Source of the DNA: a virus | Taxonomy: Duplodnaviria; Heunggongvirae; Uroviricota; Caudoviricetes | Length of the DNA stretch: 64,000 nt | Virus record (IMG/VR): IMGVR_UViG_3300048588_000114 | Location: 15,309 to 79,308 of that record | Reading direction: 5' to 3' (one strand) | Shown here: positions 1 to 64,000 of the stretch, in pieces | How positions within the stretch are numbered: the stretch's first letter is position 1 | Layout of the letters: every line of letters begins with the position of its first letter | Notes under the pieces: model-generated | The model's database searches: none | What the model was told of the DNA's origin: nothing | What the model saw: the letters and a program-made list of their open reading frames with translations, nothing else | Translations under genes and position numbers: made by a program

Positions 1-8
1 TAGGATAT

Positions 9-1520
9 ATGTTTACACACTCGAAGTATCAATTAGGTTTATTCAATGAGATTGAAGAAGGCACTGGCAATATATTAGTAAAGGCAGTAGCTGGAAGCTC
101 TAAGACCTATTCAATAGTAGAGTCTCTCAATCATATATCTCCGATGAAGTCAATTGCTTTCTTTGCCTTTAACACACATATCGTGGAGGAGCTAAAGACT
201 AAGACACCATCCTACGTTGATATAACTACTTTACATAGCTTCGGTTGGAGGCATATGCAAGTTTACTACCGGGGCGTCAAGCTAAATCCTAATAAGGTCT
301 ATCAATACTGCGAGAAGCTATTGAAATTCAAAATCAAGGCAGAAGATCGTGGGTGGTATTTCATGACAATCGTGAGATTGATAGAGTTAATCAAATTTAA
401 TATCACTTTAAGCAAGAATAAGCTATTGGAGATGGCTTCTTTACATAATATGGACTATATCACTGAGGAAATACTAAAGGATGCTATAAACGTCTTTCAC
501 GTGACCTTAGAAGACAAAAGGCAATTTGACTTTACTGATATGATTTATGTCCCAGCTATACTGGATGACATAAGAATAAAGCAATATGATATAGTATTTG
601 TAGATGAGTGTCAAGATTTAAGCATTGCTCAGCAGCAACTACTCTACAGAGCAGTGAAGAGAAAAGGTGGTAGACTAATAGCAGTAGGCGATCCAAGACA
701 GGCAATATATGGCTTTGCTGGCTCTGATGCGATGAGCTTCAAGAGATTAGAGGAAAGACCGAATACAACTATTCTTCCACTTAGTGTTTGCTATCGTTGC
801 GCTAAAGAGATTGTTTATAAAGCCCAAGAGATAGTTGATGAGATAGAGCCATATGAAGAAAGTCCTGAGGGTGTCTATCGGACAGATGGTAAGATACATG
901 AGATGCGTAGGGGGGATTGGGTATTGTGTCGTAATGTTAAGCCATTAATCATTCTCTATATAGACCTCATCACCAAAGGGAAGTCTGCACACATTAAAGG
1001 TGAAGACATCGGTAGGTCTATAATAGCCCTATTAAAACAGACAAAGCAGAAGAGCATGGACGGCATAATCAGTAAACTGATTGATAAATACAAGCAGGTA
1101 CGTGCCGACCTCGCTAAGAAAGGGCATAAGAACCTTGAGAAACATCCTAAATTAGGACAACTTCAAGAGCATATATCAATCATAATGTTTCTCTCAGAGA
1201 AGTTCAATACAGTAGCCGAGGTAGAGAAAGCCATTGGTAGAATGTTTAAAGACAAGGGTGACGGCATACTTCTTAGTACAATCCATAAAGCGAAAGGATT
1301 AGAGAATGATAGGGTGTTTCTGATATGCCTTGACTTAATCCCCAGCAAATACGCCATTAAGCCGTGGCAGATTGAGCAGGAGGAGAATCTACTGTATGTT
1401 GCTTATACAAGGGCTAAGAAGGAACTTATAGTGGTGGATGACTTCAGAGATAGCGTTGAGGACTTTCTCAGCAAGGCAAGAGCAAACAAAAAACAGTTAA
1501 ATACAGAGTTACTAAGGTAA
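9..1520 (+). CDS. UvrD/PcrA/Rep-like superfamily-1 DNA helicase
   Basis: 503 aa. Walker A-like AVAGSSKTYS and Walker B VFVDECQDLS. SF1 motifs VGDPRQAIYGFAGSD, STIHKAKGLENDRVF and LYVAYTRAKKEL are present. Confidence 0.85.
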   Translation: MFTHSKYQLGLFNEIEEGTGNILVKAVAGSSKTYSIVESLNHISPMKSIAFFAFNTHIVEELKTKTPSYVDITTLHSFGWRHMQVYYRGVKLNPNKVYQYCEKLLKFKIKAEDRGWYFMTIVRLIELIKFNITLSKNKLLEMASLHNMDYITEEILKDAINVFHVTLEDKRQFDFTDMIYVPAILDDIRIKQYDIVFVDECQDLSIAQQQLLYRAVKRKGGRLIAVGDPRQAIYGFAGSDAMSFKRLEERPNTTILPLSVCYRCAKEIVYKAQEIVDEIEPYEESPEGVYRTDGKIHEMRRGDWVLCRNVKPLIILYIDLITKGKSAHIKGEDIGRSIIALLKQTKQKSMDGIISKLIDKYKQVRADLAKKGHKNLEKHPKLGQLQEHISIIMFLSEKFNTVAEVEKAIGRMFKDKGDGILLSTIHKAKGLENDRVFLICLDLIPSKYAIKPWQIEQEENLLYVAYTRAKKELIVVDDFRDSVEDFLSKARANKKQLNTELLR

Positions 1521-1530
1521 AGCAATTGTT

Positions 1531-2052
1531 ATGGAGGAAAGACCTAAGCCGCCTAAAGAGTTTGTGGAGCGATACAACAAACTCACTGCAGACCTAAAAG
1601 CATTAGGTCAGGAATTTGGCTTGTCTGAATATAACCTATTTTTCACTAAGTATGATGATGAATCAGGGAAATATCAGTGGGGCTACCATAACTATAAGAT
1701 TCAACACCCGTCTAACATTGATGCTTATCAACATAAGCTAAATGGACTGAAAGCAACCTTATTTGAAGAACAAAGATTTAGTGAGTTTCTAAATCTTAAA
1801 GAGTTCAATGTAGAGTGTCTGGATGATAACATGTCTCAGGAACTAAGAGATATACAAATCAGACAAGGCGGTGATTGGATAAGACGTGGAGAAACCTATA
1901 CAGTTTGGAAGAGAGGGAAACCAATTGGAGATGCTGGTGGCTTTACCTTTTTCCTGAAAGATAGAGAGGGTCAGTGCCTCGTGCCGCCATTCCCCTTTGA
2001 GGGTTGGCACTCTTCTCGTTTTAAGGTAGTTGATTACACTAAACTTAACTAA
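1531..2052 (+). CDS. hypothetical protein
   Basis: 173 aa ORF in the co-directional dense gene array; RBS-like GGAGG upstream. Confidence 0.5.
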   Translation: MEERPKPPKEFVERYNKLTADLKALGQEFGLSEYNLFFTKYDDESGKYQWGYHNYKIQHPSNIDAYQHKLNGLKATLFEEQRFSEFLNLKEFNVECLDDNMSQELRDIQIRQGGDWIRRGETYTVWKRGKPIGDAGGFTFFLKDREGQCLVPPFPFEGWHSSRFKVVDYTKLN

Positions 2053-2059
2053 AAAGACC

Positions 2060-2701
2060 ATGCCAGATACCATACAATATGCAGAGTTTCAGATGACCAG
2101 TGATTCTTACATCCTGAAGCTCAACGCAATTACGAATATTCTTTCCATTCAGTCCTATAATGATGTAGTATTAGGAGAAATACCCGGTACTTCTGTATTA
2201 GTCCGGGATTTTAGATACTCTACTAACGGAGGCAATACATATACTGCTTGGGCAACCCTTACTGACTTGGCTTTGCAGGCTATATCAGTGACTTTGACTC
2301 AAAGTATCTTATTTGAGTTTAGATATGTTAGGAGTGATTCAGGCTATAATCCATCTGTAATACGTCTAAAAGAATTCTTATTAGACAATATACAGGTTGA
2401 GGAGCACGTTGTACTTCGTGTTAACAGGGCTGTCTATGATTCAGTATATGGAACTCAAAAGTATTTAGATATTCTGGCTGCTCTCGATTCACTTAACACA
2501 TGGTCATTAGCTGCTCAGAATGTTTTCACCTACATAAAAGATGATAACACCGTGTCTGGACAGAATATATTGATTGATAATGTGCTTTCAAGTACTGTAA
2601 GGGACATTGATTTCAACATTTTACTACGGACAGAGTACGGCAAACGTCTAATAAAGATGTTTAATGACCTTGATATTAACCCTAATAATCCACGTTCATA
2701 A
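2060..2701 (+). CDS. hypothetical protein
   Basis: ORF 2030-2701; the internal ATG at 2060 avoids overlap with the upstream gene. Confidence 0.5.
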   Translation: MPDTIQYAEFQMTSDSYILKLNAITNILSIQSYNDVVLGEIPGTSVLVRDFRYSTNGGNTYTAWATLTDLALQAISVTLTQSILFEFRYVRSDSGYNPSVIRLKEFLLDNIQVEEHVVLRVNRAVYDSVYGTQKYLDILAALDSLNTWSLAAQNVFTYIKDDNTVSGQNILIDNVLSSTVRDIDFNILLRTEYGKRLIKMFNDLDINPNNPRS

Positions 2702-3003
2702 TGGCAAAGAAGAACGCCTTATTAGATAGAGACTTCACTGGAGAAGAAGAATACTATAAAAAGGTAGAGAGACCGGCAGATGAAGTAGAAAAAAAGAGCG
2801 AATTAGCTCCTCTTGCTAAGTATCACATACAATACCAAGTCGGGGGTCTTGATCCATATATAGATGAAATCAATGACTTAGAGTTCCGTTTGCTCCCTGT
2901 CCCAACTAATACTGAGATATTGGATGACTTAATCAAAGCACGTCCATCTCTTACTAATAAGAGAATGCACATTACCATCCTTAGATCGCAGGCAATTAGA
3001 TAA
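2701..3003 (+). CDS. hypothetical protein
   Basis: 100 aa ORF, start abuts previous stop (ATAATGG). Confidence 0.45.
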   Translation: MAKKNALLDRDFTGEEEYYKKVERPADEVEKKSELAPLAKYHIQYQVGGLDPYIDEINDLEFRLLPVPTNTEILDDLIKARPSLTNKRMHITILRSQAIR

Positions 3004-3005
3004 AT

Positions 3006-3224
3006 ATGGCTAGTCAAATCATAATCATTGAGAAAGCAGACAATGGGAATATATCCTATACTATAAACCCTAAAGAAGACATTCATTCTGTTGTTGGTGC
3101 TCTCCAGTTAGTTAGGAGAGTATTGGAAGCACAAATGGTCAGTGAAGTTTTATCAGCTAAAGCTATTGATAAAACTAACGATCATGATAATCAACATCAA
3201 CAATCTGAAGCAAACCCAAGCTAA
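3006..3224 (+). CDS. hypothetical small protein
   Basis: 72 aa ORF immediately after previous stop. Confidence 0.35.
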   Translation: MASQIIIIEKADNGNISYTINPKEDIHSVVGALQLVRRVLEAQMVSEVLSAKAIDKTNDHDNQHQQSEANPS

Positions 3225-3786
3225 ATTAGGCCATAAGTGGTTTGAAGATCAGCCTAACATCATCGGTATTAGAACTACTCTATGTATTCCTGATCAATTT
3301 AATGATGTATTAGCCATTGTCTATCGGGCAGATGGTAAAACCGGAGAAGAAAAGATATTCACTGCCATTATCACTACTGAGCCTGGCACAACTTATCAAA
3401 AAAAGCTATTAAATCCACGTGGTTGTGCTGTTATGCAACCCGGTCAATTCATTAATGCCTATAAGTTGGGCTATCATCAAGGAAAGAAAGACCATCGCTG
3501 TCTAAAGCAGGTAGGGAAGATTCTTTTGAAAAGAGATAAAGACTTGGATGGCATCCCAGGAAACTCAGGAGTTGTAGAGTGGAACACTGACGCCGGATGT
3601 AATATTCACGGAGCTAATAAGGGTCAAGTCACCGCAGCTATTGGGCCGTGGAGTGCTGGCTGTCAGGTTCACGAGAGATGGAGTAAAAAAGAAGAAATGT
3701 GCGATATAGCTCAAATCTACGAGAAAGTCAATAATGGTCTTCTGACTTACAGTCTTGTAGAGGAGCGATATATGGTGTCCGCTTAA
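3184..3786 (+). CDS. putative cell-wall-active enzyme with L,D-transpeptidase(YkuD)-like His...SxGC motif; candidate lysin
   Basis: CNIHGANKGQVTAAIGPWSAGCQVHE resembles the YkuD catalytic His-x(16-18)-S-x-G-C-[IV]-[RH] signature. A terminator follows at 3839-3867. Confidence 0.4.
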   Translation: MIININNLKQTQAKLGHKWFEDQPNIIGIRTTLCIPDQFNDVLAIVYRADGKTGEEKIFTAIITTEPGTTYQKKLLNPRGCAVMQPGQFINAYKLGYHQGKKDHRCLKQVGKILLKRDKDLDGIPGNSGVVEWNTDAGCNIHGANKGQVTAAIGPWSAGCQVHERWSKKEEMCDIAQIYEKVNNGLLTYSLVEERYMVSA

Positions 3787-3838
3787 CTAAAGTTATTACT
3801 AACGAAGTAATTGTTTTCATTCTTTCATTGTAGTTTTA

Positions 3839-3867
3839 GGCAGGGATTAGTCACCCCTGCCTTTTTC
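3839..3867 (+). terminator. rho-independent terminator
   Basis: GGCAGGG-loop-CCCTGCC hairpin followed by TTTTT. Confidence 0.6.
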
Positions 3868-3892
3868 ATTTTACTAAAGTTATTGGAGAGAT

Positions 3893-4171
3893 ATGCCTAA
3901 AAAATTTGGCGGCGCTAATGGCGAAGCCCTCCGATTAAATAAAGAAATTAAAGCTAATGAATTTAGCCGAAATCTTGCTGAATTTGACCGATTGACCAAC
4001 AGCCTGTTAAAGAGACTGGATTTATTAGAGGAATTTCTTATAGCTAATGATAAAGAGAAATCAGAAATACGGATATATAGTGTCTCTGAAGGATTCAGAC
4101 ATAATGCCGTGGGGGAAACACCAAGGGACAAGGCTGGGCAGCATCCCAGCAGACTACTACGAATGGCTTGA
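3893..4171 (+). CDS. hypothetical protein, possibly joined to the downstream DUF3820-like segment by a frame change
   Basis: First ~65 aa look coding (charged, helical). The reading then overlaps a conserved domain in another frame. Confidence 0.3.
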   Translation: MPKKFGGANGEALRLNKEIKANEFSRNLAEFDRLTNSLLKRLDLLEEFLIANDKEKSEIRIYSVSEGFRHNAVGETPRDKAGQHPSRLLRMA

Positions 4172-4232
4172 CGCTCAACCGTGGTGCCCGCCGGGTCTAA
4201 AAGCCTATATAGCTAAGAATAAAACAAAATAA
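4104..4232 (+). CDS. DUF3820-like domain (ExoX C-terminal / Qsr-like small domain)
   Basis: MPWGKHQGTRLGSIPADYYEWL matches the MPFGKYKGxxLxEIPxxYLxWL signature of DUF3820. ATG at 4104 lies inside ORF 4047-4232. Confidence 0.45.
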   Translation: MPWGKHQGTRLGSIPADYYEWLDAQPWCPPGLKAYIAKNKTK

Positions 4233-4233
4233 A

Positions 4234-4566
4234 TTGGGCTACGTCTACATACTCCATTTTGATAAGCCCTATAAGCATGCGGCTCACTATATTGGCTATG
4301 CTATAAAGGATTGGGAAGCGAGAATAGATGAGCATCGTAGAGGAATTAGCCGTGTAAGAATAATGGAAGTTATCAAAGCTGCTGGAATAGGCTTTGAGGT
4401 GGCTAAAGTATTTAAAAGAGTTCCGAAGACCTTTGAAAGGAAGTTAAAGAACCGTCACGGAGCGTCAAAGATATGTCCTATATGTAAAAAGAATAATCAT
4501 GGCAAAACAATACATAGTAAGAATCAACAAAAACCTCCGTTGGGAGGGAATGAAACCTTGGTATGA
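4234..4566 (+). CDS. GIY-YIG-like nuclease-domain protein with C-terminal Cys cluster
   Basis: GYVYILHF ... YIGYA ... RIDEHRRG fits the GIY-YIG core with conserved Arg/Glu. C-terminal CPICKKNNHG. Confidence 0.45.
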   Translation: MGYVYILHFDKPYKHAAHYIGYAIKDWEARIDEHRRGISRVRIMEVIKAAGIGFEVAKVFKRVPKTFERKLKNRHGASKICPICKKNNHGKTIHSKNQQKPPLGGNETLV

Positions 4567-5374
4567 CGCTTATCAGGAAGAGAAATTCCAAGTAAAGGAG
4601 AACTCAATCACTGATTGGGCACTAACCGATAAAGAATGGTGTCAAAAATATTTAGGAACCTCAACGGCTACGATTGATAAACGTCATTGCTCAGTAGTAT
4701 CTGAGGTCATTGAGAAGTTCTCTCCAGCAGTATTAGCTAAAGAATCAACTGATCAGGTTGAGAAATACCGTAAAAAGTATGGAGATAGGACAGGCAATGC
4801 TCTATCATCCCACTTAAATAGGGGAGAAAAGACTGTTTTTGAAAAAGCTATTAGTGAGACAACTGATAAGATACAAGAAATGGCAGATAAAGTGATGGAG
4901 AAAGATGGTTCACCTAAGGTTGATCTAACAAAGCAACCAACCCATTTCTCAGGCATGTTTGAACAACATTCAGAGAAGGTAGATGATAAAGCGATATATG
5001 GCGAGTGCGCTAGACATCCCGGTAACAATATGGTTGATTGTATTGAATGTTCTACAGAAGAAGCGACAATTGGCGATATTGGTCTAAAAACAAAGAAATC
5101 TGACTTTGAGAAACTTGAGGAGCCTAAAGATAAGAGCCGCAAACTACAAGACAAGGTTGCTCAGCCTGATAAAGAAACAGTAAAGAGACCCCCGCTTGGC
5201 GTGATACCTCGTTTTATCTATGAAGAGAAACGCCGTGAGCATCTTAAAGATGGTATGATTAGATTCTTAGAAGCTGGTAAGAAGTTAAATGATGAGTGGA
5301 TAGATGAATACAATGAATTAACCGATAAGATTGACGCCCGTCAACGGCTCGAAGAATCAAAAGCAAAGAAGTAA
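4499..5374 (+). CDS. hypothetical acidic protein
   Basis: 291 aa ORF; true start may be the internal ATG near 4550. Confidence 0.55.
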   Translation: MAKQYIVRINKNLRWEGMKPWYDAYQEEKFQVKENSITDWALTDKEWCQKYLGTSTATIDKRHCSVVSEVIEKFSPAVLAKESTDQVEKYRKKYGDRTGNALSSHLNRGEKTVFEKAISETTDKIQEMADKVMEKDGSPKVDLTKQPTHFSGMFEQHSEKVDDKAIYGECARHPGNNMVDCIECSTEEATIGDIGLKTKKSDFEKLEEPKDKSRKLQDKVAQPDKETVKRPPLGVIPRFIYEEKRREHLKDGMIRFLEAGKKLNDEWIDEYNELTDKIDARQRLEESKAKK

Positions 5375-5589
5375 TGTCAGAGAAACAAACTAAAGGCAAG
5401 AGCCTCCTTGAATCAATTGTAAATACGGCAGTTGGATATGCTGTTACTGTTATATTTAGCCCACTTATCTACTGGATTTGTGATGTTAAAGTGAACTTTA
5501 CCCAGATAAATCTAATAACAATCTTGTTCACATTCTTATCAATAGGAAGAAACTATGTTGTGAGGCGTTGGTTTAATAAAATTAGTTAA
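5374..5589 (+). CDS. small membrane protein
   Basis: 71 aa with two hydrophobic segments; ATGTCAG overlaps upstream stop. Confidence 0.45.
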   Translation: MSEKQTKGKSLLESIVNTAVGYAVTVIFSPLIYWICDVKVNFTQINLITILFTFLSIGRNYVVRRWFNKIS

Positions 5590-5591
5590 TA

Positions 5592-5888
5592 ATGAAGAAC
5601 GGCGAAAAAACAATTAATGATAAGTCTGTAGAAATCACTTATTCAAAAGACTATCAAGGCTTATCTGTATATATTAATGGCGTTGAGCATTTCAATTTCC
5701 TTTGGGATAACTATTCACACAGGCAACAATGGAAAGACGGATATGAAGGTGTTAGATTTATGATAGAAATTACAATGAAGGAAGGTGAACCACTACTGCT
5801 TGGCTATGACGACAGAGATACGTGGGTGCGAATTATAGCTATTCTCAATGGAGCCTCTTCAAAGAAAAAGAAGATATATCACGGATAA
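5592..5888 (+). CDS. hypothetical protein
   Basis: 98 aa ORF. Confidence 0.45.
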   Translation: MKNGEKTINDKSVEITYSKDYQGLSVYINGVEHFNFLWDNYSHRQQWKDGYEGVRFMIEITMKEGEPLLLGYDDRDTWVRIIAILNGASSKKKKIYHG

Positions 5889-5936
5889 AATTAATCAAGC
5901 TGATAATTAGTCATTTACCCAATAATGGATAAAAAT

Positions 5937-5980
5937 CTTTGAAATATATTTGGTTTATGGGGAAATTCGCCTTATCTTAG
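5937..5980 (+). promoter_or_regulatory. Bacteroidetes-type promoter (-33 TTTG, -7 TATCTTAG)
   Basis: CTTTGAAATATATTTGG, then a 20 nt spacer, then TATCTTAG, about 27 nt upstream of the ATG at 6008. Same architecture at 7670, 9183, 24614 and 42223. Confidence 0.55.
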
Positions 5981-6007
5981 TAGCGAATTAATAAACAACC
6001 TCAAACC

Positions 6008-6379
6008 ATGAAAAATCAACAAAGCACTAAAAAGACTAAAGTAAGTCAATTTCCTGAATCTTTCAATGATAGGATTCACGGCAAAGTAACTAAAGTAGGT
6101 GAAACCAAGAACGGCAATGGCGCTACTTATCTAATTAATGAAGGCGATCACGCTGGTGGTCATCTTTATTTAAAGCCAATTGAAGTACTTAGCCGCTTCA
6201 TTAAACTATCTAGTCAGCATCCCGCCACTTACAGATTAATTGATCTTTTAAAAGAAAAAAGCGTAACTGTTGCTGAATTTTTAGTGTTTCTGGAACTTGA
6301 TAAGTTCACAAAAGAAGAAATATTAGATACAAACTATATTTCAGAACGTATTGATATTCATAAATCTCATAAATCCTAA
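6008..6379 (+). CDS. hypothetical protein
   Basis: 123 aa ORF downstream of the promoter motif. Confidence 0.55.
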   Translation: MKNQQSTKKTKVSQFPESFNDRIHGKVTKVGETKNGNGATYLINEGDHAGGHLYLKPIEVLSRFIKLSSQHPATYRLIDLLKEKSVTVAEFLVFLELDKFTKEEILDTNYISERIDIHKSHKS

Positions 6380-6390
6380 ATCTCACAAAT

Positions 6391-6570
6391 ATGAAAAACG
6401 AAAAACCAACCCCGAAGCCACTGAAGTGGTATGAATTGCTTCCCTTTATTATTGCGGGAGTATTATTGTTAGTAACGGCTGTACTTGTATTATGTAACCC
6501 TCCAAAGCACCCGATGGGTCATCCAAGATTTTGGAAGTATCAGCAAACCGATACCGTTAAACACCATTAA
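6391..6570 (+). CDS. small membrane protein (59 aa)
   Basis: MKNEKPTPKPLKWYELLPFIIAGVLLLVTAVLVLC has one TM segment. Below the ORF-track cutoff, read manually. Confidence 0.3.
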   Translation: MKNEKPTPKPLKWYELLPFIIAGVLLLVTAVLVLCNPPKHPMGHPRFWKYQQTDTVKHH

Positions 6571-6644
6571 TTAACCCAGTAGCCCCCAGTTCAAAGAAAG
6601 GATTGGGGGCTATTAAAACCAATATAAATCTAAATCTCACTACA

Positions 6645-6953
6645 ATGAAAGACAATCAATTAACCCCGGAACAAATCACGAAGGCAGCGTTGAGTTGCAC
6701 TGCCCGTCAGATCGTTAGTAAACTCAAGAAAGAGGGAATACAAGTTAAGACCTGTACCCACCGTTCACAAGCTAAGCACCGCTGTGGATGCGACATCATG
6801 TTAGAGTTAAAGGAATATTCGATAGATAATATCATCGAAAGAGGCGATGACTTCTGTCTTACTCAGCATGAATGGCATATCTCAGGCTACACAGGCCGCT
6901 CAGGAGTAGAGCGCACCATTGTTCATATTGTACTTAAACCTACTTTAAACTAA
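6645..6953 (+). CDS. hypothetical protein with Cys/His cluster
   Basis: ORF 6603-6953; ATG at 6645 (MKDNQL) is the likely start. Confidence 0.45.
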   Translation: MKDNQLTPEQITKAALSCTARQIVSKLKKEGIQVKTCTHRSQAKHRCGCDIMLELKEYSIDNIIERGDDFCLTQHEWHISGYTGRSGVERTIVHIVLKPTLN

Positions 6954-6957
6954 TATC

Positions 6958-7611
6958 ATGACAACAGCAACAATTACAGTATATAGAACTCATCTAGGTT
7001 TAACTAATAGAAAATTCACCAAAGGAGAAGATGGTGTAGAAAGAATAGAACTTTATCCAGAAAATTTGGAGGTAAGAATACATTATGATTCTGGACAGAC
7101 AGTAATAACAACTGGCTTTCCGTATGAATTATTAGAGAAAGAGTTGCCTGAGGAAGAGATTGATCGCACTTTAACCCCGGAAGACAAGAAAGAACTCATG
7201 GAGGCTTTCTCAGTAGCCAGCGATAAAATAAAGGACGCTAAGTTGCTTGATTTTTATGTTACTTCTACTAATTTACTTCGTGAATATTGTGATAACAACA
7301 ATATTGGCAGGAAGGGAGAAAATATATTTGAGAGAGTGTTAGAGGCATTAGGCAATGCATCAGGAAGTCATCCGATGAGCCTTGAAGGGCTACATGTTTG
7401 TGTTAAGAGATATGTAAAATCACATTTCCCTAATGAGAAATTAGCGGTAACTGTGAGTTTCAAGTACTATTCAGTCAAAGTGGCTATGATTACTAATGCT
7501 AGTGCCTTAGAACTAAGAGAATTAGTAATGGATGGGCTAAAAGATAGGCCAAATGTGTCGTTTCCTAAACCAAAGGGCGCATCTGTTTATTTCAAGATAA
7601 ATCCAAAATAA
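6958..7611 (+). CDS. hypothetical protein
   Basis: 217 aa ORF. Confidence 0.55.
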   Translation: MTTATITVYRTHLGLTNRKFTKGEDGVERIELYPENLEVRIHYDSGQTVITTGFPYELLEKELPEEEIDRTLTPEDKKELMEAFSVASDKIKDAKLLDFYVTSTNLLREYCDNNNIGRKGENIFERVLEALGNASGSHPMSLEGLHVCVKRYVKSHFPNEKLAVTVSFKYYSVKVAMITNASALELRELVMDGLKDRPNVSFPKPKGASVYFKINPK

Positions 7612-7669
7612 ATAATCATACTATTATTCAGTAAGTTATACTGAACTGAATAAAATAGTTTGAAATATA

Positions 7670-7700
7670 TTTGGTTTTAGCTAAAAAGTCCGTATCTTAG
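7670..7700 (+). promoter_or_regulatory. Bacteroidetes-type promoter (TTTG, 19 nt spacer, TATCTTAG)
   Basis: GTTTGAAATATATTTGGTTTTAGCTAAAAAGTCCGTATCTTAG upstream of ATG at 7736; near-identical to the 5937 and 9183 copies. Confidence 0.55.
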
Positions 7701-7735
7701 TGGCTGAATTAATAACCTCTTAAAACAAAAAAATC

Positions 7736-8716
7736 ATGAAAAAGAACAAAAACTCAATGGAAACTGCTGTAAAAGTAGTAGTTAAGCAAATCGACTCAAC
7801 AGAAGAATGTACGCCTTTTGAAGGAAGCCCGGTGGAGGTGAGAGACCCTTCTAAGTATATAGGGCAAGAAGGCTTAGCCAAGCCTCAGGAAAGATCAAAA
7901 GGTGATCAACCGGGTAAATGGTATGATGTTACTTTCGCTGACGGGGCTGTAGGGACGTTTAAGAAAATCGAACTGGAGTTCTGGCCAGTGGTGTCTCCTC
8001 GCAATATCGTATCTTTTCAATTAGCTAATCAGCTATTTGAAGGTGGATTTAATGAGCCTTGTATCCAGTATTATGGTAGAAAATCATGTACTTTATATGG
8101 TAATGATTGGTTGGAAAGTGAAACAAAGCTAACAGATTACAACAATCAGCCTGGGCATGATGATATCATATCAGCGCCAACAGTAGAGCAGGCTAATGAA
8201 TGGTTAGCTAAAAAGAACGTTGAATTAGAGAACAAACTAAAAGAGCTAGAGCGTCAAGATGATATTGGCCTCGCTACCCTACATATCACTGATATTAAGG
8301 TGGATTATCTACGTCAGGCCATATTAGACAGCGATAACCCTAACAAAGTAGAGCGCACGTTGTTTGAGATTGCTCAGCAAGCAAATGATTTAGGGGAAGA
8401 AAGAGCAATTGAAGCCTTCGGCCCAGTGCTTACTAAAATAGCGATGAAATTATTTCCCGGCGTAGATGTTAACAGTAAGTTCGTTGAACCAAGGAATAAA
8501 TGGGTTGATGAATCAATCATAGAAGCCTTTAAATATGCTGGATATACTAATATTCACGAGACAAACGTTGAATTTAAGGACGGTGTATATTCAGTAACTT
8601 CTAGGAAACAAGATGCTGTTCGCATTGCAGACTTTGTAAAAGAAGCAGTTAAGGGAATAAAGCCATCCATTATCGACATAAATTCAAAGGTTTGCGAGTT
8701 ATCATTTCGCTTCTAA
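7736..8716 (+). CDS. hypothetical protein
   Basis: 326 aa ORF downstream of promoter. Confidence 0.6.
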   Translation: MKKNKNSMETAVKVVVKQIDSTEECTPFEGSPVEVRDPSKYIGQEGLAKPQERSKGDQPGKWYDVTFADGAVGTFKKIELEFWPVVSPRNIVSFQLANQLFEGGFNEPCIQYYGRKSCTLYGNDWLESETKLTDYNNQPGHDDIISAPTVEQANEWLAKKNVELENKLKELERQDDIGLATLHITDIKVDYLRQAILDSDNPNKVERTLFEIAQQANDLGEERAIEAFGPVLTKIAMKLFPGVDVNSKFVEPRNKWVDESIIEAFKYAGYTNIHETNVEFKDGVYSVTSRKQDAVRIADFVKEAVKGIKPSIIDINSKVCELSFRF

Positions 8717-8743
8717 CACAAATACTATAAACAACGAGAAATC

Positions 8744-9061
8744 ATGAACACACCGATAACAATACTAAAGACAACCGGGCCACTGAAGCTGATAACCGAT
8801 GGAAAAACAAGTGGTTGGGTGAAGCATAACTGGATCAACTTAGACGGTTCAATCAACAAGGAAGCCCAAGCCGCCTTATCCAAAGGGAAGCCGTATAACG
8901 GCACCGAACACGCCCTCACCATAAAGATATGGGTAGCTGAGGGAATGGCTGAGACGCACGCCCGGATAGCTCTCAAAGAGAAAGAAAGCAAGGGCGGGTT
9001 CCATACCTGGAAAGCAGAGCAGTACCGGGTGGAGGCCGTAAAACTCCGTGCTCAACGCTAA
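8744..9061 (+). CDS. hypothetical protein
   Basis: 105 aa ORF, followed by terminator. Confidence 0.5.
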   Translation: MNTPITILKTTGPLKLITDGKTSGWVKHNWINLDGSINKEAQAALSKGKPYNGTEHALTIKIWVAEGMAETHARIALKEKESKGGFHTWKAEQYRVEAVKLRAQR

Positions 9062-9089
9062 TCTGATTATTCCTTTCTGATTTATCCCA

Positions 9090-9121
9090 GTCCCGCCCCA
9101 ATAAGGCGGGATTGCTTTTTA
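9090..9121 (+). terminator. rho-independent terminator
   Basis: CCCGCC-CCAATAA-GGCGGG hairpin then ATTGCTTTTT. Confidence 0.65.
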
Positions 9122-9182
9122 AAATTAATTGCCCTAATAATCAGATAGTTATGAATTGAGGCCAAAAATAGTTTGAAATATA

Positions 9183-9214
9183 TTTGGTTTTTAGCTAAAG
9201 ACCCCTTATATTTG
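9183..9214 (+). promoter_or_regulatory. Bacteroidetes-type promoter (TTTG, 20 nt spacer, TATATTTG)
   Basis: AGTTTGAAATATATTTGGTTTTTAGCTAAAGACCCCTTATATTTG; the -7 box is a perfect TAnnTTTG. Confidence 0.6.
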
Positions 9215-9247
9215 TACTCACAAAACAACCTCAAAAACAAAGAAATC

Positions 9248-10324
9248 ATGACAACAGTAAATCCAAAATCGAAAAACACCGACAAGTCACTACCTAACTA
9301 CCCTTCAGGAACTCCTGTAGCCTTATTAATAGATGGAACAGAAGTTCAAGGGGAATTCTCTCACTGGACTAAACTCAACGAAGCATATATCAAAGCAAAC
9401 GGAACCAACTGGTGGAGAAAACCAGCTAAGTTTCGTGTATTAAGCACTGAAATGATGGCTCTCCAACAAGAACTTCACAACGCTAGAGAGAACGGCCAAG
9501 AACTTACAGAAGATGAGCATAATCAAATCATATCAGCACCTATCAACTTAGCCCCGGTAAAGACTTTTGATATCAACAAACGCTTTGAATTTTTAGGCTC
9601 TCTAACCAAAATGGTGTTACGTCAGGAGCAAGCCGCTTTAGTAGTGACTGGCGATGGTGGATTAGGTAAGACATTTGAAGTCCTAAAACAGTGCGATGCG
9701 ATGGGTCTTCGTAAATTAGGTTTGCCTGCAAACCCAGAAGATATGGATGATGCGGAATATACACCAAACGACATAGACGGTGATGGATACGATTATGTGG
9801 TGATCAAAGGCTATTCAACTCCTAAAGGTCTCTACCAAACTCTTTACACTCACCAAGACAAATTGATCATATTTGATGACTGCGACAGTGTTTTAATGGA
9901 TATGCAAGCAGTGAATATCCTTAAAGGTGCCCTGGATTCCTACGGACAAAGGGTGATTAGCTGGATATCAACAGTGCCAATGGAAGGTCTGCCTAACAGT
10001 TTTGAGTTCTTTGGCCGGGTGATCTTTATCTCTAACCGCAAGCGCACTCAAATCCCTCAGCCGATGATTAGCCGTGCTACTTCAATCGACGTATCAATGA
10101 CCGCTGACGAGAAGATCAATAGAATGAAGCATATCCTTGCTGACGTAAGGCCTGATCTGGACATGGATTTAAAAACAGAGTGTCTTGACATCCTTGAGAA
10201 ATACAAGCACTCAGCTAAAGACTTAAACGTGCGCACCCTCCTGAAAGTGATTAACATCAAAACCAGTAAGGTAGTGGCCGAAGCAGAACAGACTGAACTG
10301 GCTGAATACATGGTTCTCTCTTGA
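9248..10324 (+). CDS. P-loop NTPase (AAA/DnaA-like ATPase; possible replication initiation or helicase-loading factor)
   Basis: Walker A VVTGDGGLGKTFEV and Walker B KLIIFDDCDSV. ATG 9248 follows promoter; the upstream part of ORF 9173 is promoter sequence. Confidence 0.65.
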   Translation: MTTVNPKSKNTDKSLPNYPSGTPVALLIDGTEVQGEFSHWTKLNEAYIKANGTNWWRKPAKFRVLSTEMMALQQELHNARENGQELTEDEHNQIISAPINLAPVKTFDINKRFEFLGSLTKMVLRQEQAALVVTGDGGLGKTFEVLKQCDAMGLRKLGLPANPEDMDDAEYTPNDIDGDGYDYVVIKGYSTPKGLYQTLYTHQDKLIIFDDCDSVLMDMQAVNILKGALDSYGQRVISWISTVPMEGLPNSFEFFGRVIFISNRKRTQIPQPMISRATSIDVSMTADEKINRMKHILADVRPDLDMDLKTECLDILEKYKHSAKDLNVRTLLKVINIKTSKVVAEAEQTELAEYMVLS

Positions 10325-10353
10325 TAAGAGGTTGTTTTGAGGAGCCAAATCGA

Positions 10354-10386
10354 AGCCCCGCCCTAATCCGGCGGGGTTTTCTTTTG
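10354..10386 (+). terminator. rho-independent terminator
   Basis: CCCCGCC-CTAATCC-GGCGGGG hairpin followed by TTTTCTTTTG. Confidence 0.65.
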
Positions 10387-10765
10387 CCCTTAATCGTTCC
10401 CCCGGAGGGAAAGAGACCCGGTTGAGGCAAATCTAAATACAACCCCGATAAACACTCAAATAAGCCCTATAAGCAACGTTCAACCCTCAGCCCAATACAA
10501 AGTCCATCCGTTCACCCGCCAACCTAAAAATCACCTTAAAACAAAGATTTAGTGTTGGGAACATCAAACATATGAATCAATCTAACTTAAAACTGTCCAA
10601 GCCCACCGAAGAGCCGAAGAACTCAACCTCAAGAATACGACCCAGACCCCGGAGATAAGGGAAGGTAAGACCACTAACACCCCTGAGCAGTTATAGGCTA
10701 CTAAGAGACACCCTTGAGTGAACAATGTTATATAAGGTGTTTATGTACTCTAATGAATCAAACAT

Positions 10766-12106
10766 ATGAAGAAAGAGAACCTCGATAAGATAAGGGCTGC
10801 ACAACGGAAGGCCGCTGAACAAAATGCCAAAAAGAGGCTGGGCGATGATGATGCGTTCGATGAAATTCCCGCCGGGTCTAAGGTGAAGCTGCAAGATATG
10901 TCCAGAAGAAAGGGCATCGGGTCTGAGGACTTAGACGCTGAGATGGTTGGCGTGAAAGACAAGGAAGCATATCAGAAGTGGCGCCGGATGAAGAACCTAC
11001 CAATACTAAATGAAGGGATGATCATTCCGACCTCTGACGGTGGATCAGCGAATATGGGCTGGCTTCCTCACTACTTTGAGAAGCGTACACTCCACTTACC
11101 CCAGGCTGAACAGGATGCGCTGAATGTAAAGAGAGAAATATACAACAAAATACACCTTCAGGCGGTGTTCTTGAAGCATAAGGCTTATGGGACTAATCCG
11201 GTGAAGAAAGCGCAGGAGCGGGCTTCCGGGAGGGCTAAGGAGTTGGGGTTCTTAAAGGCAAAGAAGGCACAACTGATTGAGTTATTCGGCAAAATGTTCT
11301 CCGTGGATGAGATTCACAAGATAATCGTGGAGGAGTGGAACTTCCCAATAGCCAAGGCAGACATTATAGACTTCAAGATGAACAACTTGTCTGTTATCTC
11401 AGAGAAACAAGAGATACACAAGCGTGAGCACTCTGACCTTAGGCTAGTTCATAAGCGTTCACGGTTGGAAGAACTAACGTATCTATATAACCGCTTGAAT
11501 GATAAGATTAAAGTCACTACTAACCGGGAAGATATACGGGTGATGACCTCTATACTGGTCGAGATACGTAGAGAGATAGAGGGTGAGAAGGTAACTATTA
11601 ATGGTAAGCTGGACGTGAACATAGAAGCCGACATCAATACCCACCTTCAGAAAGAAGTGTTCAAGGAGTTCAGCTTAGTACAGATCATTATGGGGCGTGT
11701 TGCTTCACGGATGAGAACCCCGGTGTATAGGATTATACAAGGATTACAGAACTCATATTATGCCCGGTACAACCGTTTCTTAGGTAATGAGCCGGAAGAC
11801 GTTGATTGGGAAGAGATAGAACACCCATCCCAGATGGGGTTTGACTTCGAGAAGATCGCTGCTCAGTACCGGGAGAAAGAGGTGCGCTACGCAAATGAAT
11901 TAACTGCCCATAAGGCAAAAGAGGCCGAAATCCAGACCAGAGTGGCCTCAAGCGGTATAAAGGAAATGTTGATGGCCCGGATTGCTGAAAAGACTGGCGA
12001 TGTTAAGGCTCAAAAGTTACAAGTAAATGTGTTGGAGTTAGAGAAGAAGAAGGCAGAGGCATCTGATAAGTCCGGGCTAAGGACTAAGCGACCTGATCAA
12101 GGTTAG
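10766..12106 (+). CDS. hypothetical charged, coiled-coil-rich protein
   Basis: 446 aa ORF after a 440 bp non-coding region. Confidence 0.55.
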   Translation: MKKENLDKIRAAQRKAAEQNAKKRLGDDDAFDEIPAGSKVKLQDMSRRKGIGSEDLDAEMVGVKDKEAYQKWRRMKNLPILNEGMIIPTSDGGSANMGWLPHYFEKRTLHLPQAEQDALNVKREIYNKIHLQAVFLKHKAYGTNPVKKAQERASGRAKELGFLKAKKAQLIELFGKMFSVDEIHKIIVEEWNFPIAKADIIDFKMNNLSVISEKQEIHKREHSDLRLVHKRSRLEELTYLYNRLNDKIKVTTNREDIRVMTSILVEIRREIEGEKVTINGKLDVNIEADINTHLQKEVFKEFSLVQIIMGRVASRMRTPVYRIIQGLQNSYYARYNRFLGNEPEDVDWEEIEHPSQMGFDFEKIAAQYREKEVRYANELTAHKAKEAEIQTRVASSGIKEMLMARIAEKTGDVKAQKLQVNVLELEKKKAEASDKSGLRTKRPDQG

Positions 12107-12113
12107 TAATACT

Positions 12114-12380
12114 ATGGCCAAAATAAAAATTAATAATGAAGACAAATATGTCTTTAGGCGCTATCTAAGTGAAAATCCACATCATTATGAAGATATTGAG
12201 ATGGATGGTAGAACAGTTGCCGCTCTTGCTCAATCCTATCTTTCAGTGAAGAATAAAGATACCAAGTATGTGAAGTTCACCGATGGTGCTGTAATATCTA
12301 ATGATTTATTTGATCAGAAGATATTAGGCCGTCCAGAGCTAATCAAATCAACAGAAGAAATCCCATTAGGTCACGCCTAG
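12114..12380 (+). CDS. hypothetical protein
   Basis: 88 aa ORF. Confidence 0.45.
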   Translation: MAKIKINNEDKYVFRRYLSENPHHYEDIEMDGRTVAALAQSYLSVKNKDTKYVKFTDGAVISNDLFDQKILGRPELIKSTEEIPLGHA

Positions 12381-12395
12381 ACTAATAATACTATA

Positions 12396-12815
12396 ATGGT
12401 AAACTATCTAATCAACGTAACAGTAGAGGGAGACAGTGATACTTGGTCAAAGGAACGGTATAGCCGTGATCAATCCAAGGGCACCTCTAAGATGAATGTC
12501 GCCTATCTAAAGAAAGTAGTGTTTGCGATAGAGGACGCATTAGCTCAAGCTAAATCAGATCTAAGTGGGGCAATACATATCAGTGGGGATATCAAGAATA
12601 TGAACCGCCGGGAGTTTAATCACTATAAATCAGTATGGATTGAGGCTAACAAAGACCTAATCAAGAGCATTGTTGATAATGATTATGGACGCACCGACCC
12701 TAAGGGAAAGGAGCTAATCACTAAGGCTCGAAAGGAATTAGGCTACTGTGATGGATATGTTGATCAAGACCTCTTCCGCTCATTAGTTAATACCTATAAA
12801 AGACACCATCCATAG
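12396..12815 (+). CDS. hypothetical protein
   Basis: 139 aa ORF. Confidence 0.5.
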   Translation: MVNYLINVTVEGDSDTWSKERYSRDQSKGTSKMNVAYLKKVVFAIEDALAQAKSDLSGAIHISGDIKNMNRREFNHYKSVWIEANKDLIKSIVDNDYGRTDPKGKELITKARKELGYCDGYVDQDLFRSLVNTYKRHHP

Positions 12816-12897
12816 TCATGAGACACCTACCGGCACGCCATTGGGCGCTAATCATATTAATCGTCATCGCTTTAATTATAGTCTTAACCTAACAGTC

Positions 12898-13254
12898 ATG
12901 GACTTCCACTCAGAGAGAAGAATGGCTGAGGAGATAGGCCGACTAATCAAGTTCACCTCTACGCCTGACTTCCAATACTTTGCCCAGCGTTTACCTAAGC
13001 TAACACTAAGAACTGATATGAATGATATAGAAGACAAAGTCTACGCCCTAATGCAGCAATTCATCAAGCCATCAGTGTTGGTGATTTCTAATGATCTACT
13101 CAGTAAGATACTGGATAGAATGCACATCCCGCCACATATAGCCGTTGAATCTAAAGAAGGCTGGGACACTCTCAATGTTGGTGGTCATAAGCTAGAGATA
13201 GTCAGGACATACAGAAGTAATGTCTGTGAAGTCTACGGTAAAGATCGCTTGTAA
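12898..13254 (+). CDS. hypothetical protein
   Basis: ORF 12841-13254; ATG at 12898 (MDFHSERR) is the likely start. Confidence 0.45.
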   Translation: MDFHSERRMAEEIGRLIKFTSTPDFQYFAQRLPKLTLRTDMNDIEDKVYALMQQFIKPSVLVISNDLLSKILDRMHIPPHIAVESKEGWDTLNVGGHKLEIVRTYRSNVCEVYGKDRL

Positions 13255-13469
13255 TGTTTAGCCGCTTTGTATATTGGCTCCTCTCTATCACGAGAGAAAA
13301 GACACCTGCTGGATATTCAGAAGAATCCACCTCAATGATTACCCATCCTAATGATCGATGCTTTAACTGTGGCCGTGAAGGCAAGCAGACTAGCCTAATC
13401 AATGGCCGCTCCTACTGCTGTCGTAGATGTAACGTTTGGTGGATCAATCCGGCTCCAAGTCAGAGTTAG
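13254..13469 (+). CDS. small C4 zinc-ribbon protein
   Basis: CFNCG ... CCRRCN cysteine pairs in 71 aa. Confidence 0.4.
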   Translation: MFSRFVYWLLSITREKTPAGYSEESTSMITHPNDRCFNCGREGKQTSLINGRSYCCRRCNVWWINPAPSQS

Positions 13470-13491
13470 TAAAAGCCTAATATTAAATCAA

Positions 13492-14337
13492 ATGGAAGAA
13501 AACAGATTAATCGGGAACAAGGCCGTAGTGATGGACTTGACTACACTGGAGACACCGGATGAAAGTTTCTGTATGGTGTTATTCAAGCTATTAATGCCTG
13601 TGCCTAATGAGGCAGAGCTAAGAGAGTTCTATATGGGCACGACACGTAGAATATCTAAGCATATGGGAAGGATTGATGAGTTCCGGGTCTTCACTTCAGA
13701 GGAGATGACTAAGCAAAAGCAACGTGAGATAGAGCATGGGGTGGAATGGCTTAACCGCAAACTAAACAAGGCTCTAAAGGAAGGCATAGCTGATCATAAC
13801 AAGCCGGAAGAAAAATGGGCTGATTTGATTATCCCATTAGATAAGGAACGCTACTCAGAGATTAAAGTGGTTGAGTGGAACACTGAAGATACCAGCTATG
13901 TTACTAAGGCCAAGGAAGTGTATCAAGATCGTACAGAAGCTCAGCAAGCCATATTGGATATTGAGAACAGCAGAGCTATGAAGATGATTCAGAATGAGCG
14001 TAGAGAGCAAGTGATGAAACATGGGTTCACCATTGAGAAGGACAGGGAACTCTATAAGAACGGTGAGTTGGTGATGGTGGCTAACGCCTTGATCAATAAG
14101 GACATCACCAGCTGGCCTAAGGGAGCGATGGAGATGAGGTGGTGGTGGAAGTTCATGGAGAAGTCCCGGATAGATCAATACAAGATCGCAGGGGCATTGT
14201 TGATGGCTGAGGAAGAGAGATTAGTGGCGTTCAACAAATATGAGCGGGACATCGAGGCAGTGGCTAAGGCGATGGAGAGCCTAATCAGGGATACACCTAA
14301 GCCTAATGAAGAAGCAGGGCAGTCCGGTCACGCTTAA
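13492..14337 (+). CDS. hypothetical charged protein
   Basis: ORF 13402-14337; ATG at 13492 (MEENRLIG) is the likely start after the zinc-ribbon gene. Confidence 0.55.
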   Translation: MEENRLIGNKAVVMDLTTLETPDESFCMVLFKLLMPVPNEAELREFYMGTTRRISKHMGRIDEFRVFTSEEMTKQKQREIEHGVEWLNRKLNKALKEGIADHNKPEEKWADLIIPLDKERYSEIKVVEWNTEDTSYVTKAKEVYQDRTEAQQAILDIENSRAMKMIQNERREQVMKHGFTIEKDRELYKNGELVMVANALINKDITSWPKGAMEMRWWWKFMEKSRIDQYKIAGALLMAEEERLVAFNKYERDIEAVAKAMESLIRDTPKPNEEAGQSGHA

Positions 14338-14363
14338 TAACTATTAAATCTAAAACATATATC

Positions 14364-14726
14364 ATGAAAACAAATGTAACAGCAACGGCCATGAACTTTG
14401 GCCAAGCGTTAGAGACGCTAAACTTAGGAGGCTTAGTAGCCCGTGAAGGTTGGAACGGTAAAGGGATGTGGTTGAAGAAAATCAACAACTACGAGGTCAA
14501 CGAAGACTTAGGCCCAGTATGGGGTGAGAAGAAAGATGGGGACAATGTTGTAAACAATGGAGAAAACCCGCTCCTACCGTGGATAGGAATGAAGACAGCA
14601 GACAACAAGTTTGTACCGTGGTTAGCCTCTCAAACAGACATACTGGCTAATGATTGGTGTCAGGTGGAACTCGTGAAGCCAATGGGAGACAAGGTTCCCG
14701 ATGATCACAAGACAAACAAAGACTAA
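14364..14726 (+). CDS. DUF2829-domain protein (Tad2-like candidate anti-Thoeris signal sponge)
   Basis: N-terminus MNFGQALETLNLGGLVAREGWNGKGMWL matches the DUF2829 hallmark (FGEALEALKxGKKVxRxGWNGKGM). 120 aa, typical size. Confidence 0.6.
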   Translation: MKTNVTATAMNFGQALETLNLGGLVAREGWNGKGMWLKKINNYEVNEDLGPVWGEKKDGDNVVNNGENPLLPWIGMKTADNKFVPWLASQTDILANDWCQVELVKPMGDKVPDDHKTNKD

Positions 14727-14733
14727 TTAGCCA

Positions 14734-15099
14734 ATGATGAAGCAAAAGAATAACATCCGTATGAGAGTACAGGGAGCAGAGGAGCCAGCCGCTGACTTCG
14801 CCAAGAGATTAGAGAAGGATTGTGATGCGTTGGCTAAGGAACTCAATGCCGTCACCCCGCCTATCTGTGTAATGACTGCTTCTTCGTCCGGTAGGATGAC
14901 AGCAACCATTCAGATCATCACTAACGTGGATGACGATAGAGAAGAGGCTGTTTTCAATGGCTTTGAGCTTCAGATGGCCTACGAACTATACAAAGACCAG
15001 CCTGACTATAATCCAGCAGCACCCTTGGATGGCTATAATGACTGGCTTATCAGGCTCAAAAGAAAAGATTTGAACCCGGAGAAGTCAGGTAAAGACTAA
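14734..15099 (+). CDS. hypothetical protein
   Basis: 121 aa ORF followed by two tandem terminator hairpins. Confidence 0.5.
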   Translation: MMKQKNNIRMRVQGAEEPAADFAKRLEKDCDALAKELNAVTPPICVMTASSSGRMTATIQIITNVDDDREEAVFNGFELQMAYELYKDQPDYNPAAPLDGYNDWLIRLKRKDLNPEKSGKD

Positions 15100-15136
15100 A
15101 CGATACTGCGATGAGCTGAGTAGCAGCAGTTGAGAA

Positions 15137-15175
15137 AACCCCCGGTGACCGCAACGAACCGGGGTTTTTCTTTTA
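15137..15175 (+). terminator. rho-independent terminator
   Basis: AAAACCCCCGGT-loop-ACCGGGGTTTTT. Confidence 0.65.
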
Positions 15176-15198
15176 ACAGCGTTTATGAGAGTTCTAAG

Positions 15199-15266
15199 AG
15201 GGGCGGTGTTTTGGGTAGCCGCTCCCCCTAACCAGCCCCCGTTTTGACCAGCGGGGGTTTCTTTTT
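15199..15266 (+). terminator. second tandem terminator hairpin(s)
   Basis: GGGGCGG...CCGCTCCCC and CCCCCG...CGGGGG hairpins followed by TTTCTTTTT. Confidence 0.5.
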
Positions 15267-15288
15267 AGCTAAAACAGCGTTAATTTAG
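15258..15288 (+). promoter_or_regulatory. putative promoter (-7 TAATTTAG) with paired TTAGCTAA palindromes
   Basis: TTTTTAGCTAAAACAGCGTTAATTTAGCTAAAC lies 15 nt before ATG 15303. Confidence 0.35.
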
Positions 15289-15302
15289 CTAAACAATAAA
15301 TC

Positions 15303-15536
15303 ATGGCGAAGTCAAATCTAATTATCAAGGAAATCAAATCATCCACTGGAACTGACGAATCTTCTACATTGAAGCTAATTGCCGATACCCAGAGTGGTAA
15401 GACTTTCATAGAGGTCACTAAGACAATTAGAGAATGTTACCCATTGACTGAGTATGACAAAGCTGATCAACTCTATGAAGACCTCAACCGGGGTGGAGGC
15501 AGGAAGGTAGTAAAACTAAAGGATTTAACCAAATAA
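15303..15536 (+). CDS. hypothetical protein
   Basis: 77 aa ORF. Confidence 0.45.
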   Translation: MAKSNLIIKEIKSSTGTDESSTLKLIADTQSGKTFIEVTKTIRECYPLTEYDKADQLYEDLNRGGGRKVVKLKDLTK

Positions 15537-15548
15537 TCAACAATAACA

Positions 15549-16079
15549 ATGGAGACAAAAGAAAACAAGCCTAAGATAGGCAAATTTACGTGTTTCGTTG
15601 ATGTCGATACCGATGTCAGCCCAGAGGCACTAAAGAGAGCAACACCACACATCCACAGAGGTGTTCAATTCAAAGAAGAAGACCGGGATGCTATTCAGCG
15701 GCTCTTTAGTCACTGTCCTATCCCGACAGACTTTGAAGAGAACGGAGACTGGCTGTTTGAAACAATGACTGATGGTAAGTATCACTACGTCATAGTGTCC
15801 GACAAGGATGTAAAGGAGAAGTACAAGGGTTTCGATGCGTCCGGTGTACTTGGCTGTGGGCCAGGCAGTGAGAGGTTTGCCGTACCTACCAAAGATCAGG
15901 TAATGGAGTGTATGAAGGGCAGTAAATCAGAAGCAGAATGGAATGAGAACTGCGATAAGGTGAAGAAAGCCCACGGTGGCCAATACCCTGACTATTGGTA
16001 TGAGACTTTCATCCAGTCAGGCCTAATCAATGAGATACTTGGCCCCGGCTCTGACGAAATTAAAATCAAGAAAGGGTAG
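15549..16079 (+). CDS. hypothetical protein
   Basis: 176 aa ORF. Confidence 0.55.
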   Translation: METKENKPKIGKFTCFVDVDTDVSPEALKRATPHIHRGVQFKEEDRDAIQRLFSHCPIPTDFEENGDWLFETMTDGKYHYVIVSDKDVKEKYKGFDASGVLGCGPGSERFAVPTKDQVMECMKGSKSEAEWNENCDKVKKAHGGQYPDYWYETFIQSGLINEILGPGSDEIKIKKG

Positions 16080-16084
16080 GAATC

Positions 16085-16867
16085 ATGGATATAGGACATC
16101 TCGATAAAGCAGAGGTATTAGCTGCCCTCTATAATGCGGCAAAGATTCAAGGCGGTGGAGCCTTTCACGCTAAAGGTGATCTAATGCCAGTTGATCAGGC
16201 CCAACGAATACTGGATGAGAGCAAAGACAAGTATTTTGACTATCTGTTCGGACGGGTGATGAAAGTGGACTTATCTCAGGACAAAGTAGACCCGTGGCTG
16301 TATAACAGGGACAACGGGGAACACGCCTTTGAGAAAGCTATCCAGCACCTAATGCCTAAGACAGCTGGTAAGACCGGGTTAGCGATGATTCTATTGCTGA
16401 TTAGTTTGATATTCTCAAGTTGCTCTGAGAACTACTCTAACGGCAACCGGGTAGGAACAATCACCCGGTTCTCCAAGCAAGGTCATATGTGTAAGAGTTG
16501 GGAAGGCCACTTAAACGTCACCCAGACTGGAATGAACAGCGGTGGGCAGTTTGAGTTCTCTATCGACAACGACAATGAAGATGAGGGTGTTATTGCTTCG
16601 TTAGATAGCGCCCTACAAAAGGGTTGGATTGTTGACGTTACATATCACGAGGTAGCCGGGCTCAATTGGTTAAACAACCGGGGGGAAACTGATTATTTCG
16701 TAACGGGCGTCAAGGTCTTGGAGCGAGACCCTACTGGATTACATCAGCGTCAGCAGTCAACCGTATCAGCGCCCAATGAATTAGATAATAAGGACTATTA
16801 TACACTGCCCATATTAGACGGTGTATACGTGGATAGTATAATTGTTGTGTATCGTAAAAGACGTTAG
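16085..16867 (+). CDS. hypothetical protein containing an internal, in-frame lipoprotein-type signal (possible nested lipoprotein from ATG ~16385)
   Basis: 260 aa ORF. Residues 101-117 MILLLISLIFSSCSEN look like a signal peptide plus lipobox; the N-terminal 100 aa are hydrophilic. Confidence 0.55.
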   Translation: MDIGHLDKAEVLAALYNAAKIQGGGAFHAKGDLMPVDQAQRILDESKDKYFDYLFGRVMKVDLSQDKVDPWLYNRDNGEHAFEKAIQHLMPKTAGKTGLAMILLLISLIFSSCSENYSNGNRVGTITRFSKQGHMCKSWEGHLNVTQTGMNSGGQFEFSIDNDNEDEGVIASLDSALQKGWIVDVTYHEVAGLNWLNNRGETDYFVTGVKVLERDPTGLHQRQQSTVSAPNELDNKDYYTLPILDGVYVDSIIVVYRKRR

Positions 16868-16887
16868 CTAATTCAGAGTTTATTACC
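16864..16887 (+). repeat. 15-mer motif TTAGCTAATTCAGAG(TTTAT), copy 1
   Basis: Overlaps stop codon of the 16085 gene; repeated at 17004 and 28365. Confidence 0.5.
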
Positions 16888-16952
16888 ACATAAGGACAAC
16901 GCCTACTGCCCGCACCTGACGAGGTCAGCCTAAGCAGAGGGAATCCACTCAA

Positions 16953-17003
16953 AAGCCGCCGCCCGAAATACAAAAGGGAATTAATGGGCGGCTTTTTTTT
17001 TAT
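16953..17003 (+). terminator. rho-independent terminator
   Basis: GCCGCC ... GGCGGC stem followed by TTTTTTTTT. Confidence 0.6.
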
Positions 17004-17028
17004 TTAGCTAAATCAGAGTTTATCTTAG
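17004..17028 (+). promoter_or_regulatory. 15-mer motif copy 2 plus -7 box TATCTTAG
   Basis: TTAGCTAAATCAGAGTTTATCTTAG lies 30 nt upstream of ATG 17059. Confidence 0.45.
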
Positions 17029-17058
17029 CTAAAAGACACCATTAAAACCAAAATCATT

Positions 17059-17301
17059 ATGAAAAAAATGTTAATTATCTTCGGTTGTTTAGTAGTATTA
17101 CTATCTATCACCGTATTTGGAATGATCAAGATATTCAGTGACGAACAGGCTAAAGCTAAGGAAAAGATAGGCCATCGCTACGTATTAGGCAAAGACACTA
17201 TTTTGGTGATTGACTTCTCAACCATCAAGGACACCTACACAATCTACGGGGGACAAGAGGTGGCGCCTGAATTACTAAGTACATTAGTGGAGGTAAAGTA
17301 A
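17059..17301 (+). CDS. small secreted/membrane-anchored protein
   Basis: N-terminal hydrophobic MKKMLIIFGCLVVLLSITVFGMI. Confidence 0.45.
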   Translation: MKKMLIIFGCLVVLLSITVFGMIKIFSDEQAKAKEKIGHRYVLGKDTILVIDFSTIKDTYTIYGGQEVAPELLSTLVEVK

Positions 17302-17592
17302 ATGAAGAAGATATTCCAACCAACGGTAGTGGACTTCAATGAGCACCCACATAAAGCTAAGATATTGGCTTTGATTGGTAAGGAAGTCACTATTGAACCT
17401 AATCATGATCGTTCAAAGATTAAATATGGTAGGTATAAGGGCCAATACAGGTGGCAGATACTTGAAGTCCATAGGGACTACTATTGGTTCCCGTGTGAGG
17501 ACTTCAAAGATGTGTTAGTATTAACGGCTGAGGAAGAGAATAAAATGAACGTGATAATCAAGGAATCATTAGAATTACCAGTTGAAATCTAA
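17302..17592 (+). CDS. hypothetical protein
   Basis: 96 aa; start overlaps previous stop (TAAATG). Confidence 0.45.
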   Translation: MKKIFQPTVVDFNEHPHKAKILALIGKEVTIEPNHDRSKIKYGRYKGQYRWQILEVHRDYYWFPCEDFKDVLVLTAEEENKMNVIIKESLELPVEI

Positions 17593-17595
17593 ATT

Positions 17596-17820
17596 ATGGC
17601 TAAGAAACCATCACCACCAGAACGCTCCCAAGAGGAGAAGAACTACGGCTCAGTAGTTGTAGCCATGATGTCATTGAGTCAAATCAAATTAGATGGATTT
17701 ATTCACCCAGTAGAACTGGCTGATATGAAAACTAATTTAGCACATTGGGAGGCTAAGCTAAGGAAACACCTAAATGAGCAAGGAATCAAAACACCAAATA
17801 TAGAAAGACTATTGAAATGA
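17596..17820 (+). CDS. hypothetical protein
   Basis: 74 aa ORF. Confidence 0.4.
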   Translation: MAKKPSPPERSQEEKNYGSVVVAMMSLSQIKLDGFIHPVELADMKTNLAHWEAKLRKHLNEQGIKTPNIERLLK

Positions 17821-18032
17821 GGCAACGAATAAAAGCATTCTGGTTGAGATTCTGGCACTGTCTAATAATGACTGCCAGACAGCCCGGCGTTGACCACCGG
17901 ATGGAGACTAACGCCACCTACCGTGGCCCAATTAGGATTAAGACACATTATATTGGGTGCGCCTGTGGCAAGGTTTATTATGGTAGGAGAACGTGGGAGT
18001 TCTTTGATAAACACGATAAAAGCAGGAAATAA
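17817..18032 (+). CDS. hypothetical small protein
   Basis: 71 aa, ATGA overlap with upstream gene. Confidence 0.4.
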   Translation: MRQRIKAFWLRFWHCLIMTARQPGVDHRMETNATYRGPIRIKTHYIGCACGKVYYGRRTWEFFDKHDKSRK

Positions 18033-18235
18033 TGATCATTTGCGGTATAGATATAGCCAAGACCGATGCAGAGCAATGTGCTTTTGTAATAGCGAGAATC
18101 AAGGATGGAGTGATGGAGATAATAGATACCGATAGCTTTCCAGCCCCTAATACACCTGAAAGACGTGAGGCATATGAAGCAATGGTGGATAAGATCGTAC
18201 AGAGATTCCCTAATATCACTAAATTATATACATAA
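18032..18235 (+). CDS. hypothetical small protein
   Basis: 67 aa, ATGA overlap. Confidence 0.4.
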   Translation: MIICGIDIAKTDAEQCAFVIARIKDGVMEIIDTDSFPAPNTPERREAYEAMVDKIVQRFPNITKLYT

Positions 18236-18236
18236 C

Positions 18237-18770
18237 ATGGAAAATAAAACAGAAATAGTAAGTCTCTTCGCAACTGGCCTATTAGGCTTCACGATAGACT
18301 ATAAGACAGAGAAAGGCCACCCCGCTAAGGGAACAGTGGTAGACAAATACCGGGGCAGCACGGTAGGGGAATATGCTGTTGATTATTATTTAGTTGTAGA
18401 TAAAGATGGGATGGCTGATTGTATCCGACCATTTCAAGTTACTAAAGTCTACACTCAACCAATATTTATCAACAGCAAGCCAGAGCCTAAAGTAGTGAGT
18501 GATTGGTTGGACAGCAATACACCTGATAATCAAGATTGCTTTATATTAGAGATTGAGCATGGTGAGGATACATATGTATTAGAGATTGGCTGTAAGGCTG
18601 GATATTATTATGCAAAATTAAATAAATTCTTAGATAAAGCAGACAAGAGAAAGCAAGAAGAAAACATTCTCATACATGCTGATAGTGATCATCCAGATTG
18701 CACCATATCAAGCATAGAGGTATTGAAGAAACAAGCAACCTGGAAAGCTCTACAATTTCTAAAGAAATAG
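18237..18770 (+). CDS. hypothetical protein
   Basis: ORF 18165-18770; ATG 18237 (MENKTEIV) follows upstream stop. Confidence 0.55.
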   Translation: MENKTEIVSLFATGLLGFTIDYKTEKGHPAKGTVVDKYRGSTVGEYAVDYYLVVDKDGMADCIRPFQVTKVYTQPIFINSKPEPKVVSDWLDSNTPDNQDCFILEIEHGEDTYVLEIGCKAGYYYAKLNKFLDKADKRKQEENILIHADSDHPDCTISSIEVLKKQATWKALQFLKK

Positions 18771-18772
18771 TC

Positions 18773-19309
18773 ATGAAAAAGAGCTATAAAACCTACCTCG
18801 ACAAGCTGATTGACTTAATCAACGTATCTAAGCTGGATAGCCGTAAACTTGAAGTATTAGAGGAGTTCGGCAGAAGAGAGGATTCTGAGTTACAATTTAC
18901 CATTGATAACAAGTATCTTAGCCAGCTCACTGCATTAGTTAACCAGAATTACACGCCTCACACTGCTGAAATCATGATCTTTCGCCAGTATGTCAAGGTC
19001 AACGGCAAGGAGTTTAAGCAAAAGTTTGAGATAGCTGGGGATTTATTGGCTGAGATAGACTGGGAGAGTGATTCTTACAGTACTTATACGGTACGTGGTA
19101 TAGTGATTGATGTAAAGAATGGTGTTTTGATCACTGAGAACATCGAGAACCACTACTATCCTAATCCAGCTGACCGATTCAAGATGGTTCAAGGCAAACA
19201 GTTCTATGGCTCAACCATCAAGCGGGTCTATTCCTTAGCTAACGTTAATTACCCCACTAAATATGAGGCAATCCAACCCGGATGCCCTAATAACAAAGCA
19301 AAGCAATGA
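18773..19309 (+). CDS. hypothetical protein
   Basis: ORF 18698-19309; ATG ~18773 (MKKSYKTY) follows upstream stop. Confidence 0.55.
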   Translation: MKKSYKTYLDKLIDLINVSKLDSRKLEVLEEFGRREDSELQFTIDNKYLSQLTALVNQNYTPHTAEIMIFRQYVKVNGKEFKQKFEIAGDLLAEIDWESDSYSTYTVRGIVIDVKNGVLITENIENHYYPNPADRFKMVQGKQFYGSTIKRVYSLANVNYPTKYEAIQPGCPNNKAKQ

Positions 19310-19803
19310 GATCAATCATATTCATAAAGAAAGTCATCGTCATTGTCAAGAGAATACTAAAGGACGAAGCTACCACCGATTATAGTATCAAGGAAAAGAG
19401 CCTTGTTTACTATGCTGAGGGAAAAGATAAGCCGCTTTTGACTGATTATAAGCCCTACATTGTAGAGGATATCAACTGGACATACCTTACTGCTGCTTGT
19501 ATCAGAAGTGAAACAAAGGAAGACACTCCTAATTTTAAACACGTGATCGTGTTTGTTAAGGTCATTCCATTAGCGTTATTAGTGACTAAGGAGACAATGG
19601 AGAGGAGGTTAGAGCGTGAGAAGACACACCAGACTAAGTCCATGGTGGCTAATTCGCTCAAGAATAAGAAAGTCTACTACTGCGACATGTGCGGCGGCAA
19701 GTATAACTCAGATCAATGTGAGAACGTAGTCTGTCCAGATTATGTATTGCCGCTGAGACGTGGAAACAGTGAGTATAAGGGCTGGAATGGTAATACAAGA
19801 TAG
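19306..19803 (+). CDS. hypothetical protein with C-terminal Cys cluster
   Basis: YYCDMCGGKYNSDQCENVVCPDY zinc-binding-like. Confidence 0.5.
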   Translation: MRSIIFIKKVIVIVKRILKDEATTDYSIKEKSLVYYAEGKDKPLLTDYKPYIVEDINWTYLTAACIRSETKEDTPNFKHVIVFVKVIPLALLVTKETMERRLEREKTHQTKSMVANSLKNKKVYYCDMCGGKYNSDQCENVVCPDYVLPLRRGNSEYKGWNGNTR

Positions 19804-19805
19804 GC

Positions 19806-20171
19806 ATGGACAGCGAATACAGACATATATGCGCCCGTTGTGGCCGTAACTCTACAGAGAAAGGCTGCTGGAGGGATGAAGATAGGTTCGACAATGGAGG
19901 CCCATGTGAATCTATCCAATGCTTTGTAATAACAGCCACTCCGGTAGATGTTATATCTACAGATATGCCTTGGGCCATCCGCAAGCGGGTTGAGCATGAT
20001 GTATTGATATTAGGTTCGGCTTTTGTTGAGAAGACCTATGTAGAGAAAGTTGTCCACGGCGAAAAGCTGAAGTTTACTAGGTGGATACACTATCCGGCTG
20101 AGCAAATGACCATCGGGCAGCTAAATACTTGGAGCAAGCGTAATGGTTTCACTAAATATCCTAACCAATGA
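19806..20171 (+). CDS. hypothetical protein with N-terminal CxxC
   Basis: 121 aa ORF, CARCGRN. Confidence 0.5.
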   Translation: MDSEYRHICARCGRNSTEKGCWRDEDRFDNGGPCESIQCFVITATPVDVISTDMPWAIRKRVEHDVLILGSAFVEKTYVEKVVHGEKLKFTRWIHYPAEQMTIGQLNTWSKRNGFTKYPNQ

Positions 20172-20557
20172 AAACATTAAAAGATAAAATCCTAGAAGCA
20201 TCAATGACGGTGATTGGAGAATTCGGCAAACCAAGGCCGCTCCTAATGACTAAATCAGGTAAAATAGTTGACATGGGTACTTTACAGCAAGTATTGCCTG
20301 AAGTTCAAGAGTTTTATGATAAACCAACCAATATGACTACAATAGAGCTATTAACTACCATGCGCCATAAAGGTGCGGCCTGGCAGAGCCAAGAAAAGGC
20401 AGAGGCCACTCTCATGAAACTCAAGATGCATCTAACTGAGGTGGAGTTCCGTGACTTACAGATCGCTCATAATCACTATCAAATAGGGGAAGGGGCAAGA
20501 GAGTTTTATGATGAGGTCAACAAACTTATAGAGAAATACACCAATAAAAAGGAATAA
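20168..20557 (+). CDS. hypothetical alpha-helical protein with HEPN-like Rx5H motif
   Basis: C-terminal EFRDLQIAHNHYQ fits R-x(4-6)-H; sits immediately upstream of an MNT-like nucleotidyltransferase. Confidence 0.45.
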   Translation: MKTLKDKILEASMTVIGEFGKPRPLLMTKSGKIVDMGTLQQVLPEVQEFYDKPTNMTTIELLTTMRHKGAAWQSQEKAEATLMKLKMHLTEVEFRDLQIAHNHYQIGEGAREFYDEVNKLIEKYTNKKE

Positions 20558-20560
20558 TTC

Positions 20561-21136
20561 ATGAAACAATTAGAACAATACATGGAAGCGTTTGGCCAGA
20601 TTATGGTCACGCTACAACATCCTAACAAGGAGCCTAACGTCATCATCGGGGGAAAATGGGCGTTGTGGCTTCACGGACTTAATATGTCTCAACCGCCAGC
20701 AGACCTGGATATCATCATTTACAACGCTAATCCACGCCAGCGGGCTATCTTTGAGAAGCTCAGAGAGAACGATATAGTTAGTGACCGTCCACGCCGGGCA
20801 GTGCAAGAGGTTGGCTATGAGGGTGATACCACTGTAAAAGTCATTAAACTGGAGAGCAACAACGGATTATTGGCAGACATAATCAAGGAAGAAGACACCC
20901 ACCCGGATGGCGTGGAAAGCCTTTTAACCTACCGTATAGGCAATACATCATGGCCTGTCCAATCAATCCGTAGGGTAATCGAGGCGAAGGCATCTTATAG
21001 CTTCTCTCACAGTGGAACGGAGCTACCTAAAGAAGAAGGTGAGCCAATCAAGCTACAGAAGTACATGCGCTCAAAGGACTTGATTGACTTCATTGATCTA
21101 AAGAATCTAAACTTCAATACAAAAAATGTCAAGTAA
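20561..21136 (+). CDS. minimal nucleotidyltransferase (Pol-beta superfamily, MNT-like)
   Basis: IGGKWALWLHGLNMSQPPADLDIIIY fits the GSxxxG...DxD nucleotidyltransferase signature. Confidence 0.5.
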   Translation: MKQLEQYMEAFGQIMVTLQHPNKEPNVIIGGKWALWLHGLNMSQPPADLDIIIYNANPRQRAIFEKLRENDIVSDRPRRAVQEVGYEGDTTVKVIKLESNNGLLADIIKEEDTHPDGVESLLTYRIGNTSWPVQSIRRVIEAKASYSFSHSGTELPKEEGEPIKLQKYMRSKDLIDFIDLKNLNFNTKNVK

Positions 21137-21365
21137 AGCGGCTGAACTCTGGCTTGTCGCTAACAACAAAGTGTATGATAAAGCCGACATTTACTATTCC
21201 CTTAGCGGGGCTTTCCCTTATGTGCAGGTGTCTTGGTCTCGCAATAGTGGCCCAGAGCCTCGAACTCATTCTCATCGTATTGATTTACCAAACTGGTTAG
21301 AGTTTTTAGGCGAACAGCTATTCATCTCCCAGTTCAAAGATACTATCAAAAAGAAGAAATCATGA
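21126..21365 (+). CDS. hypothetical small protein
   Basis: 79 aa ORF. Confidence 0.4.
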   Translation: MSSKAAELWLVANNKVYDKADIYYSLSGAFPYVQVSWSRNSGPEPRTHSHRIDLPNWLEFLGEQLFISQFKDTIKKKKS

Positions 21366-22525
21366 TCATAACTAAGAAAAGCAGATTGTTTAGCCAATTT
21401 GCGTCAATAAGTATCTGTAAAATAGCGTCCCGCCTAAAGTGCGATGCTCCAGCAACTGCCTATTTCATGGGCGCAGATGGTAAAGAAATCCGTTCAATTA
21501 ATGCTGAAATTAGGACGGGCTACGGTCTCCGGGCTTGGACAATCAATCATTTACTTGACTGGTTGATGAAGGAAAAGAAAATACTCATCCATATTGATCT
21601 AAGCTACGGTGTATTTAAGAGAACTTTCACTGGCAAGGTCTATTCCATAAACAAGCATGGCGGCTCTGTGAGTGTGAACTCAATGGTTCATAGTTCACCT
21701 AATTCAAGAACTGTAGTAGTCAAAACACTCCTGTGGACTTTAAAACACCTTGAGCAGCAATTAGTCATTGAGGCTCTAAAACCGGGAGAAATATTAGGTC
21801 GCACAACTCCTGATAAGCCTAAAGTTGATTGGCGTGATAAGGCAATGGATAATATGCATGGTCATCATCAAATTGCTGATGTTGTAAAGAAAGTAACAAA
21901 GAAATATGTCGGAAAGCCAAACACGCCAATAAACCGGGTGCGAATTAAAAGAGACGTAAAGAAAGCCGTAACAGAGGAATTAGGGCTTGATAATATTGCC
22001 CGTAATGCCGCTGCTAAGCTCAACACAAAGGTTGGGCCACTTAAAGGATTTAAGGTGCCTAAAGGCAAGATTTCAGACAAGCCGGGCATGATTAAGCCGC
22101 TCATTGAAGGAAATATTAAGCCGGGGAAGTCATCTATCATTGGTCATATCTCAAAGACAGTCAAGAACAAGAAAGGAATCATTATCACTGCTGAGTTAAA
22201 CAAGACCGGGATGGATTTAGTTGATAAAATTAAGACCGGGCCTATTAGAAAGGGAGATTCCGTGAAAAGAAAAGTAGGTGATAAATTTCAACCAGACCCA
22301 GATAAAGGCAAAGTCATTAGTATCAGCAGAGGCAAAGCAAAAGTGAGGTGGCCCAAAGGCTCTCACCGTCTATCTTCAACAGAAAAATTCTTAATGATGG
22401 GAACATTTAAGAAAGCCACTGTAACTATTCATCCATTAGAAAGACTAATTAAATGCGATGATTCAAAGCCTAAGAAGCCAAAAGACCCTAATGCTCATAT
22501 GTTAAACGGCTGTCAAGCATTGTAA
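21362..22525 (+). CDS. hypothetical lysine-rich basic protein
   Basis: 387 aa, K/R-rich (possible nucleic-acid binding). Confidence 0.55.
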   Translation: MIITKKSRLFSQFASISICKIASRLKCDAPATAYFMGADGKEIRSINAEIRTGYGLRAWTINHLLDWLMKEKKILIHIDLSYGVFKRTFTGKVYSINKHGGSVSVNSMVHSSPNSRTVVVKTLLWTLKHLEQQLVIEALKPGEILGRTTPDKPKVDWRDKAMDNMHGHHQIADVVKKVTKKYVGKPNTPINRVRIKRDVKKAVTEELGLDNIARNAAAKLNTKVGPLKGFKVPKGKISDKPGMIKPLIEGNIKPGKSSIIGHISKTVKNKKGIIITAELNKTGMDLVDKIKTGPIRKGDSVKRKVGDKFQPDPDKGKVISISRGKAKVRWPKGSHRLSSTEKFLMMGTFKKATVTIHPLERLIKCDDSKPKKPKDPNAHMLNGCQAL

Positions 22526-22527
22526 TT

Positions 22528-22962
22528 ATGGAGTTTATAGAAATAGACCCGCTAAATCCACTACCTTTAGGGGAAGTATTAGCCACCGATGGCAATGGCC
22601 TCTATCTACTGGGTGAATTACATCGTGTGAACTTAGGCAATATCATATGTATTGGTAATAAAGAGGAGCTACCACGTGTAACTCACTATCTCATACCGGA
22701 GAAACCAATCAAGAAAGTCCTACTACCTCCACGTGAGCAGCCATATAATCAGATTGTGGCTAACCTAAGCCTACTAAAGTCTCACGGACTTATTAAATCA
22801 ACCGGGCGCAAGCGTTTCATGATCATAGGAGACATCCCAGCGGACATGAAATGTAGCCGCAAGAAGGCCACAGAGGAACCACAGTTATCTACCACCGATG
22901 AACGAACAGAAAATAATTCACCGGACTTATCTGAACAGGCCACGGAAGAAGGGCATGGGTGA
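22528..22962 (+). CDS. hypothetical protein
   Basis: 144 aa ORF. Confidence 0.5.
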   Translation: MEFIEIDPLNPLPLGEVLATDGNGLYLLGELHRVNLGNIICIGNKEELPRVTHYLIPEKPIKKVLLPPREQPYNQIVANLSLLKSHGLIKSTGRKRFMIIGDIPADMKCSRKKATEEPQLSTTDERTENNSPDLSEQATEEGHG

Positions 22963-23179
22963 TACAGGCATATACGTGAAGTTCACTAATAACGCAGGTG
23001 AAACAATACACGGCAAAGTCCTGAATAAAGACCAAACCACCGAACTCGCTAAGAAGAACTTGGTAGCTTTGCTTGTTATGAATGAGGATTATAGTAAGCA
23101 TCTATTCACCTCTCAAGGCAAGCTATTGAGAATGCTTGTGAAAGCTAGTAAATTACAACTAACAGGCTATATAAACTAA
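22955..23179 (+). CDS. hypothetical small protein
   Basis: ORF 22898-23179; ATG 22955 (MGDTGIYVKF) overlaps upstream stop by 8 nt. Confidence 0.4.
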   Translation: MGDTGIYVKFTNNAGETIHGKVLNKDQTTELAKKNLVALLVMNEDYSKHLFTSQGKLLRMLVKASKLQLTGYIN

Positions 23180-23460
23180 TGAAAAAGCCAAAAGCAGAAG
23201 ATTTCATATTCCCAAATGATCCAACTGGAGCTAAGCAATGGGCAGCATACTCTAAAGCTAAGGCTGAATGGAGGCTTGCGAAAAAGAACGATGAAGTGGT
23301 GGTTGATAGTGAAATTAAACGCTTGAAGAAGAAAATCAATGATATAGCTGATGGGCCAGCTTTAGAATATAATTGTCCATATAGTAAGGATTCTAAGTTC
23401 TGTGAACATTATCAAAAATCAGCGATGAAATGTATAGAGTGTATAGGTCATGAAAGCTAA
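23179..23460 (+). CDS. hypothetical protein with Cys cluster
   Basis: 93 aa; CPYSKDSKFCEHY...CIECIGH. Confidence 0.45.
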   Translation: MKKPKAEDFIFPNDPTGAKQWAAYSKAKAEWRLAKKNDEVVVDSEIKRLKKKINDIADGPALEYNCPYSKDSKFCEHYQKSAMKCIECIGHES

Positions 23461-23580
23461 GAAAAAGAAAGCCCTGAAGAAGGCAAAGAAGCTAATTAGT
23501 AGAGTTACCGGGCCATGGGAAGGTCATGAAACTGAGCATAAACTCTTTAAGATACTAAAGAAACTAAGCAAAGCGATATA

Positions 23581-24057
23581 ATGGAAATAGTCATACATAC
23601 CGGAACCCTAAAGAACTTAGGGCCAAATTGGTGGATGGTGGAGCATAAAGGCATATCCTACAATGTAAGCAGCGGCTCAATGGAGATGATTGAGTTGGGA
23701 ACTCTAAAAGACGGCGATGATGTTCAATTTTGGATCATCAACAGTCCAGCAGAAACTAAGAGTATAATGCCTGACTGGGTGTGTCTACGCTGTCCTCACT
23801 GCCATAATTATGGTGATGCTGGTAAACATCCGCATATTCAGAATAAGCATATCCTACAATTTAACAATGAAATGATTGACTTATCCCATCCGGCTTGGGC
23901 AAGGCTGGAGGTATTGGATGATAAAGGCGTTGTTATTCCTAATGTCGTGTGTCTTAATACAAAGACGTTAATGGCGACACTTAGAGGAGTTACAGAAGGA
24001 GGAATGATTGGAACTTGGGAAAAGCAATTAGAAAACATAACATTTAGACTAAGATAG
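23581..24057 (+). CDS. hypothetical protein with CxxC...HCH zinc-binding motif
   Basis: WVCLRCPHCHNYGD. Confidence 0.5.
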   Translation: MEIVIHTGTLKNLGPNWWMVEHKGISYNVSSGSMEMIELGTLKDGDDVQFWIINSPAETKSIMPDWVCLRCPHCHNYGDAGKHPHIQNKHILQFNNEMIDLSHPAWARLEVLDDKGVVIPNVVCLNTKTLMATLRGVTEGGMIGTWEKQLENITFRLR

Positions 24058-24543
24058 ATGAAAATCCTTGCCATCCTTCAGAACGCCTACTCTGACCCAC
24101 GCAGGGCGGTTCTCCTTCGTGAGATGCTGTCCTTTGTAATCAATCCGGAAAACCTCACTGGTAAGAAACTCTATCGTATTACGGCGGGGCATGAATTACG
24201 TGTAGCGAACGCCTGTCCTGAAGTTTTCCATACCGTTGCGGAAACAGGAAAAACAGACCTTGAGAGACTGAAGAAATCAATCAAAGAATATGATTATGAC
24301 CTGTATATTAGTTGCGGTAAGCAATCTAATCATGCCTGTATAGCTATTATTGATGCTTTCAAAGGCAAACCATTAATCATAATGCCTCATCCAGCATCTA
24401 GAAACCTAACGAACGCACTGCTTGATGCCGTTAAAAAGAGTATTGTATTAGTGAAACCTAATCAGGTGTATGAGTTTATGCAAGAGAAAGGCCGTCACCG
24501 CTTAGTGATATCTAATAAAACATTTGAGAAATATGATGTTTAG
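24058..24543 (+). CDS. hypothetical protein
   Basis: 161 aa; start overlaps upstream stop (TAGATG). Confidence 0.5.
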   Translation: MKILAILQNAYSDPRRAVLLREMLSFVINPENLTGKKLYRITAGHELRVANACPEVFHTVAETGKTDLERLKKSIKEYDYDLYISCGKQSNHACIAIIDAFKGKPLIIMPHPASRNLTNALLDAVKKSIVLVKPNQVYEFMQEKGRHRLVISNKTFEKYDV

Positions 24544-24613
24544 CGGCTTAGCTAAGGGCCACAAAATTAATCATGCTGAAATTCAACGTTTTACCCATTA
24601 AAGCAAAAATAAA

Positions 24614-24645
24614 TTTGGTTTCTGTGTAAAGATCGCTTAACTTAG
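24614..24645 (+). promoter_or_regulatory. Bacteroidetes-type promoter (TTTG, 20 nt spacer, TAACTTAG)
   Basis: AAATAAATTTGGTTTCTGTGTAAAGATCGCTTAACTTAGTGG upstream of ATG 24673; near-identical to the copy at 42223. Confidence 0.55.
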
Positions 24646-24672
24646 TGGTCATAAACTTAAAACAAGCAAATC

Positions 24673-25893
24673 ATGAAAACAACAATTACAACGATAATCT
24701 TAGTGTTATCAATCAGCCTACGGGCTCAAACCTGCTCAATTGGCGCTTCTCCCATGTTCCAGAACGTCAACTGTCAACTGTCCTCAATACAGGGAGTTAC
24801 CATTTCATCCACTCCAGCCAATGTCTCCTACACGATTTACAATCCAAGCGGGACTTCATTTACATCCGGCGCTAATACTACGGTATATCAGCCACTCGGA
24901 ACTGGCTCATATACAGTTAAGTTGCTGGATATAAATACTGGATGCACTAACACCGCTCAGTTCGCAGTTGCTTCTGCTGACGTTTATCCTACTTACACCC
25001 TATCGCCTTCGTCATTTGTATTAGGCTGTGCGCCTAAAGACGTGTTTATTCTGGGCATAACAACCACTACTTCATCAGGTGCTCCGACATATACGGTGCT
25101 TTCTCCGGGTAGCCCTACAGCGGTTCCGAACGCCCCACTCGGCATTCAGAATAATTATAACATCAACTCAACTGGAGTTTGGACAGTAATTGTTAGAGGT
25201 AACAATGGTTGCCAAACACGTGTGCCTATTACAGTGACTGAAAATACTATTGCTCCGACCTTTTCAGTGTCGGCGTTTATAAGCACCTTGACCTGCTCAC
25301 AGCCTACTACCTCTATTGCGGGGACTTCTTCAGCACAGGTAAATTATGTGTGGGCAGGTCAAACAACTACTGTTACAGGTGGAATGCTCACCGTATCCAC
25401 CAATACAGCTATCCCTTCTAATGGTCTGATTAACAGCTACACGCTCAATGTGATTGACGCTAATAACGGCTGTACTTCAAGCACTATCTTGCCTGTATAT
25501 CAGAATATAACCACTCCTACACTGAATATCGGGTCTACATATACGTTAGATTGTTGGTCTAACTCAGTATTGATTGACCCAATTAATCCTAACCTAAATT
25601 ACAATTTCAGCTGGACAGGAGGCATAAATACACCATCTTTATCCGTGACTGCTCCCGGAGGCTATACACTTCAAACTACTAATCCTACAAACGGATGCTC
25701 ATTGATGAGTTCGGTGACCGTGTACACCTGTCAGAGCGTAGGAATTGAAGAATATGCGCTTGATCCAAATGCGGTATTCTCCTATACAGACCTAATGGGC
25801 CGTCCGATGGATAAAGCCTTTAATGTCCCGATGATAGAGTGGGTAAAGGTGGGAGACAGAATATTGAGCCGTAAATTACTAATTCAAAACTAA
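24673..25893 (+). CDS. secreted SprB-repeat protein with short T9SS-type C-terminal tail
   Basis: Signal peptide MKTTITTIILVLSISLRAQ, then five ~80 aa Cys-framed repeats (e.g. YNFSWTGG...GGYTLQTTNPTNGCSLMSSVTV) resembling SprB repeats, ending in VKVGDRILSRKLLIQN. Confidence 0.6.
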   Translation: MKTTITTIILVLSISLRAQTCSIGASPMFQNVNCQLSSIQGVTISSTPANVSYTIYNPSGTSFTSGANTTVYQPLGTGSYTVKLLDINTGCTNTAQFAVASADVYPTYTLSPSSFVLGCAPKDVFILGITTTTSSGAPTYTVLSPGSPTAVPNAPLGIQNNYNINSTGVWTVIVRGNNGCQTRVPITVTENTIAPTFSVSAFISTLTCSQPTTSIAGTSSAQVNYVWAGQTTTVTGGMLTVSTNTAIPSNGLINSYTLNVIDANNGCTSSTILPVYQNITTPTLNIGSTYTLDCWSNSVLIDPINPNLNYNFSWTGGINTPSLSVTAPGGYTLQTTNPTNGCSLMSSVTVYTCQSVGIEEYALDPNAVFSYTDLMGRPMDKAFNVPMIEWVKVGDRILSRKLLIQN

Positions 25894-25896
25894 AAT

Positions 25897-26082
25897 ATGG
25901 GGAATATAACCGAAGATTTCCTGAATGAACCAGTATCGTTAGAGACCAAGCTAAAAGTCTCTAACGATATGGCATTTATGAGCCTAGTCACTGACTTAGG
26001 TTACCGGACAGGAATGTGGTCACCGGAGGAAGAAGAGACCTATAAAAAGTTGATGAAGAAGGAATCAAGGACACAGCGATGA
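25897..26082 (+). CDS. hypothetical small protein
   Basis: 61 aa ORF. Confidence 0.4.
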   Translation: MGNITEDFLNEPVSLETKLKVSNDMAFMSLVTDLGYRTGMWSPEEEETYKKLMKKESRTQR

Positions 26083-26175
26083 TGCCGGCAAACCATCACT
26101 GCGACATAGAGCGAATAATGGATTTGATCAAATATATGCGTCAGCGTTTAGATAAAACAGAAGAAAATTTGAAAA

Positions 26176-26460
26176 ATGGAAACAACGAGACCGAAGGACT
26201 TTGACCCACAGGCTATTGTAGACGCCCTCAACGGGACGGCTAATGATATTCAGGAGGCTCTGGATGACTATTATCCGGGAATGCTAGATACAGACATGTT
26301 ATCGACAGATCATGATATCATTGATAATCAGATTTTCAAGTGTTCCTGTTGTGGCTGGTGGTGTGAAATCCACGAAGCCGTAGAGAACGATGGTGGGAGC
26401 GAAGATATATGTACGGACTGTAAAGATGAAGGTGATGATGGAACCGACGAAGAAGAGTGA
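26176..26460 (+). CDS. highly acidic small Zn-ribbon protein (DNA-mimic-like candidate)
   Basis: 94 aa, about 30 percent D/E, with CSCCGWWC...CTDC cysteine pairs. Confidence 0.5.
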   Translation: METTRPKDFDPQAIVDALNGTANDIQEALDDYYPGMLDTDMLSTDHDIIDNQIFKCSCCGWWCEIHEAVENDGGSEDICTDCKDEGDDGTDEEE

Positions 26461-26782
26461 GGAAAAGCCTAAAATCCTATTAATTGATGACGATATTAGC
26501 CCTAATTTAAAGGCTTTAGCGGAATTACATTGTTATTTCAAGCAATTAGCTTTAGAATCAGTAGGCATACCAGCAGATAAGATTGACTTTAAGATTAGGA
26601 AAGTAGATGATGCGAATGTTGCGATAGACTGCTCATTTATGCCGCCTAAGCCAGTAAATAGGATTTTCATTAAGGGTTTTGTCTTTAATATCCACAAGGA
26701 ACTAAGAATCAAAGCAAAGCGACCTAAATGCACCCCTAACAGACGGCTTCGTGAAATTGTGAAGCAAATATATGGGTGCTAA
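26426..26782 (+). CDS. hypothetical protein
   Basis: ORF 26390-26782; an internal ATG (26426 or 26435) is the likely start, overlapping the acidic gene's end. Confidence 0.45.
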   Translation: MKVMMEPTKKSEEKPKILLIDDDISPNLKALAELHCYFKQLALESVGIPADKIDFKIRKVDDANVAIDCSFMPPKPVNRIFIKGFVFNIHKELRIKAKRPKCTPNRRLREIVKQIYGC

Positions 26783-26895
26783 TGCTTTCTTGTGGAGTGA
26801 GACAATAAAAGTATTGACCCGGAGGTAAAAGAGCAGGAGAAGCAAAATAAATTGGTGAATTCGACCAGTTATAGATCAACCTTAAACTAATTAAT

Positions 26896-27210
26896 ATGAC
26901 CGGAGATATCAAAACACAAATGCTGCCTCAAGAAATTGAGGATAAAATTAGAGCCGCTATGCCAGAATGGATAGAGCCGGGAACTTATGAAGAGGCTAAA
27001 GCCTATTTTGAATTAGGAGAGCCTAAGATGAAAATGGAAGTGCTCCAAGACGCAGAAAAGTTTAAAGGTGCTATCACTGACGTTAGGACTACTGAAGATC
27101 AATCTGTAATCATCTCAGTAGCTACTCCTCCAGGAAAAACAGAAAAAGATTGTTGGAATGCCCTATTTAGAGCAGGCATTGATGAAATGATTAGGAGACA
27201 AAACTCCTAA
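26896..27210 (+). CDS. hypothetical protein
   Basis: 104 aa ORF. Confidence 0.5.
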   Translation: MTGDIKTQMLPQEIEDKIRAAMPEWIEPGTYEEAKAYFELGEPKMKMEVLQDAEKFKGAITDVRTTEDQSVIISVATPPGKTEKDCWNALFRAGIDEMIRRQNS

Positions 27211-27239
27211 AACACAAGGAGTGCGAGCCTTGAACCTCC

Positions 27240-27395
27240 CAGTTTGAGCGCATTGTAAGCGGGGCAGGCAACCTTAGCAGTTCACTGAGCCCCGCCCTTA
27301 CTAAGAAGTCAGGTACAGCAGTGGGGGCTAACCCATGAGCGTTGTAGGATTGGTAGTTTTCCCAACCGATGACCAATGTGTGTGGCTGGCCTGAC
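27240..27395 (+). ncRNA. candidate structured non-coding element (GC-rich multi-hairpin in a 230 bp ORF-free gap)
   Basis: Nested stems AGTCAGG...CCTGACT and GCGGGGC...GCCCCGC with TGGG..CCCA and TTGG..CCAA inner stems, followed by a TTTCTTTATT T-run. No credible ORF. Confidence 0.25.
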
Positions 27396-27440
27396 TTTCT
27401 TTATTATTAGACAGTTAAGAAAGTAACTAAATGATGAACT

Positions 27441-27650
27441 ATGTTGGTTACTATACTCAAAGACGGCAGAACGGCCAAGGCGCTAACCTCCGGCAAAGTT
27501 TTTATAATTCAAGGACTTCTAATACAGACAAAACGCCAATTAGACCCAGTGTTTTACTCAATGGAAGACAGATTGACTCAACTAATTTGTAGCCCCGGTA
27601 CTATACACAAAGCAACAGCATTATCAAACCGCAAAATAAATATCATATGA
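27441..27650 (+). CDS. hypothetical small protein
   Basis: 69 aa ORF. Confidence 0.35.
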   Translation: MLVTILKDGRTAKALTSGKVFIIQGLLIQTKRQLDPVFYSMEDRLTQLICSPGTIHKATALSNRKINII

Positions 27651-28252
27651 CACCTGAAAAATTAGCCGAATTAAAGGCTCAAACCATCGCTTTCTACAAG
27701 CGCAAGCCTGAAGAAGGCACTGGAGTATTCCGTCACGTAGGATTTGACGACAACGAAGACTTCCTGTTCAATAGTTTAACGTCCTTAGATAAGCCCTTTC
27801 CGATTCGTAAAGTAGATGTAGCTAAGAAATACGAAAAACTTGAATCATACAACTTAGGCTCTCTTGAGTTCGTTAAATGCCCACGTCTAATTGGTACACG
27901 ATTTGAAGATGAAGATCAATGTTGGAATGTCCTTCCTAATGGCGATAAGACTTGCTCAGGCTGTGGGTCATATCATCCTAAAGAGTGGATTGATTGGTTA
28001 GATAAAGCCACCGACCCTTCTACAGAAGACAGACTAACCACCACTGATAAGGGCTATAAGATGTATGTGGAGAAGCCCGGAGTAAGAAATGCTAGCGAAG
28101 GGGCTATTAAAGTCTATCTTCAACACGTCAAGCAGTATGCAGAAGAGCATAAACTCAACATTGAAGAACTTGATAAGAAAATTCATGCTGCTGCGATAGC
28201 TGGCAATACTAAATTTCAGGCAAAAATGAATAAGATGAGAGAAGGCGAATAA
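27647..28252 (+). CDS. hypothetical protein with CxxC-containing segment
   Basis: 201 aa; KTCSGCGSYHP. Confidence 0.55.
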   Translation: MTPEKLAELKAQTIAFYKRKPEEGTGVFRHVGFDDNEDFLFNSLTSLDKPFPIRKVDVAKKYEKLESYNLGSLEFVKCPRLIGTRFEDEDQCWNVLPNGDKTCSGCGSYHPKEWIDWLDKATDPSTEDRLTTTDKGYKMYVEKPGVRNASEGAIKVYLQHVKQYAEEHKLNIEELDKKIHAAAIAGNTKFQAKMNKMREGE

Positions 28253-28308
28253 TCAAAGTTATTGGATAAAAGACAATTTGTGTGCTGTCTTCCTCATGTT
28301 CCTGGAAG

Positions 28309-28366
28309 GCCCATCCTATAAGGCTCTATGTGCTCGTAGCTTTATTGGGATGGGCTTTTTCTTTTT
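28309..28366 (+). terminator. rho-independent terminator
   Basis: GCCCATCC ... GGATGGGC stem followed by TTTTTCTTTTT. Confidence 0.55.
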
Positions 28367-28384
28367 AGCTAATTCAGAGCTAAG
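28365..28384 (+). repeat. 15-mer motif TTAGCTAATTCAGAG, copy 3
   Basis: Immediately 3' of terminator; TAGCTAAG repeated again 12 nt downstream. Confidence 0.45.
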
Positions 28385-28433
28385 TGTAGCTAAGTGCTGT
28401 TGTAAAGCGACATTAATTCTAAACCGTACTAAA

Positions 28434-28943
28434 ATGAAAGAATCTGAAATTAAGGCTTATTTAGATAAGCAATTCGCAAGTGTTGGAGTATCTAAATTAG
28501 CAATCGAATTAGGCTTTAAGAAGCCATGTTTACCATGGAATGGTAGTCATTATAGGCCACTTTGGCAACAAATTATTGACTGGCTCAGGGAAGATCACAA
28601 CATCATTGTAGAGCCATCCTATGACTTTGCTGAAACACAAACTTACAATGTAGCTCTAATCCAGGAAGGCGATAGTCCAGTGTATCATGCCACTGATATA
28701 TTAGAGGAAAAAGACTACTATGAAGCCCGGCGTAGAGGGGTAGAGCAGGCTCTCCAGATGGTAAAGGATGGGACTATGGACTATCTACAATTTGAAGCGT
28801 GGTTTACCAGCGTTTTAGAATTATGGGCAGAGGCCGGGCTATATAATCGTATTGCGATAGATAAAGACAATGCGAGACTACATTACGATCTTGGAACTAC
28901 ACCTGAGCAGTATGTAAATCAAGCAAAAGAAGAATTCAAATAG
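28434..28943 (+). CDS. hypothetical protein
   Basis: ORF 28278-28943; the first 52 codons span terminator and motif, so ATG 28434 (MKESEIKAY) is the likely start. Confidence 0.55.
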   Translation: MKESEIKAYLDKQFASVGVSKLAIELGFKKPCLPWNGSHYRPLWQQIIDWLREDHNIIVEPSYDFAETQTYNVALIQEGDSPVYHATDILEEKDYYEARRRGVEQALQMVKDGTMDYLQFEAWFTSVLELWAEAGLYNRIAIDKDNARLHYDLGTTPEQYVNQAKEEFK

Positions 28944-28945
28944 TC

Positions 28946-29116
28946 ATGACTAAGAAAAGAAAGAAATCAATTAAGCGCTATGGCGGCTCATATAAGATTA
29001 AAGCTAAGAAACTTGAGAAGAATTTAGCCAAAGAAGAAGCTGAACTTAGGGAAGAGTTGGCAAAATTAGACGAAGTCAAGAGACAAGTTGATCAGATGAT
29101 TAAAATAGCGCACTAA
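28946..29116 (+). CDS. small basic coiled-coil protein (56 aa)
   Basis: MTKKRKKSIKRYGG...; below ORF-track cutoff, read manually. Confidence 0.3.
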   Translation: MTKKRKKSIKRYGGSYKIKAKKLEKNLAKEEAELREELAKLDEVKRQVDQMIKIAH

Positions 29117-29134
29117 ACAGCTAAAAGGTCTAAT

Positions 29135-30028
29135 ATGAGCAATGACGAATATCAACACCAAAACACCTTTAAGAATATGAAAAGAGCTATTGTAATACAA
29201 GGCGGGGGTAGTTACGGAGCATACACTGCTGGCCGTATCTGTCGCCGAAAACTCAATTATGACGCTGCCGTAGGTAGCTCAACAGGTGCGCTAATTGCGC
29301 CTTTCGCTCTCTTAGGACAATATAGTGTTCTAGAAACCGGATACACAACCATTGGAAATAAAGAGATTTATTCAAGAACTCCATTCTGGGGTGACGGAAT
29401 ACCTAAGGTTTATTTGGCTCTTTGGTCTTGGATTAGGCAGAAAAAGGGCATCACTGATTCAAAACCGCTCCGCAAACTAATCGGGCAACTTTACACTCAA
29501 AAGATGCATGAATCCATCCCAGCACTAGGAAAGAAGCTATATGTGACTGGTTGTAATTTAAACTCCAATGTAACACCATCAAAATACTATGATTCGGCGG
29601 CATATACTTGGGAACAGTACTGTGATCTAATCTGGGCCTCAACGCTGGTTCCCGGACTACTTGAGCCCTACCATTCAGATTTACCCATCTTCAAAGGTAT
29701 AGATATGGTAGATGGTGGAACAACTGAGAATGTTGGAATGCGTGTTATAACTAATAAGAATTATGACTTCGTAGATATTTACCTTCATAATACTATCAAA
29801 TACGGCATGAAAGAGGAGGGGAAGAACTGGATTCACAACCTCATCCGGGCTTTAATCATTCAGCGAGAAGAAGTCATAAATGATGATTTGTATAGTAATT
29901 TAGATGGGATTAATCATAAAATACACTACCTACCTAAACCTTTGGAAGGGGCTGGGGCTATGGATTTTCAACCAAAAGTGATGCGTAAATGGTTTGATCA
30001 AGGCTTCCACGCTAATGTGGATTCTTAG
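29135..30028 (+). CDS. patatin-like phospholipase
   Basis: Oxyanion-hole GGGSYGAYTAG, nucleophile elbow G-S-S-T-G (GxSxG), and the catalytic Asp motif DGG in VDGGTTENVG. Confidence 0.8.
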   Translation: MSNDEYQHQNTFKNMKRAIVIQGGGSYGAYTAGRICRRKLNYDAAVGSSTGALIAPFALLGQYSVLETGYTTIGNKEIYSRTPFWGDGIPKVYLALWSWIRQKKGITDSKPLRKLIGQLYTQKMHESIPALGKKLYVTGCNLNSNVTPSKYYDSAAYTWEQYCDLIWASTLVPGLLEPYHSDLPIFKGIDMVDGGTTENVGMRVITNKNYDFVDIYLHNTIKYGMKEEGKNWIHNLIRALIIQREEVINDDLYSNLDGINHKIHYLPKPLEGAGAMDFQPKVMRKWFDQGFHANVDS

Positions 30029-30272
30029 TAGACTTATTGTGACGCCTACGGGTAGCTTGTTGAATAAGATTATCAATGCGCTCCTGTAGAGCCGCCTTGT
30101 CTTCACGAAGTTCATTGATTTGTCTTTCGTAGAGTTCAATTAGACGGTCATCTTTCTTGGAGGCGTTTTTATTCCGCTCAGTAAGGTAATTCCAGATAGC
30201 TTGACGCTTGAAAATACCTATAACAGCTAAGAAAATTGATCCAATAGTGGTGTATATTTGTGTGTCGCTCAT
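30012..30272 (-). CDS. small single-TM plus coiled-coil protein (i-spanin-like topology), the only credible minus-strand gene
   Basis: MSDTQIYTTIGSIFLAVIGIF TM, then heptad-rich ELYERQINELREDKAALQERIDNLIQQA. Convergent with patatin gene, overlapping its 3' end. Confidence 0.4.
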   Translation of the reverse strand: MSDTQIYTTIGSIFLAVIGIFKRQAIWNYLTERNKNASKKDDRLIELYERQINELREDKAALQERIDNLIQQATRRRHNKSTKNPH

Positions 30273-30320
30273 AAAATTACGATAACTGAAAACACTAAAC
30301 AATTAAAAATAAACAATATC

Positions 30321-30803
30321 ATGAATTTAGAGAAAATCTATGTTAAATTAACATCTGCATCTAATAAGGGCAATGTTTACCTAAGCCCAGACATCAAGCC
30401 TCAGGCACTCGTAGAAAGTGTCTATAAATCAAGTTCTGAATCTGAAGGTGTCCCAGTGGTGTCTATATATTTTCCTGGTAATATGCATATGGTGACTGAA
30501 ACCATAGAGCAGATAGTTGAGCAATATGAGAAGAAGCGCACCAAAGCTGTGTCTAACTACTTTTCAAAAGATGTGTTTGGTGAGATTGAGGAAGGAGCCT
30601 ATAATATGTCTAGCAAAGGAACACGCCCTACCAAAACAATCATTGGTCAAACTAAATTTCAAGAGCTAATTGATGGAATTATACCCAAAGAAGAGCAGAC
30701 CGGACAGGAATATGAGCATATAAGTGGTGTGGCGTTAATCACTCGTTTTGGTGTTCTATTGCTCGAAGAATCTAAAGAGGCCACTGAACTAAAAGTAAGT
30801 TGA
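30321..30803 (+). CDS. hypothetical protein
   Basis: ORF 30258-30803; ATG 30321 (MNLEKIYVKL) is the likely start. Confidence 0.5.
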   Translation: MNLEKIYVKLTSASNKGNVYLSPDIKPQALVESVYKSSSESEGVPVVSIYFPGNMHMVTETIEQIVEQYEKKRTKAVSNYFSKDVFGEIEEGAYNMSSKGTRPTKTIIGQTKFQELIDGIIPKEEQTGQEYEHISGVALITRFGVLLLEESKEATELKVS

Positions 30804-30845
30804 TTCACAGTTATAAACAAAGAGAAGCCACTAAAGGCTAATATT

Positions 30846-31163
30846 ATGAAAAAATCAGTCCTTATCCTCTGTTGTGCGCTCCTATTAGGAGCCTGTAACA
30901 GCGTTGCGGCTGGCTATTCACGCGCCCCTGACCGGGACGTAGGCCAGAACTACGAAAGTGTAAGCGCACCTGCGCACGATGTATTTGTGATCAACGAACA
31001 GTACGGCCAGGAACTACCTACCGCCGTGGATTTCGGAGCAGCTGTAGAGATACCTGCGCCGGAGGAAACCACCGGATATGGAGTGACCGCCAATGCAAAA
31101 CCGATAAGCCCCGGATTAACCCGGAAAATCTACCTGCTGAATTGCTCCATTAGGCAGTGTTAG
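30846..31163 (+). CDS. lipoprotein
   Basis: MKKSVLILCCALLLGAC signal peptide with lipobox LLGAC; two C-terminal cysteines. Confidence 0.55.
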   Translation: MKKSVLILCCALLLGACNSVAAGYSRAPDRDVGQNYESVSAPAHDVFVINEQYGQELPTAVDFGAAVEIPAPEETTGYGVTANAKPISPGLTRKIYLLNCSIRQC

Positions 31164-31186
31164 TTTAATCACAAAAAGTTTAGTCA

Positions 31187-31220
31187 AACCCCCACCGCAA
31201 GTGGGGGTTTTTGATTTTTT
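31187..31220 (+). terminator. rho-independent terminator
   Basis: AAACCCCCAC-CGCAA-GTGGGGGTTT followed by TTGATTTTTTT. Confidence 0.7.
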
Positions 31221-31277
31221 TAGCCACCACAGTTCCCCAGAGTTATTGTGGATATAACCATAAAAACAAATAAAAAT

Positions 31278-32780
31278 ATGATTACAACAGCAATTACCAT
31301 CGGAGTACCAGCAGTATTGGCGCTCATCATCATTCTCTACGTCTTTACCCTGAGACGCATTGTGCCCACTAACGTAGTGCACATTGTACAAAGAGGAAAG
31401 AACACTGTATCCTACGGAGTAGGCAAGGGGGACAACGTTTACTACGCATTTCCAAGCTGGATGCCTGTTATAGGCGTAGTTGTGCGTGAACTTCCAGTGT
31501 CTAACTTTGGGATAGACCTACATGAATACAATGCCTACGACAAGGACAGGGTGCCTTTTGTAGTAGATATCAAGGCGTTCTTCCATATTTCTGACACTAA
31601 TAAGGCGGCAGAGAAGGTTGAATCCTACGAAGAACTGGAGAAGCACCTTGAGAACGTGGTTCAAGGTTCCGTTAGGTCTATCCTTGCGCAGTCCAAGTTA
31701 GAAGAAATCATGGAAGGACGTTCAGAATTTGGGGAAAAGTTTACGTCCAATGTTAAGAGTGACCTGCTTCAATGGGGAGTTGAGCCAATCAAAAACATCG
31801 AACTCATGGATGTCCGGGATGCTAAGGAATCTACGGTCATTAAACAGATTATGGCGAAACGGATGTCGGCAATTGATTCTGAATCACGCACGGAGATAGC
31901 TAAGAACAAGCAATCAGCGGAGCAGGCAGAATTAGCTTCCAAACAAGCCATCGCTGTAAGTGCTGCCGAAACCAACCTAAAAATAGGAGAAGCGCAAGCT
32001 CAATCTGACCAAGCTGTAGCTATTGCAAAGGCTGAAAGTGAGAAGAAAGCTGGTATCGCTAAGCAAGAATCCATTGCTGAGGTTGCCAAATCAGAGAAAG
32101 ACACTGCTGAGAAACAGATGGATGTAATTCGCACTAAACAGACTAAGCAGGCAGAGATTGACAAAGAAACGGCCATCATCGCATCAGAACAGGAAGCCCG
32201 TCAGATGGAGATTAAAGCAGAAGCAGCCAAGAAGCAGCTTGAAATCCAGACCAACGCTAACAAAATGAAAGTTGAGACCGATGCGGAAGCCCGGAGAATA
32301 GCCACCGAGAAGGACGCAGCAGCCCTGCTTATTAAACAGGAGAATGAAGCCAAAGGTAAGGCAGCAGTTGGTAAGGCAGAAGCATCCATCATTGAAGCCA
32401 AAGGTACAGCGGAAGCAGAGGCTAAGAAACTTTATGAATTAGCCAGTGTAACCGCTCAGACTACTCTCGCTAAGGATATTGGTGACAATAAGGAATACCA
32501 AACCTACATGATCGAACTGAGAAAGGTTGAAATGAATGAGAAAATAGGTGTTGCACAGGCTGAGAATCTCGCAGTAGCGATGAAAGATGCTGACCTGAAA
32601 GTTCTCGTTAATAGTGGGGACGTACATTCAGGCATTGGTAAGCTATCCGACCTTTTCACCTCTAAAGGTGCTTCTCAGCTAAACGGCCTAATTGAAGGCT
32701 TGGGACAAACTGAAGGAGGTCAGGCTATCGTAGACCTTTTAGATAAAATCGGTGTGAAATTACCAACTAAAGCTAAGTAA
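31278..32780 (+). CDS. flotillin-like SPFH/band-7 domain membrane protein
   Basis: N-terminal TM ITTAITIGVPAVLALIIILYVF, SPFH-like core (VVHIVQRGKNTV...), then a long Ala/Glu/Lys-rich coiled coil (AEAEAKK) typical of flotillins. Confidence 0.75.
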   Translation: MITTAITIGVPAVLALIIILYVFTLRRIVPTNVVHIVQRGKNTVSYGVGKGDNVYYAFPSWMPVIGVVVRELPVSNFGIDLHEYNAYDKDRVPFVVDIKAFFHISDTNKAAEKVESYEELEKHLENVVQGSVRSILAQSKLEEIMEGRSEFGEKFTSNVKSDLLQWGVEPIKNIELMDVRDAKESTVIKQIMAKRMSAIDSESRTEIAKNKQSAEQAELASKQAIAVSAAETNLKIGEAQAQSDQAVAIAKAESEKKAGIAKQESIAEVAKSEKDTAEKQMDVIRTKQTKQAEIDKETAIIASEQEARQMEIKAEAAKKQLEIQTNANKMKVETDAEARRIATEKDAAALLIKQENEAKGKAAVGKAEASIIEAKGTAEAEAKKLYELASVTAQTTLAKDIGDNKEYQTYMIELRKVEMNEKIGVAQAENLAVAMKDADLKVLVNSGDVHSGIGKLSDLFTSKGASQLNGLIEGLGQTEGGQAIVDLLDKIGVKLPTKAK

Positions 32781-32885
32781 ACATGAAACTCAAAGCATTT
32801 ATCTTCGTTTCAGCTTTGGTTCTCATCGGGTGCGCCTTTACTATCGGATATGTAATTTGCCACTAACCCACCAAAGCGATGTGAG

Positions 32886-32920
32886 TTCCCCCACTAAAAA
32901 TGGGGGAATTTGCTTTTATT
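32886..32920 (+). terminator. rho-independent terminator
   Basis: TCCCCCA-CTAAAAA-TGGGGGA followed by ATTTGCTTTTATT. Confidence 0.6.
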
Positions 32921-32936
32921 CAAAGTTTATAAAGAT

Positions 32937-33167
32937 ATGGAGAAAATTAGCTATACCCTTGAAAGTCTTAAAAAGCCTTATTTTTGGCTGTCAATATTTG
33001 CCGCAATACTTTTACTGGCTCTGGTATTTAACGGGCAGGATTTTGACGATTTCAGCTATTTTTCGGCTATTATTCTCTTGTCTCTCTTTGTTATCGTAAT
33101 GCTCCGTGAAAACAACACTGCTATCAGGGTGCTCAAGTATAAATCTGGTAAACGTTTAACACTATGA
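32937..33167 (+). CDS. small two-TM membrane protein
   Basis: ORF 32910-33167 with two hydrophobic helices. The overlapping alternative-frame ORF 32830-33099 is rejected. Confidence 0.45.
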   Translation: MEKISYTLESLKKPYFWLSIFAAILLLALVFNGQDFDDFSYFSAIILLSLFVIVMLRENNTAIRVLKYKSGKRLTL

Positions 33168-33454
33168 GTAGCAGCAAAGGCGGGCATTCGGCCAAAGATC
33201 AAGATGAAGAAGCCTACAAAAAGTTCATGATTGACTTCGAAGGAGACAGTATGGACTATCGTTCAATAGTAGATATTGAACAAGGGCATAGAGCCTCAGA
33301 CAAATTTGAAGAAGGCGTAGAGTATTTTATTAGGATTATTAGGACTGTATATCCCGGCGAAAAGGTCTACACTTTCCAGACAACTGTAGAGAGAGACAAG
33401 AAACTCCAGAAACTCAGAAACAAAATGCAAATGATAAATACTATATTTCTCTAA
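33164..33454 (+). CDS. hypothetical protein
   Basis: 96 aa, ATGA overlap. Confidence 0.45.
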   Translation: MSSSKGGHSAKDQDEEAYKKFMIDFEGDSMDYRSIVDIEQGHRASDKFEEGVEYFIRIIRTVYPGEKVYTFQTTVERDKKLQKLRNKMQMINTIFL

Positions 33455-33873
33455 TGAAAATGAATCGAAACACCGTCCCGACCAATCAGCTTAGGCTACA
33501 TATGCCTAAGAATATGGATTATTATAATGAAATCTTTAACACTCCCAAGCCAGAAATACCTATTGAGCGAGAGTTTAGAGCAATTAAAAATCCAAAAGGC
33601 TGGTGGGTTTATAGTAATGAGCCTTGTTATGCTGAGATAGGCTCAAGGCTTCAATGCAAAGAAGACAAAGCAATCAAAGTCACCGCTGATTATGAGAACC
33701 TTGCTGAGCTAAGAAAAGACAAGAGATTTGAGCTAATTACTGAGCGGTTCATTAGTGATGAGTTAGTTATTGGCTCTTGTCCAGTGGATATTGAACATAA
33801 CAGACCATTCATAGGCTTAGACTGGGTAGATCAAAAGCATCATGAATGTGTAGTATTTCTTAGACACATATGA
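33454..33873 (+). CDS. hypothetical protein
   Basis: 139 aa ORF. Confidence 0.5.
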   Translation: MKMNRNTVPTNQLRLHMPKNMDYYNEIFNTPKPEIPIEREFRAIKNPKGWWVYSNEPCYAEIGSRLQCKEDKAIKVTADYENLAELRKDKRFELITERFISDELVIGSCPVDIEHNRPFIGLDWVDQKHHECVVFLRHI

Positions 33874-34085
33874 GCGGCTTTCAATCAGTTCCTATTAAAG
33901 GGAAAGAATATAGAATGAAATCTGGTAAGCATGAGGGCAAATCATTAGGAGAATTATTAGAAATTAATCCCGGTTACATTGTCTTCCTTCATGAAAAGAA
34001 TCTATTAACAATACAATTTGACCTAATTGACGAGGCAAGAGCAGCAGTCAAACTTAGAAATGATCAAAAAGGGAGAAAAGCATAG
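33870..34085 (+). CDS. hypothetical small protein
   Basis: 71 aa ORF. Confidence 0.4.
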   Translation: MSGFQSVPIKGKEYRMKSGKHEGKSLGELLEINPGYIVFLHEKNLLTIQFDLIDEARAAVKLRNDQKGRKA

Positions 34086-34341
34086 TCATTTTAATGATGG
34101 TCGAAAGGTGTTCACGCCTAAGAATCGGACAGGAATAAAATTTAAAGGCTGGAAAGAAGTCAAATATTCTAAGATTTTAGAGGAATTCCCCTTATCAATA
34201 CATCTAAAACTTAGGAATAAGGAGGAAATAATTGTTCAAAAGAAACGCTCTGTAGTGTTAAAGAAGTTGAAGAAGGTCTATATTGAGCCCAGACACTACG
34301 AGAAAGACCACAAGAGATATGTTGAAATGGTCGCTGAATAG
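34060..34341 (+). CDS. hypothetical basic protein
   Basis: ORF 34027-34341; internal ATG 34060 is the likely start. Confidence 0.4.
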   Translation: MIKKGEKHSHFNDGRKVFTPKNRTGIKFKGWKEVKYSKILEEFPLSIHLKLRNKEEIIVQKKRSVVLKKLKKVYIEPRHYEKDHKRYVEMVAE

Positions 34342-34382
34342 GCTAATTCAAAGTTATTATCAACACAATAAAGACAATTTAA

Positions 34383-34637
34383 ATGGAAACTACTAAAGCA
34401 AAGCATAAAGTACTGGTTGTAAAAAAAGAAATTGATACAATGAACTGGAATAAAAGCCTTCCCGTGCCGCTGGTAGGGGGAGCAAAAGTTGTTGTATTAG
34501 ATGATCAGGCAGGTTTAATGGATCCAGAAAACTATATTAAGGTGAAGCATGGGCCGGGTCTAAAGACAATTTCTTCTTTCTCAAAAAATCATTTCTTAAC
34601 ACTATCAGGAAAGGAGTTCAGCAAATGCAAGGATTAA
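34383..34637 (+). CDS. hypothetical small protein
   Basis: 84 aa ORF. Confidence 0.4.
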   Translation: METTKAKHKVLVVKKEIDTMNWNKSLPVPLVGGAKVVVLDDQAGLMDPENYIKVKHGPGLKTISSFSKNHFLTLSGKEFSKCKD

Positions 34638-34969
34638 TTCTTAGTACTGCCCCAATTTTTGCTTGGGGAATTGTCTTTTCGATAGCCGTAGCCATATTTA
34701 TATGCTGGTACTTTGTCACCCGTCCCGGTGTAGCTAGCGGATATGATTATGATAAAACACGTTGTATAGGTGAAATATTAAAAGACGGCAAAACACAGGT
34801 TTTAGAAGGCATTGACAACCCCAGTAAATTCAAGGCATTTTTGATTGATCTTGAGTTCATCCATCCGGGATTAGGCCGTAGGGTCTTATATGTTCCCCCT
34901 CACGATGACTGTAATGCCTATACGGTTAAATTGATGGAGGGTAAATACCAGTATCATTCAGAGTTATAG
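34625..34969 (+). CDS. membrane-anchored hypothetical protein
   Basis: N-terminal TM LILSTAPIFAWGIVFSIAVAIFICWYFV. Confidence 0.45.
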   Translation: MQGLILSTAPIFAWGIVFSIAVAIFICWYFVTRPGVASGYDYDKTRCIGEILKDGKTQVLEGIDNPSKFKAFLIDLEFIHPGLGRRVLYVPPHDDCNAYTVKLMEGKYQYHSEL

Positions 34970-35035
34970 GCAATTGTATAGCGGTTCTTGTGGATTTTGC
35001 TGGCTTTGTGAGATTTGTTAGCAAGATTAGATTAG

Positions 35036-35066
35036 GCAGAGACAACGTTCTCTGCTTTTTCTTTTA
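35036..35066 (+). terminator. rho-independent terminator
   Basis: GCAGAGA-CAACGT-TCTCTGC followed by TTTTTCTTTT. Confidence 0.65.
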
Positions 35067-35096
35067 CTAAGGTTACTAACGTTTTAGTTAAAAGAT

Positions 35097-35774
35097 ATGT
35101 CAAAAAATGTTTTAGTAGTATTCGACACGGAAACCGGAGGTCTCAAGCCCAAAGAAAACCCTATAATGGAGATTGCATTGGTGGCTTTAGATATGAAGAC
35201 ACTTGATGAAGTTGGCCGTTGGGAAACATTAGTCAAGCCCTATAATGGACTTAAATATGATCAGGCCGCATTAGATATACACGGAATATCAATATCAGAA
35301 GCAACCAACAAGGGTGTGTCCTTGGAAGAAATGGTTGCAACCACCATCAAATTTTACAAGCAATTCACGCCTAAAGGTGGCCGGGGCGGCGGTAGACCAA
35401 TTCTCTCAGGGCATAACCTGCCTTTTGATAATGGAATGCTTAAAGAGGCTTTTTCACTGGCTGGATACAATCTCTTTGACTTTGTATTGTCTAATGGAGA
35501 AGAAATTAGCGTATTTGATACCTTGCCAATATCTAAGTTTGTCTGGCCTTCAGAAGATAAACACACATTAGGTGAATGCTGTAAAAGAGCGGGCATGGGT
35601 GACTTTACAGCCCACAGAGCCATGCCGGATGTGATTGCTTCTTGCGATCTTATTAGATTCTTTAGGAGTTTAACTGGCGGGAAGGCATCAGCTTCTGTTA
35701 AGAAAGAAGTAGAGGGCGGCTCAAAAGGCCGGGAACTAATAAAGACTAATAGAAAAGTCAAATTTCAATTCTGA
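35097..35774 (+). CDS. DnaQ-like 3'-5' exonuclease (DEDDh family)
   Basis: Exo I VVFDTETGG, Exo II GHNLPFDNGML and Exo III HRAMPDVIASCDL are present. Confidence 0.8.
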   Translation: MSKNVLVVFDTETGGLKPKENPIMEIALVALDMKTLDEVGRWETLVKPYNGLKYDQAALDIHGISISEATNKGVSLEEMVATTIKFYKQFTPKGGRGGGRPILSGHNLPFDNGMLKEAFSLAGYNLFDFVLSNGEEISVFDTLPISKFVWPSEDKHTLGECCKRAGMGDFTAHRAMPDVIASCDLIRFFRSLTGGKASASVKKEVEGGSKGRELIKTNRKVKFQF

Positions 35775-36340
35775 TGCACATAACAGCCTATACAGACGGT
35801 AGTTGTAATAATCGAAGCCCTGAAAGAATGGGTGGCTTTGCCGCTATCCTCCCATCAGCAATTGATTATGAGGGTTTGATTCTAATAGGTGGGGAAGCAG
35901 GTTCTTCATCTGCTCGTATGGAGTTAGCCGCCGTCTGTGCAGTAGTTCAGCATTGTTATAAATACAATGGTGTAGAGTTAACTATCTATTCTGACGCTGA
36001 ATATATTGTAAAGTCTTTTAAATTAGGTTGGGTATTTGACTGGATGAAGGCGGGCTTTCCCAATACTAAGAATCTCGACATATGGAAAGACATTCTTAGA
36101 GGAATACAGAGCCGTCACATATCATCATTTCAAATACACCATGTTAAGGGACATTCCGGAGTATGGCTTAATGAAGTTGCTGATAAATGGGCAGGTTGGG
36201 CATCTTGGAATATGAAAGAACTCAATAGAAACACTAAAAAGACTACATTTATTTCCAAAATACAAGAAGGTGATCTACGAATTCACAAAGATAAAGTTGG
36301 GCAAGATGCCCTTAATAGAGTTTTACACTTGGAGCGATAA
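35774..36340 (+). CDS. ribonuclease H (RNase HI-like)
   Basis: YTDGSC...GGFAAIL, ELAAV, IYSDAEYIV and HHVKGHSGVWLNEVADKWA match the RNase H D-E-D-D active-site pattern. Confidence 0.8.
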   Translation: MHITAYTDGSCNNRSPERMGGFAAILPSAIDYEGLILIGGEAGSSSARMELAAVCAVVQHCYKYNGVELTIYSDAEYIVKSFKLGWVFDWMKAGFPNTKNLDIWKDILRGIQSRHISSFQIHHVKGHSGVWLNEVADKWAGWASWNMKELNRNTKKTTFISKIQEGDLRIHKDKVGQDALNRVLHLER

Positions 36341-36536
36341 CAAACACGAAGTTATCATCCAGATTGGCAAGCACTCACATACATTTCAGACCGATGATGT
36401 AGTTGCTATACTAAGAAAATTTGACTGTATTGAAGAATTTGGAGGTAAAATAAGGTTAGATTTACTACAGCCTAAGCTATTACCATTTGTAAATGAATTA
36501 GTAAAATTAGATCAAAAAGCAACAATAATCAAATAA
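36306..36536 (+). CDS. hypothetical small protein
   Basis: ORF 36270-36536 overlapping the RNase H 3' end; internal ATG is the likely start. Confidence 0.35.
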   Translation: MPLIEFYTWSDNKHEVIIQIGKHSHTFQTDDVVAILRKFDCIEEFGGKIRLDLLQPKLLPFVNELVKLDQKATIIK

Positions 36537-36542
36537 AACCAT

Positions 36543-37220
36543 ATGAATCCAATAGATTACATCAGAGTAGACATCGCAGACGGTGTGGGCTCTATCGAAA
36601 AGGCTAGAGAGTTAGCCGCCGCTAATCCGGGGAAACTGGAGCTTGTACCGTTCCCTGACGAAACCCATAATTTCTGCTTATTCTCTAAGCTGAACATTAT
36701 TGAGTTTAATGTTCAATCCAAGGAGTTTAGCCTTCCGCAGGTTAAATGTCCGGTAACAGGCATAGTTGGTGTGTATGATCAAGAACATTATGAGGAAAAC
36801 CAAGCGGCTCCTAATACTATTGGAGATTTAATCAAAAATGTAGAATTATTCCACTATCTCTTCAAGCACCCAATAGGGACTGAACTAAGGCTATTAACAC
36901 CAGAAGAGGTGAATAAGCGCTATAACTACATCCGTGAAGAACTTGACGAATTTCAACAGGCTAAGACTATCGATCAGCAATTTGACGCCATGCTTGATAT
37001 GTTGTACTTTATCTTCGGGAACTTTGTTATTGCCGGATATGACGGAAAGATAGTGGAAGAAGGCTTTTTGGAGGTTCAAGCATCCAATATGACTAAGTTG
37101 GGTGAAGATGGCAAGCCTATCTATAAAGAGGGTGACGGCAAGATTATGAAGGGGCCAAACTACCGGGAACCACAGTTACAAGCTATAATTGACAAATTCA
37201 TAAGTAAAAAACAACTGTAA
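36543..37220 (+). CDS. hypothetical protein, possibly all-alpha NTP pyrophosphohydrolase (MazG/HisE-like)
   Basis: IREELDEFQQA ... DAMLDMLYFIFG resembles the EExxE...D metal-binding helices of MazG-type enzymes; assignment weak. Confidence 0.45.
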   Translation: MNPIDYIRVDIADGVGSIEKARELAAANPGKLELVPFPDETHNFCLFSKLNIIEFNVQSKEFSLPQVKCPVTGIVGVYDQEHYEENQAAPNTIGDLIKNVELFHYLFKHPIGTELRLLTPEEVNKRYNYIREELDEFQQAKTIDQQFDAMLDMLYFIFGNFVIAGYDGKIVEEGFLEVQASNMTKLGEDGKPIYKEGDGKIMKGPNYREPQLQAIIDKFISKKQL

Positions 37221-37221
37221 A

Positions 37222-38016
37222 ATGGCTGAAAACATCGAGAATCCGGGCGAACACACTGATAATACCGCTAAGCCCGAAGTGGTTAAACGTCACCCAGATA
37301 GCGAAATCCTATACGTGGGGTGTAAAGACGCAGTTGCTGTAGATTTAATCAAGGCAGCATTGGGTGAGAAGTTCCGTATCTTTGTAATGAACAAGGATAT
37401 ATTTAACAAAACCAGTGACAATTTTGTCCGTGCCTACTCTAAGCATGCTGAAGATGAGAAGATTCTTGAGTACTGTAAGAAGCCAGAGAATATGCATGAG
37501 GCTCTCAAGACAGCTAAACGTGTTGAAGAAAAGGTAGGAGAAGGAAACTGGTTTACTCTAAAGCAATTCATTGATGAGACATCCTTTACCTATAAACACG
37601 CCCGTTCCACTATGGAGATGCTGTTTGCTTTTGGGTTTGTAGCCCAGAATGTTAGGACAGATCAATATATGGTTGTTGCTGATCCAAGAATTAAACTAAA
37701 GTATGTGGAGGACATCGAAAGAGACCTCATCTCAGACTTAGAGAAATTCAAGGAAATTAAACGCCAAATCAAGGACGGAATAGAGGAGGGGCTAAAAGCA
37801 ATTGAAGAAGTCAAAGAATCTCTTAGGAAATCTAAAGACGAAGGGACAGAAGAACTTTCAAAATCAGCCCCTGCTGATGAAACCACGGAAGAAAGCAAGA
37901 AGATTGCTGAAACAGCAACCGCTCCGGTGGCTGAAAAACCCGTTAAGAAACGTGCGCCACGGAAGAAGAAAGATACCTCTACCGACACCTCAAGCGAGGC
38001 TAAAACAGGCGAATAA
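37222..38016 (+). CDS. hypothetical acidic protein with lysine-rich C-terminal tail
   Basis: 264 aa; C-terminus KKRAPRKKKDTST. Confidence 0.55.
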   Translation: MAENIENPGEHTDNTAKPEVVKRHPDSEILYVGCKDAVAVDLIKAALGEKFRIFVMNKDIFNKTSDNFVRAYSKHAEDEKILEYCKKPENMHEALKTAKRVEEKVGEGNWFTLKQFIDETSFTYKHARSTMEMLFAFGFVAQNVRTDQYMVVADPRIKLKYVEDIERDLISDLEKFKEIKRQIKDGIEEGLKAIEEVKESLRKSKDEGTEELSKSAPADETTEESKKIAETATAPVAEKPVKKRAPRKKKDTSTDTSSEAKTGE

Positions 38017-38057
38017 ACAATAATTCAGCTATAATCCTGATAAGGTTAAGTAATGCT

Positions 38058-38090
38058 AAAAGGGTGGGGCTTAGGCTTCACCCTTTTTGT
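38058..38090 (+). terminator. rho-independent terminator
   Basis: GGGTG-GGGCTTAGGCTT-CACCC followed by TTTTTG. Confidence 0.55.
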
Positions 38091-38118
38091 TCATTGTTAT
38101 TTATCAAAAGTACTAATT

Positions 38119-39855
38119 ATGCTAAAGAGTAGCATTGACCTAAGTGTGCCTAAATTGATCTTACCTAACACAGCAAATGCTTCGTATGGTAGGAACGATG
38201 TGGTAACACTAGACCAAGCACGTGAAGTTTACCGGGTTGTAGATGACCTCATTGATGGACTGGATGATGTGTCCCTTGATTTGCTATTTAGTGCCTCAGA
38301 GCATGATGTAGACAGGGTTTTATCCACTTTCTTTGAAGAATCATATGCTGTAATGTATGGCGGTGAGACACGTATCAAGGAAACATCTGTCAATTATCTG
38401 GAGAGATTATCTGAGAATATAGAAGAAGTATTGAGGGTTGAGAATTTCAACTATTTCCTAACCAATGTTCTCACTAATTTTGATATAAATTGGCACCACT
38501 TAGAGTGGGGGAGTTTAGCTCAGAATAATCGCTTCACTAATTTTATTGCTCCACGTGACCACGGAAAGACCTATTTTTTCTCTAATGCAATGACTTGTTG
38601 GCGTCTTTATCGCTATAAAGACCCGGATAGTGTAGCTAGACATCTAAGAAAAAGAAATGAACTTAATCGAAAAGGCTTCATTATCACTAATGAGATGGAG
38701 TTGGCCGAAGAAATCTTAGAGACTGTAAAGAATACCATAGAGGAACATGATATTTTACATGAAAGGCTCTATCCTAATACAAAAGACAACTGGTCAAAGC
38801 GTAGTATTAAGTGTAAAAACGGAGCAAGAGTAGGTTTAAAATCCTACGGTGGTAGCTTCCGGGGGCGCCACCCCGGTTGGATTACAGTGGATGACTTCTT
38901 AAAAGACAATGTGCTCTATTCTGAGGTTCAAAGAAAGAAAGCAATCGACTACTTTCACTCAGTAATTATGAATGCTATTTCTCCGGGTGGTAGCGTTACT
39001 GTAGTTGGAACACCATTCCATCAAAATGACCTCTACGGAGACCTAAAGACCAAGAAAACTTGGAAATGCTTTGAATATCCTGCTATTACTCCGCATGGAG
39101 ATGTATTATGGAGAACCCGTTATTCCTATAAAGACCTTATTGAGAAGCGTGAGGCGCAAGGAAATATCATTTTCTCTCGTGAAATCTTAGTTGTACCCAT
39201 ATCAAGCAACTCTACTTTATTCCCTTGGAATGTATTGAAGCGTTGTTTCATAGGTATGCAAGACTACACATTAGTGAAAAATAGAGATTCATTCCCTAAG
39301 AAATTCACAAAAGTAGTAACTGCTTGTGATTTCGCAAGAAGCGCCAATGTAGGTGCTGATTATTCAGCATTTACAACTTGGGGGATAGACGAGAATGAGG
39401 ATATGTGGCTATTGCATATCTGGAGGGCTAAAGGTCGGTCATTCCGTGATCAAATCAATGCCGTTAAGTCAATAAACGCTAACTTCAGGCCAGATGTAAT
39501 TGTGATGGAGGTCAACCAATTCCAGCAGATTATGGCTGATATTGCTGAAGAAGAAGGATTAACCAATGTTGTTCCACATACTACTACTGGTAAGAATAAG
39601 CATGACTTTATCATCGGTGTTCCGGGCTTAGCTATCCTATTTGAGAAAGGAAAAATACACATACCACGTGGAGATCAGTACAGCCGGGATGCCTCTGATG
39701 TTCTCATGTCTGAATTAAGTGCGATAGCATGGACAGATGAGGGAATACAGGGTGTTGGAGAGCATGATGATATGGCTATATCTACTTGGTTGGGAACAAT
39801 TGGAGCAAGAAAAATAGGTGTTGGCTTTGGACTTAGCTTCTTAGCGGCAGCATAA
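38119..39855 (+). CDS. terL: terminase large subunit (TerL)
   Basis: ATPase Walker A FIAPRDHGKTYFFS and Walker B ITVDDF. C-terminal RNase-H-like nuclease acidic motifs VVTACDFARS...DYSAFTTWG, DVIVMEVNQFQ and GEHDDMAIS. Confidence 0.85.
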   Translation: MLKSSIDLSVPKLILPNTANASYGRNDVVTLDQAREVYRVVDDLIDGLDDVSLDLLFSASEHDVDRVLSTFFEESYAVMYGGETRIKETSVNYLERLSENIEEVLRVENFNYFLTNVLTNFDINWHHLEWGSLAQNNRFTNFIAPRDHGKTYFFSNAMTCWRLYRYKDPDSVARHLRKRNELNRKGFIITNEMELAEEILETVKNTIEEHDILHERLYPNTKDNWSKRSIKCKNGARVGLKSYGGSFRGRHPGWITVDDFLKDNVLYSEVQRKKAIDYFHSVIMNAISPGGSVTVVGTPFHQNDLYGDLKTKKTWKCFEYPAITPHGDVLWRTRYSYKDLIEKREAQGNIIFSREILVVPISSNSTLFPWNVLKRCFIGMQDYTLVKNRDSFPKKFTKVVTACDFARSANVGADYSAFTTWGIDENEDMWLLHIWRAKGRSFRDQINAVKSINANFRPDVIVMEVNQFQQIMADIAEEEGLTNVVPHTTTGKNKHDFIIGVPGLAILFEKGKIHIPRGDQYSRDASDVLMSELSAIAWTDEGIQGVGEHDDMAISTWLGTIGARKIGVGFGLSFLAAA

Positions 39856-39888
39856 ATCAGTTATAATATAGTTTTAAACATTGAAATA

Positions 39889-40500
39889 ATGGAGAAATCA
39901 GTAAATTCAACGCTTGGTCTTGATGACTTTATAGGTAAAGGTAGGACTTTAAACCTTAGTGGCTTCGGCTCTTTAGAGAAAGCTAAAGAAACAGACATTG
40001 AAAAAGGCGAATTAGGAGCCGCTTTAGGCTATAATTTTACCAATAACAACAAATTCAGCAAAAAAGGCAGCGATATTGCTGAGAAAATTAAGGCTCTTGT
40101 AGCTAAAGTCACTGCTAAGCAAACCCAAGCCCTTTCAGATATGATGAAAATAGTAGAGGACACCGGGGTGTCTCCTACTCAGCCTCTGGACAGATGGGAT
40201 AAAGAAAACCTATCGGATGAGGTGGCATCTACAATGAAAAGCTATTCTTGGGAACAGTGTTGTTTTGATTCTAATAATCAGACTGCTTGCGCTGACGTTT
40301 CTGTAACAACTGAGAAAAAGGCACCAAAAATGGCTGCTTCTCAAGACCACGCCGACAAGCACCGTCTCTACAATAGTATTTTGAATCAATTTTTGGATTG
40401 CTGCCGTGACTTAACGAAAGCCGATGTATTCCTAAGAAACGTAGATGAGAAGAAAACTTACACTTTGTCTCTGGATGAGATGAAGTCTTTAGGCTTCTAA
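39889..40500 (+). CDS. hypothetical protein
   Basis: 203 aa ORF. Confidence 0.55.
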   Translation: MEKSVNSTLGLDDFIGKGRTLNLSGFGSLEKAKETDIEKGELGAALGYNFTNNNKFSKKGSDIAEKIKALVAKVTAKQTQALSDMMKIVEDTGVSPTQPLDRWDKENLSDEVASTMKSYSWEQCCFDSNNQTACADVSVTTEKKAPKMAASQDHADKHRLYNSILNQFLDCCRDLTKADVFLRNVDEKKTYTLSLDEMKSLGF

Positions 40501-40501
40501 G

Positions 40502-40678
40502 ATGGCAAGTATTACTAAAAATGAATCTGAACTTACAAGCTACCGCCAGTTAGTAGCAGCTAACCAATTAGAGGTTAGAATAATCACCGACCCACGCCCG
40601 GTAGATTGGGTATTGACTGGATATGTATGGAATGATGATAAGGTGTGGAAACCTAACGAATTTTGGACTAACATTTAG
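40502..40678 (+). CDS. hypothetical small protein (58 aa)
   Basis: Manually read ORF MASITKNESELTSYRQL...; below the ORF-track cutoff. Confidence 0.3.
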   Translation: MASITKNESELTSYRQLVAANQLEVRIITDPRPVDWVLTGYVWNDDKVWKPNEFWTNI

Positions 40679-40689
40679 ATTTAACAACT

Positions 40690-41334
40690 ATGGCCGGAAG
40701 TTTAGCCGCAATACCACTGCTCAATGATAGCGACAGTGGACTTCACATAAAAAATAATATCATTAATGAGCTTGTGAGACGCATCAATTCAGCTGGATAT
40801 CAGATGACTGGTCTGAAATACACCAGCGGAACAGATTCAATAATTGATGGAGCTCAGCCTGAAACTTCTATGTTCGACATGGGTTCAGGTTCTGGTGATC
40901 TAAATTTATTACCCAATGAACTACAACAATCCACTCAATTGCGCATTAAAATTAGGGGGACATATGATAATGTGTCTGGTTCTTTTGCGGCAGATATAAA
41001 GGTGAAGTTAGGAGCAGATGTGCTCATAACTAAGACTTTAGCAACATTAAAAAATGCTTCAGATCAACATTTTGAAATTGAAGCAATGATAATGTGTAAA
41101 GTCACTGGCGCTTCTGGTGAAGTGTTTATTTCTGGCACTGCGACTTATGGACAAGGGGATGATCAGCCGCCTTATTTAGTAGGCTTAAATGACACTTCAG
41201 CAACAGTTTTAGATACAACCACAGCATTACAATTAGATGTTACACTAACTCCATCAAGTCCTGGTGGAGGTGATAGGTTTGTAATTCTTAGCGCTACTGT
41301 AGAAAAATTGAATTTAGTCATCTCTGAGTCATAA
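40690..41334 (+). CDS. hypothetical beta-rich protein (possible structural protein)
   Basis: 214 aa, Ser/Thr/Gly-rich. Confidence 0.55.
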   Translation: MAGSLAAIPLLNDSDSGLHIKNNIINELVRRINSAGYQMTGLKYTSGTDSIIDGAQPETSMFDMGSGSGDLNLLPNELQQSTQLRIKIRGTYDNVSGSFAADIKVKLGADVLITKTLATLKNASDQHFEIEAMIMCKVTGASGEVFISGTATYGQGDDQPPYLVGLNDTSATVLDTTTALQLDVTLTPSSPGGGDRFVILSATVEKLNLVISES

Positions 41335-41383
41335 TCAATCAGTTATTAATCCATATAAAATCAAACATTTAAAACTTATTCAA

Positions 41384-41977
41384 ATGAAAGCCGAACAAAA
41401 GAGATTAGAATTTAGAAGCAGTGTAGCAGCAGCTAATGAGCTGTTCTTCTCTGTAATGGTTATGGAAACTGGCCCGAATCGCTATTCGGTAGCTAATTTC
41501 TTTCCTGAATCATATTATGCTGTCAATTCATCTGCTAATATCGCAGCGTGGAACAGCTTTTATTCACTCATATCAAATACATTCAAGATAGGCGCTGAGT
41601 ATAAAAAGCAGGAGTTTATCGACTGGGCAGACACTAATGACTACTCTCTCATTGAGACTTCTCAGGAAAATGCTGCCGGACAAGTGTTCACATTAGATAT
41701 TGGCTCAGTTGCTTCTCTATCTGCAGGAACTCCAAACGCTACTGATGCTACCATAACCTGGTCAAACACAGGAGCGACTAAGAACACAAAAATTAATGTG
41801 TATCTATCTGATGATGATGGCGTGACTTACACCTTTGTAAGTTCAGTAGCCGCTAATGCTACTACCAGTGGAGCAATCACTGGCTTGACTACCGCTACAG
41901 CGTACAAAGTAAAGATCACGCCAGCTAATGCCTACGGCGAAGGAACTGGAGTGGAGGTTTCATTTACTACAGCATAA
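41384..41977 (+). CDS. protein with C-terminal fibronectin-III/Ig-like domain (possible virion surface protein)
   Basis: TITWSNTGATKNTKINVYLSDDDGVTYTFVSSV...AYKVKITPANAYGEG resembles an Fn3 domain. Confidence 0.55.
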   Translation: MKAEQKRLEFRSSVAAANELFFSVMVMETGPNRYSVANFFPESYYAVNSSANIAAWNSFYSLISNTFKIGAEYKKQEFIDWADTNDYSLIETSQENAAGQVFTLDIGSVASLSAGTPNATDATITWSNTGATKNTKINVYLSDDDGVTYTFVSSVAANATTSGAITGLTTATAYKVKITPANAYGEGTGVEVSFTTA

Positions 41978-42000
41978 CAAAATAAATTCTTATCTAAAGA

Positions 42001-42031
42001 GGAGGGGAGCCAAGCGGTTCCCCTTTTTTTA
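42001..42031 (+). terminator. rho-independent terminator
   Basis: GGAGGGGAGCCAAGCGGTTCCCC followed by TTTTTTT. Confidence 0.6.
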
Positions 42032-42222
42032 TTGCCGTTTTGGTGGTAAATTCTGCCTAAGGGAAATGTTAGGCAGTTAGCCAATACTTTACTTGCCCCG
42101 GAGGTTAAAACGGCATTAAAAGCAAAATATCAATAGTGATCTAACTTTAGCTATTCAAAGCAAAATTCTCCCATTGACTAACAGCACGTTACGTTCAAAA
42201 TTCAAAGTTTATCCAAAATAAA

Positions 42223-42254
42223 TTTGCTGCTTGTATCAAAAATTATTACCTTAG
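42223..42254 (+). promoter_or_regulatory. Bacteroidetes-type promoter (TTTG, 20 nt spacer, TACCTTAG)
   Basis: AAATAAATTTGCTGCTTGTATCAAAAATTATTACCTTAGTGG upstream of ATG 42304. Confidence 0.5.
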
Positions 42255-42303
42255 TGGCGATAGTCAAAGAAAACACCATTATTAACCAATAAAACCGCAA
42301 TTT

Positions 42304-42714
42304 ATGCTAAATCTCAGACACAAGCAGGAACCTCAGCGCATCTTTAGGCTGCAGGAACTAAATCTCAACAGAAACAAAGTTGACTACTTAGGGAAGCCCT
42401 ATGTATTAATTGAAATACGAAGCCTTCATTGTAAGGGCTTAGGATTCTCTAGATCAACATCATTCAACCTGTCGGAAATAGACATTTCACATCAGGACAA
42501 TCCCGGTACATATCCACTGAAGGCTGTTAACGTCTATCGTTGGCAAATTTCTCATAACCGTGTAATGCTCTATCACTGTCTAGCTATATTCTCGAAGAAT
42601 AAAGAGGGCGAAGGGGTAGGAGATATCATTGGTAAAACTGAAGTGGGAACATTCAATTCTATTGATGTACTAAGGGATTTTGCTAAAAGACACAAATTAC
42701 AACTAATTAACTAA
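42304..42714 (+). CDS. hypothetical protein
   Basis: 136 aa ORF downstream of promoter. Confidence 0.5.
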   Translation: MLNLRHKQEPQRIFRLQELNLNRNKVDYLGKPYVLIEIRSLHCKGLGFSRSTSFNLSEIDISHQDNPGTYPLKAVNVYRWQISHNRVMLYHCLAIFSKNKEGEGVGDIIGKTEVGTFNSIDVLRDFAKRHKLQLIN

Positions 42715-42732
42715 TCATTAAAACCAAATACA

Positions 42733-43305
42733 ATGAGCACAACTAAAGAAGACAAATACTCTAACACAGAAAAGTTAGATATGACGCCAACCTGGGTAGG
42801 CATACTCCCAGTTTATTTAGCCGCCTTTGAGGATGGCAACGCAACAGGACGTGAAGCAGCCAAGAAAGAGCTATATCGAATGGCTCAATTAGCTGATAAA
42901 TACGCTGAAATAGTAAAGCAACAAGAAGCTGAAGGCAGCACTGATCGTATAAAGGTCATTATTCCTAAAAATACTGGAAACAGTCACATGGATGATGATG
43001 CTTTCACTAAGTATATTGAATTTTTAGCTGGCGAAATGCGTAGTTTCCCGGAGAATATTAGACAGATCAAGCGGATTGATGATATTTCAGATATTGAGAG
43101 CCTCTCTCACTATGTTCCGAACCGATATAGCAAAGATTTAACGAATGAGGTAGATGGAATCAATCCAAATGCGGTCAATGATGGTCACCACTTAGTGATA
43201 ATACCAAATAATATCCGTGCAATAGTTGCTAACGGCTCTCCTCTTAGGATATTCATTGACAAAAAGGACATTAAGAAATTTGAAAAACAACTAAAACCAC
43301 TATAA
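42733..43305 (+). CDS. hypothetical protein
   Basis: 190 aa ORF. Confidence 0.55.
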   Translation: MSTTKEDKYSNTEKLDMTPTWVGILPVYLAAFEDGNATGREAAKKELYRMAQLADKYAEIVKQQEAEGSTDRIKVIIPKNTGNSHMDDDAFTKYIEFLAGEMRSFPENIRQIKRIDDISDIESLSHYVPNRYSKDLTNEVDGINPNAVNDGHHLVIIPNNIRAIVANGSPLRIFIDKKDIKKFEKQLKPL

Positions 43306-43310
43306 ACACT

Positions 43311-43673
43311 ATGATCAAAATCACACAAACCGAGGAAATGCTCAAAAGAGTTAGTAAGAACGATGTAATTTGGTTCTTCAAGAGCATAATGATGGATAAA
43401 AACCTAACAACCGGAGCAGCCATCAATCTCTTATCAGCCGGGTACAGTAAGTCAGAAAGACATCGTCATTATGCTCCTGATGGGGAAACTAAGGTGAAAG
43501 CCCTTATTGTTAAGATGAACTTAGCCGGAGCAGGCAAAAGAGAGTATTTTGAGTTCTATCTTGTTAGGGATAGTAAGAAGAATGTAGTGTTTCACCGCTC
43601 AATATCCCGTATCGAAACTATTGAAAATCATACTAAAACTAAGAAAAATGCCAAAGATAGCGTTCCGGCCTAA
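43311..43673 (+). CDS. hypothetical protein
   Basis: 120 aa ORF; 3' end overlaps next gene. Confidence 0.5.
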   Translation: MIKITQTEEMLKRVSKNDVIWFFKSIMMDKNLTTGAAINLLSAGYSKSERHRHYAPDGETKVKALIVKMNLAGAGKREYFEFYLVRDSKKNVVFHRSISRIETIENHTKTKKNAKDSVPA

Positions 43674-44673
43674 ATTAGGTCTAAATAAGAAAAATCTCAA
43701 ACAGCTTGAGTTAGTTAACTCAATCATTGAGGAATACAGGAAAATGGGCTACCGTCTAACCCTCAGGCAATTATACTACCAATTAGTCTCTCGTGATGTG
43801 ATAGCTAATGATGTGAAGGAATATGATAAGCTGAGCAATCTACTTACCAAGGGTCGAATGGGTGGCGTGGTTGATTGGGATGCAATTGAAGATAGGATTC
43901 GTCAGCCAAGATTGCCTTATGCGGTAGAAGGAGTTGATCACGCAATAGATGAAGCCTACAATCATTACCGTATTGATCGTCAGGAAGATCAACCTAACTA
44001 CATTGAATTATGGGTGGAGAAAGATGCCTTGAGTTCTGTTCTATGGCGTAAATCTAAGCATTACCACATAAATTTGATGGTTAACCGGGGCTATTCTTCC
44101 TGCACAGCTATGTATGACGCCTATTGTCGTTTTAAGGCCGCTACAGATCGTGGTCAAGAAATCCATATTCTCTATTGTGGAGACTTTGACCCATCAGGAC
44201 GTGATATGCTCAGGGACATTGATGAGAGACTTACAGAGTTCGGAGCTAAAACAATTATGGTTCACTCCATAGCCCTGACTATGAAGCAAATCAAAGCACA
44301 TAAGCCACCGCCTAATCCGGCTAAGATAACTGACCCAAGGGCTAAGGATTATATCATTCAACATGGTAATAAATCATGGGAAGTGGATGCTTTACGTCCA
44401 GAAACTCTACATGAAATCATTGATACTAATATTGAAAAACTCTTAGATTTAGAGCTATTCAATAAGAGAATGGAGCGTGAGGAAGCAGAAAAGGTCGAAT
44501 TAGCTTTAGTTCCTAAGCAGCGCAGAAATATCAATGAAGTTCAAAAGTATCTCAAAGAGAGAATGGAGCAACTTGATAGGAATATGAAGAGCGAGAAGCA
44601 AGCTAAAGAAGACCTTCGTAGGAATAAAGTGCTTCAAGCTGAATTGAAATCAGTATTTGATTTGATAAAATAG
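43648..44673 (+). CDS. Spo11/topoisomerase-VI-A-like protein (5Y-CAP-like winged helix plus Toprim domain)
   Basis: LTLRQLYYQLVS resembles the Spo11/TopoVIA active-site Tyr motif. IELWVEKDAL gives the Toprim Glu. ILYCGDFDPSGRDML gives Toprim DxDxxG. No TopoVIB-like ATPase partner nearby. Confidence 0.65.
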   Translation: MPKIAFRPKLGLNKKNLKQLELVNSIIEEYRKMGYRLTLRQLYYQLVSRDVIANDVKEYDKLSNLLTKGRMGGVVDWDAIEDRIRQPRLPYAVEGVDHAIDEAYNHYRIDRQEDQPNYIELWVEKDALSSVLWRKSKHYHINLMVNRGYSSCTAMYDAYCRFKAATDRGQEIHILYCGDFDPSGRDMLRDIDERLTEFGAKTIMVHSIALTMKQIKAHKPPPNPAKITDPRAKDYIIQHGNKSWEVDALRPETLHEIIDTNIEKLLDLELFNKRMEREEAEKVELALVPKQRRNINEVQKYLKERMEQLDRNMKSEKQAKEDLRRNKVLQAELKSVFDLIK

Positions 44674-44678
44674 GATAA

Positions 44679-45302
44679 ATGAGCAAACTTTGCATCTGGA
44701 TTATAGGGGGCAGCGGGGTGGGTAAGACCACCTTAGCTGCCTCTATCCATAGTATGATAGCCGAATTGACCAAAGCGGCATTAAAACCACAAATAATTGG
44801 CTGGGGAGACAAAGATAAAGAATTTGTATTTACCCGAATGTCTAAATATTCATCTAATTTAGGGACTTTTGGACAGACTGCCTGTGGAGGAACTGATAGT
44901 CTCTCTACTAAAGATCGCATATCAGGTTCCTATTTGGAAGCCATAAAACATTCCCCGATTGTAGTAATTGAAGGGATTATGGCAACTTCGACTTGGTTTG
45001 ATTGGATCAAAGAACCAGATAGAACTAAATTATTCTTAATTCATCTTGAAATCAGCCCGGAGGAGAACTTTCGCCGTCTAAGAATCCGCAGGGCTGCTCG
45101 CAAAGGTATCAAACCGGAAGATGTAGAATTACAGCCAAAAACGCTTGATAATTTATCATCGAAGCTCAAAAACTTCCGCAATCTCTACAGGAAGATTGCT
45201 CCCAAGTCAGACTACCATCTTCAAATTCACTGCGAAGTCCTAAATCAGGAGCGCACCGCTGATATTGTTCGACAATTTATGATCGACCATATTCTTAGCT
45301 AA
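44679..45302 (+). CDS. P-loop nucleotide/nucleic-acid kinase, paralog 1
   Basis: Walker A IIGGSGVGKTT. Shares with 48590 and 49261 a G(T/L)DS(L/V)S(T/S)K segment, a hhhhE Walker-B-like element and NFRRLRIRR. Confidence 0.7.
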   Translation: MSKLCIWIIGGSGVGKTTLAASIHSMIAELTKAALKPQIIGWGDKDKEFVFTRMSKYSSNLGTFGQTACGGTDSLSTKDRISGSYLEAIKHSPIVVIEGIMATSTWFDWIKEPDRTKLFLIHLEISPEENFRRLRIRRAARKGIKPEDVELQPKTLDNLSSKLKNFRNLYRKIAPKSDYHLQIHCEVLNQERTADIVRQFMIDHILS

Positions 45303-45593
45303 TCCTAAGCAACAACAGTTATACAAAGTTATCGGTTTCTCAAGAGCAAGACATGGTGTACTGAGTTTGTAGTAGGTTCTCCACTTCACCCGCTTGCAAC
45401 ACTATACTGAATCTAAGTTGGCAATTTAATTAGCCGTTTTCAGATAGAGGTCATTAGACTTACACTTTGTAGGTTTTGTCCACCTTTTATCTCCCACTAC
45501 CTGAATAGTACAGAAAGTTGCTGTTCACATGTGAGACGACCAATCAACGTTAATTCCCCTTACAAATTAGTGACTTTTTAGCCCTTATTCCAT

Positions 45594-46115
45594 ATGGAAA
45601 ACACACAAAATGTAGACATTACCACGTTCGTTGGATATGAAGATGTCAAAAATTTAGTTTATAAGCTAATTCAGGCAGAATTGAATAAGCCCTCATTAGA
45701 GCAAGTCATCGGTTATGATCTGGCGAATTGTATTCGTAACATGGACTTCTACCAGTTACAGGACAAACACCGTCAAGGATTTGATGTTTATCTAATAAAA
45801 TTACTAAGCGGCGCAGACCGTCTTTCCCTCATTTACTCAGACATATTAGAGACGGAGGAAGAATTAGCAGTTTTTCGTGCGAAGTATGATGAATTGAAGC
45901 GTCAGTTTGATATTGCCGTTGCCCGCCCGGATTGGAAAGCTGGCGTAACAGAAGTTCAAGTCACGGAGGAAGGCAATCAATACTATGGAAAGCAGTACAT
46001 AGTTAGTAAGTTTTACTACGTCCCTTCAGAGAAGGTCTGGATGGTTGAAGTAAAACACCCAAATAATCCTAACAACAAAAACATTTTTAAACACACACAA
46101 TTAGGTAAAATCTAA
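45594..46115 (+). CDS. hypothetical protein
   Basis: 173 aa ORF after a 290 bp ORF-free gap. Confidence 0.5.
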   Translation: MENTQNVDITTFVGYEDVKNLVYKLIQAELNKPSLEQVIGYDLANCIRNMDFYQLQDKHRQGFDVYLIKLLSGADRLSLIYSDILETEEELAVFRAKYDELKRQFDIAVARPDWKAGVTEVQVTEEGNQYYGKQYIVSKFYYVPSEKVWMVEVKHPNNPNNKNIFKHTQLGKI

Positions 46116-46252
46116 TGGAAAATCAAAGCAAACGCACTCCTTCGAACATTAAGGACATCAAAAAGCGGCTGAAAAATGGAGAGCCGACAACGTTTCATGA
46201 AAGAAACATAGTTAATATCTATGATAAGAAGAAACTAAAGAACAAAAAGTAA
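46115..46252 (+). CDS. hypothetical small basic protein (45 aa)
   Basis: Manually read; start and stop both overlap neighbours (TAATG). Confidence 0.25.
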   Translation: MENQSKRTPSNIKDIKKRLKNGEPTTFHERNIVNIYDKKKLKNKK

Positions 46253-47241
46253 TGAAAACAGACATAGTTGTAATTGGTAGTGGCCTTATAGGTAGTATGG
46301 TCACTAAATATCTTCGTGAAGTGCGAGGTATGGAAGTAGTGATAATAGACCAAAAGAACACCATGGCCGCTTCCAAGTGTAGTTTTGGCGTGTGGAAAGA
46401 AGGTTGGGTCAATGAGGTTATCCAGAAAGAATACAAGGACGGCTTAGAGCTATTAGATACTTTTAGCGGAGGAATCAAAGAAGAAGAATTCATTATCAAG
46501 CCGAAGCCCTATAAAAACAGGTCTATGGTAGATACATATGAGGTTAAATTAGAGATGAAGGCAGAAACCTTTAAGCGGGTGGATTGCTCTCTACTTCTGA
46601 ATGAGGAATCAATCAATGCTACGGTTCTCTCTATAGATCAAAACCGGGTTACGATCTTACATGCTGGCAAAGAGCAACGCAAAGAAGTCATTGTAGCTAA
46701 GCATATTGTGGTTGCTGCTGGGGTTTGGACTACCGACATACTAACAGAGAATGGACTGATGAATAATCTGCCTTATCTTGACCGCCAGTGGGGGGCTGTA
46801 TTCCATCTAAAAGGGAATGGCGATGTGAATTTACCAGCATCACAGATGCAAGAGTGGGCACCCTATAAACAGTCAGTATTCGTCAATTTAGGCAATAATC
46901 GTGGTGTATTTGGAGATGGTGCAACCATTAAAAATCCTAAGCCGAATGACGATAAGGTGAGATTTGCTTCTGATAGAATTGTTCTCCATATGAATGATTT
47001 ACTAAAGAGAAACATTAAAGACGGCAAAGAAACCTATTCTCAGACTAAATTCACAGGAAGCATAACTGAAATTCTTGAAGGCTACAGGCCGTATCTAAAT
47101 AAGCAGAAATCACATACCGGGCGTTTTGTGAATCGTCACTCAGATTATGTTATTTCAGCTACAGGAGGCGCTAAAAACTCTACGATTCTTTGCGGTCACA
47201 TGGCTAAAGAAGTGTGGAGGCTAATTAAGGCCGCTGGGTAA
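46252..47241 (+). CDS. FAD-dependent oxidoreductase (DAO/glycine-oxidase-like Rossmann)
   Basis: N-terminal dinucleotide fold MKTDIVVIGSGLIGSMV...VVIIDQ (GxGxxG plus acidic end of beta2); C-terminal SATGGAKNSTILCGHMA. Confidence 0.65.
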   Translation: MKTDIVVIGSGLIGSMVTKYLREVRGMEVVIIDQKNTMAASKCSFGVWKEGWVNEVIQKEYKDGLELLDTFSGGIKEEEFIIKPKPYKNRSMVDTYEVKLEMKAETFKRVDCSLLLNEESINATVLSIDQNRVTILHAGKEQRKEVIVAKHIVVAAGVWTTDILTENGLMNNLPYLDRQWGAVFHLKGNGDVNLPASQMQEWAPYKQSVFVNLGNNRGVFGDGATIKNPKPNDDKVRFASDRIVLHMNDLLKRNIKDGKETYSQTKFTGSITEILEGYRPYLNKQKSHTGRFVNRHSDYVISATGGAKNSTILCGHMAKEVWRLIKAAG

Positions 47242-47305
47242 TTCTCAAAGTTATTAGCTACTCTACTAAAGAAGTAAAAGACATACCAATAAAATCAAGA
47301 AAACC

Positions 47306-47569
47306 ATGGCAAAACAAGAAACAAAAGCACCTGCAAAAAAGGCAGCGGCTAAAACGGATGATGGACAAATCTGGGCTTACAATGTAAGAGCTAAAGAAAA
47401 GCAAGTGATGCACAACGCTGTTATCAGCAAAACCACTCGTGGTGGTTTTATGGCTTCCGGAACATCGGAAGATGGCGAAACGAAGCTCACCACCATCCTA
47501 TCAGCAGCTAATGCTGAGAAGTTCGTTGAAAGCGGCGTAGCTAAAAAAGACAAGAAAACCTGGAAATAG
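47306..47569 (+). CDS. hypothetical small basic protein
   Basis: 87 aa, Lys/Ala-rich N-terminus. Confidence 0.45.
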   Translation: MAKQETKAPAKKAAAKTDDGQIWAYNVRAKEKQVMHNAVISKTTRGGFMASGTSEDGETKLTTILSAANAEKFVESGVAKKDKKTWK

Positions 47570-47601
47570 TTATTCTCAAAAACTAAACCCGGCTAAGAAG
47601 T

Positions 47602-47634
47602 GATGCCCTGCTGTGAAGTGGGGCATTTCTTTTA
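47602..47634 (+). terminator. rho-independent terminator
   Basis: GATGCCC-TGCTGTGAAGTG-GGGCAT followed by TTCTTTT. Confidence 0.55.
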
Positions 47635-47654
47635 ACCCACAGTTATCTAACAAC

Positions 47655-48593
47655 ATGAGCAGAAACATCTATCGAGATTTTGATATATTTGCCCGGGCAT
47701 TAGTTAAGTCTAATGATGTAGACCCGGTTTATCCAGTAGTTAGGGGAATCCTAAAAGCCTATCCAAAATACCAGCCTGAGTGGTTTATTTTCGTGTATGT
47801 TGCTTTCTACAATCTTGAGACGGCCATACAGTTCTGCGATTTATGGCCTACGGCTTTGAGTTTCCAAGAACCTCAGGCACATCGGGAGTTTATGGAGATG
47901 CGATTGGCTGGTAAACTAAAGAAATTTGGCCATGAGCGCCGGGGGTCTTGCCGGAATCCTAAGAATCAATTGGAGTTATTTGATGCTGCGACTTGTTTCA
48001 CAGAAGATTGTATTAAGGGACGTGGCTTGAAGCAAGCTGATAATCTAACCTTTCGTCAGGTGTTAATGGAGCATCCTTGGCACGGTTATTGGTCTTCCTA
48101 CAAGATCGCAGAATTGTTTGAGAAATCTTTAGGCTGGGACAACTTAAAGATCAATGACTTAGGAATTGACGGTAGAGACCCTAACAGTAATGATGGCCCT
48201 ATTGGAGGACTAAGATGGCTGTTTGATAGAGAAAGTCAATATAATTCCCTTTGGTATAAGATATGGAATAGATTTGGCAAGCGATTAAGCAAAGAATATG
48301 GGTGGGGGATAGGAGAAACAGAGACTTGCTTGTGTAAATTTCATAAATTGATGACCGGGAAGTATTATGTGGGTCATGATGTGGATGAATTTTATGATTT
48401 AAGGCATGTTTTAAGCCCGGAGAACTATCGAAACATATTGGGCAATAATTTTACTGGCTTTTGGGAAGAAGGCATTAAAGGGGTTAAAAAGCACCAAAAA
48501 TCGCACTACCAAAAAACTGGAGAGATTTTGAATTCACATTATGGGGATTCTGTTTCCCCGGTTGATGTGGAAAAACTAATACTTGAATTATGA
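47655..48593 (+). CDS. hypothetical ~313 aa enzyme-like protein, paralog A of a duplicated family (candidate DNA-modification transferase)
   Basis: ORF 47613-48593; ATG 47655 follows terminator. N-terminal NIYRDFD...EWFIFVYVAFYN is paralogous to NVYRELD...LFHILVFRIFNQ in 49889-50872. Alternates with P-loop kinases. Confidence 0.6.
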   Translation: MSRNIYRDFDIFARALVKSNDVDPVYPVVRGILKAYPKYQPEWFIFVYVAFYNLETAIQFCDLWPTALSFQEPQAHREFMEMRLAGKLKKFGHERRGSCRNPKNQLELFDAATCFTEDCIKGRGLKQADNLTFRQVLMEHPWHGYWSSYKIAELFEKSLGWDNLKINDLGIDGRDPNSNDGPIGGLRWLFDRESQYNSLWYKIWNRFGKRLSKEYGWGIGETETCLCKFHKLMTGKYYVGHDVDEFYDLRHVLSPENYRNILGNNFTGFWEEGIKGVKKHQKSHYQKTGEILNSHYGDSVSPVDVEKLILEL

Positions 48594-49264
48594 GTAAGCA
48601 GAAAATCTTAGTAGCAATACATGGCGGCGGCGGGAGTGGTAAGACCACCCAGCTAAAGAAGCTAATTGATTTCCTTTCAGAAGGAAAAAATGATGGAATT
48701 GTGGAGTCAAAAGTCATATCTAAGGAGAAGATGGACTACTGTTACACGCTTTATCCTAAGGCTAATCTAGCCGTTATAGGTAAATTAGGCGATAATCAAT
48801 GTACTGGATTAGATACAGTTTACAGTAAGTTAGGAAATGAAGGGGTTGGAAGAAGTATCAAAGCTGCCTTGGAGAATCCGGAAGTAGATATCATAGCAAT
48901 TGAGTGTTTGTTTTTAACCTTCAGTTGGTATGAGACTTGGGTGAAAATGGGTATTAGGAGCCAATTTAAGCTACTTTTCGTGCTGCTTGATCTATCTCTC
49001 TGGGACAACTTTAGGAGAATTCAATTGAGGCGTTTTAAGAAGAAGCCGGATGGCGTTGAGGACTATCGTGATGTGTTTCTTGAAGATACCGTTTACAAGA
49101 ATGTAGGCACTAAGAATGGTGAAGCGAGAATTATCTATCAAAAGATAGCCGGGGAACATCCTAAAAGCCTAACAAAGTGCGCTGATATGTGTTTTACGGT
49201 TGACGCTAAACTCCATCCTGACCTAATATTCAATAAGATTATTAATGCCATTTATAAGATATGA
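48590..49264 (+). CDS. P-loop kinase, paralog 2
   Basis: Walker A AIHGGGGSGKTT; QCTGLDTVYSKLGNEGV and NFRRIQLRR motifs shared with paralogs. Confidence 0.7.
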   Translation: MSKQKILVAIHGGGGSGKTTQLKKLIDFLSEGKNDGIVESKVISKEKMDYCYTLYPKANLAVIGKLGDNQCTGLDTVYSKLGNEGVGRSIKAALENPEVDIIAIECLFLTFSWYETWVKMGIRSQFKLLFVLLDLSLWDNFRRIQLRRFKKKPDGVEDYRDVFLEDTVYKNVGTKNGEARIIYQKIAGEHPKSLTKCADMCFTVDAKLHPDLIFNKIINAIYKI

Positions 49265-49884
49265 CTACTATCATCTGGATTGTTGCTGGCCTTTCTGTAG
49301 GCAAAACCACGTTAAACAAGGATTTGATTGAGGTTTTAGGTGATGAGCCACGCCGTCTCGTAGAGGGGACAAACAATGGTGTGCCTTATTGTTATACCCG
49401 TTATGGGGTGATTTGTAGTTTAGGCAATCTGAATGATTCCCAATGCTCAGGATTAGATAGAGTTAGTAGTAAATTAAAGAATGAAGGAATTGAAGAATCT
49501 ATAAAACAGGCAGTTAAGGATGGTGTTCAATTCATAATTGTAGAGAGTATCATGTCAGCGTCAACTTGGCTTGATTTCTTAAAGAAGCATACCGATAATT
49601 TACTAATGGTTCACTTATGTTGTGATTTTGAATCCAATGTGAGACGTCTAAAATACAGGCAATTTACAAGCCCGGATTATAAGGGAATTGCTGAAGCCCC
49701 AGTTGATATTAGACTTACTGATGGGAATTATGAGTTTATTCGCAAGACCCGGAAGCAATATCTGGCCATATATGAAAAGTTCAAAGACAAAGTTAATCAC
49801 AGTGTTAGTATTGATACTACCAACATCGGCACTAAAAAGGTGATGAAGGGAGTGCTGAAGCTAATTAACGACAGTCTTTCCTAA
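49261..49884 (+). CDS. P-loop kinase, paralog 3
   Basis: Walker A IVAGLSVGKTT; QCSGLDRVSSKLKNEGI and NVRRLKYRQ motifs. Confidence 0.7.
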   Translation: MTTIIWIVAGLSVGKTTLNKDLIEVLGDEPRRLVEGTNNGVPYCYTRYGVICSLGNLNDSQCSGLDRVSSKLKNEGIEESIKQAVKDGVQFIIVESIMSASTWLDFLKKHTDNLLMVHLCCDFESNVRRLKYRQFTSPDYKGIAEAPVDIRLTDGNYEFIRKTRKQYLAIYEKFKDKVNHSVSIDTTNIGTKKVMKGVLKLINDSLS

Positions 49885-49888
49885 GATT

Positions 49889-50872
49889 ATGGCATTATTA
49901 AATTTTCAAAGCAGCTATGGGACTAACTCAAATTTAGAGAAATCCCTACCGGACGCATCACTACAATTAGATGAGTTCCATTTAGACACGTTCTTCGGAA
50001 CAATGCTGGAGCGTCAGCGTATTACAATGAAGCGGCTTCGTGGAGAGCCGTGGCCTTGGACAGAGAATAAGTTTCTCCGGGACTATAAATTCACTAATGT
50101 TTACCGGGAATTAGATCGTAACTCTCAATGGGAAATCAACAATATCATAAAAAACGAGAAGTTGACTGACGAAGATACCCTATTCCACATCCTAGTTTTT
50201 AGGATATTTAATCAACCGGACTTCTTTGAATACAATAAAAAACACAAGGGATGGAAGAATGGTATTCCGCTCTTTAGAGAATTTAGTAAGGAGGCATTTG
50301 AACAGGCCATTTATGATTACAGGGCAACAGGGAATAATCCCTTCACTAATGCTTACCTTACTAATTCTCAATCTTGTCCCGGTCAAACCCGTGATTGGTG
50401 TTATGGCAACGTCATAATCCCTAACTATCATGAGCGTGTCCCAGAGTTTTTGGAGGCGTTTAAAGAGCATAAAACCGCTAAAGAGACAGCTAAAATGCTA
50501 GTAAGTCTCAAGTCAGCAGGTTGGTTTGTGGCTCATGAGTTCTATATTTCACTATGCTATATCGCTAAATATCGGGAAGAAACCTTCTTTCCTTGGACTG
50601 AAATGGATTGGACTAATGTTGGGCCTGGCGCTAGCTTAGGTTTAAGGCTTATATTTCCGAATCTTGATAGTACTTCTAAGCAATTAGAAGGTATCTTTTT
50701 GCTCCACAAAATGGCTAGATCTAAATTTAAGCAATTAGGTGGTTTTGAATGGTTAGATGAACGCAAAGAATTCACCCTTCATCAGATAGAATTTTGGTTG
50801 TGCGAATACGGGAAATACTATAAAATGATGGTTGGAGAAGGAAAGCAACGCTCTAAGTACATTCCACACTAA
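49889..50872 (+). CDS. hypothetical 327 aa enzyme-like protein, paralog B (candidate DNA-modification transferase)
   Basis: PWPWTENKFLRDYKFTNVYRELDR segment; same length and shared N-terminal motif with 47655-48593. Confidence 0.6.
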   Translation: MALLNFQSSYGTNSNLEKSLPDASLQLDEFHLDTFFGTMLERQRITMKRLRGEPWPWTENKFLRDYKFTNVYRELDRNSQWEINNIIKNEKLTDEDTLFHILVFRIFNQPDFFEYNKKHKGWKNGIPLFREFSKEAFEQAIYDYRATGNNPFTNAYLTNSQSCPGQTRDWCYGNVIIPNYHERVPEFLEAFKEHKTAKETAKMLVSLKSAGWFVAHEFYISLCYIAKYREETFFPWTEMDWTNVGPGASLGLRLIFPNLDSTSKQLEGIFLLHKMARSKFKQLGGFEWLDERKEFTLHQIEFWLCEYGKYYKMMVGEGKQRSKYIPH

Positions 50873-51358
50873 ATGTTTAAGAAAGGCAATACTGTAACAT
50901 TAGGGCGCAAGCTAAATTTAAGCGATGAAGAGCGCAAAAGACGTGCTAATCATGTTAAATCGAATATAAATGCCAAAGGACTAAATGTTGAGAATGGTAA
51001 CTATTGTAAATTCTACGAAGTTGATGGATTGAGAATCCAAGGTAGATGGGAATTAGCCTATATACTAAATCTAAAGGCATTAGGTCTTCCGTTACCAACT
51101 AAATCCAAGATAATTTTAACTCCAACTGGTGCCTATACGCCTGATTTTGAATTTGATGATTATTTTGTAGAGGTTAAATCCGCCTACACCATTAGGACTT
51201 GTAGGACAAATGGCCAATTTGAGAAGATAAAATGGGTTAGTAATAACATTAAAAAAGTTAGGATAGTTCTAATAACAGAAAGAAGAGTTGGGGAGATTTT
51301 ATTCAGGCAAAGATACGCAAAATACCAACGTTCTCTAAGGAACCCTTATCAGATATAG
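50873..51358 (+). CDS. PD-(D/E)xK-type nuclease-like protein
   Basis: TPDFEFDDYFVEVKS contains D...ExK in the expected beta-strand context; a YxxxE-G motif lies upstream. Confidence 0.45.
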   Translation: MFKKGNTVTLGRKLNLSDEERKRRANHVKSNINAKGLNVENGNYCKFYEVDGLRIQGRWELAYILNLKALGLPLPTKSKIILTPTGAYTPDFEFDDYFVEVKSAYTIRTCRTNGQFEKIKWVSNNIKKVRIVLITERRVGEILFRQRYAKYQRSLRNPYQI

Positions 51359-51384
51359 GTTCATTAAACTAATTTCATTCCAAA

Positions 51385-53484
51385 ATGATCAATTCATTAG
51401 ACTTTGCCGCTAACCTACACAAAATGAAGTGCAGGAATATCACTGCTGGTTTCGTAGGAGAAGCCGGAGAAATTCAAAAAGGAGAAGTAGAGGATGTAAT
51501 GGCCTATACTAAGTTTCAGTCAGCTGTCCATTCTAACAATATACTTGGGAAAGTGTCGGAAGACAAGACCCATCTATTGACTAAGGCAGTTGATATGGAT
51601 GAGGATATATTCCTCAAAGCCGTAAAAGATCAAGCACTGGAGGTTTATGACCACGGTAGTCTAAATAAGTTTAAATCAGATTTAGTAAAAGCCGCTGCTT
51701 CAGGGAAAGTGTCTTCTGACATAATTGAAAAGGCTAAAAAGGATTTAGGCAAACTTACTAAAGTCCAAGTGTCAGACAAGAACGGCCAAAAGCGCACTGT
51801 TTGGGTCAAGAGAGGAGGTGACGATGAAGCGTCACAGGGAAAGCAAGCTAAGGTTGCCTATGCCTCAGATACTAAGACTAAGGAAGAAGGTGACCACATT
51901 ATCAGCCGGGCTAAGGCTGCTTTAGATAATCCACGAACTCCAATGTCAATGAGAGCTAAGGCTCAAGAAATGATTGACGCTGAAAATAAGAAGTGGTCTA
52001 AAGAACAGGAAGCACATTCTGATTATTCTAACGAAAAACACCCACATCACGAGGCTTACAAGGCGGGGCATGAAGCCGCTAAGAGCGGGGGAACTTCTCA
52101 TGCCTATGATAAGAACTCTGAATCTGGTAAAGCAAAGGCAGAGGCTTGGGAAGCCGGGCATAAAGCTGCTGGAGGTGGTAAAAAACCTGACTATGACAAG
52201 GAACTCGAAGACATGTACGACAAAAAGACTGGCGGCGATAAGGAAAAAGCCCCGGAGGAAAAAAAGCCTGTGGAGAAACCTAAAGCCAAAGAAAAAAAGT
52301 CTGTAGATGATACTGAGAAACATGAGGCTAGACGTAAAGACTTAGCTAAACGTGCTCTTGACGAGCATAAAGATGTTGAAATAGCTTCGCATATTCTCGA
52401 CTCTAAGAAAACTAAACATACTGATTTAGACGGACATGAAAAAACCTTAAATGAGCTAACTAAAAAGAAAAAGAAGATTGATGAGAGTGTTAAAAAGTTA
52501 GTAGCCGCTGGATATTCTGAAGATGATGCTAATGATTTTGCTGATGAGCACTATCAAGGAGGCTCTAAACTTCCAGCGAAAGCTAAGGCTGTTATTGAAG
52601 GTAAGTATGAAAAGCCATCAATGACTAAAGAAAAAGCTAAGGAAATTACCTCTAAATACAACAAGGACGGCTCTGAAAAATCCAGTATGTCTAAGGAAAA
52701 GGCTAAAGAAATAACTTCTAAATACAATCGTGATGGTTCTGAGAAAAAAGCAGAGCCTAAAAAGCCTAATTCTAAAGAATCTGACGTTATTGGAGGCGTT
52801 AATGTTAGGAATTTAGCTAAGGAGGCAATAGATGAAGAACCTGAAGTAGAGGGCGATGGAGAAGACGCAATGGCAACTGGCGCTTGCGCTAGTATTACTG
52901 AGCATATTCATCAAAATTTAAAAAAGAAAGGCATAAAATCAGAAGTTTTAGACATAGCTCCAACTAAAACTCCATATTCTGGAGTTGGCCCAGATCACAC
53001 AGCCCTATATTTACCAGATCATGATTTGATTTTAGACACACAGGTTTGGCAATATCATAGTAAAACAGAGCTACCTGATGTTGATATTTCAAAACGAAAA
53101 ATCACTTACACTCCAGAGGAATATGAGAAATTAGGATTTGAAGTGCCTAAAGATATGCCTATGAATGGCAAATCAGCGTATTTGAAGAGAAGCGGTAAGA
53201 AAGAGGCAGAAAAAACACCTAAAAAGAGCATGAAAGACCATCTCAGCGACAAAGAAGGCTGGGAACGCAATAAAGAGTATGATATGGATTCTAAGCACGT
53301 AGGAGGAGGAATTCATGCCTTTAAAACGGATGAAGATCAAATGGTGTATATGTCTAATCCGGGGTCAGCCAAAGAGAAGGAACACACTGAAGAAGAAGCA
53401 GAAGCCGCCTACAAGAAGCATAAAGACAAGGTTGAGAAAGCCATGGAGGATGATTCAATCCTTGAAGAAGTAGGTAAAAACTAA
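51385..53484 (+). CDS. large Lys/Glu-rich low-complexity protein with internal tandem 20-aa repeat (candidate internal/ejected virion protein)
   Basis: 699 aa. Repeat SMTKEKAKEITSKYNKDGSEK / SMSKEKAKEITSKYNRDGSEK at ~52615-52745; folded-looking C-terminal domain. Confidence 0.6.
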   Translation: MINSLDFAANLHKMKCRNITAGFVGEAGEIQKGEVEDVMAYTKFQSAVHSNNILGKVSEDKTHLLTKAVDMDEDIFLKAVKDQALEVYDHGSLNKFKSDLVKAAASGKVSSDIIEKAKKDLGKLTKVQVSDKNGQKRTVWVKRGGDDEASQGKQAKVAYASDTKTKEEGDHIISRAKAALDNPRTPMSMRAKAQEMIDAENKKWSKEQEAHSDYSNEKHPHHEAYKAGHEAAKSGGTSHAYDKNSESGKAKAEAWEAGHKAAGGGKKPDYDKELEDMYDKKTGGDKEKAPEEKKPVEKPKAKEKKSVDDTEKHEARRKDLAKRALDEHKDVEIASHILDSKKTKHTDLDGHEKTLNELTKKKKKIDESVKKLVAAGYSEDDANDFADEHYQGGSKLPAKAKAVIEGKYEKPSMTKEKAKEITSKYNKDGSEKSSMSKEKAKEITSKYNRDGSEKKAEPKKPNSKESDVIGGVNVRNLAKEAIDEEPEVEGDGEDAMATGACASITEHIHQNLKKKGIKSEVLDIAPTKTPYSGVGPDHTALYLPDHDLILDTQVWQYHSKTELPDVDISKRKITYTPEEYEKLGFEVPKDMPMNGKSAYLKRSGKKEAEKTPKKSMKDHLSDKEGWERNKEYDMDSKHVGGGIHAFKTDEDQMVYMSNPGSAKEKEHTEEEAEAAYKKHKDKVEKAMEDDSILEEVGKN

Positions 53485-53496
53485 AAGCATTTCGTT

Positions 53497-55149
53497 ATGG
53501 CTGGAAATAAGTTAGAGAAACTAATTCAATTAGAGCAAAAAGTAGGTAAACTAAAGGACAGGGAGATTGAAAAAGCCCTTTCCTCTAGCGACCCTAATGA
53601 GCTCATAAAAGCCCACTTAGCTTTCCAGAAGCAAGTAGAGGCACGTCAAGATCACGGCCACAAAGCATATCTGGTTGACCCTAATGAGTTCCAAAGTTCT
53701 TTTGGCTACAAAGATCGACCAGTCAATTTGTCCTATAATATGCTGAAGGGAATGGCGAGAGTGCCTGTAATTAATGCGGTCATAAAGACCCGTATCAATC
53801 AGGTTGCTGCTTTCTGTGAGCCTCAGAAGAATGAATATAGTGTTGGCTATGTTATTCGAAAACGTAAACTACCCGGTGAGAACTCTCCTACTAAAATGAC
53901 TAAGGATGAGAGACAGGAAATTTATGATCTTCAGGATTTCATGGAGAATTGTGGGGAAACAAATGTCTGGGGTGCTGATGATTTTGATGCTTTCTGTAGA
54001 AAGATAATCAGAGATAGTCTTGTATTTGATCAAATGACCTTTGAAGTAGAGAGGGACAGAAGAGGAAAGCCAGTGGCTTTTTATGCTGTAGATGCTTCTA
54101 CAATGAGACTATCTGAAAGTTTCGATGATCAGAACTATGAGCAGTATAAGAACACAATCAATGTAGGTACGAAGATAGCTAAGGTTCAAAATTACTATCC
54201 TTCCTATGCTCAGATATTGGATGGTAGTGTACATGAGCTATTTTATCCATGGGAAATGTGCTTTGGTATTCGGAATCCCACTACTGATGTTACAATGTCA
54301 GGATATGGAGTTTCTGAGTTAGAAGAATTAGTGTCTGTGGTTACATCTCTTGTCTGGGGAGAAGAATATAACAGACGTTTCTTCAAGCAAGGTTCTGCGC
54401 CTAAGGGTATTCTTAGGATTTCAGGCTCAATGCCTGATCATAAATTGAATGAGTTTAGGCAGAATTGGAACTCCACTATGCGTGGTGTCCAAAACGCCCA
54501 CCGAACTCCGGTTCTCGAAGCAGAGAAAGCTGATTGGATTGATCTTCAGCGCAATAATCGGGACATGGAGTTCACTCAATGGATGGAGTTCCTAATTAAG
54601 GTAGCTTGCGCCATTTATACCATAGACCCTTCTGAGATTAACTTCCCTATGAGTGGCTCAGCTGGCTCTTCTCCTATGTTTGGAGAAAACAAAGAGTCAA
54701 CATTGAAGTTTTCTCAAATGAAAGGTCTTTATCCCATCCTAAAGTTCCTACAAAAACGCATCAATAAGTATCTTATTCAGCCACGCAATCCTAAGTATGA
54801 GTTTGCTTTTGTTGGTTTAGATGCGATGACACCTAAGGAACAAGCCGAACTGGATGAGAAGTCAGTTAAAACCTACAAGACGGTGAATGAGTTGAGGAAA
54901 GAAAAGAACCTCAAGCCATTGCCGGGCGGGGATATATTGCTTGATTCTACTTTCGCTAGGGCTGTAAATGCAGAGAAACAGAGACAAATGATGGATGATA
55001 GCCAAGGATATGAGGACGGCGGTGCCGGGGCAGAAGAAGCCATTATTTCAGGTAAATATCCCGGCGGTGAGGCTGAGGAAGAACTGGATAAAAATAATCC
55101 AATTATCAAATCCTTAGAGGAGTTCTTGATTGGCATCAATACGAAATAA
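53497..55149 (+). CDS. candidate portal protein
   Basis: 550 aa at the head of the capsid-morphogenesis block; size and position are typical. No decisive motif. Confidence 0.45.
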   Translation: MAGNKLEKLIQLEQKVGKLKDREIEKALSSSDPNELIKAHLAFQKQVEARQDHGHKAYLVDPNEFQSSFGYKDRPVNLSYNMLKGMARVPVINAVIKTRINQVAAFCEPQKNEYSVGYVIRKRKLPGENSPTKMTKDERQEIYDLQDFMENCGETNVWGADDFDAFCRKIIRDSLVFDQMTFEVERDRRGKPVAFYAVDASTMRLSESFDDQNYEQYKNTINVGTKIAKVQNYYPSYAQILDGSVHELFYPWEMCFGIRNPTTDVTMSGYGVSELEELVSVVTSLVWGEEYNRRFFKQGSAPKGILRISGSMPDHKLNEFRQNWNSTMRGVQNAHRTPVLEAEKADWIDLQRNNRDMEFTQWMEFLIKVACAIYTIDPSEINFPMSGSAGSSPMFGENKESTLKFSQMKGLYPILKFLQKRINKYLIQPRNPKYEFAFVGLDAMTPKEQAELDEKSVKTYKTVNELRKEKNLKPLPGGDILLDSTFARAVNAEKQRQMMDDSQGYEDGGAGAEEAIISGKYPGGEAEEELDKNNPIIKSLEEFLIGINTK

Positions 55150-55170
55150 TAACATTTAGTAAATTAGATA

Positions 55171-55449
55171 ATGAAAAACGACACGCACGATTATCCTATT
55201 GTAAAGACAGTAGACGGTCAATTCCCACCTCAATTGAAAGAGGTTGACACTTCGGTAGCCGGGACGGTTACTACATTTGAAGGTTGGTGCCCAAGAGGGG
55301 CTAAAACTGATGAAGCGAAGTGGAAAATTCGTAAGACAGTAGCTGTAACAGCATCTAATGTGACTACAACTACTACATCTTTTCCTGATGGAGATGATGA
55401 ATTCAAATTCAAATGGTCTGAGAGGGCAACGCTTTCGTTTGCTTACTAA
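55171..55449 (+). CDS. hypothetical protein
   Basis: 92 aa ORF. Confidence 0.4.
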   Translation: MKNDTHDYPIVKTVDGQFPPQLKEVDTSVAGTVTTFEGWCPRGAKTDEAKWKIRKTVAVTASNVTTTTTSFPDGDDEFKFKWSERATLSFAY

Positions 55450-55499
55450 TCGTATGTCTTAGAGAATTAACAGATGTTTAACAGTTAAAAACTTTTAAA

Positions 55500-55916
55500 A
55501 TGTTTTATAGTCTAATCCTCAAATCGAAGCAAACGTTTATGTGGTCTCATTTCTTAGTGTTTTTGGTGTCGTTGATTATGCCAATCCTGCCAGCAATAGT
55601 GATAACTGGTGTTCTCATCTTCACTGATTTTGCTACTGGCTTATATGCGGCTCACAAAACTAAGAAACGCATCACTTCAAGCAGGATGAGAGACACTATT
55701 GATAAGATATTTGTCTATAATACAAGCATCATACTTGCTTATTTGATAGAGAGATACATGCTTCAGGGGGCTTTTCCGGTTCTCCGTGTAGCGCTTGGCT
55801 TTATCGCATTAGCTGAGTTCAAATCAATTTCTGAGAATTTCCATAAAATAACTGGGATAAATCTACATAAGAAGATTTTATCCTATTTGAAAAAGAAACA
55901 CGACTTAGAACTTTAG
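55500..55916 (+). CDS. multi-TM small membrane protein (holin-like)
   Basis: 138 aa with 3 predicted TM helices (FLVFLVSLIMPILPAIVITGVLIF, SIILAYLIERYM, VALGFIALAEF). Confidence 0.45.
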   Translation: MFYSLILKSKQTFMWSHFLVFLVSLIMPILPAIVITGVLIFTDFATGLYAAHKTKKRITSSRMRDTIDKIFVYNTSIILAYLIERYMLQGAFPVLRVALGFIALAEFKSISENFHKITGINLHKKILSYLKKKHDLEL

Positions 55917-55922
55917 ATAATA

Positions 55923-56192
55923 ATGGCTTTCGGCGTTAAACATATCGTAAAAGAGACCCCTAAATGGGCAACTTGGATGTTCAGAATTGTCTTGGCTCTG
56001 ACTACAGCGGCGTCAATATGGATAAGCGGAACATCCATCATTGAGGATTCTATAAAAGTAGAAATAATCAATGGCTTGAAAGTTTTCGACTGTTTAGCTT
56101 TAGTATTTTCTAAAATGTTCGGTGTTGATGTAAATGTAACCACTGATAATGAAGGAAATGAACAAACTACAGACGAAACACCCGCTAATTAA
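55923..56192 (+). CDS. small single-TM protein
   Basis: WMFRIVLALTTAASIWISGTSII TM; charged C-terminus. Confidence 0.4.
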   Translation: MAFGVKHIVKETPKWATWMFRIVLALTTAASIWISGTSIIEDSIKVEIINGLKVFDCLALVFSKMFGVDVNVTTDNEGNEQTTDETPAN

Positions 56193-56919
56193 TCTAAAAA
56201 ACATTATTATTCTGTTGCTCCTCTTAGCTGTAATGGCATTAGGAGCAATAGTTATGTTAAATAACAACCGAAGTATTAGTCCTAGTCAATATAAGGCATT
56301 AGAGGACTCAATTCATTCCTATCGGGATAAGGATGGTAATCATATAGCTACCATTCGATCTTTAGAGTTTGCTAATGCTAAGCAACTTTTGCGTCTTGGA
56401 GCACAAGATAGCTCCATTAGATGGTTACAGCAATCTATGAGGGATTTTAAAGGTGAAGTTAGGGCTGCTATAGTATTGGGCATAAATACAGTATCTCAAG
56501 GGTCATCCTCTACTACAATTTTACCCGGAGACACCATTAGAAGTGGCGACACTCTCAAGCTATATCCGCATTATGAGACTAATTGGTCTAATAAATGGGA
56601 ATTAGGGCACATCAAGGCCACTAAAGATTCTATATTCAGAAATATAAAAACTATCAATGAGTTAGAGATTATTACAGGGTATCAGAAGAATCGTTGGATA
56701 TTCTTCAATTCTCCAGACCTTGAGGTGAAAGTCAAAAATCTAAATCCTAACACAGTCACTCAAGAGCTAAGAAGTTTCAACGTTAAAAACGAAACAAACA
56801 GGTTCAGCTTAGGAGCGAGTGGGGGAGTCATGTGGATACCGGGATTAAATCCTAAGCCGTACATAGGTATTGGAATCAATTACGACATAATAAGATTCAA
56901 GAAGTGGCGAAAACGCTAA
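56149..56919 (+). CDS. signal-anchored periplasmic protein (lysis accessory candidate)
   Basis: N-terminal IIILLLLLAVMALGAIVML TM followed by ~220 aa soluble domain. Confidence 0.5.
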   Translation: MKEMNKLQTKHPLINLKNIIILLLLLAVMALGAIVMLNNNRSISPSQYKALEDSIHSYRDKDGNHIATIRSLEFANAKQLLRLGAQDSSIRWLQQSMRDFKGEVRAAIVLGINTVSQGSSSTTILPGDTIRSGDTLKLYPHYETNWSNKWELGHIKATKDSIFRNIKTINELEIITGYQKNRWIFFNSPDLEVKVKNLNPNTVTQELRSFNVKNETNRFSLGASGGVMWIPGLNPKPYIGIGINYDIIRFKKWRKR

Positions 56920-57089
56920 AAAAACATAATCACGGGAAAGACCTTCCCCGGTACAAGGTAGTTGTAGGCTATGAGAAAGACTTCAAAATGGCCTATGCTA
57001 AGCACTTAGGTACAGCAATAACTACAGTAATAGAAAAACTTAATGATACTAACCCCAGCCCAGATACAGGAATTAGTCAAGATAATTGA
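56904..57089 (+). CDS. hypothetical small protein
   Basis: 61 aa ORF overlapping both neighbours. Confidence 0.3.
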   Translation: MAKTLKKHNHGKDLPRYKVVVGYEKDFKMAYAKHLGTAITTVIEKLNDTNPSPDTGISQDN

Positions 57090-57963
57090 AAATCAACATC
57101 TCATTTTCTTGGCTAATACAGTTGGGACTGGTATTCTCTCCCAATCTGACTTAGATATTCTAACTAGTCATGGGATAGATGTGACTAAATTACCCACATA
57201 TGGTGTAGTTGACGATGCTTTTCGTTTCGGAATATTAGCGGATGCGCTTGGAAGCGAGAAAGCTAAGAAAATGTCTTATAGTGATTTCAAGAATACCCTA
57301 AAGAGTGGCGGTTTCCTTCCCTTAACTAAGGCAGAAAAAATTAGTCTTGATCACATAAAGCAACGCACTTATAGTGATGTAACTGGATTAGGTACTAAAA
57401 TCGGTAAAGATTTAAGCAATATAGTCATAGAGAACTCTAAGAAACAAAGAGCGCAATATGAGAAAATTCTACAAGATACAATAGCTGCTGGCGCTGAGAA
57501 GAGCAGGTCTGCTCGTGAAATTGCTTCAGATTTAGGCCACGCCACAAAAGATTGGGCAAGGGACTTCGATCGCATAGCTGATTATGTACTTCATGAAGCT
57601 TTTGATACAGGTAAAGCCATGTCCATACTAAGAGAAGCGGAGGCGGCTGGTGAAGAAGCGTATGGCTACAAAGAAGTTTATGAAGGAGCATGTCAGCATT
57701 GTATTAGTCTTTATCTAACAGACGGCATTGGAAGTAAGCCCCGGATATTCAAAATGTCTACACTCATTGCCAACGGCTCTAATATTGGTCGGACGGTAAA
57801 GGAATGGAAACCCGTGATAGGCTGTACTCATCCTTGGTGCCGTTGCGAATTATACCATCTCAGACCTAATAATGAGTGGGATTCAGAAAAGAAAATGTTT
57901 GTCCTTAAACGTAACACCTACGGAGTTACAAGGAAATCTAAAATCAAAATCATATCGGAATAA
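57043..57963 (+). CDS. putative head-morphogenesis protein (Mu gpF / SPP1 gp7-like position) with C-terminal Cys4 motif
   Basis: 306 aa between portal region and protease; CQHC...CTHPWCRC zinc-like cluster. Confidence 0.45.
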   Translation: MILTPAQIQELVKIIENQHLIFLANTVGTGILSQSDLDILTSHGIDVTKLPTYGVVDDAFRFGILADALGSEKAKKMSYSDFKNTLKSGGFLPLTKAEKISLDHIKQRTYSDVTGLGTKIGKDLSNIVIENSKKQRAQYEKILQDTIAAGAEKSRSAREIASDLGHATKDWARDFDRIADYVLHEAFDTGKAMSILREAEAAGEEAYGYKEVYEGACQHCISLYLTDGIGSKPRIFKMSTLIANGSNIGRTVKEWKPVIGCTHPWCRCELYHLRPNNEWDSEKKMFVLKRNTYGVTRKSKIKIISE

Positions 57964-59951
57964 TGGAAACATTAGTAAACACCTACATTGGGGAAGCTCT
58001 CATCCCCAGAGGCACCATCGCCTTAGACATTCAGGGAAGAGATTTTATGATAAAACGTGATGTTTACATGAAAATCACTAAAGCACAAGATGGGGAATTG
58101 ACTTTTGAGCACGATGGGGAATTTTATTTCGTTAAGGCTCATCAAACCTCTTTCAGAAAATACGAAAATCCCATCGAAATTCTACCTGAGAGCATCGAAA
58201 AGTCCGAATCCAATACTTTGCCCACCGTGGAGGCCAAAGGTCACGATAAAGGCGAAAAATTGTCCGAATCAACTGGTGTAGATTTCGCCTACAAAAAATA
58301 TATGGACAAATCTCTTGGTAGGAAGAGAGAGCAAATGCCACAATTTGATTCTGATACGTTGGCCGATGTGTTGGTTCACTTCGCACAGAAGGTTAAAGTA
58401 GTGAAAACAAAGAGAAAATTGAGTTCTCTCAAGCCAGCCCAAGGCGAAATCAATGAAGATAAGATTTTAGAGCGAATAAAGTCTAAGTATGATGGATGGA
58501 AAGATCGTGAGTACATTATCAGCTTAGACGGTTACATTATGGATGGTCATCATGATTGGGCTCATGGCTTAGATATTGATGAAGATGCGGAAGTTGACTG
58601 TTGGCGCATTAATCTGCCTATAAAAGTCTTATTAGTTAGAGCGAATAAGCTAAATGTAGCTAAGAAAAAAGATATTGAGGGCAATGAAATCGAGAAGGGA
58701 AAGCATGAGGAGATGGTTCAAGTTCACGGGAAGAACAAGACTTTCTACAGAAAGCAGATGGTAGGCCATAAGGATGAGCCTAAAGAAGCTACTGTGAAGA
58801 CAATAATGGGAGAAATGAGAACAATGAAGCCTAAGAAAGTAGCTGCTTCAGAACAAGAACCCACTAAACGCATAAGCCTGAAGCCTAAAGTAGAACATGC
58901 TAAGCGTGAGAGAACCCCTCAATGGTATGACAAATACACTGAAAAGCATGGGAAAATGCGGGGTCTTCCAATAGGTATGGATGAAAGCGAAGTTCAAATT
59001 AATCATGCGGCTAAAGACCCCCACGGAGAATGGCTGATGAAGTATAAAGACAAGAAAGGTGTCAATAAAACCGTTTACACCGAAGAATTCATGCGCCGTA
59101 ATGCTGAGAAGAAGTGGGCTCGCATCAAGAATATCAACCCTGCTCAAGTGAAATTAGTAAAAACTCAACCTATAAAGCTATTGGATAAAGAAGGTTTAGA
59201 TGATACATCGAAGCAATCCTTAGCTGTTATAGCGATTATAGCAAATACAGGGCTGCGTCCCGGTAGCCGTGTTGGGTATATGAGAACTAAAAACCGGGGA
59301 GTGTCCACCCTTCACCCAGATAATGTAAAGATAACAGGTGACCGTATAGATTTCGACTTCATCGGGAAATCATATCAGCAGAATGTATCTACAATTGTGG
59401 ATAAGAAGCTGGCTCAATACCTCACAAAGCTAAAGAAAGACAGGAAAGGGGAGCAATTCTTGTTTAATGTGAACAAGACCCATTTAATGACGACATTTAG
59501 AGATAAGTTAGGATTTAAGGGGTTGAAGTTGAAGGATTTAAGGACATATGTAGCCACTGATTTAGCTAAAAATCTTTTGTTTGAATCTAAACTGCCGCCA
59601 TTGCCATTAGCTGATAATCCTAAAAAGAACAAAGCGAATCTACAAAAGAAACTTCAAACCGTGTTTGAGGCTGTTTCTCAGAAGCTCAACAACACCCCGG
59701 CTATGGCGAAAACAAGTTATATCCATCCAGCAGTCATTGATGCTCACATTATTTCCATTGGCATGGATAAAACAGAACTACAAAAAGGTGGGGAAGAAGA
59801 GAAAAAAACAGTGCCTAGTTTAGCTGAAATCGCTAAAAATAGCAATTACGAAGGAAAAGACATCGAAACGTCCACGGATGATGACGAAGACGAAGATTTA
59901 GATGTTTTGTATCCACTTCCAGCATGGTGGGACGAATCCCTAATGGATTAA
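57963..59951 (+). CDS. ParB-like N-terminal domain fused to type IB topoisomerase domain
   Basis: Topo IB: GVSTLHPDNVKITGDRIDFDFIGKS, EQFLFNV, KLKDLRTYVATDLA (cf. poxvirus KDLRTYGVN), and active-site Tyr in NTPAMAKTSYIHP with Asn in place of His as in bacterial TopIB. N-terminal ParB-like YIISLDGYIMDGHHDWAHG. Confidence 0.8.
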   Translation: METLVNTYIGEALIPRGTIALDIQGRDFMIKRDVYMKITKAQDGELTFEHDGEFYFVKAHQTSFRKYENPIEILPESIEKSESNTLPTVEAKGHDKGEKLSESTGVDFAYKKYMDKSLGRKREQMPQFDSDTLADVLVHFAQKVKVVKTKRKLSSLKPAQGEINEDKILERIKSKYDGWKDREYIISLDGYIMDGHHDWAHGLDIDEDAEVDCWRINLPIKVLLVRANKLNVAKKKDIEGNEIEKGKHEEMVQVHGKNKTFYRKQMVGHKDEPKEATVKTIMGEMRTMKPKKVAASEQEPTKRISLKPKVEHAKRERTPQWYDKYTEKHGKMRGLPIGMDESEVQINHAAKDPHGEWLMKYKDKKGVNKTVYTEEFMRRNAEKKWARIKNINPAQVKLVKTQPIKLLDKEGLDDTSKQSLAVIAIIANTGLRPGSRVGYMRTKNRGVSTLHPDNVKITGDRIDFDFIGKSYQQNVSTIVDKKLAQYLTKLKKDRKGEQFLFNVNKTHLMTTFRDKLGFKGLKLKDLRTYVATDLAKNLLFESKLPPLPLADNPKKNKANLQKKLQTVFEAVSQKLNNTPAMAKTSYIHPAVIDAHIISIGMDKTELQKGGEEEKKTVPSLAEIAKNSNYEGKDIETSTDDDEDEDLDVLYPLPAWWDESLMD

Positions 59952-59969
59952 AACAGTTATAAATTCACC

Positions 59970-61703
59970 ATGAAGAAGAATAATAATTTCAAATTCTGGG
60001 TTCCCTTAGAATTTTCCAAGGCTAAGAATGAAACCACCGGAGAAGTTGAGATGAAAATAGGCGGGATTGCCTCTACATCAGCGAAAGACAGCGATGATGA
60101 GGAATTAGACCCGGCAGGTTTTGATCTCAGTGTCCTAAAATCCCATGGTGTCATCAATTGGCACCACATGCAAAAGACCAATCCAGATGCGATTATTGGC
60201 GAACCCACTAAGGCAGAACTAACTCCAAAAGGGTTGTATTTAGAGGCAAAGCTCTATCCAGATAGTGAATTAGCTAAAAAAGTTTACAAATTAGCTGAAG
60301 TTTTAGCTAAAAATTCTAAAACCCGTAGACTTGGATTTTCCATCGAAGGCAAGAAGACAGAAGTTGACCCTAATGATGAAACAAAAATCCTGAAGGCAAA
60401 GATCACCGGGTGCGCCATCACCTATCTTCCAAAGAATCCTACCACATTTGCTGATATCATCAAAGGTCATGAGGTTGAGGAACCTATCTATGAATTTGAT
60501 GAGGAGATAGAAAAAAGTGACCTTTCAATCAAGGCATTGAATAACGCCGCTAATGGCGGTGCAGTTAAATTCTTAGTAAATCTAACGACCAAGGACGGAA
60601 AGACCGTGAAGGTCACTGAAGATGGTGAAATAACAGTTGATATGTCTAAATCATTAACAACAGAAGCCGGGAGCGGGGGTGCTCTCAAGAAAGAGCATGT
60701 AGATTCAGGGCTCAAGGAAACAATCAAAACAAGTGATAAACCTAAGGAATTAACAAAAGCCGAAGCCTTTGATAAAATATTTTCTGATTTCCCAGATATA
60801 GACATTCAAAAGGCTAAGCAAATTTTCAATACAACAACTAAAATTACTGCCATGAGCAAAGAAAAAACCAAACCTACAAAGGATGAAATCGAGAAGGCCT
60901 ACGCTGTTTTAGGTCTCAACAATGAATCAGAAGATGATAACATTGAAAAAGGCGAAAACACTACCGAATCAGAAGATGAGGTAAAACCGCCAGCAAAGAA
61001 ACCAGCAGCACCAGCTAAAACAGCTACTGTTGAAAAAGGTGGAGGCGACAAAGGCCCAGATGAAGAAGAGGAGGAAGAGGAAGAAGAGGACGAAGAACCA
61101 GCGAAACCAGCAAAAAAAGATATGAATAAAGCACAATCCAGCGACCTGATGTATTTCCAGAAGGGCGACAATTACGTAGCCATGGTAAACAAAGGCGGCG
61201 AACTTCAGGAAGTCCCTGATAAATTATTCCAAAAGACCGCAAGCGGCTACCAGGAAATCATCAAAACCCCTATCGAGAAATCAATTGAAGAAAACATTGG
61301 AAAACTGCTCAATGGCCAGTCAGACCTTCAAAAAGCTATCGGTGTAGTGGTTGGTGACCTGAAAGCTCAGGTAAGTGGTCTGCAAAAACAGGTGGAAGAA
61401 ATGAGTGGACAGCCCACAGGCCGTAAATCGGCTACAAACGCCACAGTGAAAGAAAAGAAATTTGCTGGTGCAAATGATGACCTTACCAAAGGCCGTACCG
61501 ATGGCAAGACCCTCTCTATCAAGAATCGTAACGCAGTATTGTCAGTGCTTGAGAAAGCAATGTACTTGCCGCTTGAGAAAGGCCAAGGTGGTCTCGATGC
61601 TGGTTTTGAGAAAGCAATGACCACTTTTGAAGCCAGCGGGCAGATTTCTGCACAAAACGTAGGCCGTCTTGAGCGTGAATTCGGAATATTCCTCGTGGAC
61701 TAA
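59970..61703 (+). CDS. prohead protease (HK97 gp4-like) fused to scaffold-like C-terminal region
   Basis: N-terminal KIGGIASTS...DPAGFDL...INWHH...LGFSIEGK resembles the HK97-family prohead protease core. C-terminal half is coiled-coil with poly-Glu tract EEEEEEEEDEE. Confidence 0.6.
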   Translation: MKKNNNFKFWVPLEFSKAKNETTGEVEMKIGGIASTSAKDSDDEELDPAGFDLSVLKSHGVINWHHMQKTNPDAIIGEPTKAELTPKGLYLEAKLYPDSELAKKVYKLAEVLAKNSKTRRLGFSIEGKKTEVDPNDETKILKAKITGCAITYLPKNPTTFADIIKGHEVEEPIYEFDEEIEKSDLSIKALNNAANGGAVKFLVNLTTKDGKTVKVTEDGEITVDMSKSLTTEAGSGGALKKEHVDSGLKETIKTSDKPKELTKAEAFDKIFSDFPDIDIQKAKQIFNTTTKITAMSKEKTKPTKDEIEKAYAVLGLNNESEDDNIEKGENTTESEDEVKPPAKKPAAPAKTATVEKGGGDKGPDEEEEEEEEEDEEPAKPAKKDMNKAQSSDLMYFQKGDNYVAMVNKGGELQEVPDKLFQKTASGYQEIIKTPIEKSIEENIGKLLNGQSDLQKAIGVVVGDLKAQVSGLQKQVEEMSGQPTGRKSATNATVKEKKFAGANDDLTKGRTDGKTLSIKNRNAVLSVLEKAMYLPLEKGQGGLDAGFEKAMTTFEASGQISAQNVGRLEREFGIFLVD

Positions 61704-61768
61704 AAGCATTAAATCGTAGACAAATAGGGTAATTCAATCAATAATTTAATAATAAATCAACAAAAATC

Positions 61769-63289
61769 ATGAACGGCTTAGGAAATTTAGGCATCAACCT
61801 GTCGGCTTACAACAATGTTGTGAACGACAATCAGGTGTTGTTTGGCAATGCCAGCACATCGATGGAGCAACTCAATGATTTATCCAAAGCGTTAGAGGCT
61901 GGCGAGATCACAGGACGTGAGACCACCAACTCTACTACAGCTTCAGGCGCAGGTCTGAAAATGGAAAGTTTGGATAAAACACTGAAATTGCTGACCTACC
62001 GTGAAAGTGAGATCGTGCTGTGGAAGAAAATTCCTAAGCTAGCGGCTTACAACACTGTAGAGGAGTACAATCAATTAGCGTCATACGGTCAAGACCGTGG
62101 AGGCTTCATGCAAGAAGGTGGTTTACCACTGGAAGAAGACAGCACTTACATCCGTAGGGCGCAGTTAGTGAAGTTCCTTGGTGTGACCAAATCAGTGACT
62201 CACCCAATGACCTTAGTGCAAACTATGATCGGGGATGTTATTGCCCGTGAAGCTAAGAACGGTTCACTGTGGATTCTCCGCAAGCTGGATAAAGCCCTAA
62301 CTAAGGCTAATTCACGCCTCGTGGCTGAAGAGTTCAATGGACTTTACGCTCAGCACGAAGAAAACGATGCTTATTCAAGCAAAAACGCCTACTACAACGG
62401 AAACGAAGTGGTTGTTGACTTGCGTGGGGACTACCTGCAAGAGAAATACATTGAGCGTGGCGCTGAAGGAATCATTGAAAACTTCGGTTTGGCTAACGAA
62501 TTGTTTGCTCCACCTAAAGTACTGAGTGACTTTGTTCAATCATTCTACGGAAATAAGTTCATCCAGCCTAATTCAGAAATGACTTCTGCTGGTGGAATGG
62601 GTCAAAAAGTTAACTACTTTGATTCGCAATTTGGCCGTATCAACCTGAACTGGGACATCTTCATGAATAAAGGTGCTAACAAAACCACTGCTACACCAGC
62701 TGAATCACCTAACGCTCCTGCGGTAATTGTGCCTGACGGTTCAACTCCTATCGCTGCCGTTGCTGCTACTGCTGCCAATACAATGTGGGCTTCTACAGAT
62801 GCTGGTGCGTACTTCTACGCAGTGAGTGCATTCAACATGTACGGTGAATCAGCATTGACTGCTTTATCTGCTTCAGCGACTACAATCGCAACAGGTGGTG
62901 CAGTTGACCTTAAATGGGCTGCTGGCGCTGGCGCTAATGCTGCAACTGGTTTCCGTGTGTATCGTTCACAAAAAGGTGCTGTTTCCGTAGCTACTTCAAC
63001 ATTCTATCCATTGTTCGACGTTACCCAGACTGAGATCACTGCTGGATATGATGGAGGTGCAGCCGGGTTGGTAAGGGACTTAAACCGTATTATGCCTAAC
63101 TGTAATCAGGCTTTCATGCTTCAAATGGACGAAGATGTACTGGCTTTCCGTCAGTTGGCTCCATTAATGAAAATGGATTTAGCGATGATCTCTACCGCTT
63201 ACCGTTTCATGATTCTCCTTTATGGAACTCCGCTGTTGTTCGCTCCTAAGAAAATGGTGCGTTACATCAACATCGGTTTGAAACCCTAA
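61769..63289 (+). CDS. major capsid protein candidate with Ig/Fn3-like insertion
   Basis: 506 aa directly downstream of protease-scaffold. Internal segment GGAVDLKWAAGAGANAATGFRVYRSQKG is Ig/Fn3-like. Terminator follows. Confidence 0.6.
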   Translation: MNGLGNLGINLSAYNNVVNDNQVLFGNASTSMEQLNDLSKALEAGEITGRETTNSTTASGAGLKMESLDKTLKLLTYRESEIVLWKKIPKLAAYNTVEEYNQLASYGQDRGGFMQEGGLPLEEDSTYIRRAQLVKFLGVTKSVTHPMTLVQTMIGDVIAREAKNGSLWILRKLDKALTKANSRLVAEEFNGLYAQHEENDAYSSKNAYYNGNEVVVDLRGDYLQEKYIERGAEGIIENFGLANELFAPPKVLSDFVQSFYGNKFIQPNSEMTSAGGMGQKVNYFDSQFGRINLNWDIFMNKGANKTTATPAESPNAPAVIVPDGSTPIAAVAATAANTMWASTDAGAYFYAVSAFNMYGESALTALSASATTIATGGAVDLKWAAGAGANAATGFRVYRSQKGAVSVATSTFYPLFDVTQTEITAGYDGGAAGLVRDLNRIMPNCNQAFMLQMDEDVLAFRQLAPLMKMDLAMISTAYRFMILLYGTPLLFAPKKMVRYINIGLKP

Positions 63290-63313
63290 TAATTAGCAAT
63301 ATTAACCAATAAA

Positions 63314-63343
63314 AGGCCATCCAACACAGGGTGGCCTTTTTTG
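63314..63343 (+). terminator. rho-independent terminator
   Basis: AGGCCATCC-AACACA-GGGTGGCCT followed by TTTTTTG. Confidence 0.7.
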
Positions 63344-63931
63344 TTCAACGTTAAAAACACTACATTAACCACTAAAACAAATAATATCATGTCAAAAAAA
63401 GTCAAAGTTGTGTGTAAACAAGCACAGTATCACGGTAAAAAAATGAATCTGCCTATCGCAGGAGAAACTGAGATTGGCGAAGATGGCTCTGCAATGGTTT
63501 CTGAGGAAGCAGCAGAACAATTGGTAGAAGGAACAAATGATTGGGAATATGGTGACAGTAAACCAATTGTGAAGAAAGTGAAGCCAGCCCCGATTGTTGA
63601 AGAAGAAAGAGAAGAAGAGGAGGTTGAGGAAGAAACTGAGGAAGAGGAGACCGAAGAAGAAAAGACCGATGACGAAGAGGCATCTAAATCCAATGAAAAT
63701 CCTGCCGAGGAGCAACCCAATGAGGCAGAGGTGGACAAAGAGCTGAAGCAAGCCTTAATCCGCAAATTCACTGGCCCAAATGCTGATACGGAATTGAAGG
63801 AAATGGCATCAAAAGCTGGAGTGTCCAAAACAGTTATAGGTAAGGCTAAAGGGAAAACCGACCTTATCAACATGATTCTTGGTAAAATGGAGTTAGCTGA
63901 TAAGGTTGAGTTGCTCAAAGCACAAGCCTAA
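63341..63931 (+). CDS. acidic poly-Glu protein (head decoration/scaffold-like candidate)
   Basis: 196 aa; EEEREEEEVEEETEEEETEEE tract; the GAA-rich run creates spurious ORFs on both strands. Confidence 0.5.
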   Translation: MFNVKNTTLTTKTNNIMSKKVKVVCKQAQYHGKKMNLPIAGETEIGEDGSAMVSEEAAEQLVEGTNDWEYGDSKPIVKKVKPAPIVEEEREEEEVEEETEEEETEEEKTDDEEASKSNENPAEEQPNEAEVDKELKQALIRKFTGPNADTELKEMASKAGVSKTVIGKAKGKTDLINMILGKMELADKVELLKAQA

Positions 63932-64000
63932 TCAGATCATGCCATGCCAACAGTAAATTTCACTATTAAATACTCCAAAAACACAGGACTTGTCCTAAGT

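Follow-up and report, generated by a model that had tools for sequence, protein, structure and literature searches.

The question raised by this locus is whether a small open reading frame (ORF) in a tailed-phage genome encodes a sponge for the signalling molecule of Thoeris immunity, and which signal it would bind. Tad2 of phage SPO1 is a homotetramer with two inter-protomer pockets, which sequester 1''-3' gcADPR and block type I Thoeris; of five diverse Tad2 homologs, four inhibit type I Thoeris and one does not (10.1101/2023.05.01.538930). In IMG/VR, 2,783 non-redundant Tad2 homologs are found (PMC12393519). The window (the whole stretch of 64,000 nucleotides analysed here) is a tailed-phage genome with all genes on the + strand. 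A first-pass annotation of its sequence named the ORF a DUF2829/Tad2-like candidate anti-Thoeris sponge, a reading that holds on the Pfam domain, the matches to solved structures, the fold, and the conservation of the gcADPR pocket. The ORF and its parts are as follows.

14364..14726, + strand: Tad2-like (DUF2829) ORF, ATG to TAA, 120 aa plus stop, 13.4 kDa, pI 4.95
14391..14393, + strand: alternative start codon M10, where the conserved domain begins; the product would be 111 aa
14391..14660, + strand: PF11195 Tad2-like domain, residues 10-99 (Pfam match, AlphaFold pLDDT, Foldseek)
14448..14465, + strand: GWNGKG loop, residues 29-34; its W30/N31/G32 make up the first half of the predicted gcADPR pocket
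14475..14579, + strand: variable acidic insertion, residues 38-72, 35 aa; equivalent of the beta2-beta5 insertion in HgmTad2, SptTad2, and ModTad2
14589..14639, + strand: MKTADNKFVPWLASQTD, residues 76-92; second half of the predicted pocket (M76, T78, D80, V84, W86, S89, T91, D92)
14661..14723, + strand: C-terminal tail, residues 100-120, QVELVKPMGDKVPDDHKTNKD; charged, no predicted secondary structure beyond residue 103

Family membership, fold, and start codon

The Pfam search that had been proposed finds DUF2829 (PF11195) with E = 9.5e-23 and 81 bits against a gathering cutoff of 25, and residues 10-99 cover profile positions 1-71 of 73. An identical 120-aa protein (P0001) from JGI metagenome sample 3300048834 carries the same domain as a precomputed annotation. 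The protein also matches PHROGs 1048 (1e-28) and 872 (1e-25), both of which are families of unknown function. Seven distinct PDB sequences are matched by phmmer with E-values from 1e-14 to 1e-11: HgmTad2/AcrIIA7 (8KBI and others; best match, 1.1e-14), pdAcrIIA7 (9KZR; second, 2.6e-14), SPO1 Tad2 (8SME, 8WJE), ModTad2 (8V3E, 9EIB), and SptTad2 (8WJD). The number of database proteins matched at E<=1e-3 is at least 7989, and PF11195 is carried by all 120 among the matches listed. A tblastn match is present in 246 GenBank phage records. Identity to every characterised Tad2 member is about equal (34-42%), and therefore similarity does not assign the protein to a subfamily. No model of the PADLOC and NCBIfam libraries matches it; these libraries do not cover Tad2, so this result is uninformative.

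An AlphaFold2 model of the single chain, built from a 93-sequence alignment, has a mean pLDDT of 80.6. Confidence is above 90 for core residues 11-30 and 71-100, 57-71 for residues about 41-70, and about 70-76 for the C-terminal tail. The model has helices at residues 12-20 and 90-94 and strands at residues 24-27, 36-40, 73-77, 83-85, and 98-103. When it is compared with the PDB by Foldseek, 24 matches are found at E<=1e-3, and all 24 are Tad2-family chains (probability 1.00, target-normalised TM 0.60-0.86). The next match has E = 1.9. The FGxALExL motif of helix alpha1, which is used for tetramerisation, is conserved. Within the limits of what sequence and predicted fold can show, the protein thus belongs to the Tad2/DUF2829 family. 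It adds a new, moderately divergent member to a family that is already known and much studied, and its novelty is low.

The N-terminus had been described as a close match to the conserved opening of DUF2829 proteins. The opening MNFGQALETLNLGGLVAREGWNGKGMWL is present, but it begins at residue 10 (ATG 14391) and not at the first codon: the ORF starts with MKTNVTATA, followed by MNFGQ... from M10. In the alignment of 93 close homologs, the equivalent of M10 is the exact start of 22, and the median extension before it is 5 residues. The JGI gene call starts at 14364. No Shine-Dalgarno signal was found upstream of either ATG (14364, 14391), and thus a ribosome-binding site does not choose between them; either could be the true start. 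Overlapping ORFs on the minus strand are treated as spurious because they are short and the genome's genes are all on the + strand. The Tad2-like gene is single-copy within the window, and its GC content is 0.457 against a window mean of 0.405.

The predicted pocket and its possible ligands

An alignment of the protein with the four characterised sequences that the HMMER output provided was used to compare 14 positions of the canonical pocket. At these positions the protein has W30, N31, G32, M76, T78, A79, D80, V84, W86, L87, S89, Q90, T91, and D92. HgmTad2 is identical at 13 of the 14 and SPO1 Tad2 at 11, and no position differs from both. W30/N31/G32 are equivalent to W25/N26 of SPO1 and W21/N22/G23 of HgmTad2. 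The ten gcADPR contacts of SPO1 Tad2 (W25/N26/I63/T65/D67/H71/W73/S76/T78/D79) correspond to W30/N31/M76/T78/D80/V84/W86/S89/T91/D92; eight of these match SPO1, while M76 and V84 are the residues of HgmTad2. Every residue hit in the HgmTad2 mutants without gcADPR binding (W21A/N22A and S90A/T92A/D93A) is conserved here. Across the 93 close homologs, the pocket residues are invariant or at least 90% conserved. It is reported that gcADPR binding is predicted to be absent in only about 1% of Tad2 proteins (PMC10680739).

These residues, together with analogy to the solved homologs, suggest that the protein is a 3'cADPR (1''-3' gcADPR) sponge blocking type I Thoeris, a reading to which we give a probability of about 0.7. 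As in the solved homologs, the small acidic protein would form a homotetramer of two V-shaped dimers, with two symmetric pockets at the interfaces of non-dimeric protomers. The GWNGKG loop (W30, N31, G32) of each protomer would line the pockets together with M76/T78/D80/V84/W86/S89/T91/D92. The pockets would sequester TIR-made 1''-3' gcADPR without degrading it. With the signal sequestered, the Thoeris effector ThsA would never be activated, and the phage would evade abortive infection by type I Thoeris. Since the Tad2 family is functionally plural, anti-Thoeris is the most likely activity and not a certain one.

This plurality is well documented. Between them, Tad2 homologs act against three types of Thoeris (I, II, and IV) as well as against CBASS and Pycsar; many inhibit more than one system, and a single homolog, Tad2_71, blocks all three of these Thoeris types (PMC12393519). 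ModTad2 binds the type II Thoeris signal, His-ADPR, but not that of type I (10.1101/2024.01.03.573942). The Pycsar signals cUMP and cCMP are bound by its second pocket. For HgmTad2, which is AcrIIA7 under another name and comes from Bacteroides phages, and for SptTad2, the ligands include cGG, cGAMP, and cUG, bound in a second pocket built by the long beta2-beta5 insertion; an insertion of 35-41 residues was associated with cyclic dinucleotide (CDN) binding by Li et al., and cGG-CBASS is documented in Bacteroidota (PMC10680739).

It is therefore possible, though we consider it unlikely, that the main or an additional signal of the present protein is a different one: His-ADPR (type II) or N7-cADPR (type IV Thoeris) in the canonical pocket, or, in a second pocket formed by the 35-aa insertion at the dimer interface, a CBASS or Pycsar signal (cyclic di- or mononucleotide). 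For the canonical pocket, the informative comparison is with ModTad2, which differs from the present protein at six of the 14 positions (M76L, A79V, V84A, L87T, Q90V, and T91S). At all six positions where ModTad2 departs from the gcADPR binders, the present protein agrees with the gcADPR binders. The pocket variants of the ModTad2 clade (KTVD...TWTPSVSD) are not seen; the sequence here is KTAD...PWLASQTD. This comparison is one of sequence differences alone, and the His-ADPR contact residues are not given in the ModTad2 preprint. Note that ModTad2 retains seven of the ten SPO1 contact residues and has a different specificity, so that pocket identity is suggestive but not decisive.

For the second pocket, the length of the insertion is in favour: its 35 aa (homolog median 32, n = 93) lie at the lower bound of the CDN-linked range. 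Conservation of its first part, NYEVNEDLGPVW, in the closest homologs suggests constraint, and the probable host phylum, Bacteroidota, is one with cGG-CBASS, the signal of which HgmTad2 and SptTad2 bind. The residues themselves argue against it. R31, S47, F70, and N85, the CDN residues of HgmTad2 that were validated by loss of cGG/cGAMP binding on mutation, correspond to I40, a gap, L70, and P85, that is, none of the four is identical, with the alignment uncertain within the insertion. The insertion sequence is unrelated to that of HgmTad2. No strands are predicted in residues 41-72 and the beta3-beta4 hairpin is absent from the model, which is a monomer with a pLDDT of only 57-71 in this part. 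A cGG pocket of the HgmTad2 type was rejected because R31/S47/F70/N85 are not conserved.

An improbable reading, but one that would make the protein a new subtype, is a dual-pocket sponge. It would combine the canonical 3'cADPR pocket with a second site from the divergent acidic insertion and its conserved NYEVNEDLGPVW motif, perhaps together with the C-terminal tail. This second site would bind a signal that has yet to be linked to Tad2 in phages of Bacteroidota, be it a novel nucleotide messenger or a partner protein. The tail is long for the family. After the conserved W98 there are 22 residues against a family median of 4, and only 6 of the 93 homologs have 15 or more. The end of the tail, VPDDHKTNKD, loosely resembles the tail of one homolog (P0006; IPDHRSQND). 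Only these two sequences carry it, and the likeness may be a short linear motif.

A decayed or repurposed DUF2829 protein without sponge activity, e.g., a structural remnant or one with a tail-linked role, is very improbable: the ORF is intact, the fold is confidently predicted, and all residues of pocket and core agree with the family at its invariant positions, a pattern that speaks for purifying selection on ligand binding. Such a relic would be consistent with the atypical 22-residue tail, with a neighbourhood that has no link to defence, and with the inactivity of some relatives, namely the one of five Tad2 homologs without anti-type I activity and the 19 of 84 tested sponge-family homologs that were inactive against all seven systems (PMC12393519).

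Scarcely credible is an anti-CRISPR role like that of AcrIIA7, in which the tetramer would bind tracrRNA in a basic groove and prevent assembly of the Cas9 RNP: the two best PDB matches are AcrIIA7 structures (8kbi and 9kzr), some GenBank phage homologs are annotated as 'anti-CRISPR protein', and AcrIIA7 without its head domain, which is also lacking here, binds tracrRNA via K58, K66, K71, K93, and R101 (PMC13133391), but these pdAcrIIA7 residues correspond to N20, E28, K33, a gap, and V52, with one of five kept (K71) and with the loss of K58 and K66, two of the three positions at which mutation had abolished RNA binding, the core has a net charge of -5.5 (pI 4.5) against about 0 in AcrIIA7 cores, which is unfavourable for RNA binding, and Cas9 inhibition by HgmTad2/AcrIIA7 was not reproduced by an independent group (Li et al., PMC10680739). 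An RNA-binding function of this kind was rejected on residue and charge grounds.

Neighbourhood and carrier phage

The first-pass annotation also saw the gene as part of a block of small early genes, as is typical of anti-defence islands. This finds no support. The neighbours range from 71 to 446 aa, they have no Pfam match, and the contexts of homologs are unrelated; early expression is itself presumed. An anti-defence island of small early genes is thus not supported, nor can it be refuted with present data. Landmarks of the window and of this neighbourhood are as follows.

9..1520, + strand: helicase
15234..15259, + strand: strong intrinsic-terminator-like hairpin, 10-bp stem and T-run, after gene 14734..15099
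38053..39855, + strand: large terminase subunit (TerL)
53497..55149, + strand: portal
59970..61703, + strand: prohead protease
61769..63289, + strand: major capsid protein (MCP)

The ORFs before the Tad2-like gene (120 aa) encode 446, 88, 139, 137, 71, and 311 aa, and those after it 121, 77, 176, 260, 80, and 96 aa. A Pfam search of these neighbours found no match, and PHROG matches were found only for the upstream 311-aa ORF. The NCBIfam search of the two nearest neighbours gave no match (PADLOC covered the Tad2-like protein alone), and no second known anti-defence gene was found among the neighbours. The 311-aa ORF (13402-14337, + strand) has a C-terminal domain (residues about 157-281) that also occurs in five PHROG families of unknown function (best E = 1.9e-8). 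The first 68 nt of this ORF lie within the 71-aa ORF at 13254-13469, so that the true start of the 311-aa ORF may be further downstream.

The Tad2-like gene is the penultimate gene in a co-directional run, followed by gene 14734..15099. The transcription unit of the Tad2-like gene probably ends at the hairpin at 15234..15259; other terminator-like candidates are found upstream of the gene, at 9088-9114 and 10360-10377.

The closest homologs, P0002 and P0003, are 68-70% identical to the present protein. Their genes lie beside genes for a ribonucleotide reductase large subunit and an HTH protein and share no neighbours with the gene studied here. In the contigs of the closest homologs (L002-L004), a conserved HTH_3 gene encoding 141-142 aa comes next after the Tad2-like gene. 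One of these contigs, L002, has the ribonucleotide reductase large subunit in front of a Tad2 with a 60-aa N-terminal extension. The downstream 121-aa gene was considered as the counterpart of this HTH gene and is unrelated to it (E = 1.8). An IMG/VR search for relatives of the lineage, with four flanking proteins as anchors, retrieved none. From its genomic context, including closest homologs without shared neighbours, the Tad2-like gene behaves as a mobile accessory gene.

The only result of the IMG/VR anchor search came from the 176-aa ORF (15549-16079, + strand). Its residues 115-175 are 48-54% identical to ORFs in four otherwise unrelated IMG/VR contigs (L005-L008), and this C-terminal part of about 60 aa is a small mobile domain. 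No Tad2 was found near the domain matches in these four contigs. The 2-kb blocks 10001-12000 and 14001-16000 have a GC content of about 0.46 against a window mean of about 0.40 and may be a mosaic of horizontally acquired segments.

The carrier is a novel, large, uncultured myovirus-like phage. Megablast of window positions 9000-21000 against GenBank phages (50,697 records) gave no match, implying a phage without a close sequenced relative, and a search of the window for tRNA genes found none. By protein, the closest cultured relatives are the 167-179 kb Bacteroides thetaiotaomicron phages DAC16/19/20/22/23 and SJC03 (MCP 46-47%, TerL 37%), and the next are a Chryseobacterium phage (39%) and then SPO1-like Bacillus phages (36-40%). 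Shine-Dalgarno-like 4-mers are found upstream of 11 of 82 genes, compared with 17% of random positions, and the leaders are A-rich. From these closest relatives and the lack of Shine-Dalgarno use, the host is probably a member of Bacteroidota. In the tblastn search of GenBank phages, the organism names listed go down to those with 4 records and do not include 'Bacteroides'; matching Bacteroides records therefore number 4 or fewer, and the six DAC and SJC phages cannot all carry a detectable homolog. The Bacteroidota promoter TTTG-N17-22-TAnnTTTG (-33/-7) is not enriched in the window (2 sites, 2.9 expected), and neither are sigma-70-like sites (16, 20.4 expected). The phage may use promoters of its own.

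Among the 34 ORFs scanned between 1.5 and 38 kb, 30 are without a Pfam match. In the dark region 1531-28943 (+ strand), none of the 27 other ORFs scanned has one, and the Tad2-like gene is the sole exception. Likewise, PF11195 alone appears in the precomputed JGI annotations for 28 genes. Beyond it, a patatin-like phospholipase is encoded at 29135-30028 (+ strand; PF01734, E = 3.4e-15). Patatin domains are better known as CBASS effectors (CapV); here the enzyme might serve in lysis, membrane remodelling, or superinfection exclusion. Two genes downstream is an SPFH/Band 7 protein of 510 aa (31248-32780, + strand; PF01145, E = 7.5e-16). Just upstream of TerL lie an RNase T/DEDD exonuclease (35097-35774, + strand; PF00929, E = 5e-19) and a MazG-like PRA-PH pyrophosphohydrolase (36543-37220, + strand; PF01503, E = 1.6e-8).

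Comparison with characterised Tad2 proteins

One further Tad2 member matters little alone, as the family is already characterised structurally and functionally and has thousands of members. The gene is among the very few interpretable ones in about 27 kb of unannotatable sequence, and it would imply TIR-based (Thoeris-type) signalling immunity in the host lineage. As a divergent Bacteroidota-phage variant with a canonical pocket, an insertion unlike that of HgmTad2, and a long tail, it is usable in panels for mapping sponge specificity. The question of ligand specificity is of interest for the Tad2 family and is not particular to this locus.

SPO1 Tad2 (gp34.65; 8SME/8SMF/8SMG/8WJE), the founding sponge against type I Thoeris, has the same Pfam domain and fold as the present protein (Foldseek E = 6.8e-8, target-normalised TM 0.76, about 40% identity). 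Both are small acidic phage proteins in which eight of ten gcADPR contacts are identical, and the MCP of the carrier phage is distantly related to those of SPO1-like phages (36-40% identity). The insertion, however, is 35 aa here and about 24-27 in SPO1 Tad2, and F44, which occludes the second pocket in SPO1, has no equivalent. M76 and V84 stand in place of I63 and H71. The present protein also has an extra 9-aa N-terminal extension and a C-terminal tail of about 20 aa, and the host phylum differs.

HgmTad2/AcrIIA7 (8KBI-8KBM, 8WJC) and pdAcrIIA7 (9KZR) come from Bacteroides and Phocaeicola phages, and the host phylum is probably shared. HgmTad2 is the best PDB sequence match (E = 1.1e-14) and shares 13 of 14 pocket positions, but only about 38% of residues are identical overall. 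The insertion has 9 residues fewer than in HgmTad2. In the RNA groove, N and E stand in place of lysines, the net charge is -5.5 (about 0 in AcrIIA7 cores), and the N-terminal head domain of pdAcrIIA7 is absent. HgmTad2-type genes are found in Phocaeicola phage PV4-TP1 (85%) and in a crAss-like phage (66%), implying that the present protein is a different subtype.

ModTad2 (8V3E, 9EIB), from a prophage of Myroides odoratus, likewise in Bacteroidota, is a sponge for His-ADPR (type II Thoeris) and for cUMP/cCMP (Pycsar). It shares with the present protein the fold (Foldseek E = 2.3e-7), the GWNGKG loop, and the conserved W86/S89/D92. The two proteins differ at 6 of 14 pocket positions, with KTAD...SQTD here and KTVD...SVSD in ModTad2, and their insertion sequences are unrelated.

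Follow-up and report, generated by a model that had tools for sequence, protein, structure and literature searches.

Phage-encoded cargo of the T9SS type has one earlier report, with canonical sorting domains: Cryophage encodes type A cargo that was proposed to alter the host surface or to mediate superinfection or competition (Bellas et al. 2020, PMC7468147). Phages of P. gingivalis encode Q-rule proteins (PMC10367356), the Q-rule having been described for signal peptides of Bacteroidota (PMC5837995). The last 22 aa of the HBP35 C-terminal domain (CTD) are enough to secrete GFP, and a type C CTD, neither A nor B, also exists (PMC10202324). Mapping of phage resistance in Flavobacterium leads to genes for gliding and for the T9SS (PMC9804748; bioRxiv 10.1101/2020.10.02.323337). 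What is new here is a phage gene that has kept a host adhesin passenger and in which the sorting domain has been swapped for a short conserved tag, found also in unrelated Bacteroidota phages.

The gene lies in a 64,000-nucleotide stretch of DNA, called the window below, whose TerL, portal and MCP genes and unidirectional gene order bear out its earlier assignment to a phage. TerL is closest to that of Bacteroides phages (37% identity) and the portal protein to that of a Chryseobacterium phage (41%). The open reading frame is real and starts at the first in-frame start codon (24673-25893, + strand; 406 aa, stop codon included in the coordinates). It is surrounded by small non-structural genes, and TerL follows about 12 kb downstream. 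Searches of the neighbouring genes against Pfam and PHROGs returned only one patatin domain and one PHROG of unknown function, and no sign of lysogeny was found within the window. Five orthologs (P0002-P0006, 41-64% identity) share its architecture on phage-like contigs, and the INPHARED phage collection held no match to the DNA or protein of the region. Fast evolution of the gene was considered and dropped, identity to the orthologs being average for this phage; the protein changes no faster than is usual among its neighbours in the phage, unlike some receptor-interaction genes.

Residues 1-18 (24673-24726, + strand) form a predicted Sec signal peptide, assigned from sequence, hydropathy and the N-termini of MAG homologs. 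The N-terminus reads MKTTITTIILVLSISLRA followed by QTC, with a lysine at position 2 and a hydrophobic core reaching 2.45 on the Kyte-Doolittle scale. Predicted signal peptidase I cleavage between LRA and QTC would expose Gln19, as the Bacteroidota Q-rule describes; this residue is invariant in the alignment of six family members, and the MAG homologs begin alike (...SAQTSC or ...NAQTTC). The core, the lysine and the invariant glutamine fit a Sec signal peptide and support predicted Sec export, a property that this tail-bearing protein has in common with type A CTD cargo. Lipoprotein identity was rejected because AQTC is not a lipobox.

After the signal peptide come Cys-framed repeats. An earlier reading, made from the sequence alone, had counted about five, described them as SprB repeats and given them a shared Y-x-F-x-W...GGYT...NGC...V-x-V pattern. 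The framing is present, and alignment of the repeats together with a repeat HMM resolves four PKD/Ig-like units, all on the + strand: repeat 1 (aa 22-106, 24736-24990; Cys34 and Cys91, plus Cys21), which is co-linear with the MAG homologs; repeat 2 (aa 107-195, 24991-25257; Cys119 and Cys180); repeat 3 (aa 196-282, 25258-25518; Cys208 and Cys267), the most variable in length; and repeat 4 (aa 283-353, 25519-25731; Cys294 and Cys342, plus Cys353). Ten cysteines are invariant across the six family members. The pattern occurs literally only in repeat 4 (YNFSW...GGYT...NGC...VTV), the others showing just a tL.C...Y...G.YT...NGC...V skeleton. The SprB identity did not survive, since neither the window protein nor any of its five relatives matches PF13573 at E<=10; matches to that model are confined to some giant distant relatives.

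Modelling instead places the repeats, by predicted fold, among tandem PKD/Ig-like beta-sandwich repeats of the GhpA type. The best Foldseek match is GhpA itself (E 6e-14); the full-length AF2 model is poor (pLDDT 56). GhpA (the grappling-hook protein of Aureispira; PDB 9flp, 9fly, 9flu) and the SprB-type giant gliding adhesins are T9SS-secreted surface filaments built, like the phage protein, from tandem disulfide-containing Ig-like repeats, and a few giant sequence relatives of the phage protein also match Pfam SprB. The phage protein differs in size (406 aa against about 5,900-6,500 aa) and has itself neither a PF13573 match nor a type B CTD. Identity between GhpA and the phage protein is only 16-19%, with no sequence-level PDB match; a PDB sequence search with the family and tail profiles was equally empty.

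The passenger has relatives encoded on the chromosomes of freshwater Bacteroidota MAGs. Six homologs (P0007, P0008 and P0010-13) carry PF18962 (E 1e-35 to 2e-7), and the passenger homology is significant and co-linear (E 1.5e-35 for P0007 and 1.1e-28 for P0008). By tblastn, 24 MAG loci labelled Sphingobacteriaceae, Sphingobacteriia or Bacteroidia are co-linear with aa 26-350/365 at 32-37% identity. P0008 sits among the housekeeping genes TruB, MTHFR and NifU. This freshwater Bacteroidota family of PKD/Ig-repeat T9SS cargo (P0007, P0008; L003-L026) resembles the phage protein in its Q-rule signal peptide and AQTxC N-terminus, in its Cys-framed repeats and in the VGIEE junction that follows the last of them. 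The MAG and metagenome proteins differ in having 6 to more than 15 repeats against four, and in their C-terminus, a canonical CTD of type A (PF18962) or type B (CHU_C-like) where the phage protein has a 45-aa tail; the ends of the MAG paralogs read YPNP...KLLKN (type A) or PNVFTPNGD... (type B). More widely, 26,040 representatives match the family profile, the top ones being multi-repeat proteins of 1-7 thousand aa; among six of these taken as a sample, CHU_C matches three significantly, and Por_Secre_tail reaches 24.7 bits in one, short of its cut-off of 27. These homologies establish, at the level of sequence, that the passenger was acquired from a Bacteroidota surface-protein family whose members carry type A or B T9SS CTDs for export in the host lineage. 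The earlier tie to T9SS-secreted surface proteins, and to a T9SS-bearing Bacteroidota host, is thereby upheld through homologs in Bacteroidota MAGs that carry PF18962 or CHU_C.

The protein continues beyond the repeats with 53 aa of linker and tail, ending in the letters quoted in the sequence-only reading (...KVGDRILSRKLLIQN). The junction QSVGIEEYA (aa 354-362, 25732-25758, + strand) is common to the passenger-CTD junction of the type A CTD homologs found in MAGs of the host lineage and in metagenomes, and is flexible or disordered in the AF2 prediction. It leads into a beta-rich, charged C-terminal module, LDPNAVFSYTDLMGRPMDKAFNVPMIEWVKVGDRILSRKLLIQN (aa 363-406, 25759-25890, + strand), that sits where the T9SS CTD would be. 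For the tail, AF2 gives four short strands with moderate confidence (pLDDT 54-76), so that at ~45 aa it does not fit a seven-strand Ig-like domain of about 70-100 aa. It resembles the type A CTD (PF18962/TIGR04183) in lying C-terminal to a Sec-exported passenger, in being modular on different passengers, in keeping the junction motif of the host type A homologs, and in its beta-rich make-up with a basic-hydrophobic last strand. The type A CTD, in contrast, is a seven-strand sandwich of about 80 aa with PNP and GxY motifs; the tail, at 45-50 aa, is about half that length and has neither motif.

The same end had been likened to the terminal strand of a type A CTD, a resemblance the profile comparisons do not support. 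Matches to PF18962, PF13585 (CHU_C), TIGR04183 and TIGR04131 numbered zero for the window protein and its five relatives at E<=10; the sequence-only reading had itself listed the lack of significant SprB-repeat or CTD matches as refuting it, and formally that is the outcome. An HMM built from the type A CTDs of 12 homologs scored the tails at -1.3 to 0.1 bits, with shuffles up to 9.6, and one built from 22 MAG type B CTDs at -2.1 to 2.0 bits, with shuffles up to 6.2. HMMs of CTD blocks D and E did no better on the tails than on shuffles. With hhalign, the only segment of the tail aligned to CTD profiles was the 7-column VGIEE junction (probability 2%), and nine tails together scored 6.9, under most of 30 column-shuffled controls; similarity in these comparisons ends at the junction. 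The last residues, MDKAFNVPMIEWVKVGDRILSRKLL, can be aligned to LDAAPGVYFISIYKSGQRLYHSKLL of a MAG homolog, but 32 of 500 shuffles do equally well, and no such motif D/E-like alignment is seen in the other family members. A CTD with internal deletions was rejected after whole-CTD HMMs, block HMMs, long-gap-tolerant pairwise alignment and hhalign all failed to beat shuffles, as was a trimeric-autotransporter-like anchor, which would need longer, less charged strands and the terminal aromatic residue that is missing here. Together these data indicate that in the phage copies the ~80-aa CTD following VGIEE has been replaced by a conserved, predicted beta-rich module of ~45 aa. Given that neither SprB nor CTD models match significantly, T9SS-dependent secretion would be one of two live possibilities and no longer the default.

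The tail is conserved in nine proteins, with a consensus of GIEE-x8-11-YYDLMGNxIxKRfNEvIIEqvG-x3-RKxxI in which G, K, N, I and G are invariant across eight aligned sequences and occupy the same columns in the nine-sequence alignment. It behaves as a unit under selection: between the window protein and P0002 it is 74% identical, against 64% for the whole protein. The same tail ends P0163, P0164, P0165 and the L031 protein, which have Q-rule signal peptides of their own and a different passenger of ~100 aa, and which therefore mark it as a modular tag; P0163-P0165 also share the GIE(E/Q) junction motif. It thus occurs on two passenger types and in at least two unrelated phage types. The L029 tail gene adjoins Terminase_3, Portal_Mu and Mu_F, and that of L031 lies between an integrase and TerL in an unrelated temperate phage. 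The tail accordingly behaves as a portable module, and among the roughly nine carriers known, some of them on contigs too short for certain phage assignment, every one with an informative context is a phage; so far the candidate tag has been seen only in phage or phage-like contigs.

Recovery of further carriers was sparse. IMG/VR and JGI metagenomes yielded nothing when scanned with the whole protein, with the alignment of the family or of eight tails, with repeat 4 plus tail or with the Band_7 neighbour, and a 3-sequence tail alignment, the sole query to recover an IMG/VR contig, found one. A tail-only search of a 5.8-billion-protein index returned nothing, not even the window protein's own family, so that it carries no weight as a negative. 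No other CTD- or repeat-bearing open reading frames were found in the window or in the L001 and L002 contigs.

Upstream of the gene lies a promoter/leader cassette (24555-24672, + strand) that is conserved in the family. It comprises an upstream element TAATCATGCTGAAATTCA (24568-24585), a T-rich TTTTAC (24589-24594), an extended -7 box TAAATTTGGTTT (24610-24621) and a leader element TTAGTGGTCATAAA (24642-24655), all on the + strand. The TAAATTTG box (24610-24617) lies 55 nt before the ATG inside a 129-nt gap, and the leader is A-rich with no Shine-Dalgarno sequence. Across the five family members with DNA sequence, the cassette is 78-82% identical while the proteins are only 41-64% identical. 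Homologous cassettes lie in the window at 5890-6007, 7611-7735 and 9124-9247, and WWWTTTGGTTT matches four times against 1.05 expected, each time on the + strand, in an intergenic position and 55-62 nt before an ATG. All four uses of this cassette class fall in the non-structural half of the window, the structural half having none. With its Bacteroidota -7 consensus, the conserved cassette sustains the earlier claim that the gene has its own host-type promoter, and shows the gene to be the predicted first member of a transcription unit. For the conserved leader, Rfam gave no RNA family and consensus folding no conserved structure and no covariation, and a generic sigma-70 promoter and terminator scan performed at chance level. 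Co-acquisition of the promoter from the host was dropped, no match being present upstream of the MAG homologs. As no terminator was found after the gene and the next open reading frame begins 3 nt downstream, the gene is probably not a self-contained moron; its promoter cassette is conserved, and its neighbourhood differs in the related phage L001.

Were the protein ordinary T9SS cargo, its SprB repeats and type A CTD would take it through SprA to cleavage by PorU and to anchoring or release like host cargo. The homologs are true T9SS cargo, the signal peptide and VGIEE junction have been kept, an alignment of the end with motifs D and E of a single MAG CTD is possible, the 22 last CTD residues can suffice for secretion (PMC10202324), and phages with canonical CTD cargo exist (PMC7468147). 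We nevertheless regard this as unlikely: none of the six members matches any of the five SprB and CTD models, HMMs of the closest homologs' CTDs give about 0 bits, below many shuffles, the nine-tail hhalign score falls under most of its controls, the tail is too short beside a CTD, and the motif D/E alignment is within reach of shuffled sequence and confined to one member. The specific replacement of the CTD with the rest of the cargo retained speaks for a periplasmic decoy that jams the T9SS. Sorting by the T9SS requires the CTD and needs no other signal (PMC10202324), so cargo lacking a functional one would be expected to remain periplasmic. There the tail could bind a component of the T9SS or of the outer membrane, or the passenger could bind the partners of host adhesins, either way stopping gliding and keeping receptor adhesins from being exported or displayed. 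A tail that is conserved and modular would then have a binding function of its own, and since T9SS and gliding genes are the main phage-resistance route in Flavobacterium (PMC9804748), a phage that switched them off would keep competitors out. The passengers of the small tail-bearing proteins are unrelated, which argues that the tail and not passenger mimicry carries the function, and a tail serving as an export tag is equally simple; jamming is a serious contender, if a doubtful one.

Decoration of the virion, or a tail adhesin with Ig-like domains of the Hoc kind assembled in the cytoplasm, is very unlikely in view of the conserved cleavable signal peptide with Gln19 in all members and of ten invariant cysteines that require an oxidising compartment. 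The distance of the gene from TerL, the absence of its promoter class from the structural half, the integrase beside the L031 tail gene and the lack of any PHROGs match, structural ones included, to the window protein point the same way. The PKD/Ig-like repeats of this family do build adhesins such as GhpA (bioRxiv 10.1101/2024.01.29.577165), and the product might instead be an auxiliary adhesin or carbohydrate-binding protein that helps the host during infection or lysogeny, for example in attachment to particles or polysaccharide, with no role between phages. Some members have weak SusE/F-like and galactose-binding-like Pfam matches and a GH16 gene lies nearby in L001, but those matches fall short of threshold, a signal peptide is missing from the GH16 protein, the window gives no sign of lysogeny, and the replacement of the CTD would be left unexplained. 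We consider this account quite unlikely.

The reading we prefer combines a host-derived passenger, a phage tail tag, envelope remodelling and protection by exclusion or against re-adsorption, and as a whole we give it a probability of about 45%. Because the tail has been seen only in phage-like contexts and also on other exported phage proteins, the copy of a host adhesin in this large Bacteroidota phage, with its tag replaced, is probably a phage device that alters the envelope of the infected cell. The product is most likely an envelope-targeted surface-remodelling or superinfection-exclusion protein, exclusion or masking being inferred solely by analogy and from where the gene lies. In this model, host RNA polymerase would read the cassette early or midway through infection, the protein would cross the inner membrane and its cysteine pairs would oxidise in the periplasm. 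The C-terminal module would serve as a targeting or anchoring tag instead of a CTD, either as a minimal T9SS signal displaying the passenger on the surface or by docking at a T9SS or outer-membrane component. The envelope of the infected or lysogenic cell would then be remodelled, with host adhesins of the same family, T9SS-dependent surface proteins of the sort on which Bacteroidota phages rely, masked or displaced, and superinfection would be excluded or progeny shielded from re-adsorption.

It is possible, and we put it forward tentatively, that the tail represents a new class of envelope-sorting signal in Bacteroidota phages, either a miniature T9SS export tag with which phages could put any passenger into the host's secretion system or a CTD mimic that docks on the T9SS and blocks it; phages of several lineages would use it to reprogramme the host surface. 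A minimal T9SS signal would bear on what the T9SS recognises and would offer a compact secretion tag for engineering. A blocking tag would be a phage-encoded inhibitor of the system behind gliding, virulence and phage susceptibility in Bacteroidota. Either way, the gene opens up for study the host range and surface biology of a freshwater phage-host pair that is uncultured.

Among the closest known systems are the Cryophage cargo genes (PMC7468147), which are phage-encoded, exported and laid out on the host T9SS cargo architecture. Recognisable type A sorting domains are present there, on enzymes and a PA14 protein, whereas here a shorter and different module follows an adhesin-like passenger. 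A second point of comparison is provided by T5 Llp, phi80/N15 Cor and lambda Bor and Lom, exported phage proteins that act on the host envelope and whose genes lie outside the structural modules; of these, Lom forms an outer-membrane barrel and the other three are lipoproteins. The window protein bears no sequence or fold relation to any of them and, unlike them, is a predicted soluble signal peptidase I substrate with adhesin repeats and a function that is inferred. It resembles them in belonging outside the structural modules, with one tail-bearing gene, that of L031, beside an integrase.

The window is a portion of a large phage. All of its genes lie on one strand, and they encode a T4-type TerL (38053-39855), a portal (53497-55149) and an MCP (61769-63289), along with a UvrD-like helicase and an SPFH/Band_7 protein. 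The nearest relatives of the TerL are from DAC19 and SJC03, Bacteroides phages of ~170 kb (37% identity), and that of the portal is from Chryseobacterium phage MA9V-3 (41%), with no nucleotide-level relative in the phage collection. A catalytic domain of the eukaryotic/poxvirus topoisomerase IB type (PF01028, E 5e-18) is found in a 662-aa protein (57963-59951) encoded between portal and major capsid protein, seemingly an unusual site for such a domain in a phage. The gene at 24673..25893 (+) is a real coding sequence for a 406-aa protein and lies ~12 kb upstream of TerL amid small unannotated ORFs; a patatin-like phospholipase (29135-30028; PF01734, E 3e-15) is found downstream of it, also amid unannotated genes. 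Five orthologs or relatives (P0002-P0006), which are 41-64% identical to the window protein and share its architecture, are encoded on phage-like metagenomic contigs, among them one of 106 kb and one of 34 kb on which synteny to the Band_7 gene is kept. On the related 106-kb contig, L001, a GH16 glycoside hydrolase that lacks a signal peptide (8872-9576) sits just upstream of the gene copy, whereas the window has five unrelated ORFs at this position (21362-24543); the neighbourhood is thus variable around a conserved gene and promoter. A second envelope-directed locus of the window comprises a small lipoprotein (30846-31163; MKKSVLILCCALLLGAC...) directly upstream of the 510-aa SPFH/Band_7 protein (31248-32780); the pair is kept in the related contig L002, and the Band_7 gene in L001 too.

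The N-terminus of the 406-aa protein, MKTTITTIILVLSISLRA followed by QTC, fits a signal peptidase I substrate in its charge, its hydrophobic core and the small residues at its cleavage site, and Gln19 is invariant in 6/6 family members, in support of the signal peptide proposed by the sequence-only reading. A lipoprotein was rejected, as this N-terminus has no lipobox. The invariant Gln agrees with the Bacteroidota "Q-rule", in which Gln is exposed on signal-peptide cleavage (PMC5837995), and Q-rule phage proteins were known earlier from Porphyromonas phages (PMC10367356). About five Cys-framed repeats of ~80 aa had been described; the Cys framing holds, and the mature part consists of four such repeats of 71-89 aa (aa 22-106, 107-195, 196-282 and 283-353), each with a conserved Cys frame, ten Cys being invariant across the family. 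The repeat pattern quoted for them is literal in repeat 4 and absent in that form from repeats 1-3. The passenger is 30% Ser/Thr and nearly without charge; the final 53 aa are charged and Ser/Thr-poor.

A host-type promoter of the gene's own was likewise supported. In the 129-nt upstream gap, 55 nt ahead of the ATG, stands TAAATTTGGTTT, which includes TAnnTTTG, the -7 consensus of Bacteroidota, and 9 of the 23 plus-strand TAnnTTTG sites fall within the non-coding 9% of the window. The ~120-nt upstream region is 78-82% identical in all five family members with DNA, which exceeds protein conservation. Four copies of this cassette occur in the window, all on the + strand, within the first 25 kb and in the non-structural half: at 5890-6007, 7611-7735 and 9124-9247, before genes for cytoplasmic proteins starting at 6008, 7736 and 9248 (the last a P-loop protein, 9248-10324), and at 24555-24672, before the gene at 24673. 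Each has the layout ATTAATCAnnCTgAtAATtCAG ... TTTAC ... TAwATTTGGTTT ... CTTAnCTTAGTgG ... AAAAC ... ATGA, 55-62 nt before the ATG. The leader is A-rich, without a visible Shine-Dalgarno sequence, and searches for an RNA family or a conserved structure in it were negative; no terminator follows the 24673..25893 gene. The cassette probably represents a phage promoter class of the early or middle type, and the gene at 24673 is predicted to be expressed from this recurrent class; status as a self-contained moron is not supported.

The claim of SprB repeats and a type A T9SS C-terminal domain (CTD) did not hold up. Neither the SprB repeat (PF13573) nor the CTD models Por_Secre_tail (PF18962), CHU_C (PF13585), TIGR04183 and TIGR04131 matched any of the six members, even at E<=10, and PHROGs gave nothing for the window protein. 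Farther homologs (E 1e-35 to 2e-7) are 356-653-aa, PF18962-bearing proteins, one encoded amid housekeeping genes. Scanning species-representative genomes gave 24 loci in MAGs of uncultured Bacteroidota, largely from freshwater and with the labels Sphingobacteriaceae, Sphingobacteriia or Bacteroidia, aligning co-linearly with aa 26-350/365 of the phage protein at 32-37% identity. Their N-termini (...SAQTSC, ...NAQTTC) are similar to that of the phage protein and their C-termini are type A (...YPNP...KLLKN) or type B (PNVFTPNGD...) CTDs. These cellular homologs (L003-L026; for example L007 and L016) are often tandem, with two or three paralogs per locus and several loci per MAG; type A or type B CTDs occur on the same passenger kind among paralogs of one family, which suggests CTD-type swapping within the cellular family. 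The phage-family profile matched 26,040 representatives, the top matches being proteins of 1-7 k aa with 9-50 stretches of the repeat profile each. Six sampled top matches included three with significant CHU_C and one with sub-threshold Por_Secre_tail (24.7 bits, cut-off 27); PKD and Ig_7 were present as well, and SprB on occasion. The best structural match of the repeats is GhpA, a T9SS-secreted grappling-hook protein built of Ig-like repeats (bioRxiv 10.1101/2024.01.29.577165). These homolog, profile and structural matches therefore place the repeats in the PKD/Ig class found in giant T9SS adhesins; by definition they are not SprB repeats. The passenger is descended from T9SS cargo, and the whole protein, as predicted from sequence, is a Sec-exported chain of four PKD/Ig-like domains with ancestry in host T9SS adhesins.

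A junction, C-(xx)-VGIEE, follows the last repeat in both the phage proteins and the type A CTD homologs. After it the cellular homologs have a ~80-aa CTD, whereas the phage proteins have ~45 aa instead, with the consensus ...YYDLMGRxIxKRFNEVIIEKVGxRxRKLII. AF2 predicts a flexible junction and then four short strands, with moderate confidence. As a shortened CTD, the tail failed throughout: hhalign aligned only the 7-column junction (probability 2%), HMMs built on the CTDs of the closest homologs (12 of type A, 22 of type B) gave the tails ~0 bits, with many shuffles higher, and HMMs of single conserved CTD blocks scored them no better than shuffles. The best pairwise alignment, of the last 25 aa of the window protein with the D and E motifs in a single MAG CTD, was equalled by 32/500 shuffles, so that the likeness to a type A CTD strand noted earlier is a real visual resemblance, though without significance; this alignment was not seen in other family members. 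With nine tails, the hhalign score was under most of 30 column-shuffled controls. The tail therefore has no demonstrable membership in any CTD type.

The tail is instead an independent module. Its conservation at least equals that of the passenger (74% vs 64% identity, window protein against P0002). Three small proteins (P0163-P0165; 169-177 aa) were picked up with a profile built on repeat 4 and the tail; each combines a Q-rule signal peptide of its own with another kind of ~100-aa passenger and the shared ending GIE(E/Q)...YYDLMGN.I.KR.NE.IIEQVG...RK..I. The gene for one of these three (contig L029, 74-583) adjoins Terminase_3, Portal_Mu and Mu_F, which form a head module with no relation to the one in the window phage; a further tail-bearing gene (contig L031, IMG/VR UViG_3300023103_000032, 879-1394) lies between a tyrosine integrase and TerL, and both are from a phage lineage different from that of the window. 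Conversion genes typically occupy such a site next to an integrase. The proteins of these two contigs (169-170 aa) each consist of a Q-rule signal peptide, one ~100-aa beta passenger and a tail as in the window protein. Searches of limited sensitivity found no tail match in the MAG loci, other ORFs of the window and related contigs, or PDB. A word-indexed protein search with the tail-only alignment as query gave no hits and missed even the family members, though these score 85 bits locally; short-query negatives of this search are not trustworthy. All tail carriers with informative context are phage. In the phage proteins, a portable tail so far known from phage contexts only stands in place of the CTD.

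These data allow us to propose that the tail would replace the CTD in sorting or anchoring. T9SS sorting requires the CTD, which is also sufficient as its signal (PMC10202324), and CTD-less cargo would therefore otherwise be expected to stay periplasmic, where the protein may simply act. The literature does allow short or non-canonical sorting signals, given that the final 22 aa of the HBP35 CTD suffice for GFP secretion and that, apart from types A and B, there is an unrelated type C CTD (PMC10202324); the protein may be exported through the T9SS, or it may dock on or jam that system. A role in the virion is unlikely, as the signal peptide, Cys pattern and gene position speak against it. Gliding and T9SS mutations are the main origin of Flavobacterium phage resistance (PMC9804748; bioRxiv 10.1101/2020.10.02.323337), and an envelope protein that mimics or displaces T9SS adhesins would thus fit superinfection exclusion or receptor masking. 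The testable and potentially more novel core of this proposal is the tail as a new sorting signal or T9SS inhibitor. Cryophage offers one precedent for phage-encoded T9SS cargo, with canonical type A domains (PMC7468147); in contrast, the window protein has a modular tail instead of a CTD, and this tail is found in more than one phage lineage.

Follow-up and report, generated by a model that had tools for sequence, protein, structure and literature searches.

Introduction

The put site of HK022, a double hairpin of about 65 nt, renders RNA polymerase resistant to terminators (PMC8632103; PMC11658703). This site, the nutR-tR1 region of lambda, the small RNAs derived from 3' untranslated regions, the protective 3' stem-loops and the intrinsic terminators are the described systems that stand closest to the locus reported here. 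The locus is an ORF-free gap in an uncultured phage of about 110 kb, in which almost no genes have a known function, and it was analysed within a window of 64,000 nt, the whole stretch of DNA under analysis. We know of no put- or nut-like phage system described in Bacteroidota, the phylum to which the host of this phage likely belongs.

In the gap, two adjacent hairpins (H1 and H2) follow the stop codon of a gene for a 104-aa protein, and a third, terminator-type hairpin (H3) precedes a gene for a 69-aa protein. With a probability of about one half, we read the gap as a structured 3' end with a leaky, enlarged intrinsic terminator between two cistrons. What had been suspected to be a mystery RNA gene is most likely a fairly ordinary gene-end signal, that is, transcription punctuation at the end of one transcription unit. 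Judged by sequence comparison, what is conserved in it is a small double hairpin that goes with the upstream gene, and what stands out most is a terminator that has gained a lineage-specific insert.

The assignment of the host to Bacteroidota is likely, because the relatives of the large terminase (TerL), the homologues of a 406-aa protein and the TAnnTTTG repeats of the window all point there. The nearest characterised relatives of the T4-type TerL are Bacteroides phages DAC19, DAC20 and DAC22 and others (36.7% identity). The Por/T9SS C-terminal sorting domain PF18962 is present in distant homologues (26-34% identity) of the 406-aa protein (24673-25893), which suggests that the host belongs to Bacteroidota and that a surface-protein module may have come from the host.

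Position and Composition of the Gap

The gap extends over 230 nt from the stop codon of the 104-aa gene (TAA, 27208-27210) to the start of the next conserved ORF (Table 1). The GC content of 27211-27430 is 0.491 compared with 0.405 for the whole window, and it is the highest among the 17 window gaps of at least 80 nt; the runner-up, 15100-15302 (0.488), contains two plain terminators. A sequence-only reading of the locus had described a GC-rich, ORF-free gap of 230 bp with hairpins, and these figures bear it out. A search for hidden coding in the gap found stops in all three plus-strand frames and a 61-aa ORF on the minus strand without support. All sizeable ORFs of the window lie on the plus strand, and the gap element is co-oriented with the genes. 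The same reading had held that the gap is not a tRNA, in agreement with ARAGORN, which finds no tRNA or tmRNA gene in the whole window. A scan against Rfam 15, proposed there as a check for a structured RNA, gave no match at the gathering score, and the four matches at E <= 10 (snoRNA families and Acido-1) are at chance level, with 15-17 bits against cut-offs of 50-60.

Other features of the window were recorded beside the gap. A larger ORF-free gap of 441 bp at 10325-10765 contains a plain terminator (Table 1), followed by about 350 nt of C/A-rich sequence up to an ATG at 10766, and may contain a further non-coding element. In two ORFs, at 61044-61105 and 63599-63672, GAA/GAG-rich runs with a 9-nt period encode acidic, Glu-rich stretches of low complexity.

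Table 1. Features of the gap and its surroundings in the window, with positions of the counterparts in the related contig L001.
Feature	Position	Strand	Description	Position in L001
Upstream 104-aa gene	26896-27210	+	Only homologue in L001 (74% identity), which also has H1-H2-H3	
ORF-free gap	27211-27440	+	Between the end of the 104-aa ORF and the next conserved ORF	5640-5794
H1	27222-27257	+	Hairpin of about 14 pairs, UGCGAGCCUUGAAC / GUUUGAG(C)GC(A)UUGUA, loop CUCCCA	5643-5676
Linker	27258	+	One unpaired A between H1 and H2; same single A in L001	5677
H2	27259-27295	+	Bipartite hairpin; outer stem GCGGGGC/GCCCCGC	5678-5718
H3	27303-27408	+	Terminator-type; A-rich 5' flank, base stem, U-rich run to 27408	5722-5753
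Lineage-specific insert	27314-27389	+	About 76 nt in the H3 loop	
Pre-start region	27409-27440	+	(TTAGA)CAGTTAAGRA ... AAATG, then ATG at 27441	5761-5794
Downstream 69-aa gene	27441-27650	+	4-nt overlap with the 201-aa gene at 27647-28252	
Large terminase gene	38053-39855		T4-type; 10.6 kb from the gap	
Plain intrinsic terminators in GC-rich gaps	10356-10380, 15138-15172, 15234-15262, 31186-31210, 32881-32913			

Hairpins and Folding Energies

H1 begins 11 nt past the stop codon of the 104-aa gene and contains four G-U pairs, which makes it specific to the plus strand. In H2, the outer stem (27259-27265 with 27289-27295) is followed inwards by a 2-bp middle stem AG/CU and a 3-bp apical stem AAC/GUU, which closes a 7-nt loop, CUUAGCA (27273-27279). 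The two hairpins span 74 nt with one nucleotide between them, and H3 lies 8 nt downstream. The base stem of H3 reads AAGAAGUCAGG(UA)CAGC ... GCUG(G)CCUGACUUUCUU, that is, AAGUCAGG/CCUGACUU plus CAGC/GCUG, and then comes the U-run UUUCUUUAUUAUU; in the DNA, the T-rich run TTTCTTTATTATT occupies 27396-27408. The insert in its loop folds into a 4-bp extension and two inner hairpins, UGGG/CCCA and UUGG/CCAA.

All the stems named in the sequence-only reading were found. Its outer stem joins AAGTCAGG (27306-27313) to CCTGACTT (27390-27397) and encloses the TGGG/CCCA and TTGG/CCAA stems. The GCGGGGC/GCCCCGC stem, which had also been placed inside it, sits upstream of the outer stem.

Compared with shuffled sequences, the fold of the whole gap has z = -1.32 on the plus strand and z = -0.15 on the minus strand. 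H1 alone reaches z = -3.1, H2 alone z = -1.6 and the outer-stem element H3 z = -2.3, while H1 and H2 folded together give z = -0.65 on the plus strand and +0.08 on the minus strand. In the related contig L001, the syntenic element reaches z = -4.2 on the plus strand and -1.9 on the minus strand. Folding energy alone therefore makes a mixed to weak case for the window gap, which as a whole folds no better than its shuffles. The stronger support comes from sequence comparison with this one relative, which backs H1, H2 and the base of the outer stem and does not back the nested inner stems, missing in the relative. The gap very probably folds as a plus-strand RNA. The fold is confined to this strand because many of its pairs are G-U, which would read as A-C mismatches on the opposite strand.

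Relatives of the Locus

Only two relatives were found, L001 and L074. Protein searches with both immediate flanks covered 5.8 billion sequences and matched the window's own phage (L003, with identical DNA) and L001 only, a Logan contig of 34 kb whose flanking proteins are 68-80% identical to those of the window. The second relative, L074, is a contig of 105.9 kb that was found through the 406-aa neighbour, with 41% identity in that protein and 77% in the Band_7 protein. The search with the 406-aa neighbour also gave L075 and L076, both of which end short of the syntenic point. Neither 26000-29000 nor the gap had a BLAST match among 50,697 phage records, and scanning IMG/VR with the flanking proteins returned no relatives. 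The phage clade is rare.

Pattern scans were built from the conserved islands of the element, and each match was inspected individually. The pattern CCAGTTTGA..CCTTAGCA gave 58 matches in IMG/VR, all in unrelated coding sequence; CCAGTTTGA..TTGTA..CTTAGCA gave 12 matches in the JGI metagenomes, all by chance; and TTGTAA..CCTTAGCA..GTTCAC gave 14 matches in GTDB genomes and 3 in IMG/VR, again all by chance. A pattern specific to the insert had no match in IMG/VR. Furthermore, nothing similar to the insert occurs elsewhere in the window or in L001, the insert is without an Rfam match, and extra copies of H1, H2 or the insert were found neither in the window nor in L001 or L074.

Conservation of H1 and H2 in L001

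The syntenic gap of L001 is 155 nt long and contains three hairpins in the same order as the window. Its H1 shares the islands UGCGAG, CCAGUUUGA and UUGUA with the window; with the last one extended to UUGUAA, these islands and the H2 loop CUUAGCA are identical in the two sequences. When the alignment of H1 is anchored on the second UGCGAG repeat of L001 (5649), 10 pairs are shared, of which 9 are unchanged and 1 is a double change, with none broken. The H2 of L001 has the same three-tier architecture around the identical loop, and its stems are UGGUGAGU/GCUUGCCA, AC/GU and GGC/GCC, compared with GCGGGGC/GCCCCGC, AG/CU and AAC/GUU in the window. Here the shared pairs number 12: 4 unchanged, 2 changed on one side and 6 changed on both, with none broken. 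Both hairpins together have 22 shared pairs (13 unchanged, 2 one-sided, 7 double changes, 0 broken), counts that, like the alifold shuffle test, lean toward structure because the alignment was made by hand, guided by structure, from two sequences. The hand alignment was used since MAFFT alignments of the gap misalign the hairpins.

The nucleotide identity of H1-H2 is 47% when the sequences are aligned by structure and 65% when they are aligned globally without constraint, compared with 68-77% in the flanking genes. With the loop fixed, a hairpin of the depth of H2 arises in 3.4% of the flank shuffles for the window and in 1.6% for L001. The shared pairing in H1 and H2 is good suggestive evidence for structure, short of proof. 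It suggests a two-hairpin RNA with invariant loops, kept by compensatory changes just ahead of a terminator. The earlier idea of a structured RNA is supported for the plus-strand fold of H1, H2 and the base of the outer stem, which are kept in L001; the nested stems that it had stressed are missing there and belong to a non-conserved insert in a terminator homologue.

These results also bear on the possibility that the gap is an element acting as DNA (an origin, a pac/cos site or an operator) or a non-functional spacer in which GC-rich hairpins arose by chance. The whole-gap z of only -1.3, the presence of the element in two carriers only and an insert without relatives anywhere searched would all suit such an origin. 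We hold it unlikely, as the stems use G-U pairs and fold on the plus strand only, and seven double changes with no broken pair are unlike neutral drift. At the DNA level, the cumulative GC skew shows a nearly monotonic rise and does not turn near the gap, there are no iterons or direct repeats (only chance-sized repeats in 26800-27900), the gap is GC-rich and not AT-rich, and TerL is distant (Table 1). The packaging or replication element offered in the sequence-only reading finds no footing in these data.

H3 as a Probable Enlarged Terminator

In L001, the place of the window's outer stem is taken by a plain intrinsic terminator (z = -6.5). It reads GUCGGGG-UAUUG-CCCCGGC-UUUUCU, or, with its flanks, GAGAAAGUCGGGG-UAUUG-CCCCGGCUUUUCUC, and its window counterpart is AAGUCAGG, the 76-nt insert and CCUGACUU-UCUUUAUUAUU. 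H3 is homologous to the L001 terminator in its base pairs and in both flanks, A-rich on the 5' side and U-rich on the 3' side. Because a plain terminator stands at this place in L001, the outer stem and the inner stems of the window can be understood as a terminator of the L001 type with its loop replaced. By this comparison, H3 is a terminator homologue in which an insert of about 76 nt, specific to the lineage, has taken the place of the loop. The insert is missing in L001, where the loop is UAUUG, and on the alignment it accounts for the difference of 75 nt between the two gaps (230 and 155 nt). It explains the unusual length, the GC content and the nested hairpins of the gap.

The plain intrinsic terminators listed in Table 1 are the usual punctuation of this phage in GC-rich gaps. 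A consensus terminator scan, which allows loops of 3-8 nt only, misses H3. On the transcribed strand, H3 is a G+C-rich hairpin followed by a U-rich tract; it is not compact and unbranched, as the L001 terminator is, since its loop of about 76 nt contains two inner hairpins, and from its sequence alone it counts as a terminator of a derived, non-canonical kind. It is a hairpin of about 95 nt that contains a three-way junction and is followed by an interrupted U-run, UUUCUUUAUUAUU, and it may terminate poorly or not at all.

Two other terminators of the window provide a comparison. Those at 31186-31210 and 32881-32913 are nearly identical to L001 8850-8874 and 10461-10492, in two phages with only 59-80% identity between their proteins, so that their conservation exceeds that of the neighbouring genes. 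Because these two are almost identical between the window and L001, H3 stands out as an odd, diverged terminator. Relaxed constraint could account for its strong divergence, and so could a different role.

Linkage to the Upstream Gene

The 69-aa protein has homologues in both relatives, with 80% identity in L001 and 52% in L074, where it is conserved to the C-terminal RKINII. In L074, the 69-aa gene starts 33 nt behind the stop of an unrelated 286-aa gene, and the locus lacks H1, H2, H3 or another terminator, and the 104-aa gene. As the 69-aa gene of L074 does without the element, the hairpins travel with the upstream 104-aa gene and are not a leader for the gene at 27441. The pre-start motif CAGTTAAGRA..AAATG, by comparison, occurs in the window, in L001 and in L074 (14901-14928), and its presence in all three phages assigns it to the 69-aa gene, separate from the hairpin element.

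The sequence-only reading had offered a riboswitch-like leader for 27441. A leader, riboswitch or attenuator that senses a ligand or a protein for the 69-aa gene would place structure and a terminator directly upstream of that gene, as is the case here with about 32 nt from the U-run to the ATG. This is very improbable, given that the L074 homologue follows the previous stop so closely and has no leader, that no Rfam aptamer is matched even at E <= 10, and that no promoter was found upstream of H1. Furthermore, inspection by eye of the MFE and centroid folds of both sequences revealed no exclusive antiterminator pairing of at least 5 bp with the 5' half of H3.

The 104-aa protein was considered as a candidate RNA-binding partner. 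It has no credible match in Pfam, PHROGs or NCBIfam, and its AlphaFold model (pLDDT 72) has no neighbour in the PDB with E < 0.5.

Some details of the start region were noted in passing. A second ATG lies 10 nt upstream of the 69-aa start in another frame (27431 and 27441 in the window, 5785 and 5795 in L001, 14919 and 14929 in L074); of both frames the downstream one is conserved, and the arrangement AAATG...ATG is present in all three phages. In L074, the 69-aa homologue at 14929-15132 was left uncalled by the gene caller of the source, which produces an apparent gap of 237 bp that tblastn shows to be coding.

Promoters Around the Gap

The AT-rich gaps 5889-6007, 7612-7735, 9062-9172, 24544-24644 and 42081-42303 share a repeat of about 68 nt that ends in TAnnTTTG, with the endings TATATTTG or TAAATTTG. 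We take TAnnTTTG to be the -7 promoter box of Bacteroidota, and these repeats are probably promoters of the phage for the host polymerase. Within the window, TTTG-N-TAnnTTTG as a two-part pattern shows no enrichment. No TAnnTTTG box was found in or near the gap or in 27409-27440, and the nearest promoter repeat of this kind, at about 24565-24653, lies about 2.6 kb upstream.

Another recurrent motif is the palindrome TTTAGCTAAA, with 87 matches at no more than one mismatch in the window, compared with 31 +/- 6 expected. Examples are 15265/15285, 17004/17025, 28365/28385, 60270/60303, 7677 and 9191. Exact copies are often paired about 20 nt apart, just past terminators and ahead of start codons, and the motif could be a phage-specific promoter or operator.

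The promoter survey touches on whether H1, H2 and H3 form an independent gene for a trans-acting small regulatory RNA of about 150-190 nt, with its own promoter inside the end of the 104-aa gene, an RNA that H3 would terminate and that would act by pairing of its conserved loops. Three hairpins, of which the last is a terminator with a U-run, are a typical build of bacterial small RNAs, and the conserved single-stranded loops could be seed regions. Upstream of H1, no TAnnTTTG box, sigma-70-like promoter or TTTAGCTAAA is conserved between the window and L001, as far as the poorly defined promoters of this phage and its host can be recognised. The distance from the stop codon to H1 is only 4-11 nt, and complements to the conserved loops are not enriched in the window, where those of the H2 loop number 17 (13.8 expected) and those of the H1 island 13 (16.4 expected). 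An independent gene therefore appears quite unlikely, and a small RNA derived from the 3' end is possible.

Proposed Termination and Read-Through

If the gap is a structured 3' end with a leaky terminator, it would be the untranslated end of a plus-strand transcription unit that closes with the 104-aa gene. Past the stop codon, the transcript would form H1, the unpaired A and H2, and then the terminator-type H3 between an A-rich tract and a U-rich run, where RNA polymerase coming from upstream would stop in part. In the terminated transcript, H1, H2 and H3 would cap the 3' end and protect it from 3' exonucleases, and a small RNA of about 190 nt could persist from this capped end. Expression of the 69-aa and 201-aa genes would fall to the polymerases that read through, with H3 as an attenuator between the cistrons. 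The downstream genes probably depend on this read-through, because the 32 nt between H3 and the ATG at 27441 contain no recognisable promoter. The comparison shows how the gap is built, that its structure is conserved in one relative and specific to one strand, and that it is linked to the gene upstream; termination, read-through, the stabilising role and any small-RNA product are inferred.

Some observations fit this preferred reading less well. Only one relative is informative, and the energies in the window are unimpressive (z = -1.3 for the gap and -0.65 for H1-H2). The branched H3 of about 95 nt with its interrupted U-run UUUCUUUAUUAUU is not canonical. The conserved single-stranded islands (CCA of CCAGUUUGA, and CUUAGCA) suggest specific recognition, which a mere stabiliser would not need.

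The islands would be at home in a module for the control of read-through similar to nutR-tR1 or put, in which H1-H2 is a cis-acting RNA site that makes polymerase resist H3. Such a site, whether it binds a phage or host factor or affects polymerase directly, would time the expression of the 69-aa, 201-aa and later genes. By analogy, the layout agrees, with a gene, a double hairpin, a terminator and a next gene with no promoter between. The one-nucleotide spacing and the span of 74 nt resemble the HK022 put double hairpin of about 65 nt (PMC8632103), and the invariant CUUAGCA and CCA(GUUUGA) stand among fast-changing stems, as in a recognised site. Hairpins and terminator are both present in the window and L001 and both missing in L074, a joint pattern that equally fits a gene gained or lost as a block with its own 3' end. 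The element occurs in two sequences only and showed no sequence or Rfam similarity to antitermination RNAs. It is not promoter-proximal, given the distance of about 2.6 kb to the nearest recognisable promoter repeat, and no candidate RNA-binding antiterminator protein was found, the neighbours being without family matches. We regard control of read-through by H1-H2 as a tentative possibility, the foremost among the alternatives. The more specific proposal, that a phage of Bacteroidota has in H1-H2 a new RNA site for antitermination that works by itself or together with a phage factor, is doubtful.

If H1-H2 does control read-through, it would open a way into the temporal regulation of genes in phages of Bacteroidota, a poorly understood subject. 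In addition, a putative terminator hairpin that has absorbed a branched insert of about 76 nt would be a natural test of loop tolerance.

Comparison With Known Systems

The resemblance to lambda nutR-tR1 and HK022 put is, by analogy, one of layout only. The order of a gene, a structured RNA site, a terminator and the next gene is common to them, and the double hairpin of 74 nt is comparable in size to the put hairpins of about 65 nt (PMC8632103), with loops conserved and stems variable here. No similarity in sequence was established, and the site of the window is not promoter-proximal. Moreover, no antiterminator protein was identified at this locus, no boxA-like element was noticed there, and the likely host phylum, Bacteroidota, is a different one.

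The small RNAs derived from 3' untranslated regions and the protective 3' stem-loops also have an RNA structure right after the stop codon, share the terminator of the mRNA and have no promoter of their own, as here. The difference is that the conserved loops of H1-H2 have no enriched complementary sites in the window.

Compared with intrinsic terminators, the H3 of the window differs in its branched loop of about 76 nt, in place of the canonical 3-8 nt, and in its interrupted U-run. It has in common with them a G+C-rich stem, a U-rich run next to it and an A-rich tract before it, and it stands at the end of a cistron in the orientation of the genes. Furthermore, the homologous site of L001 is a textbook example of an intrinsic terminator, and the phage has others.
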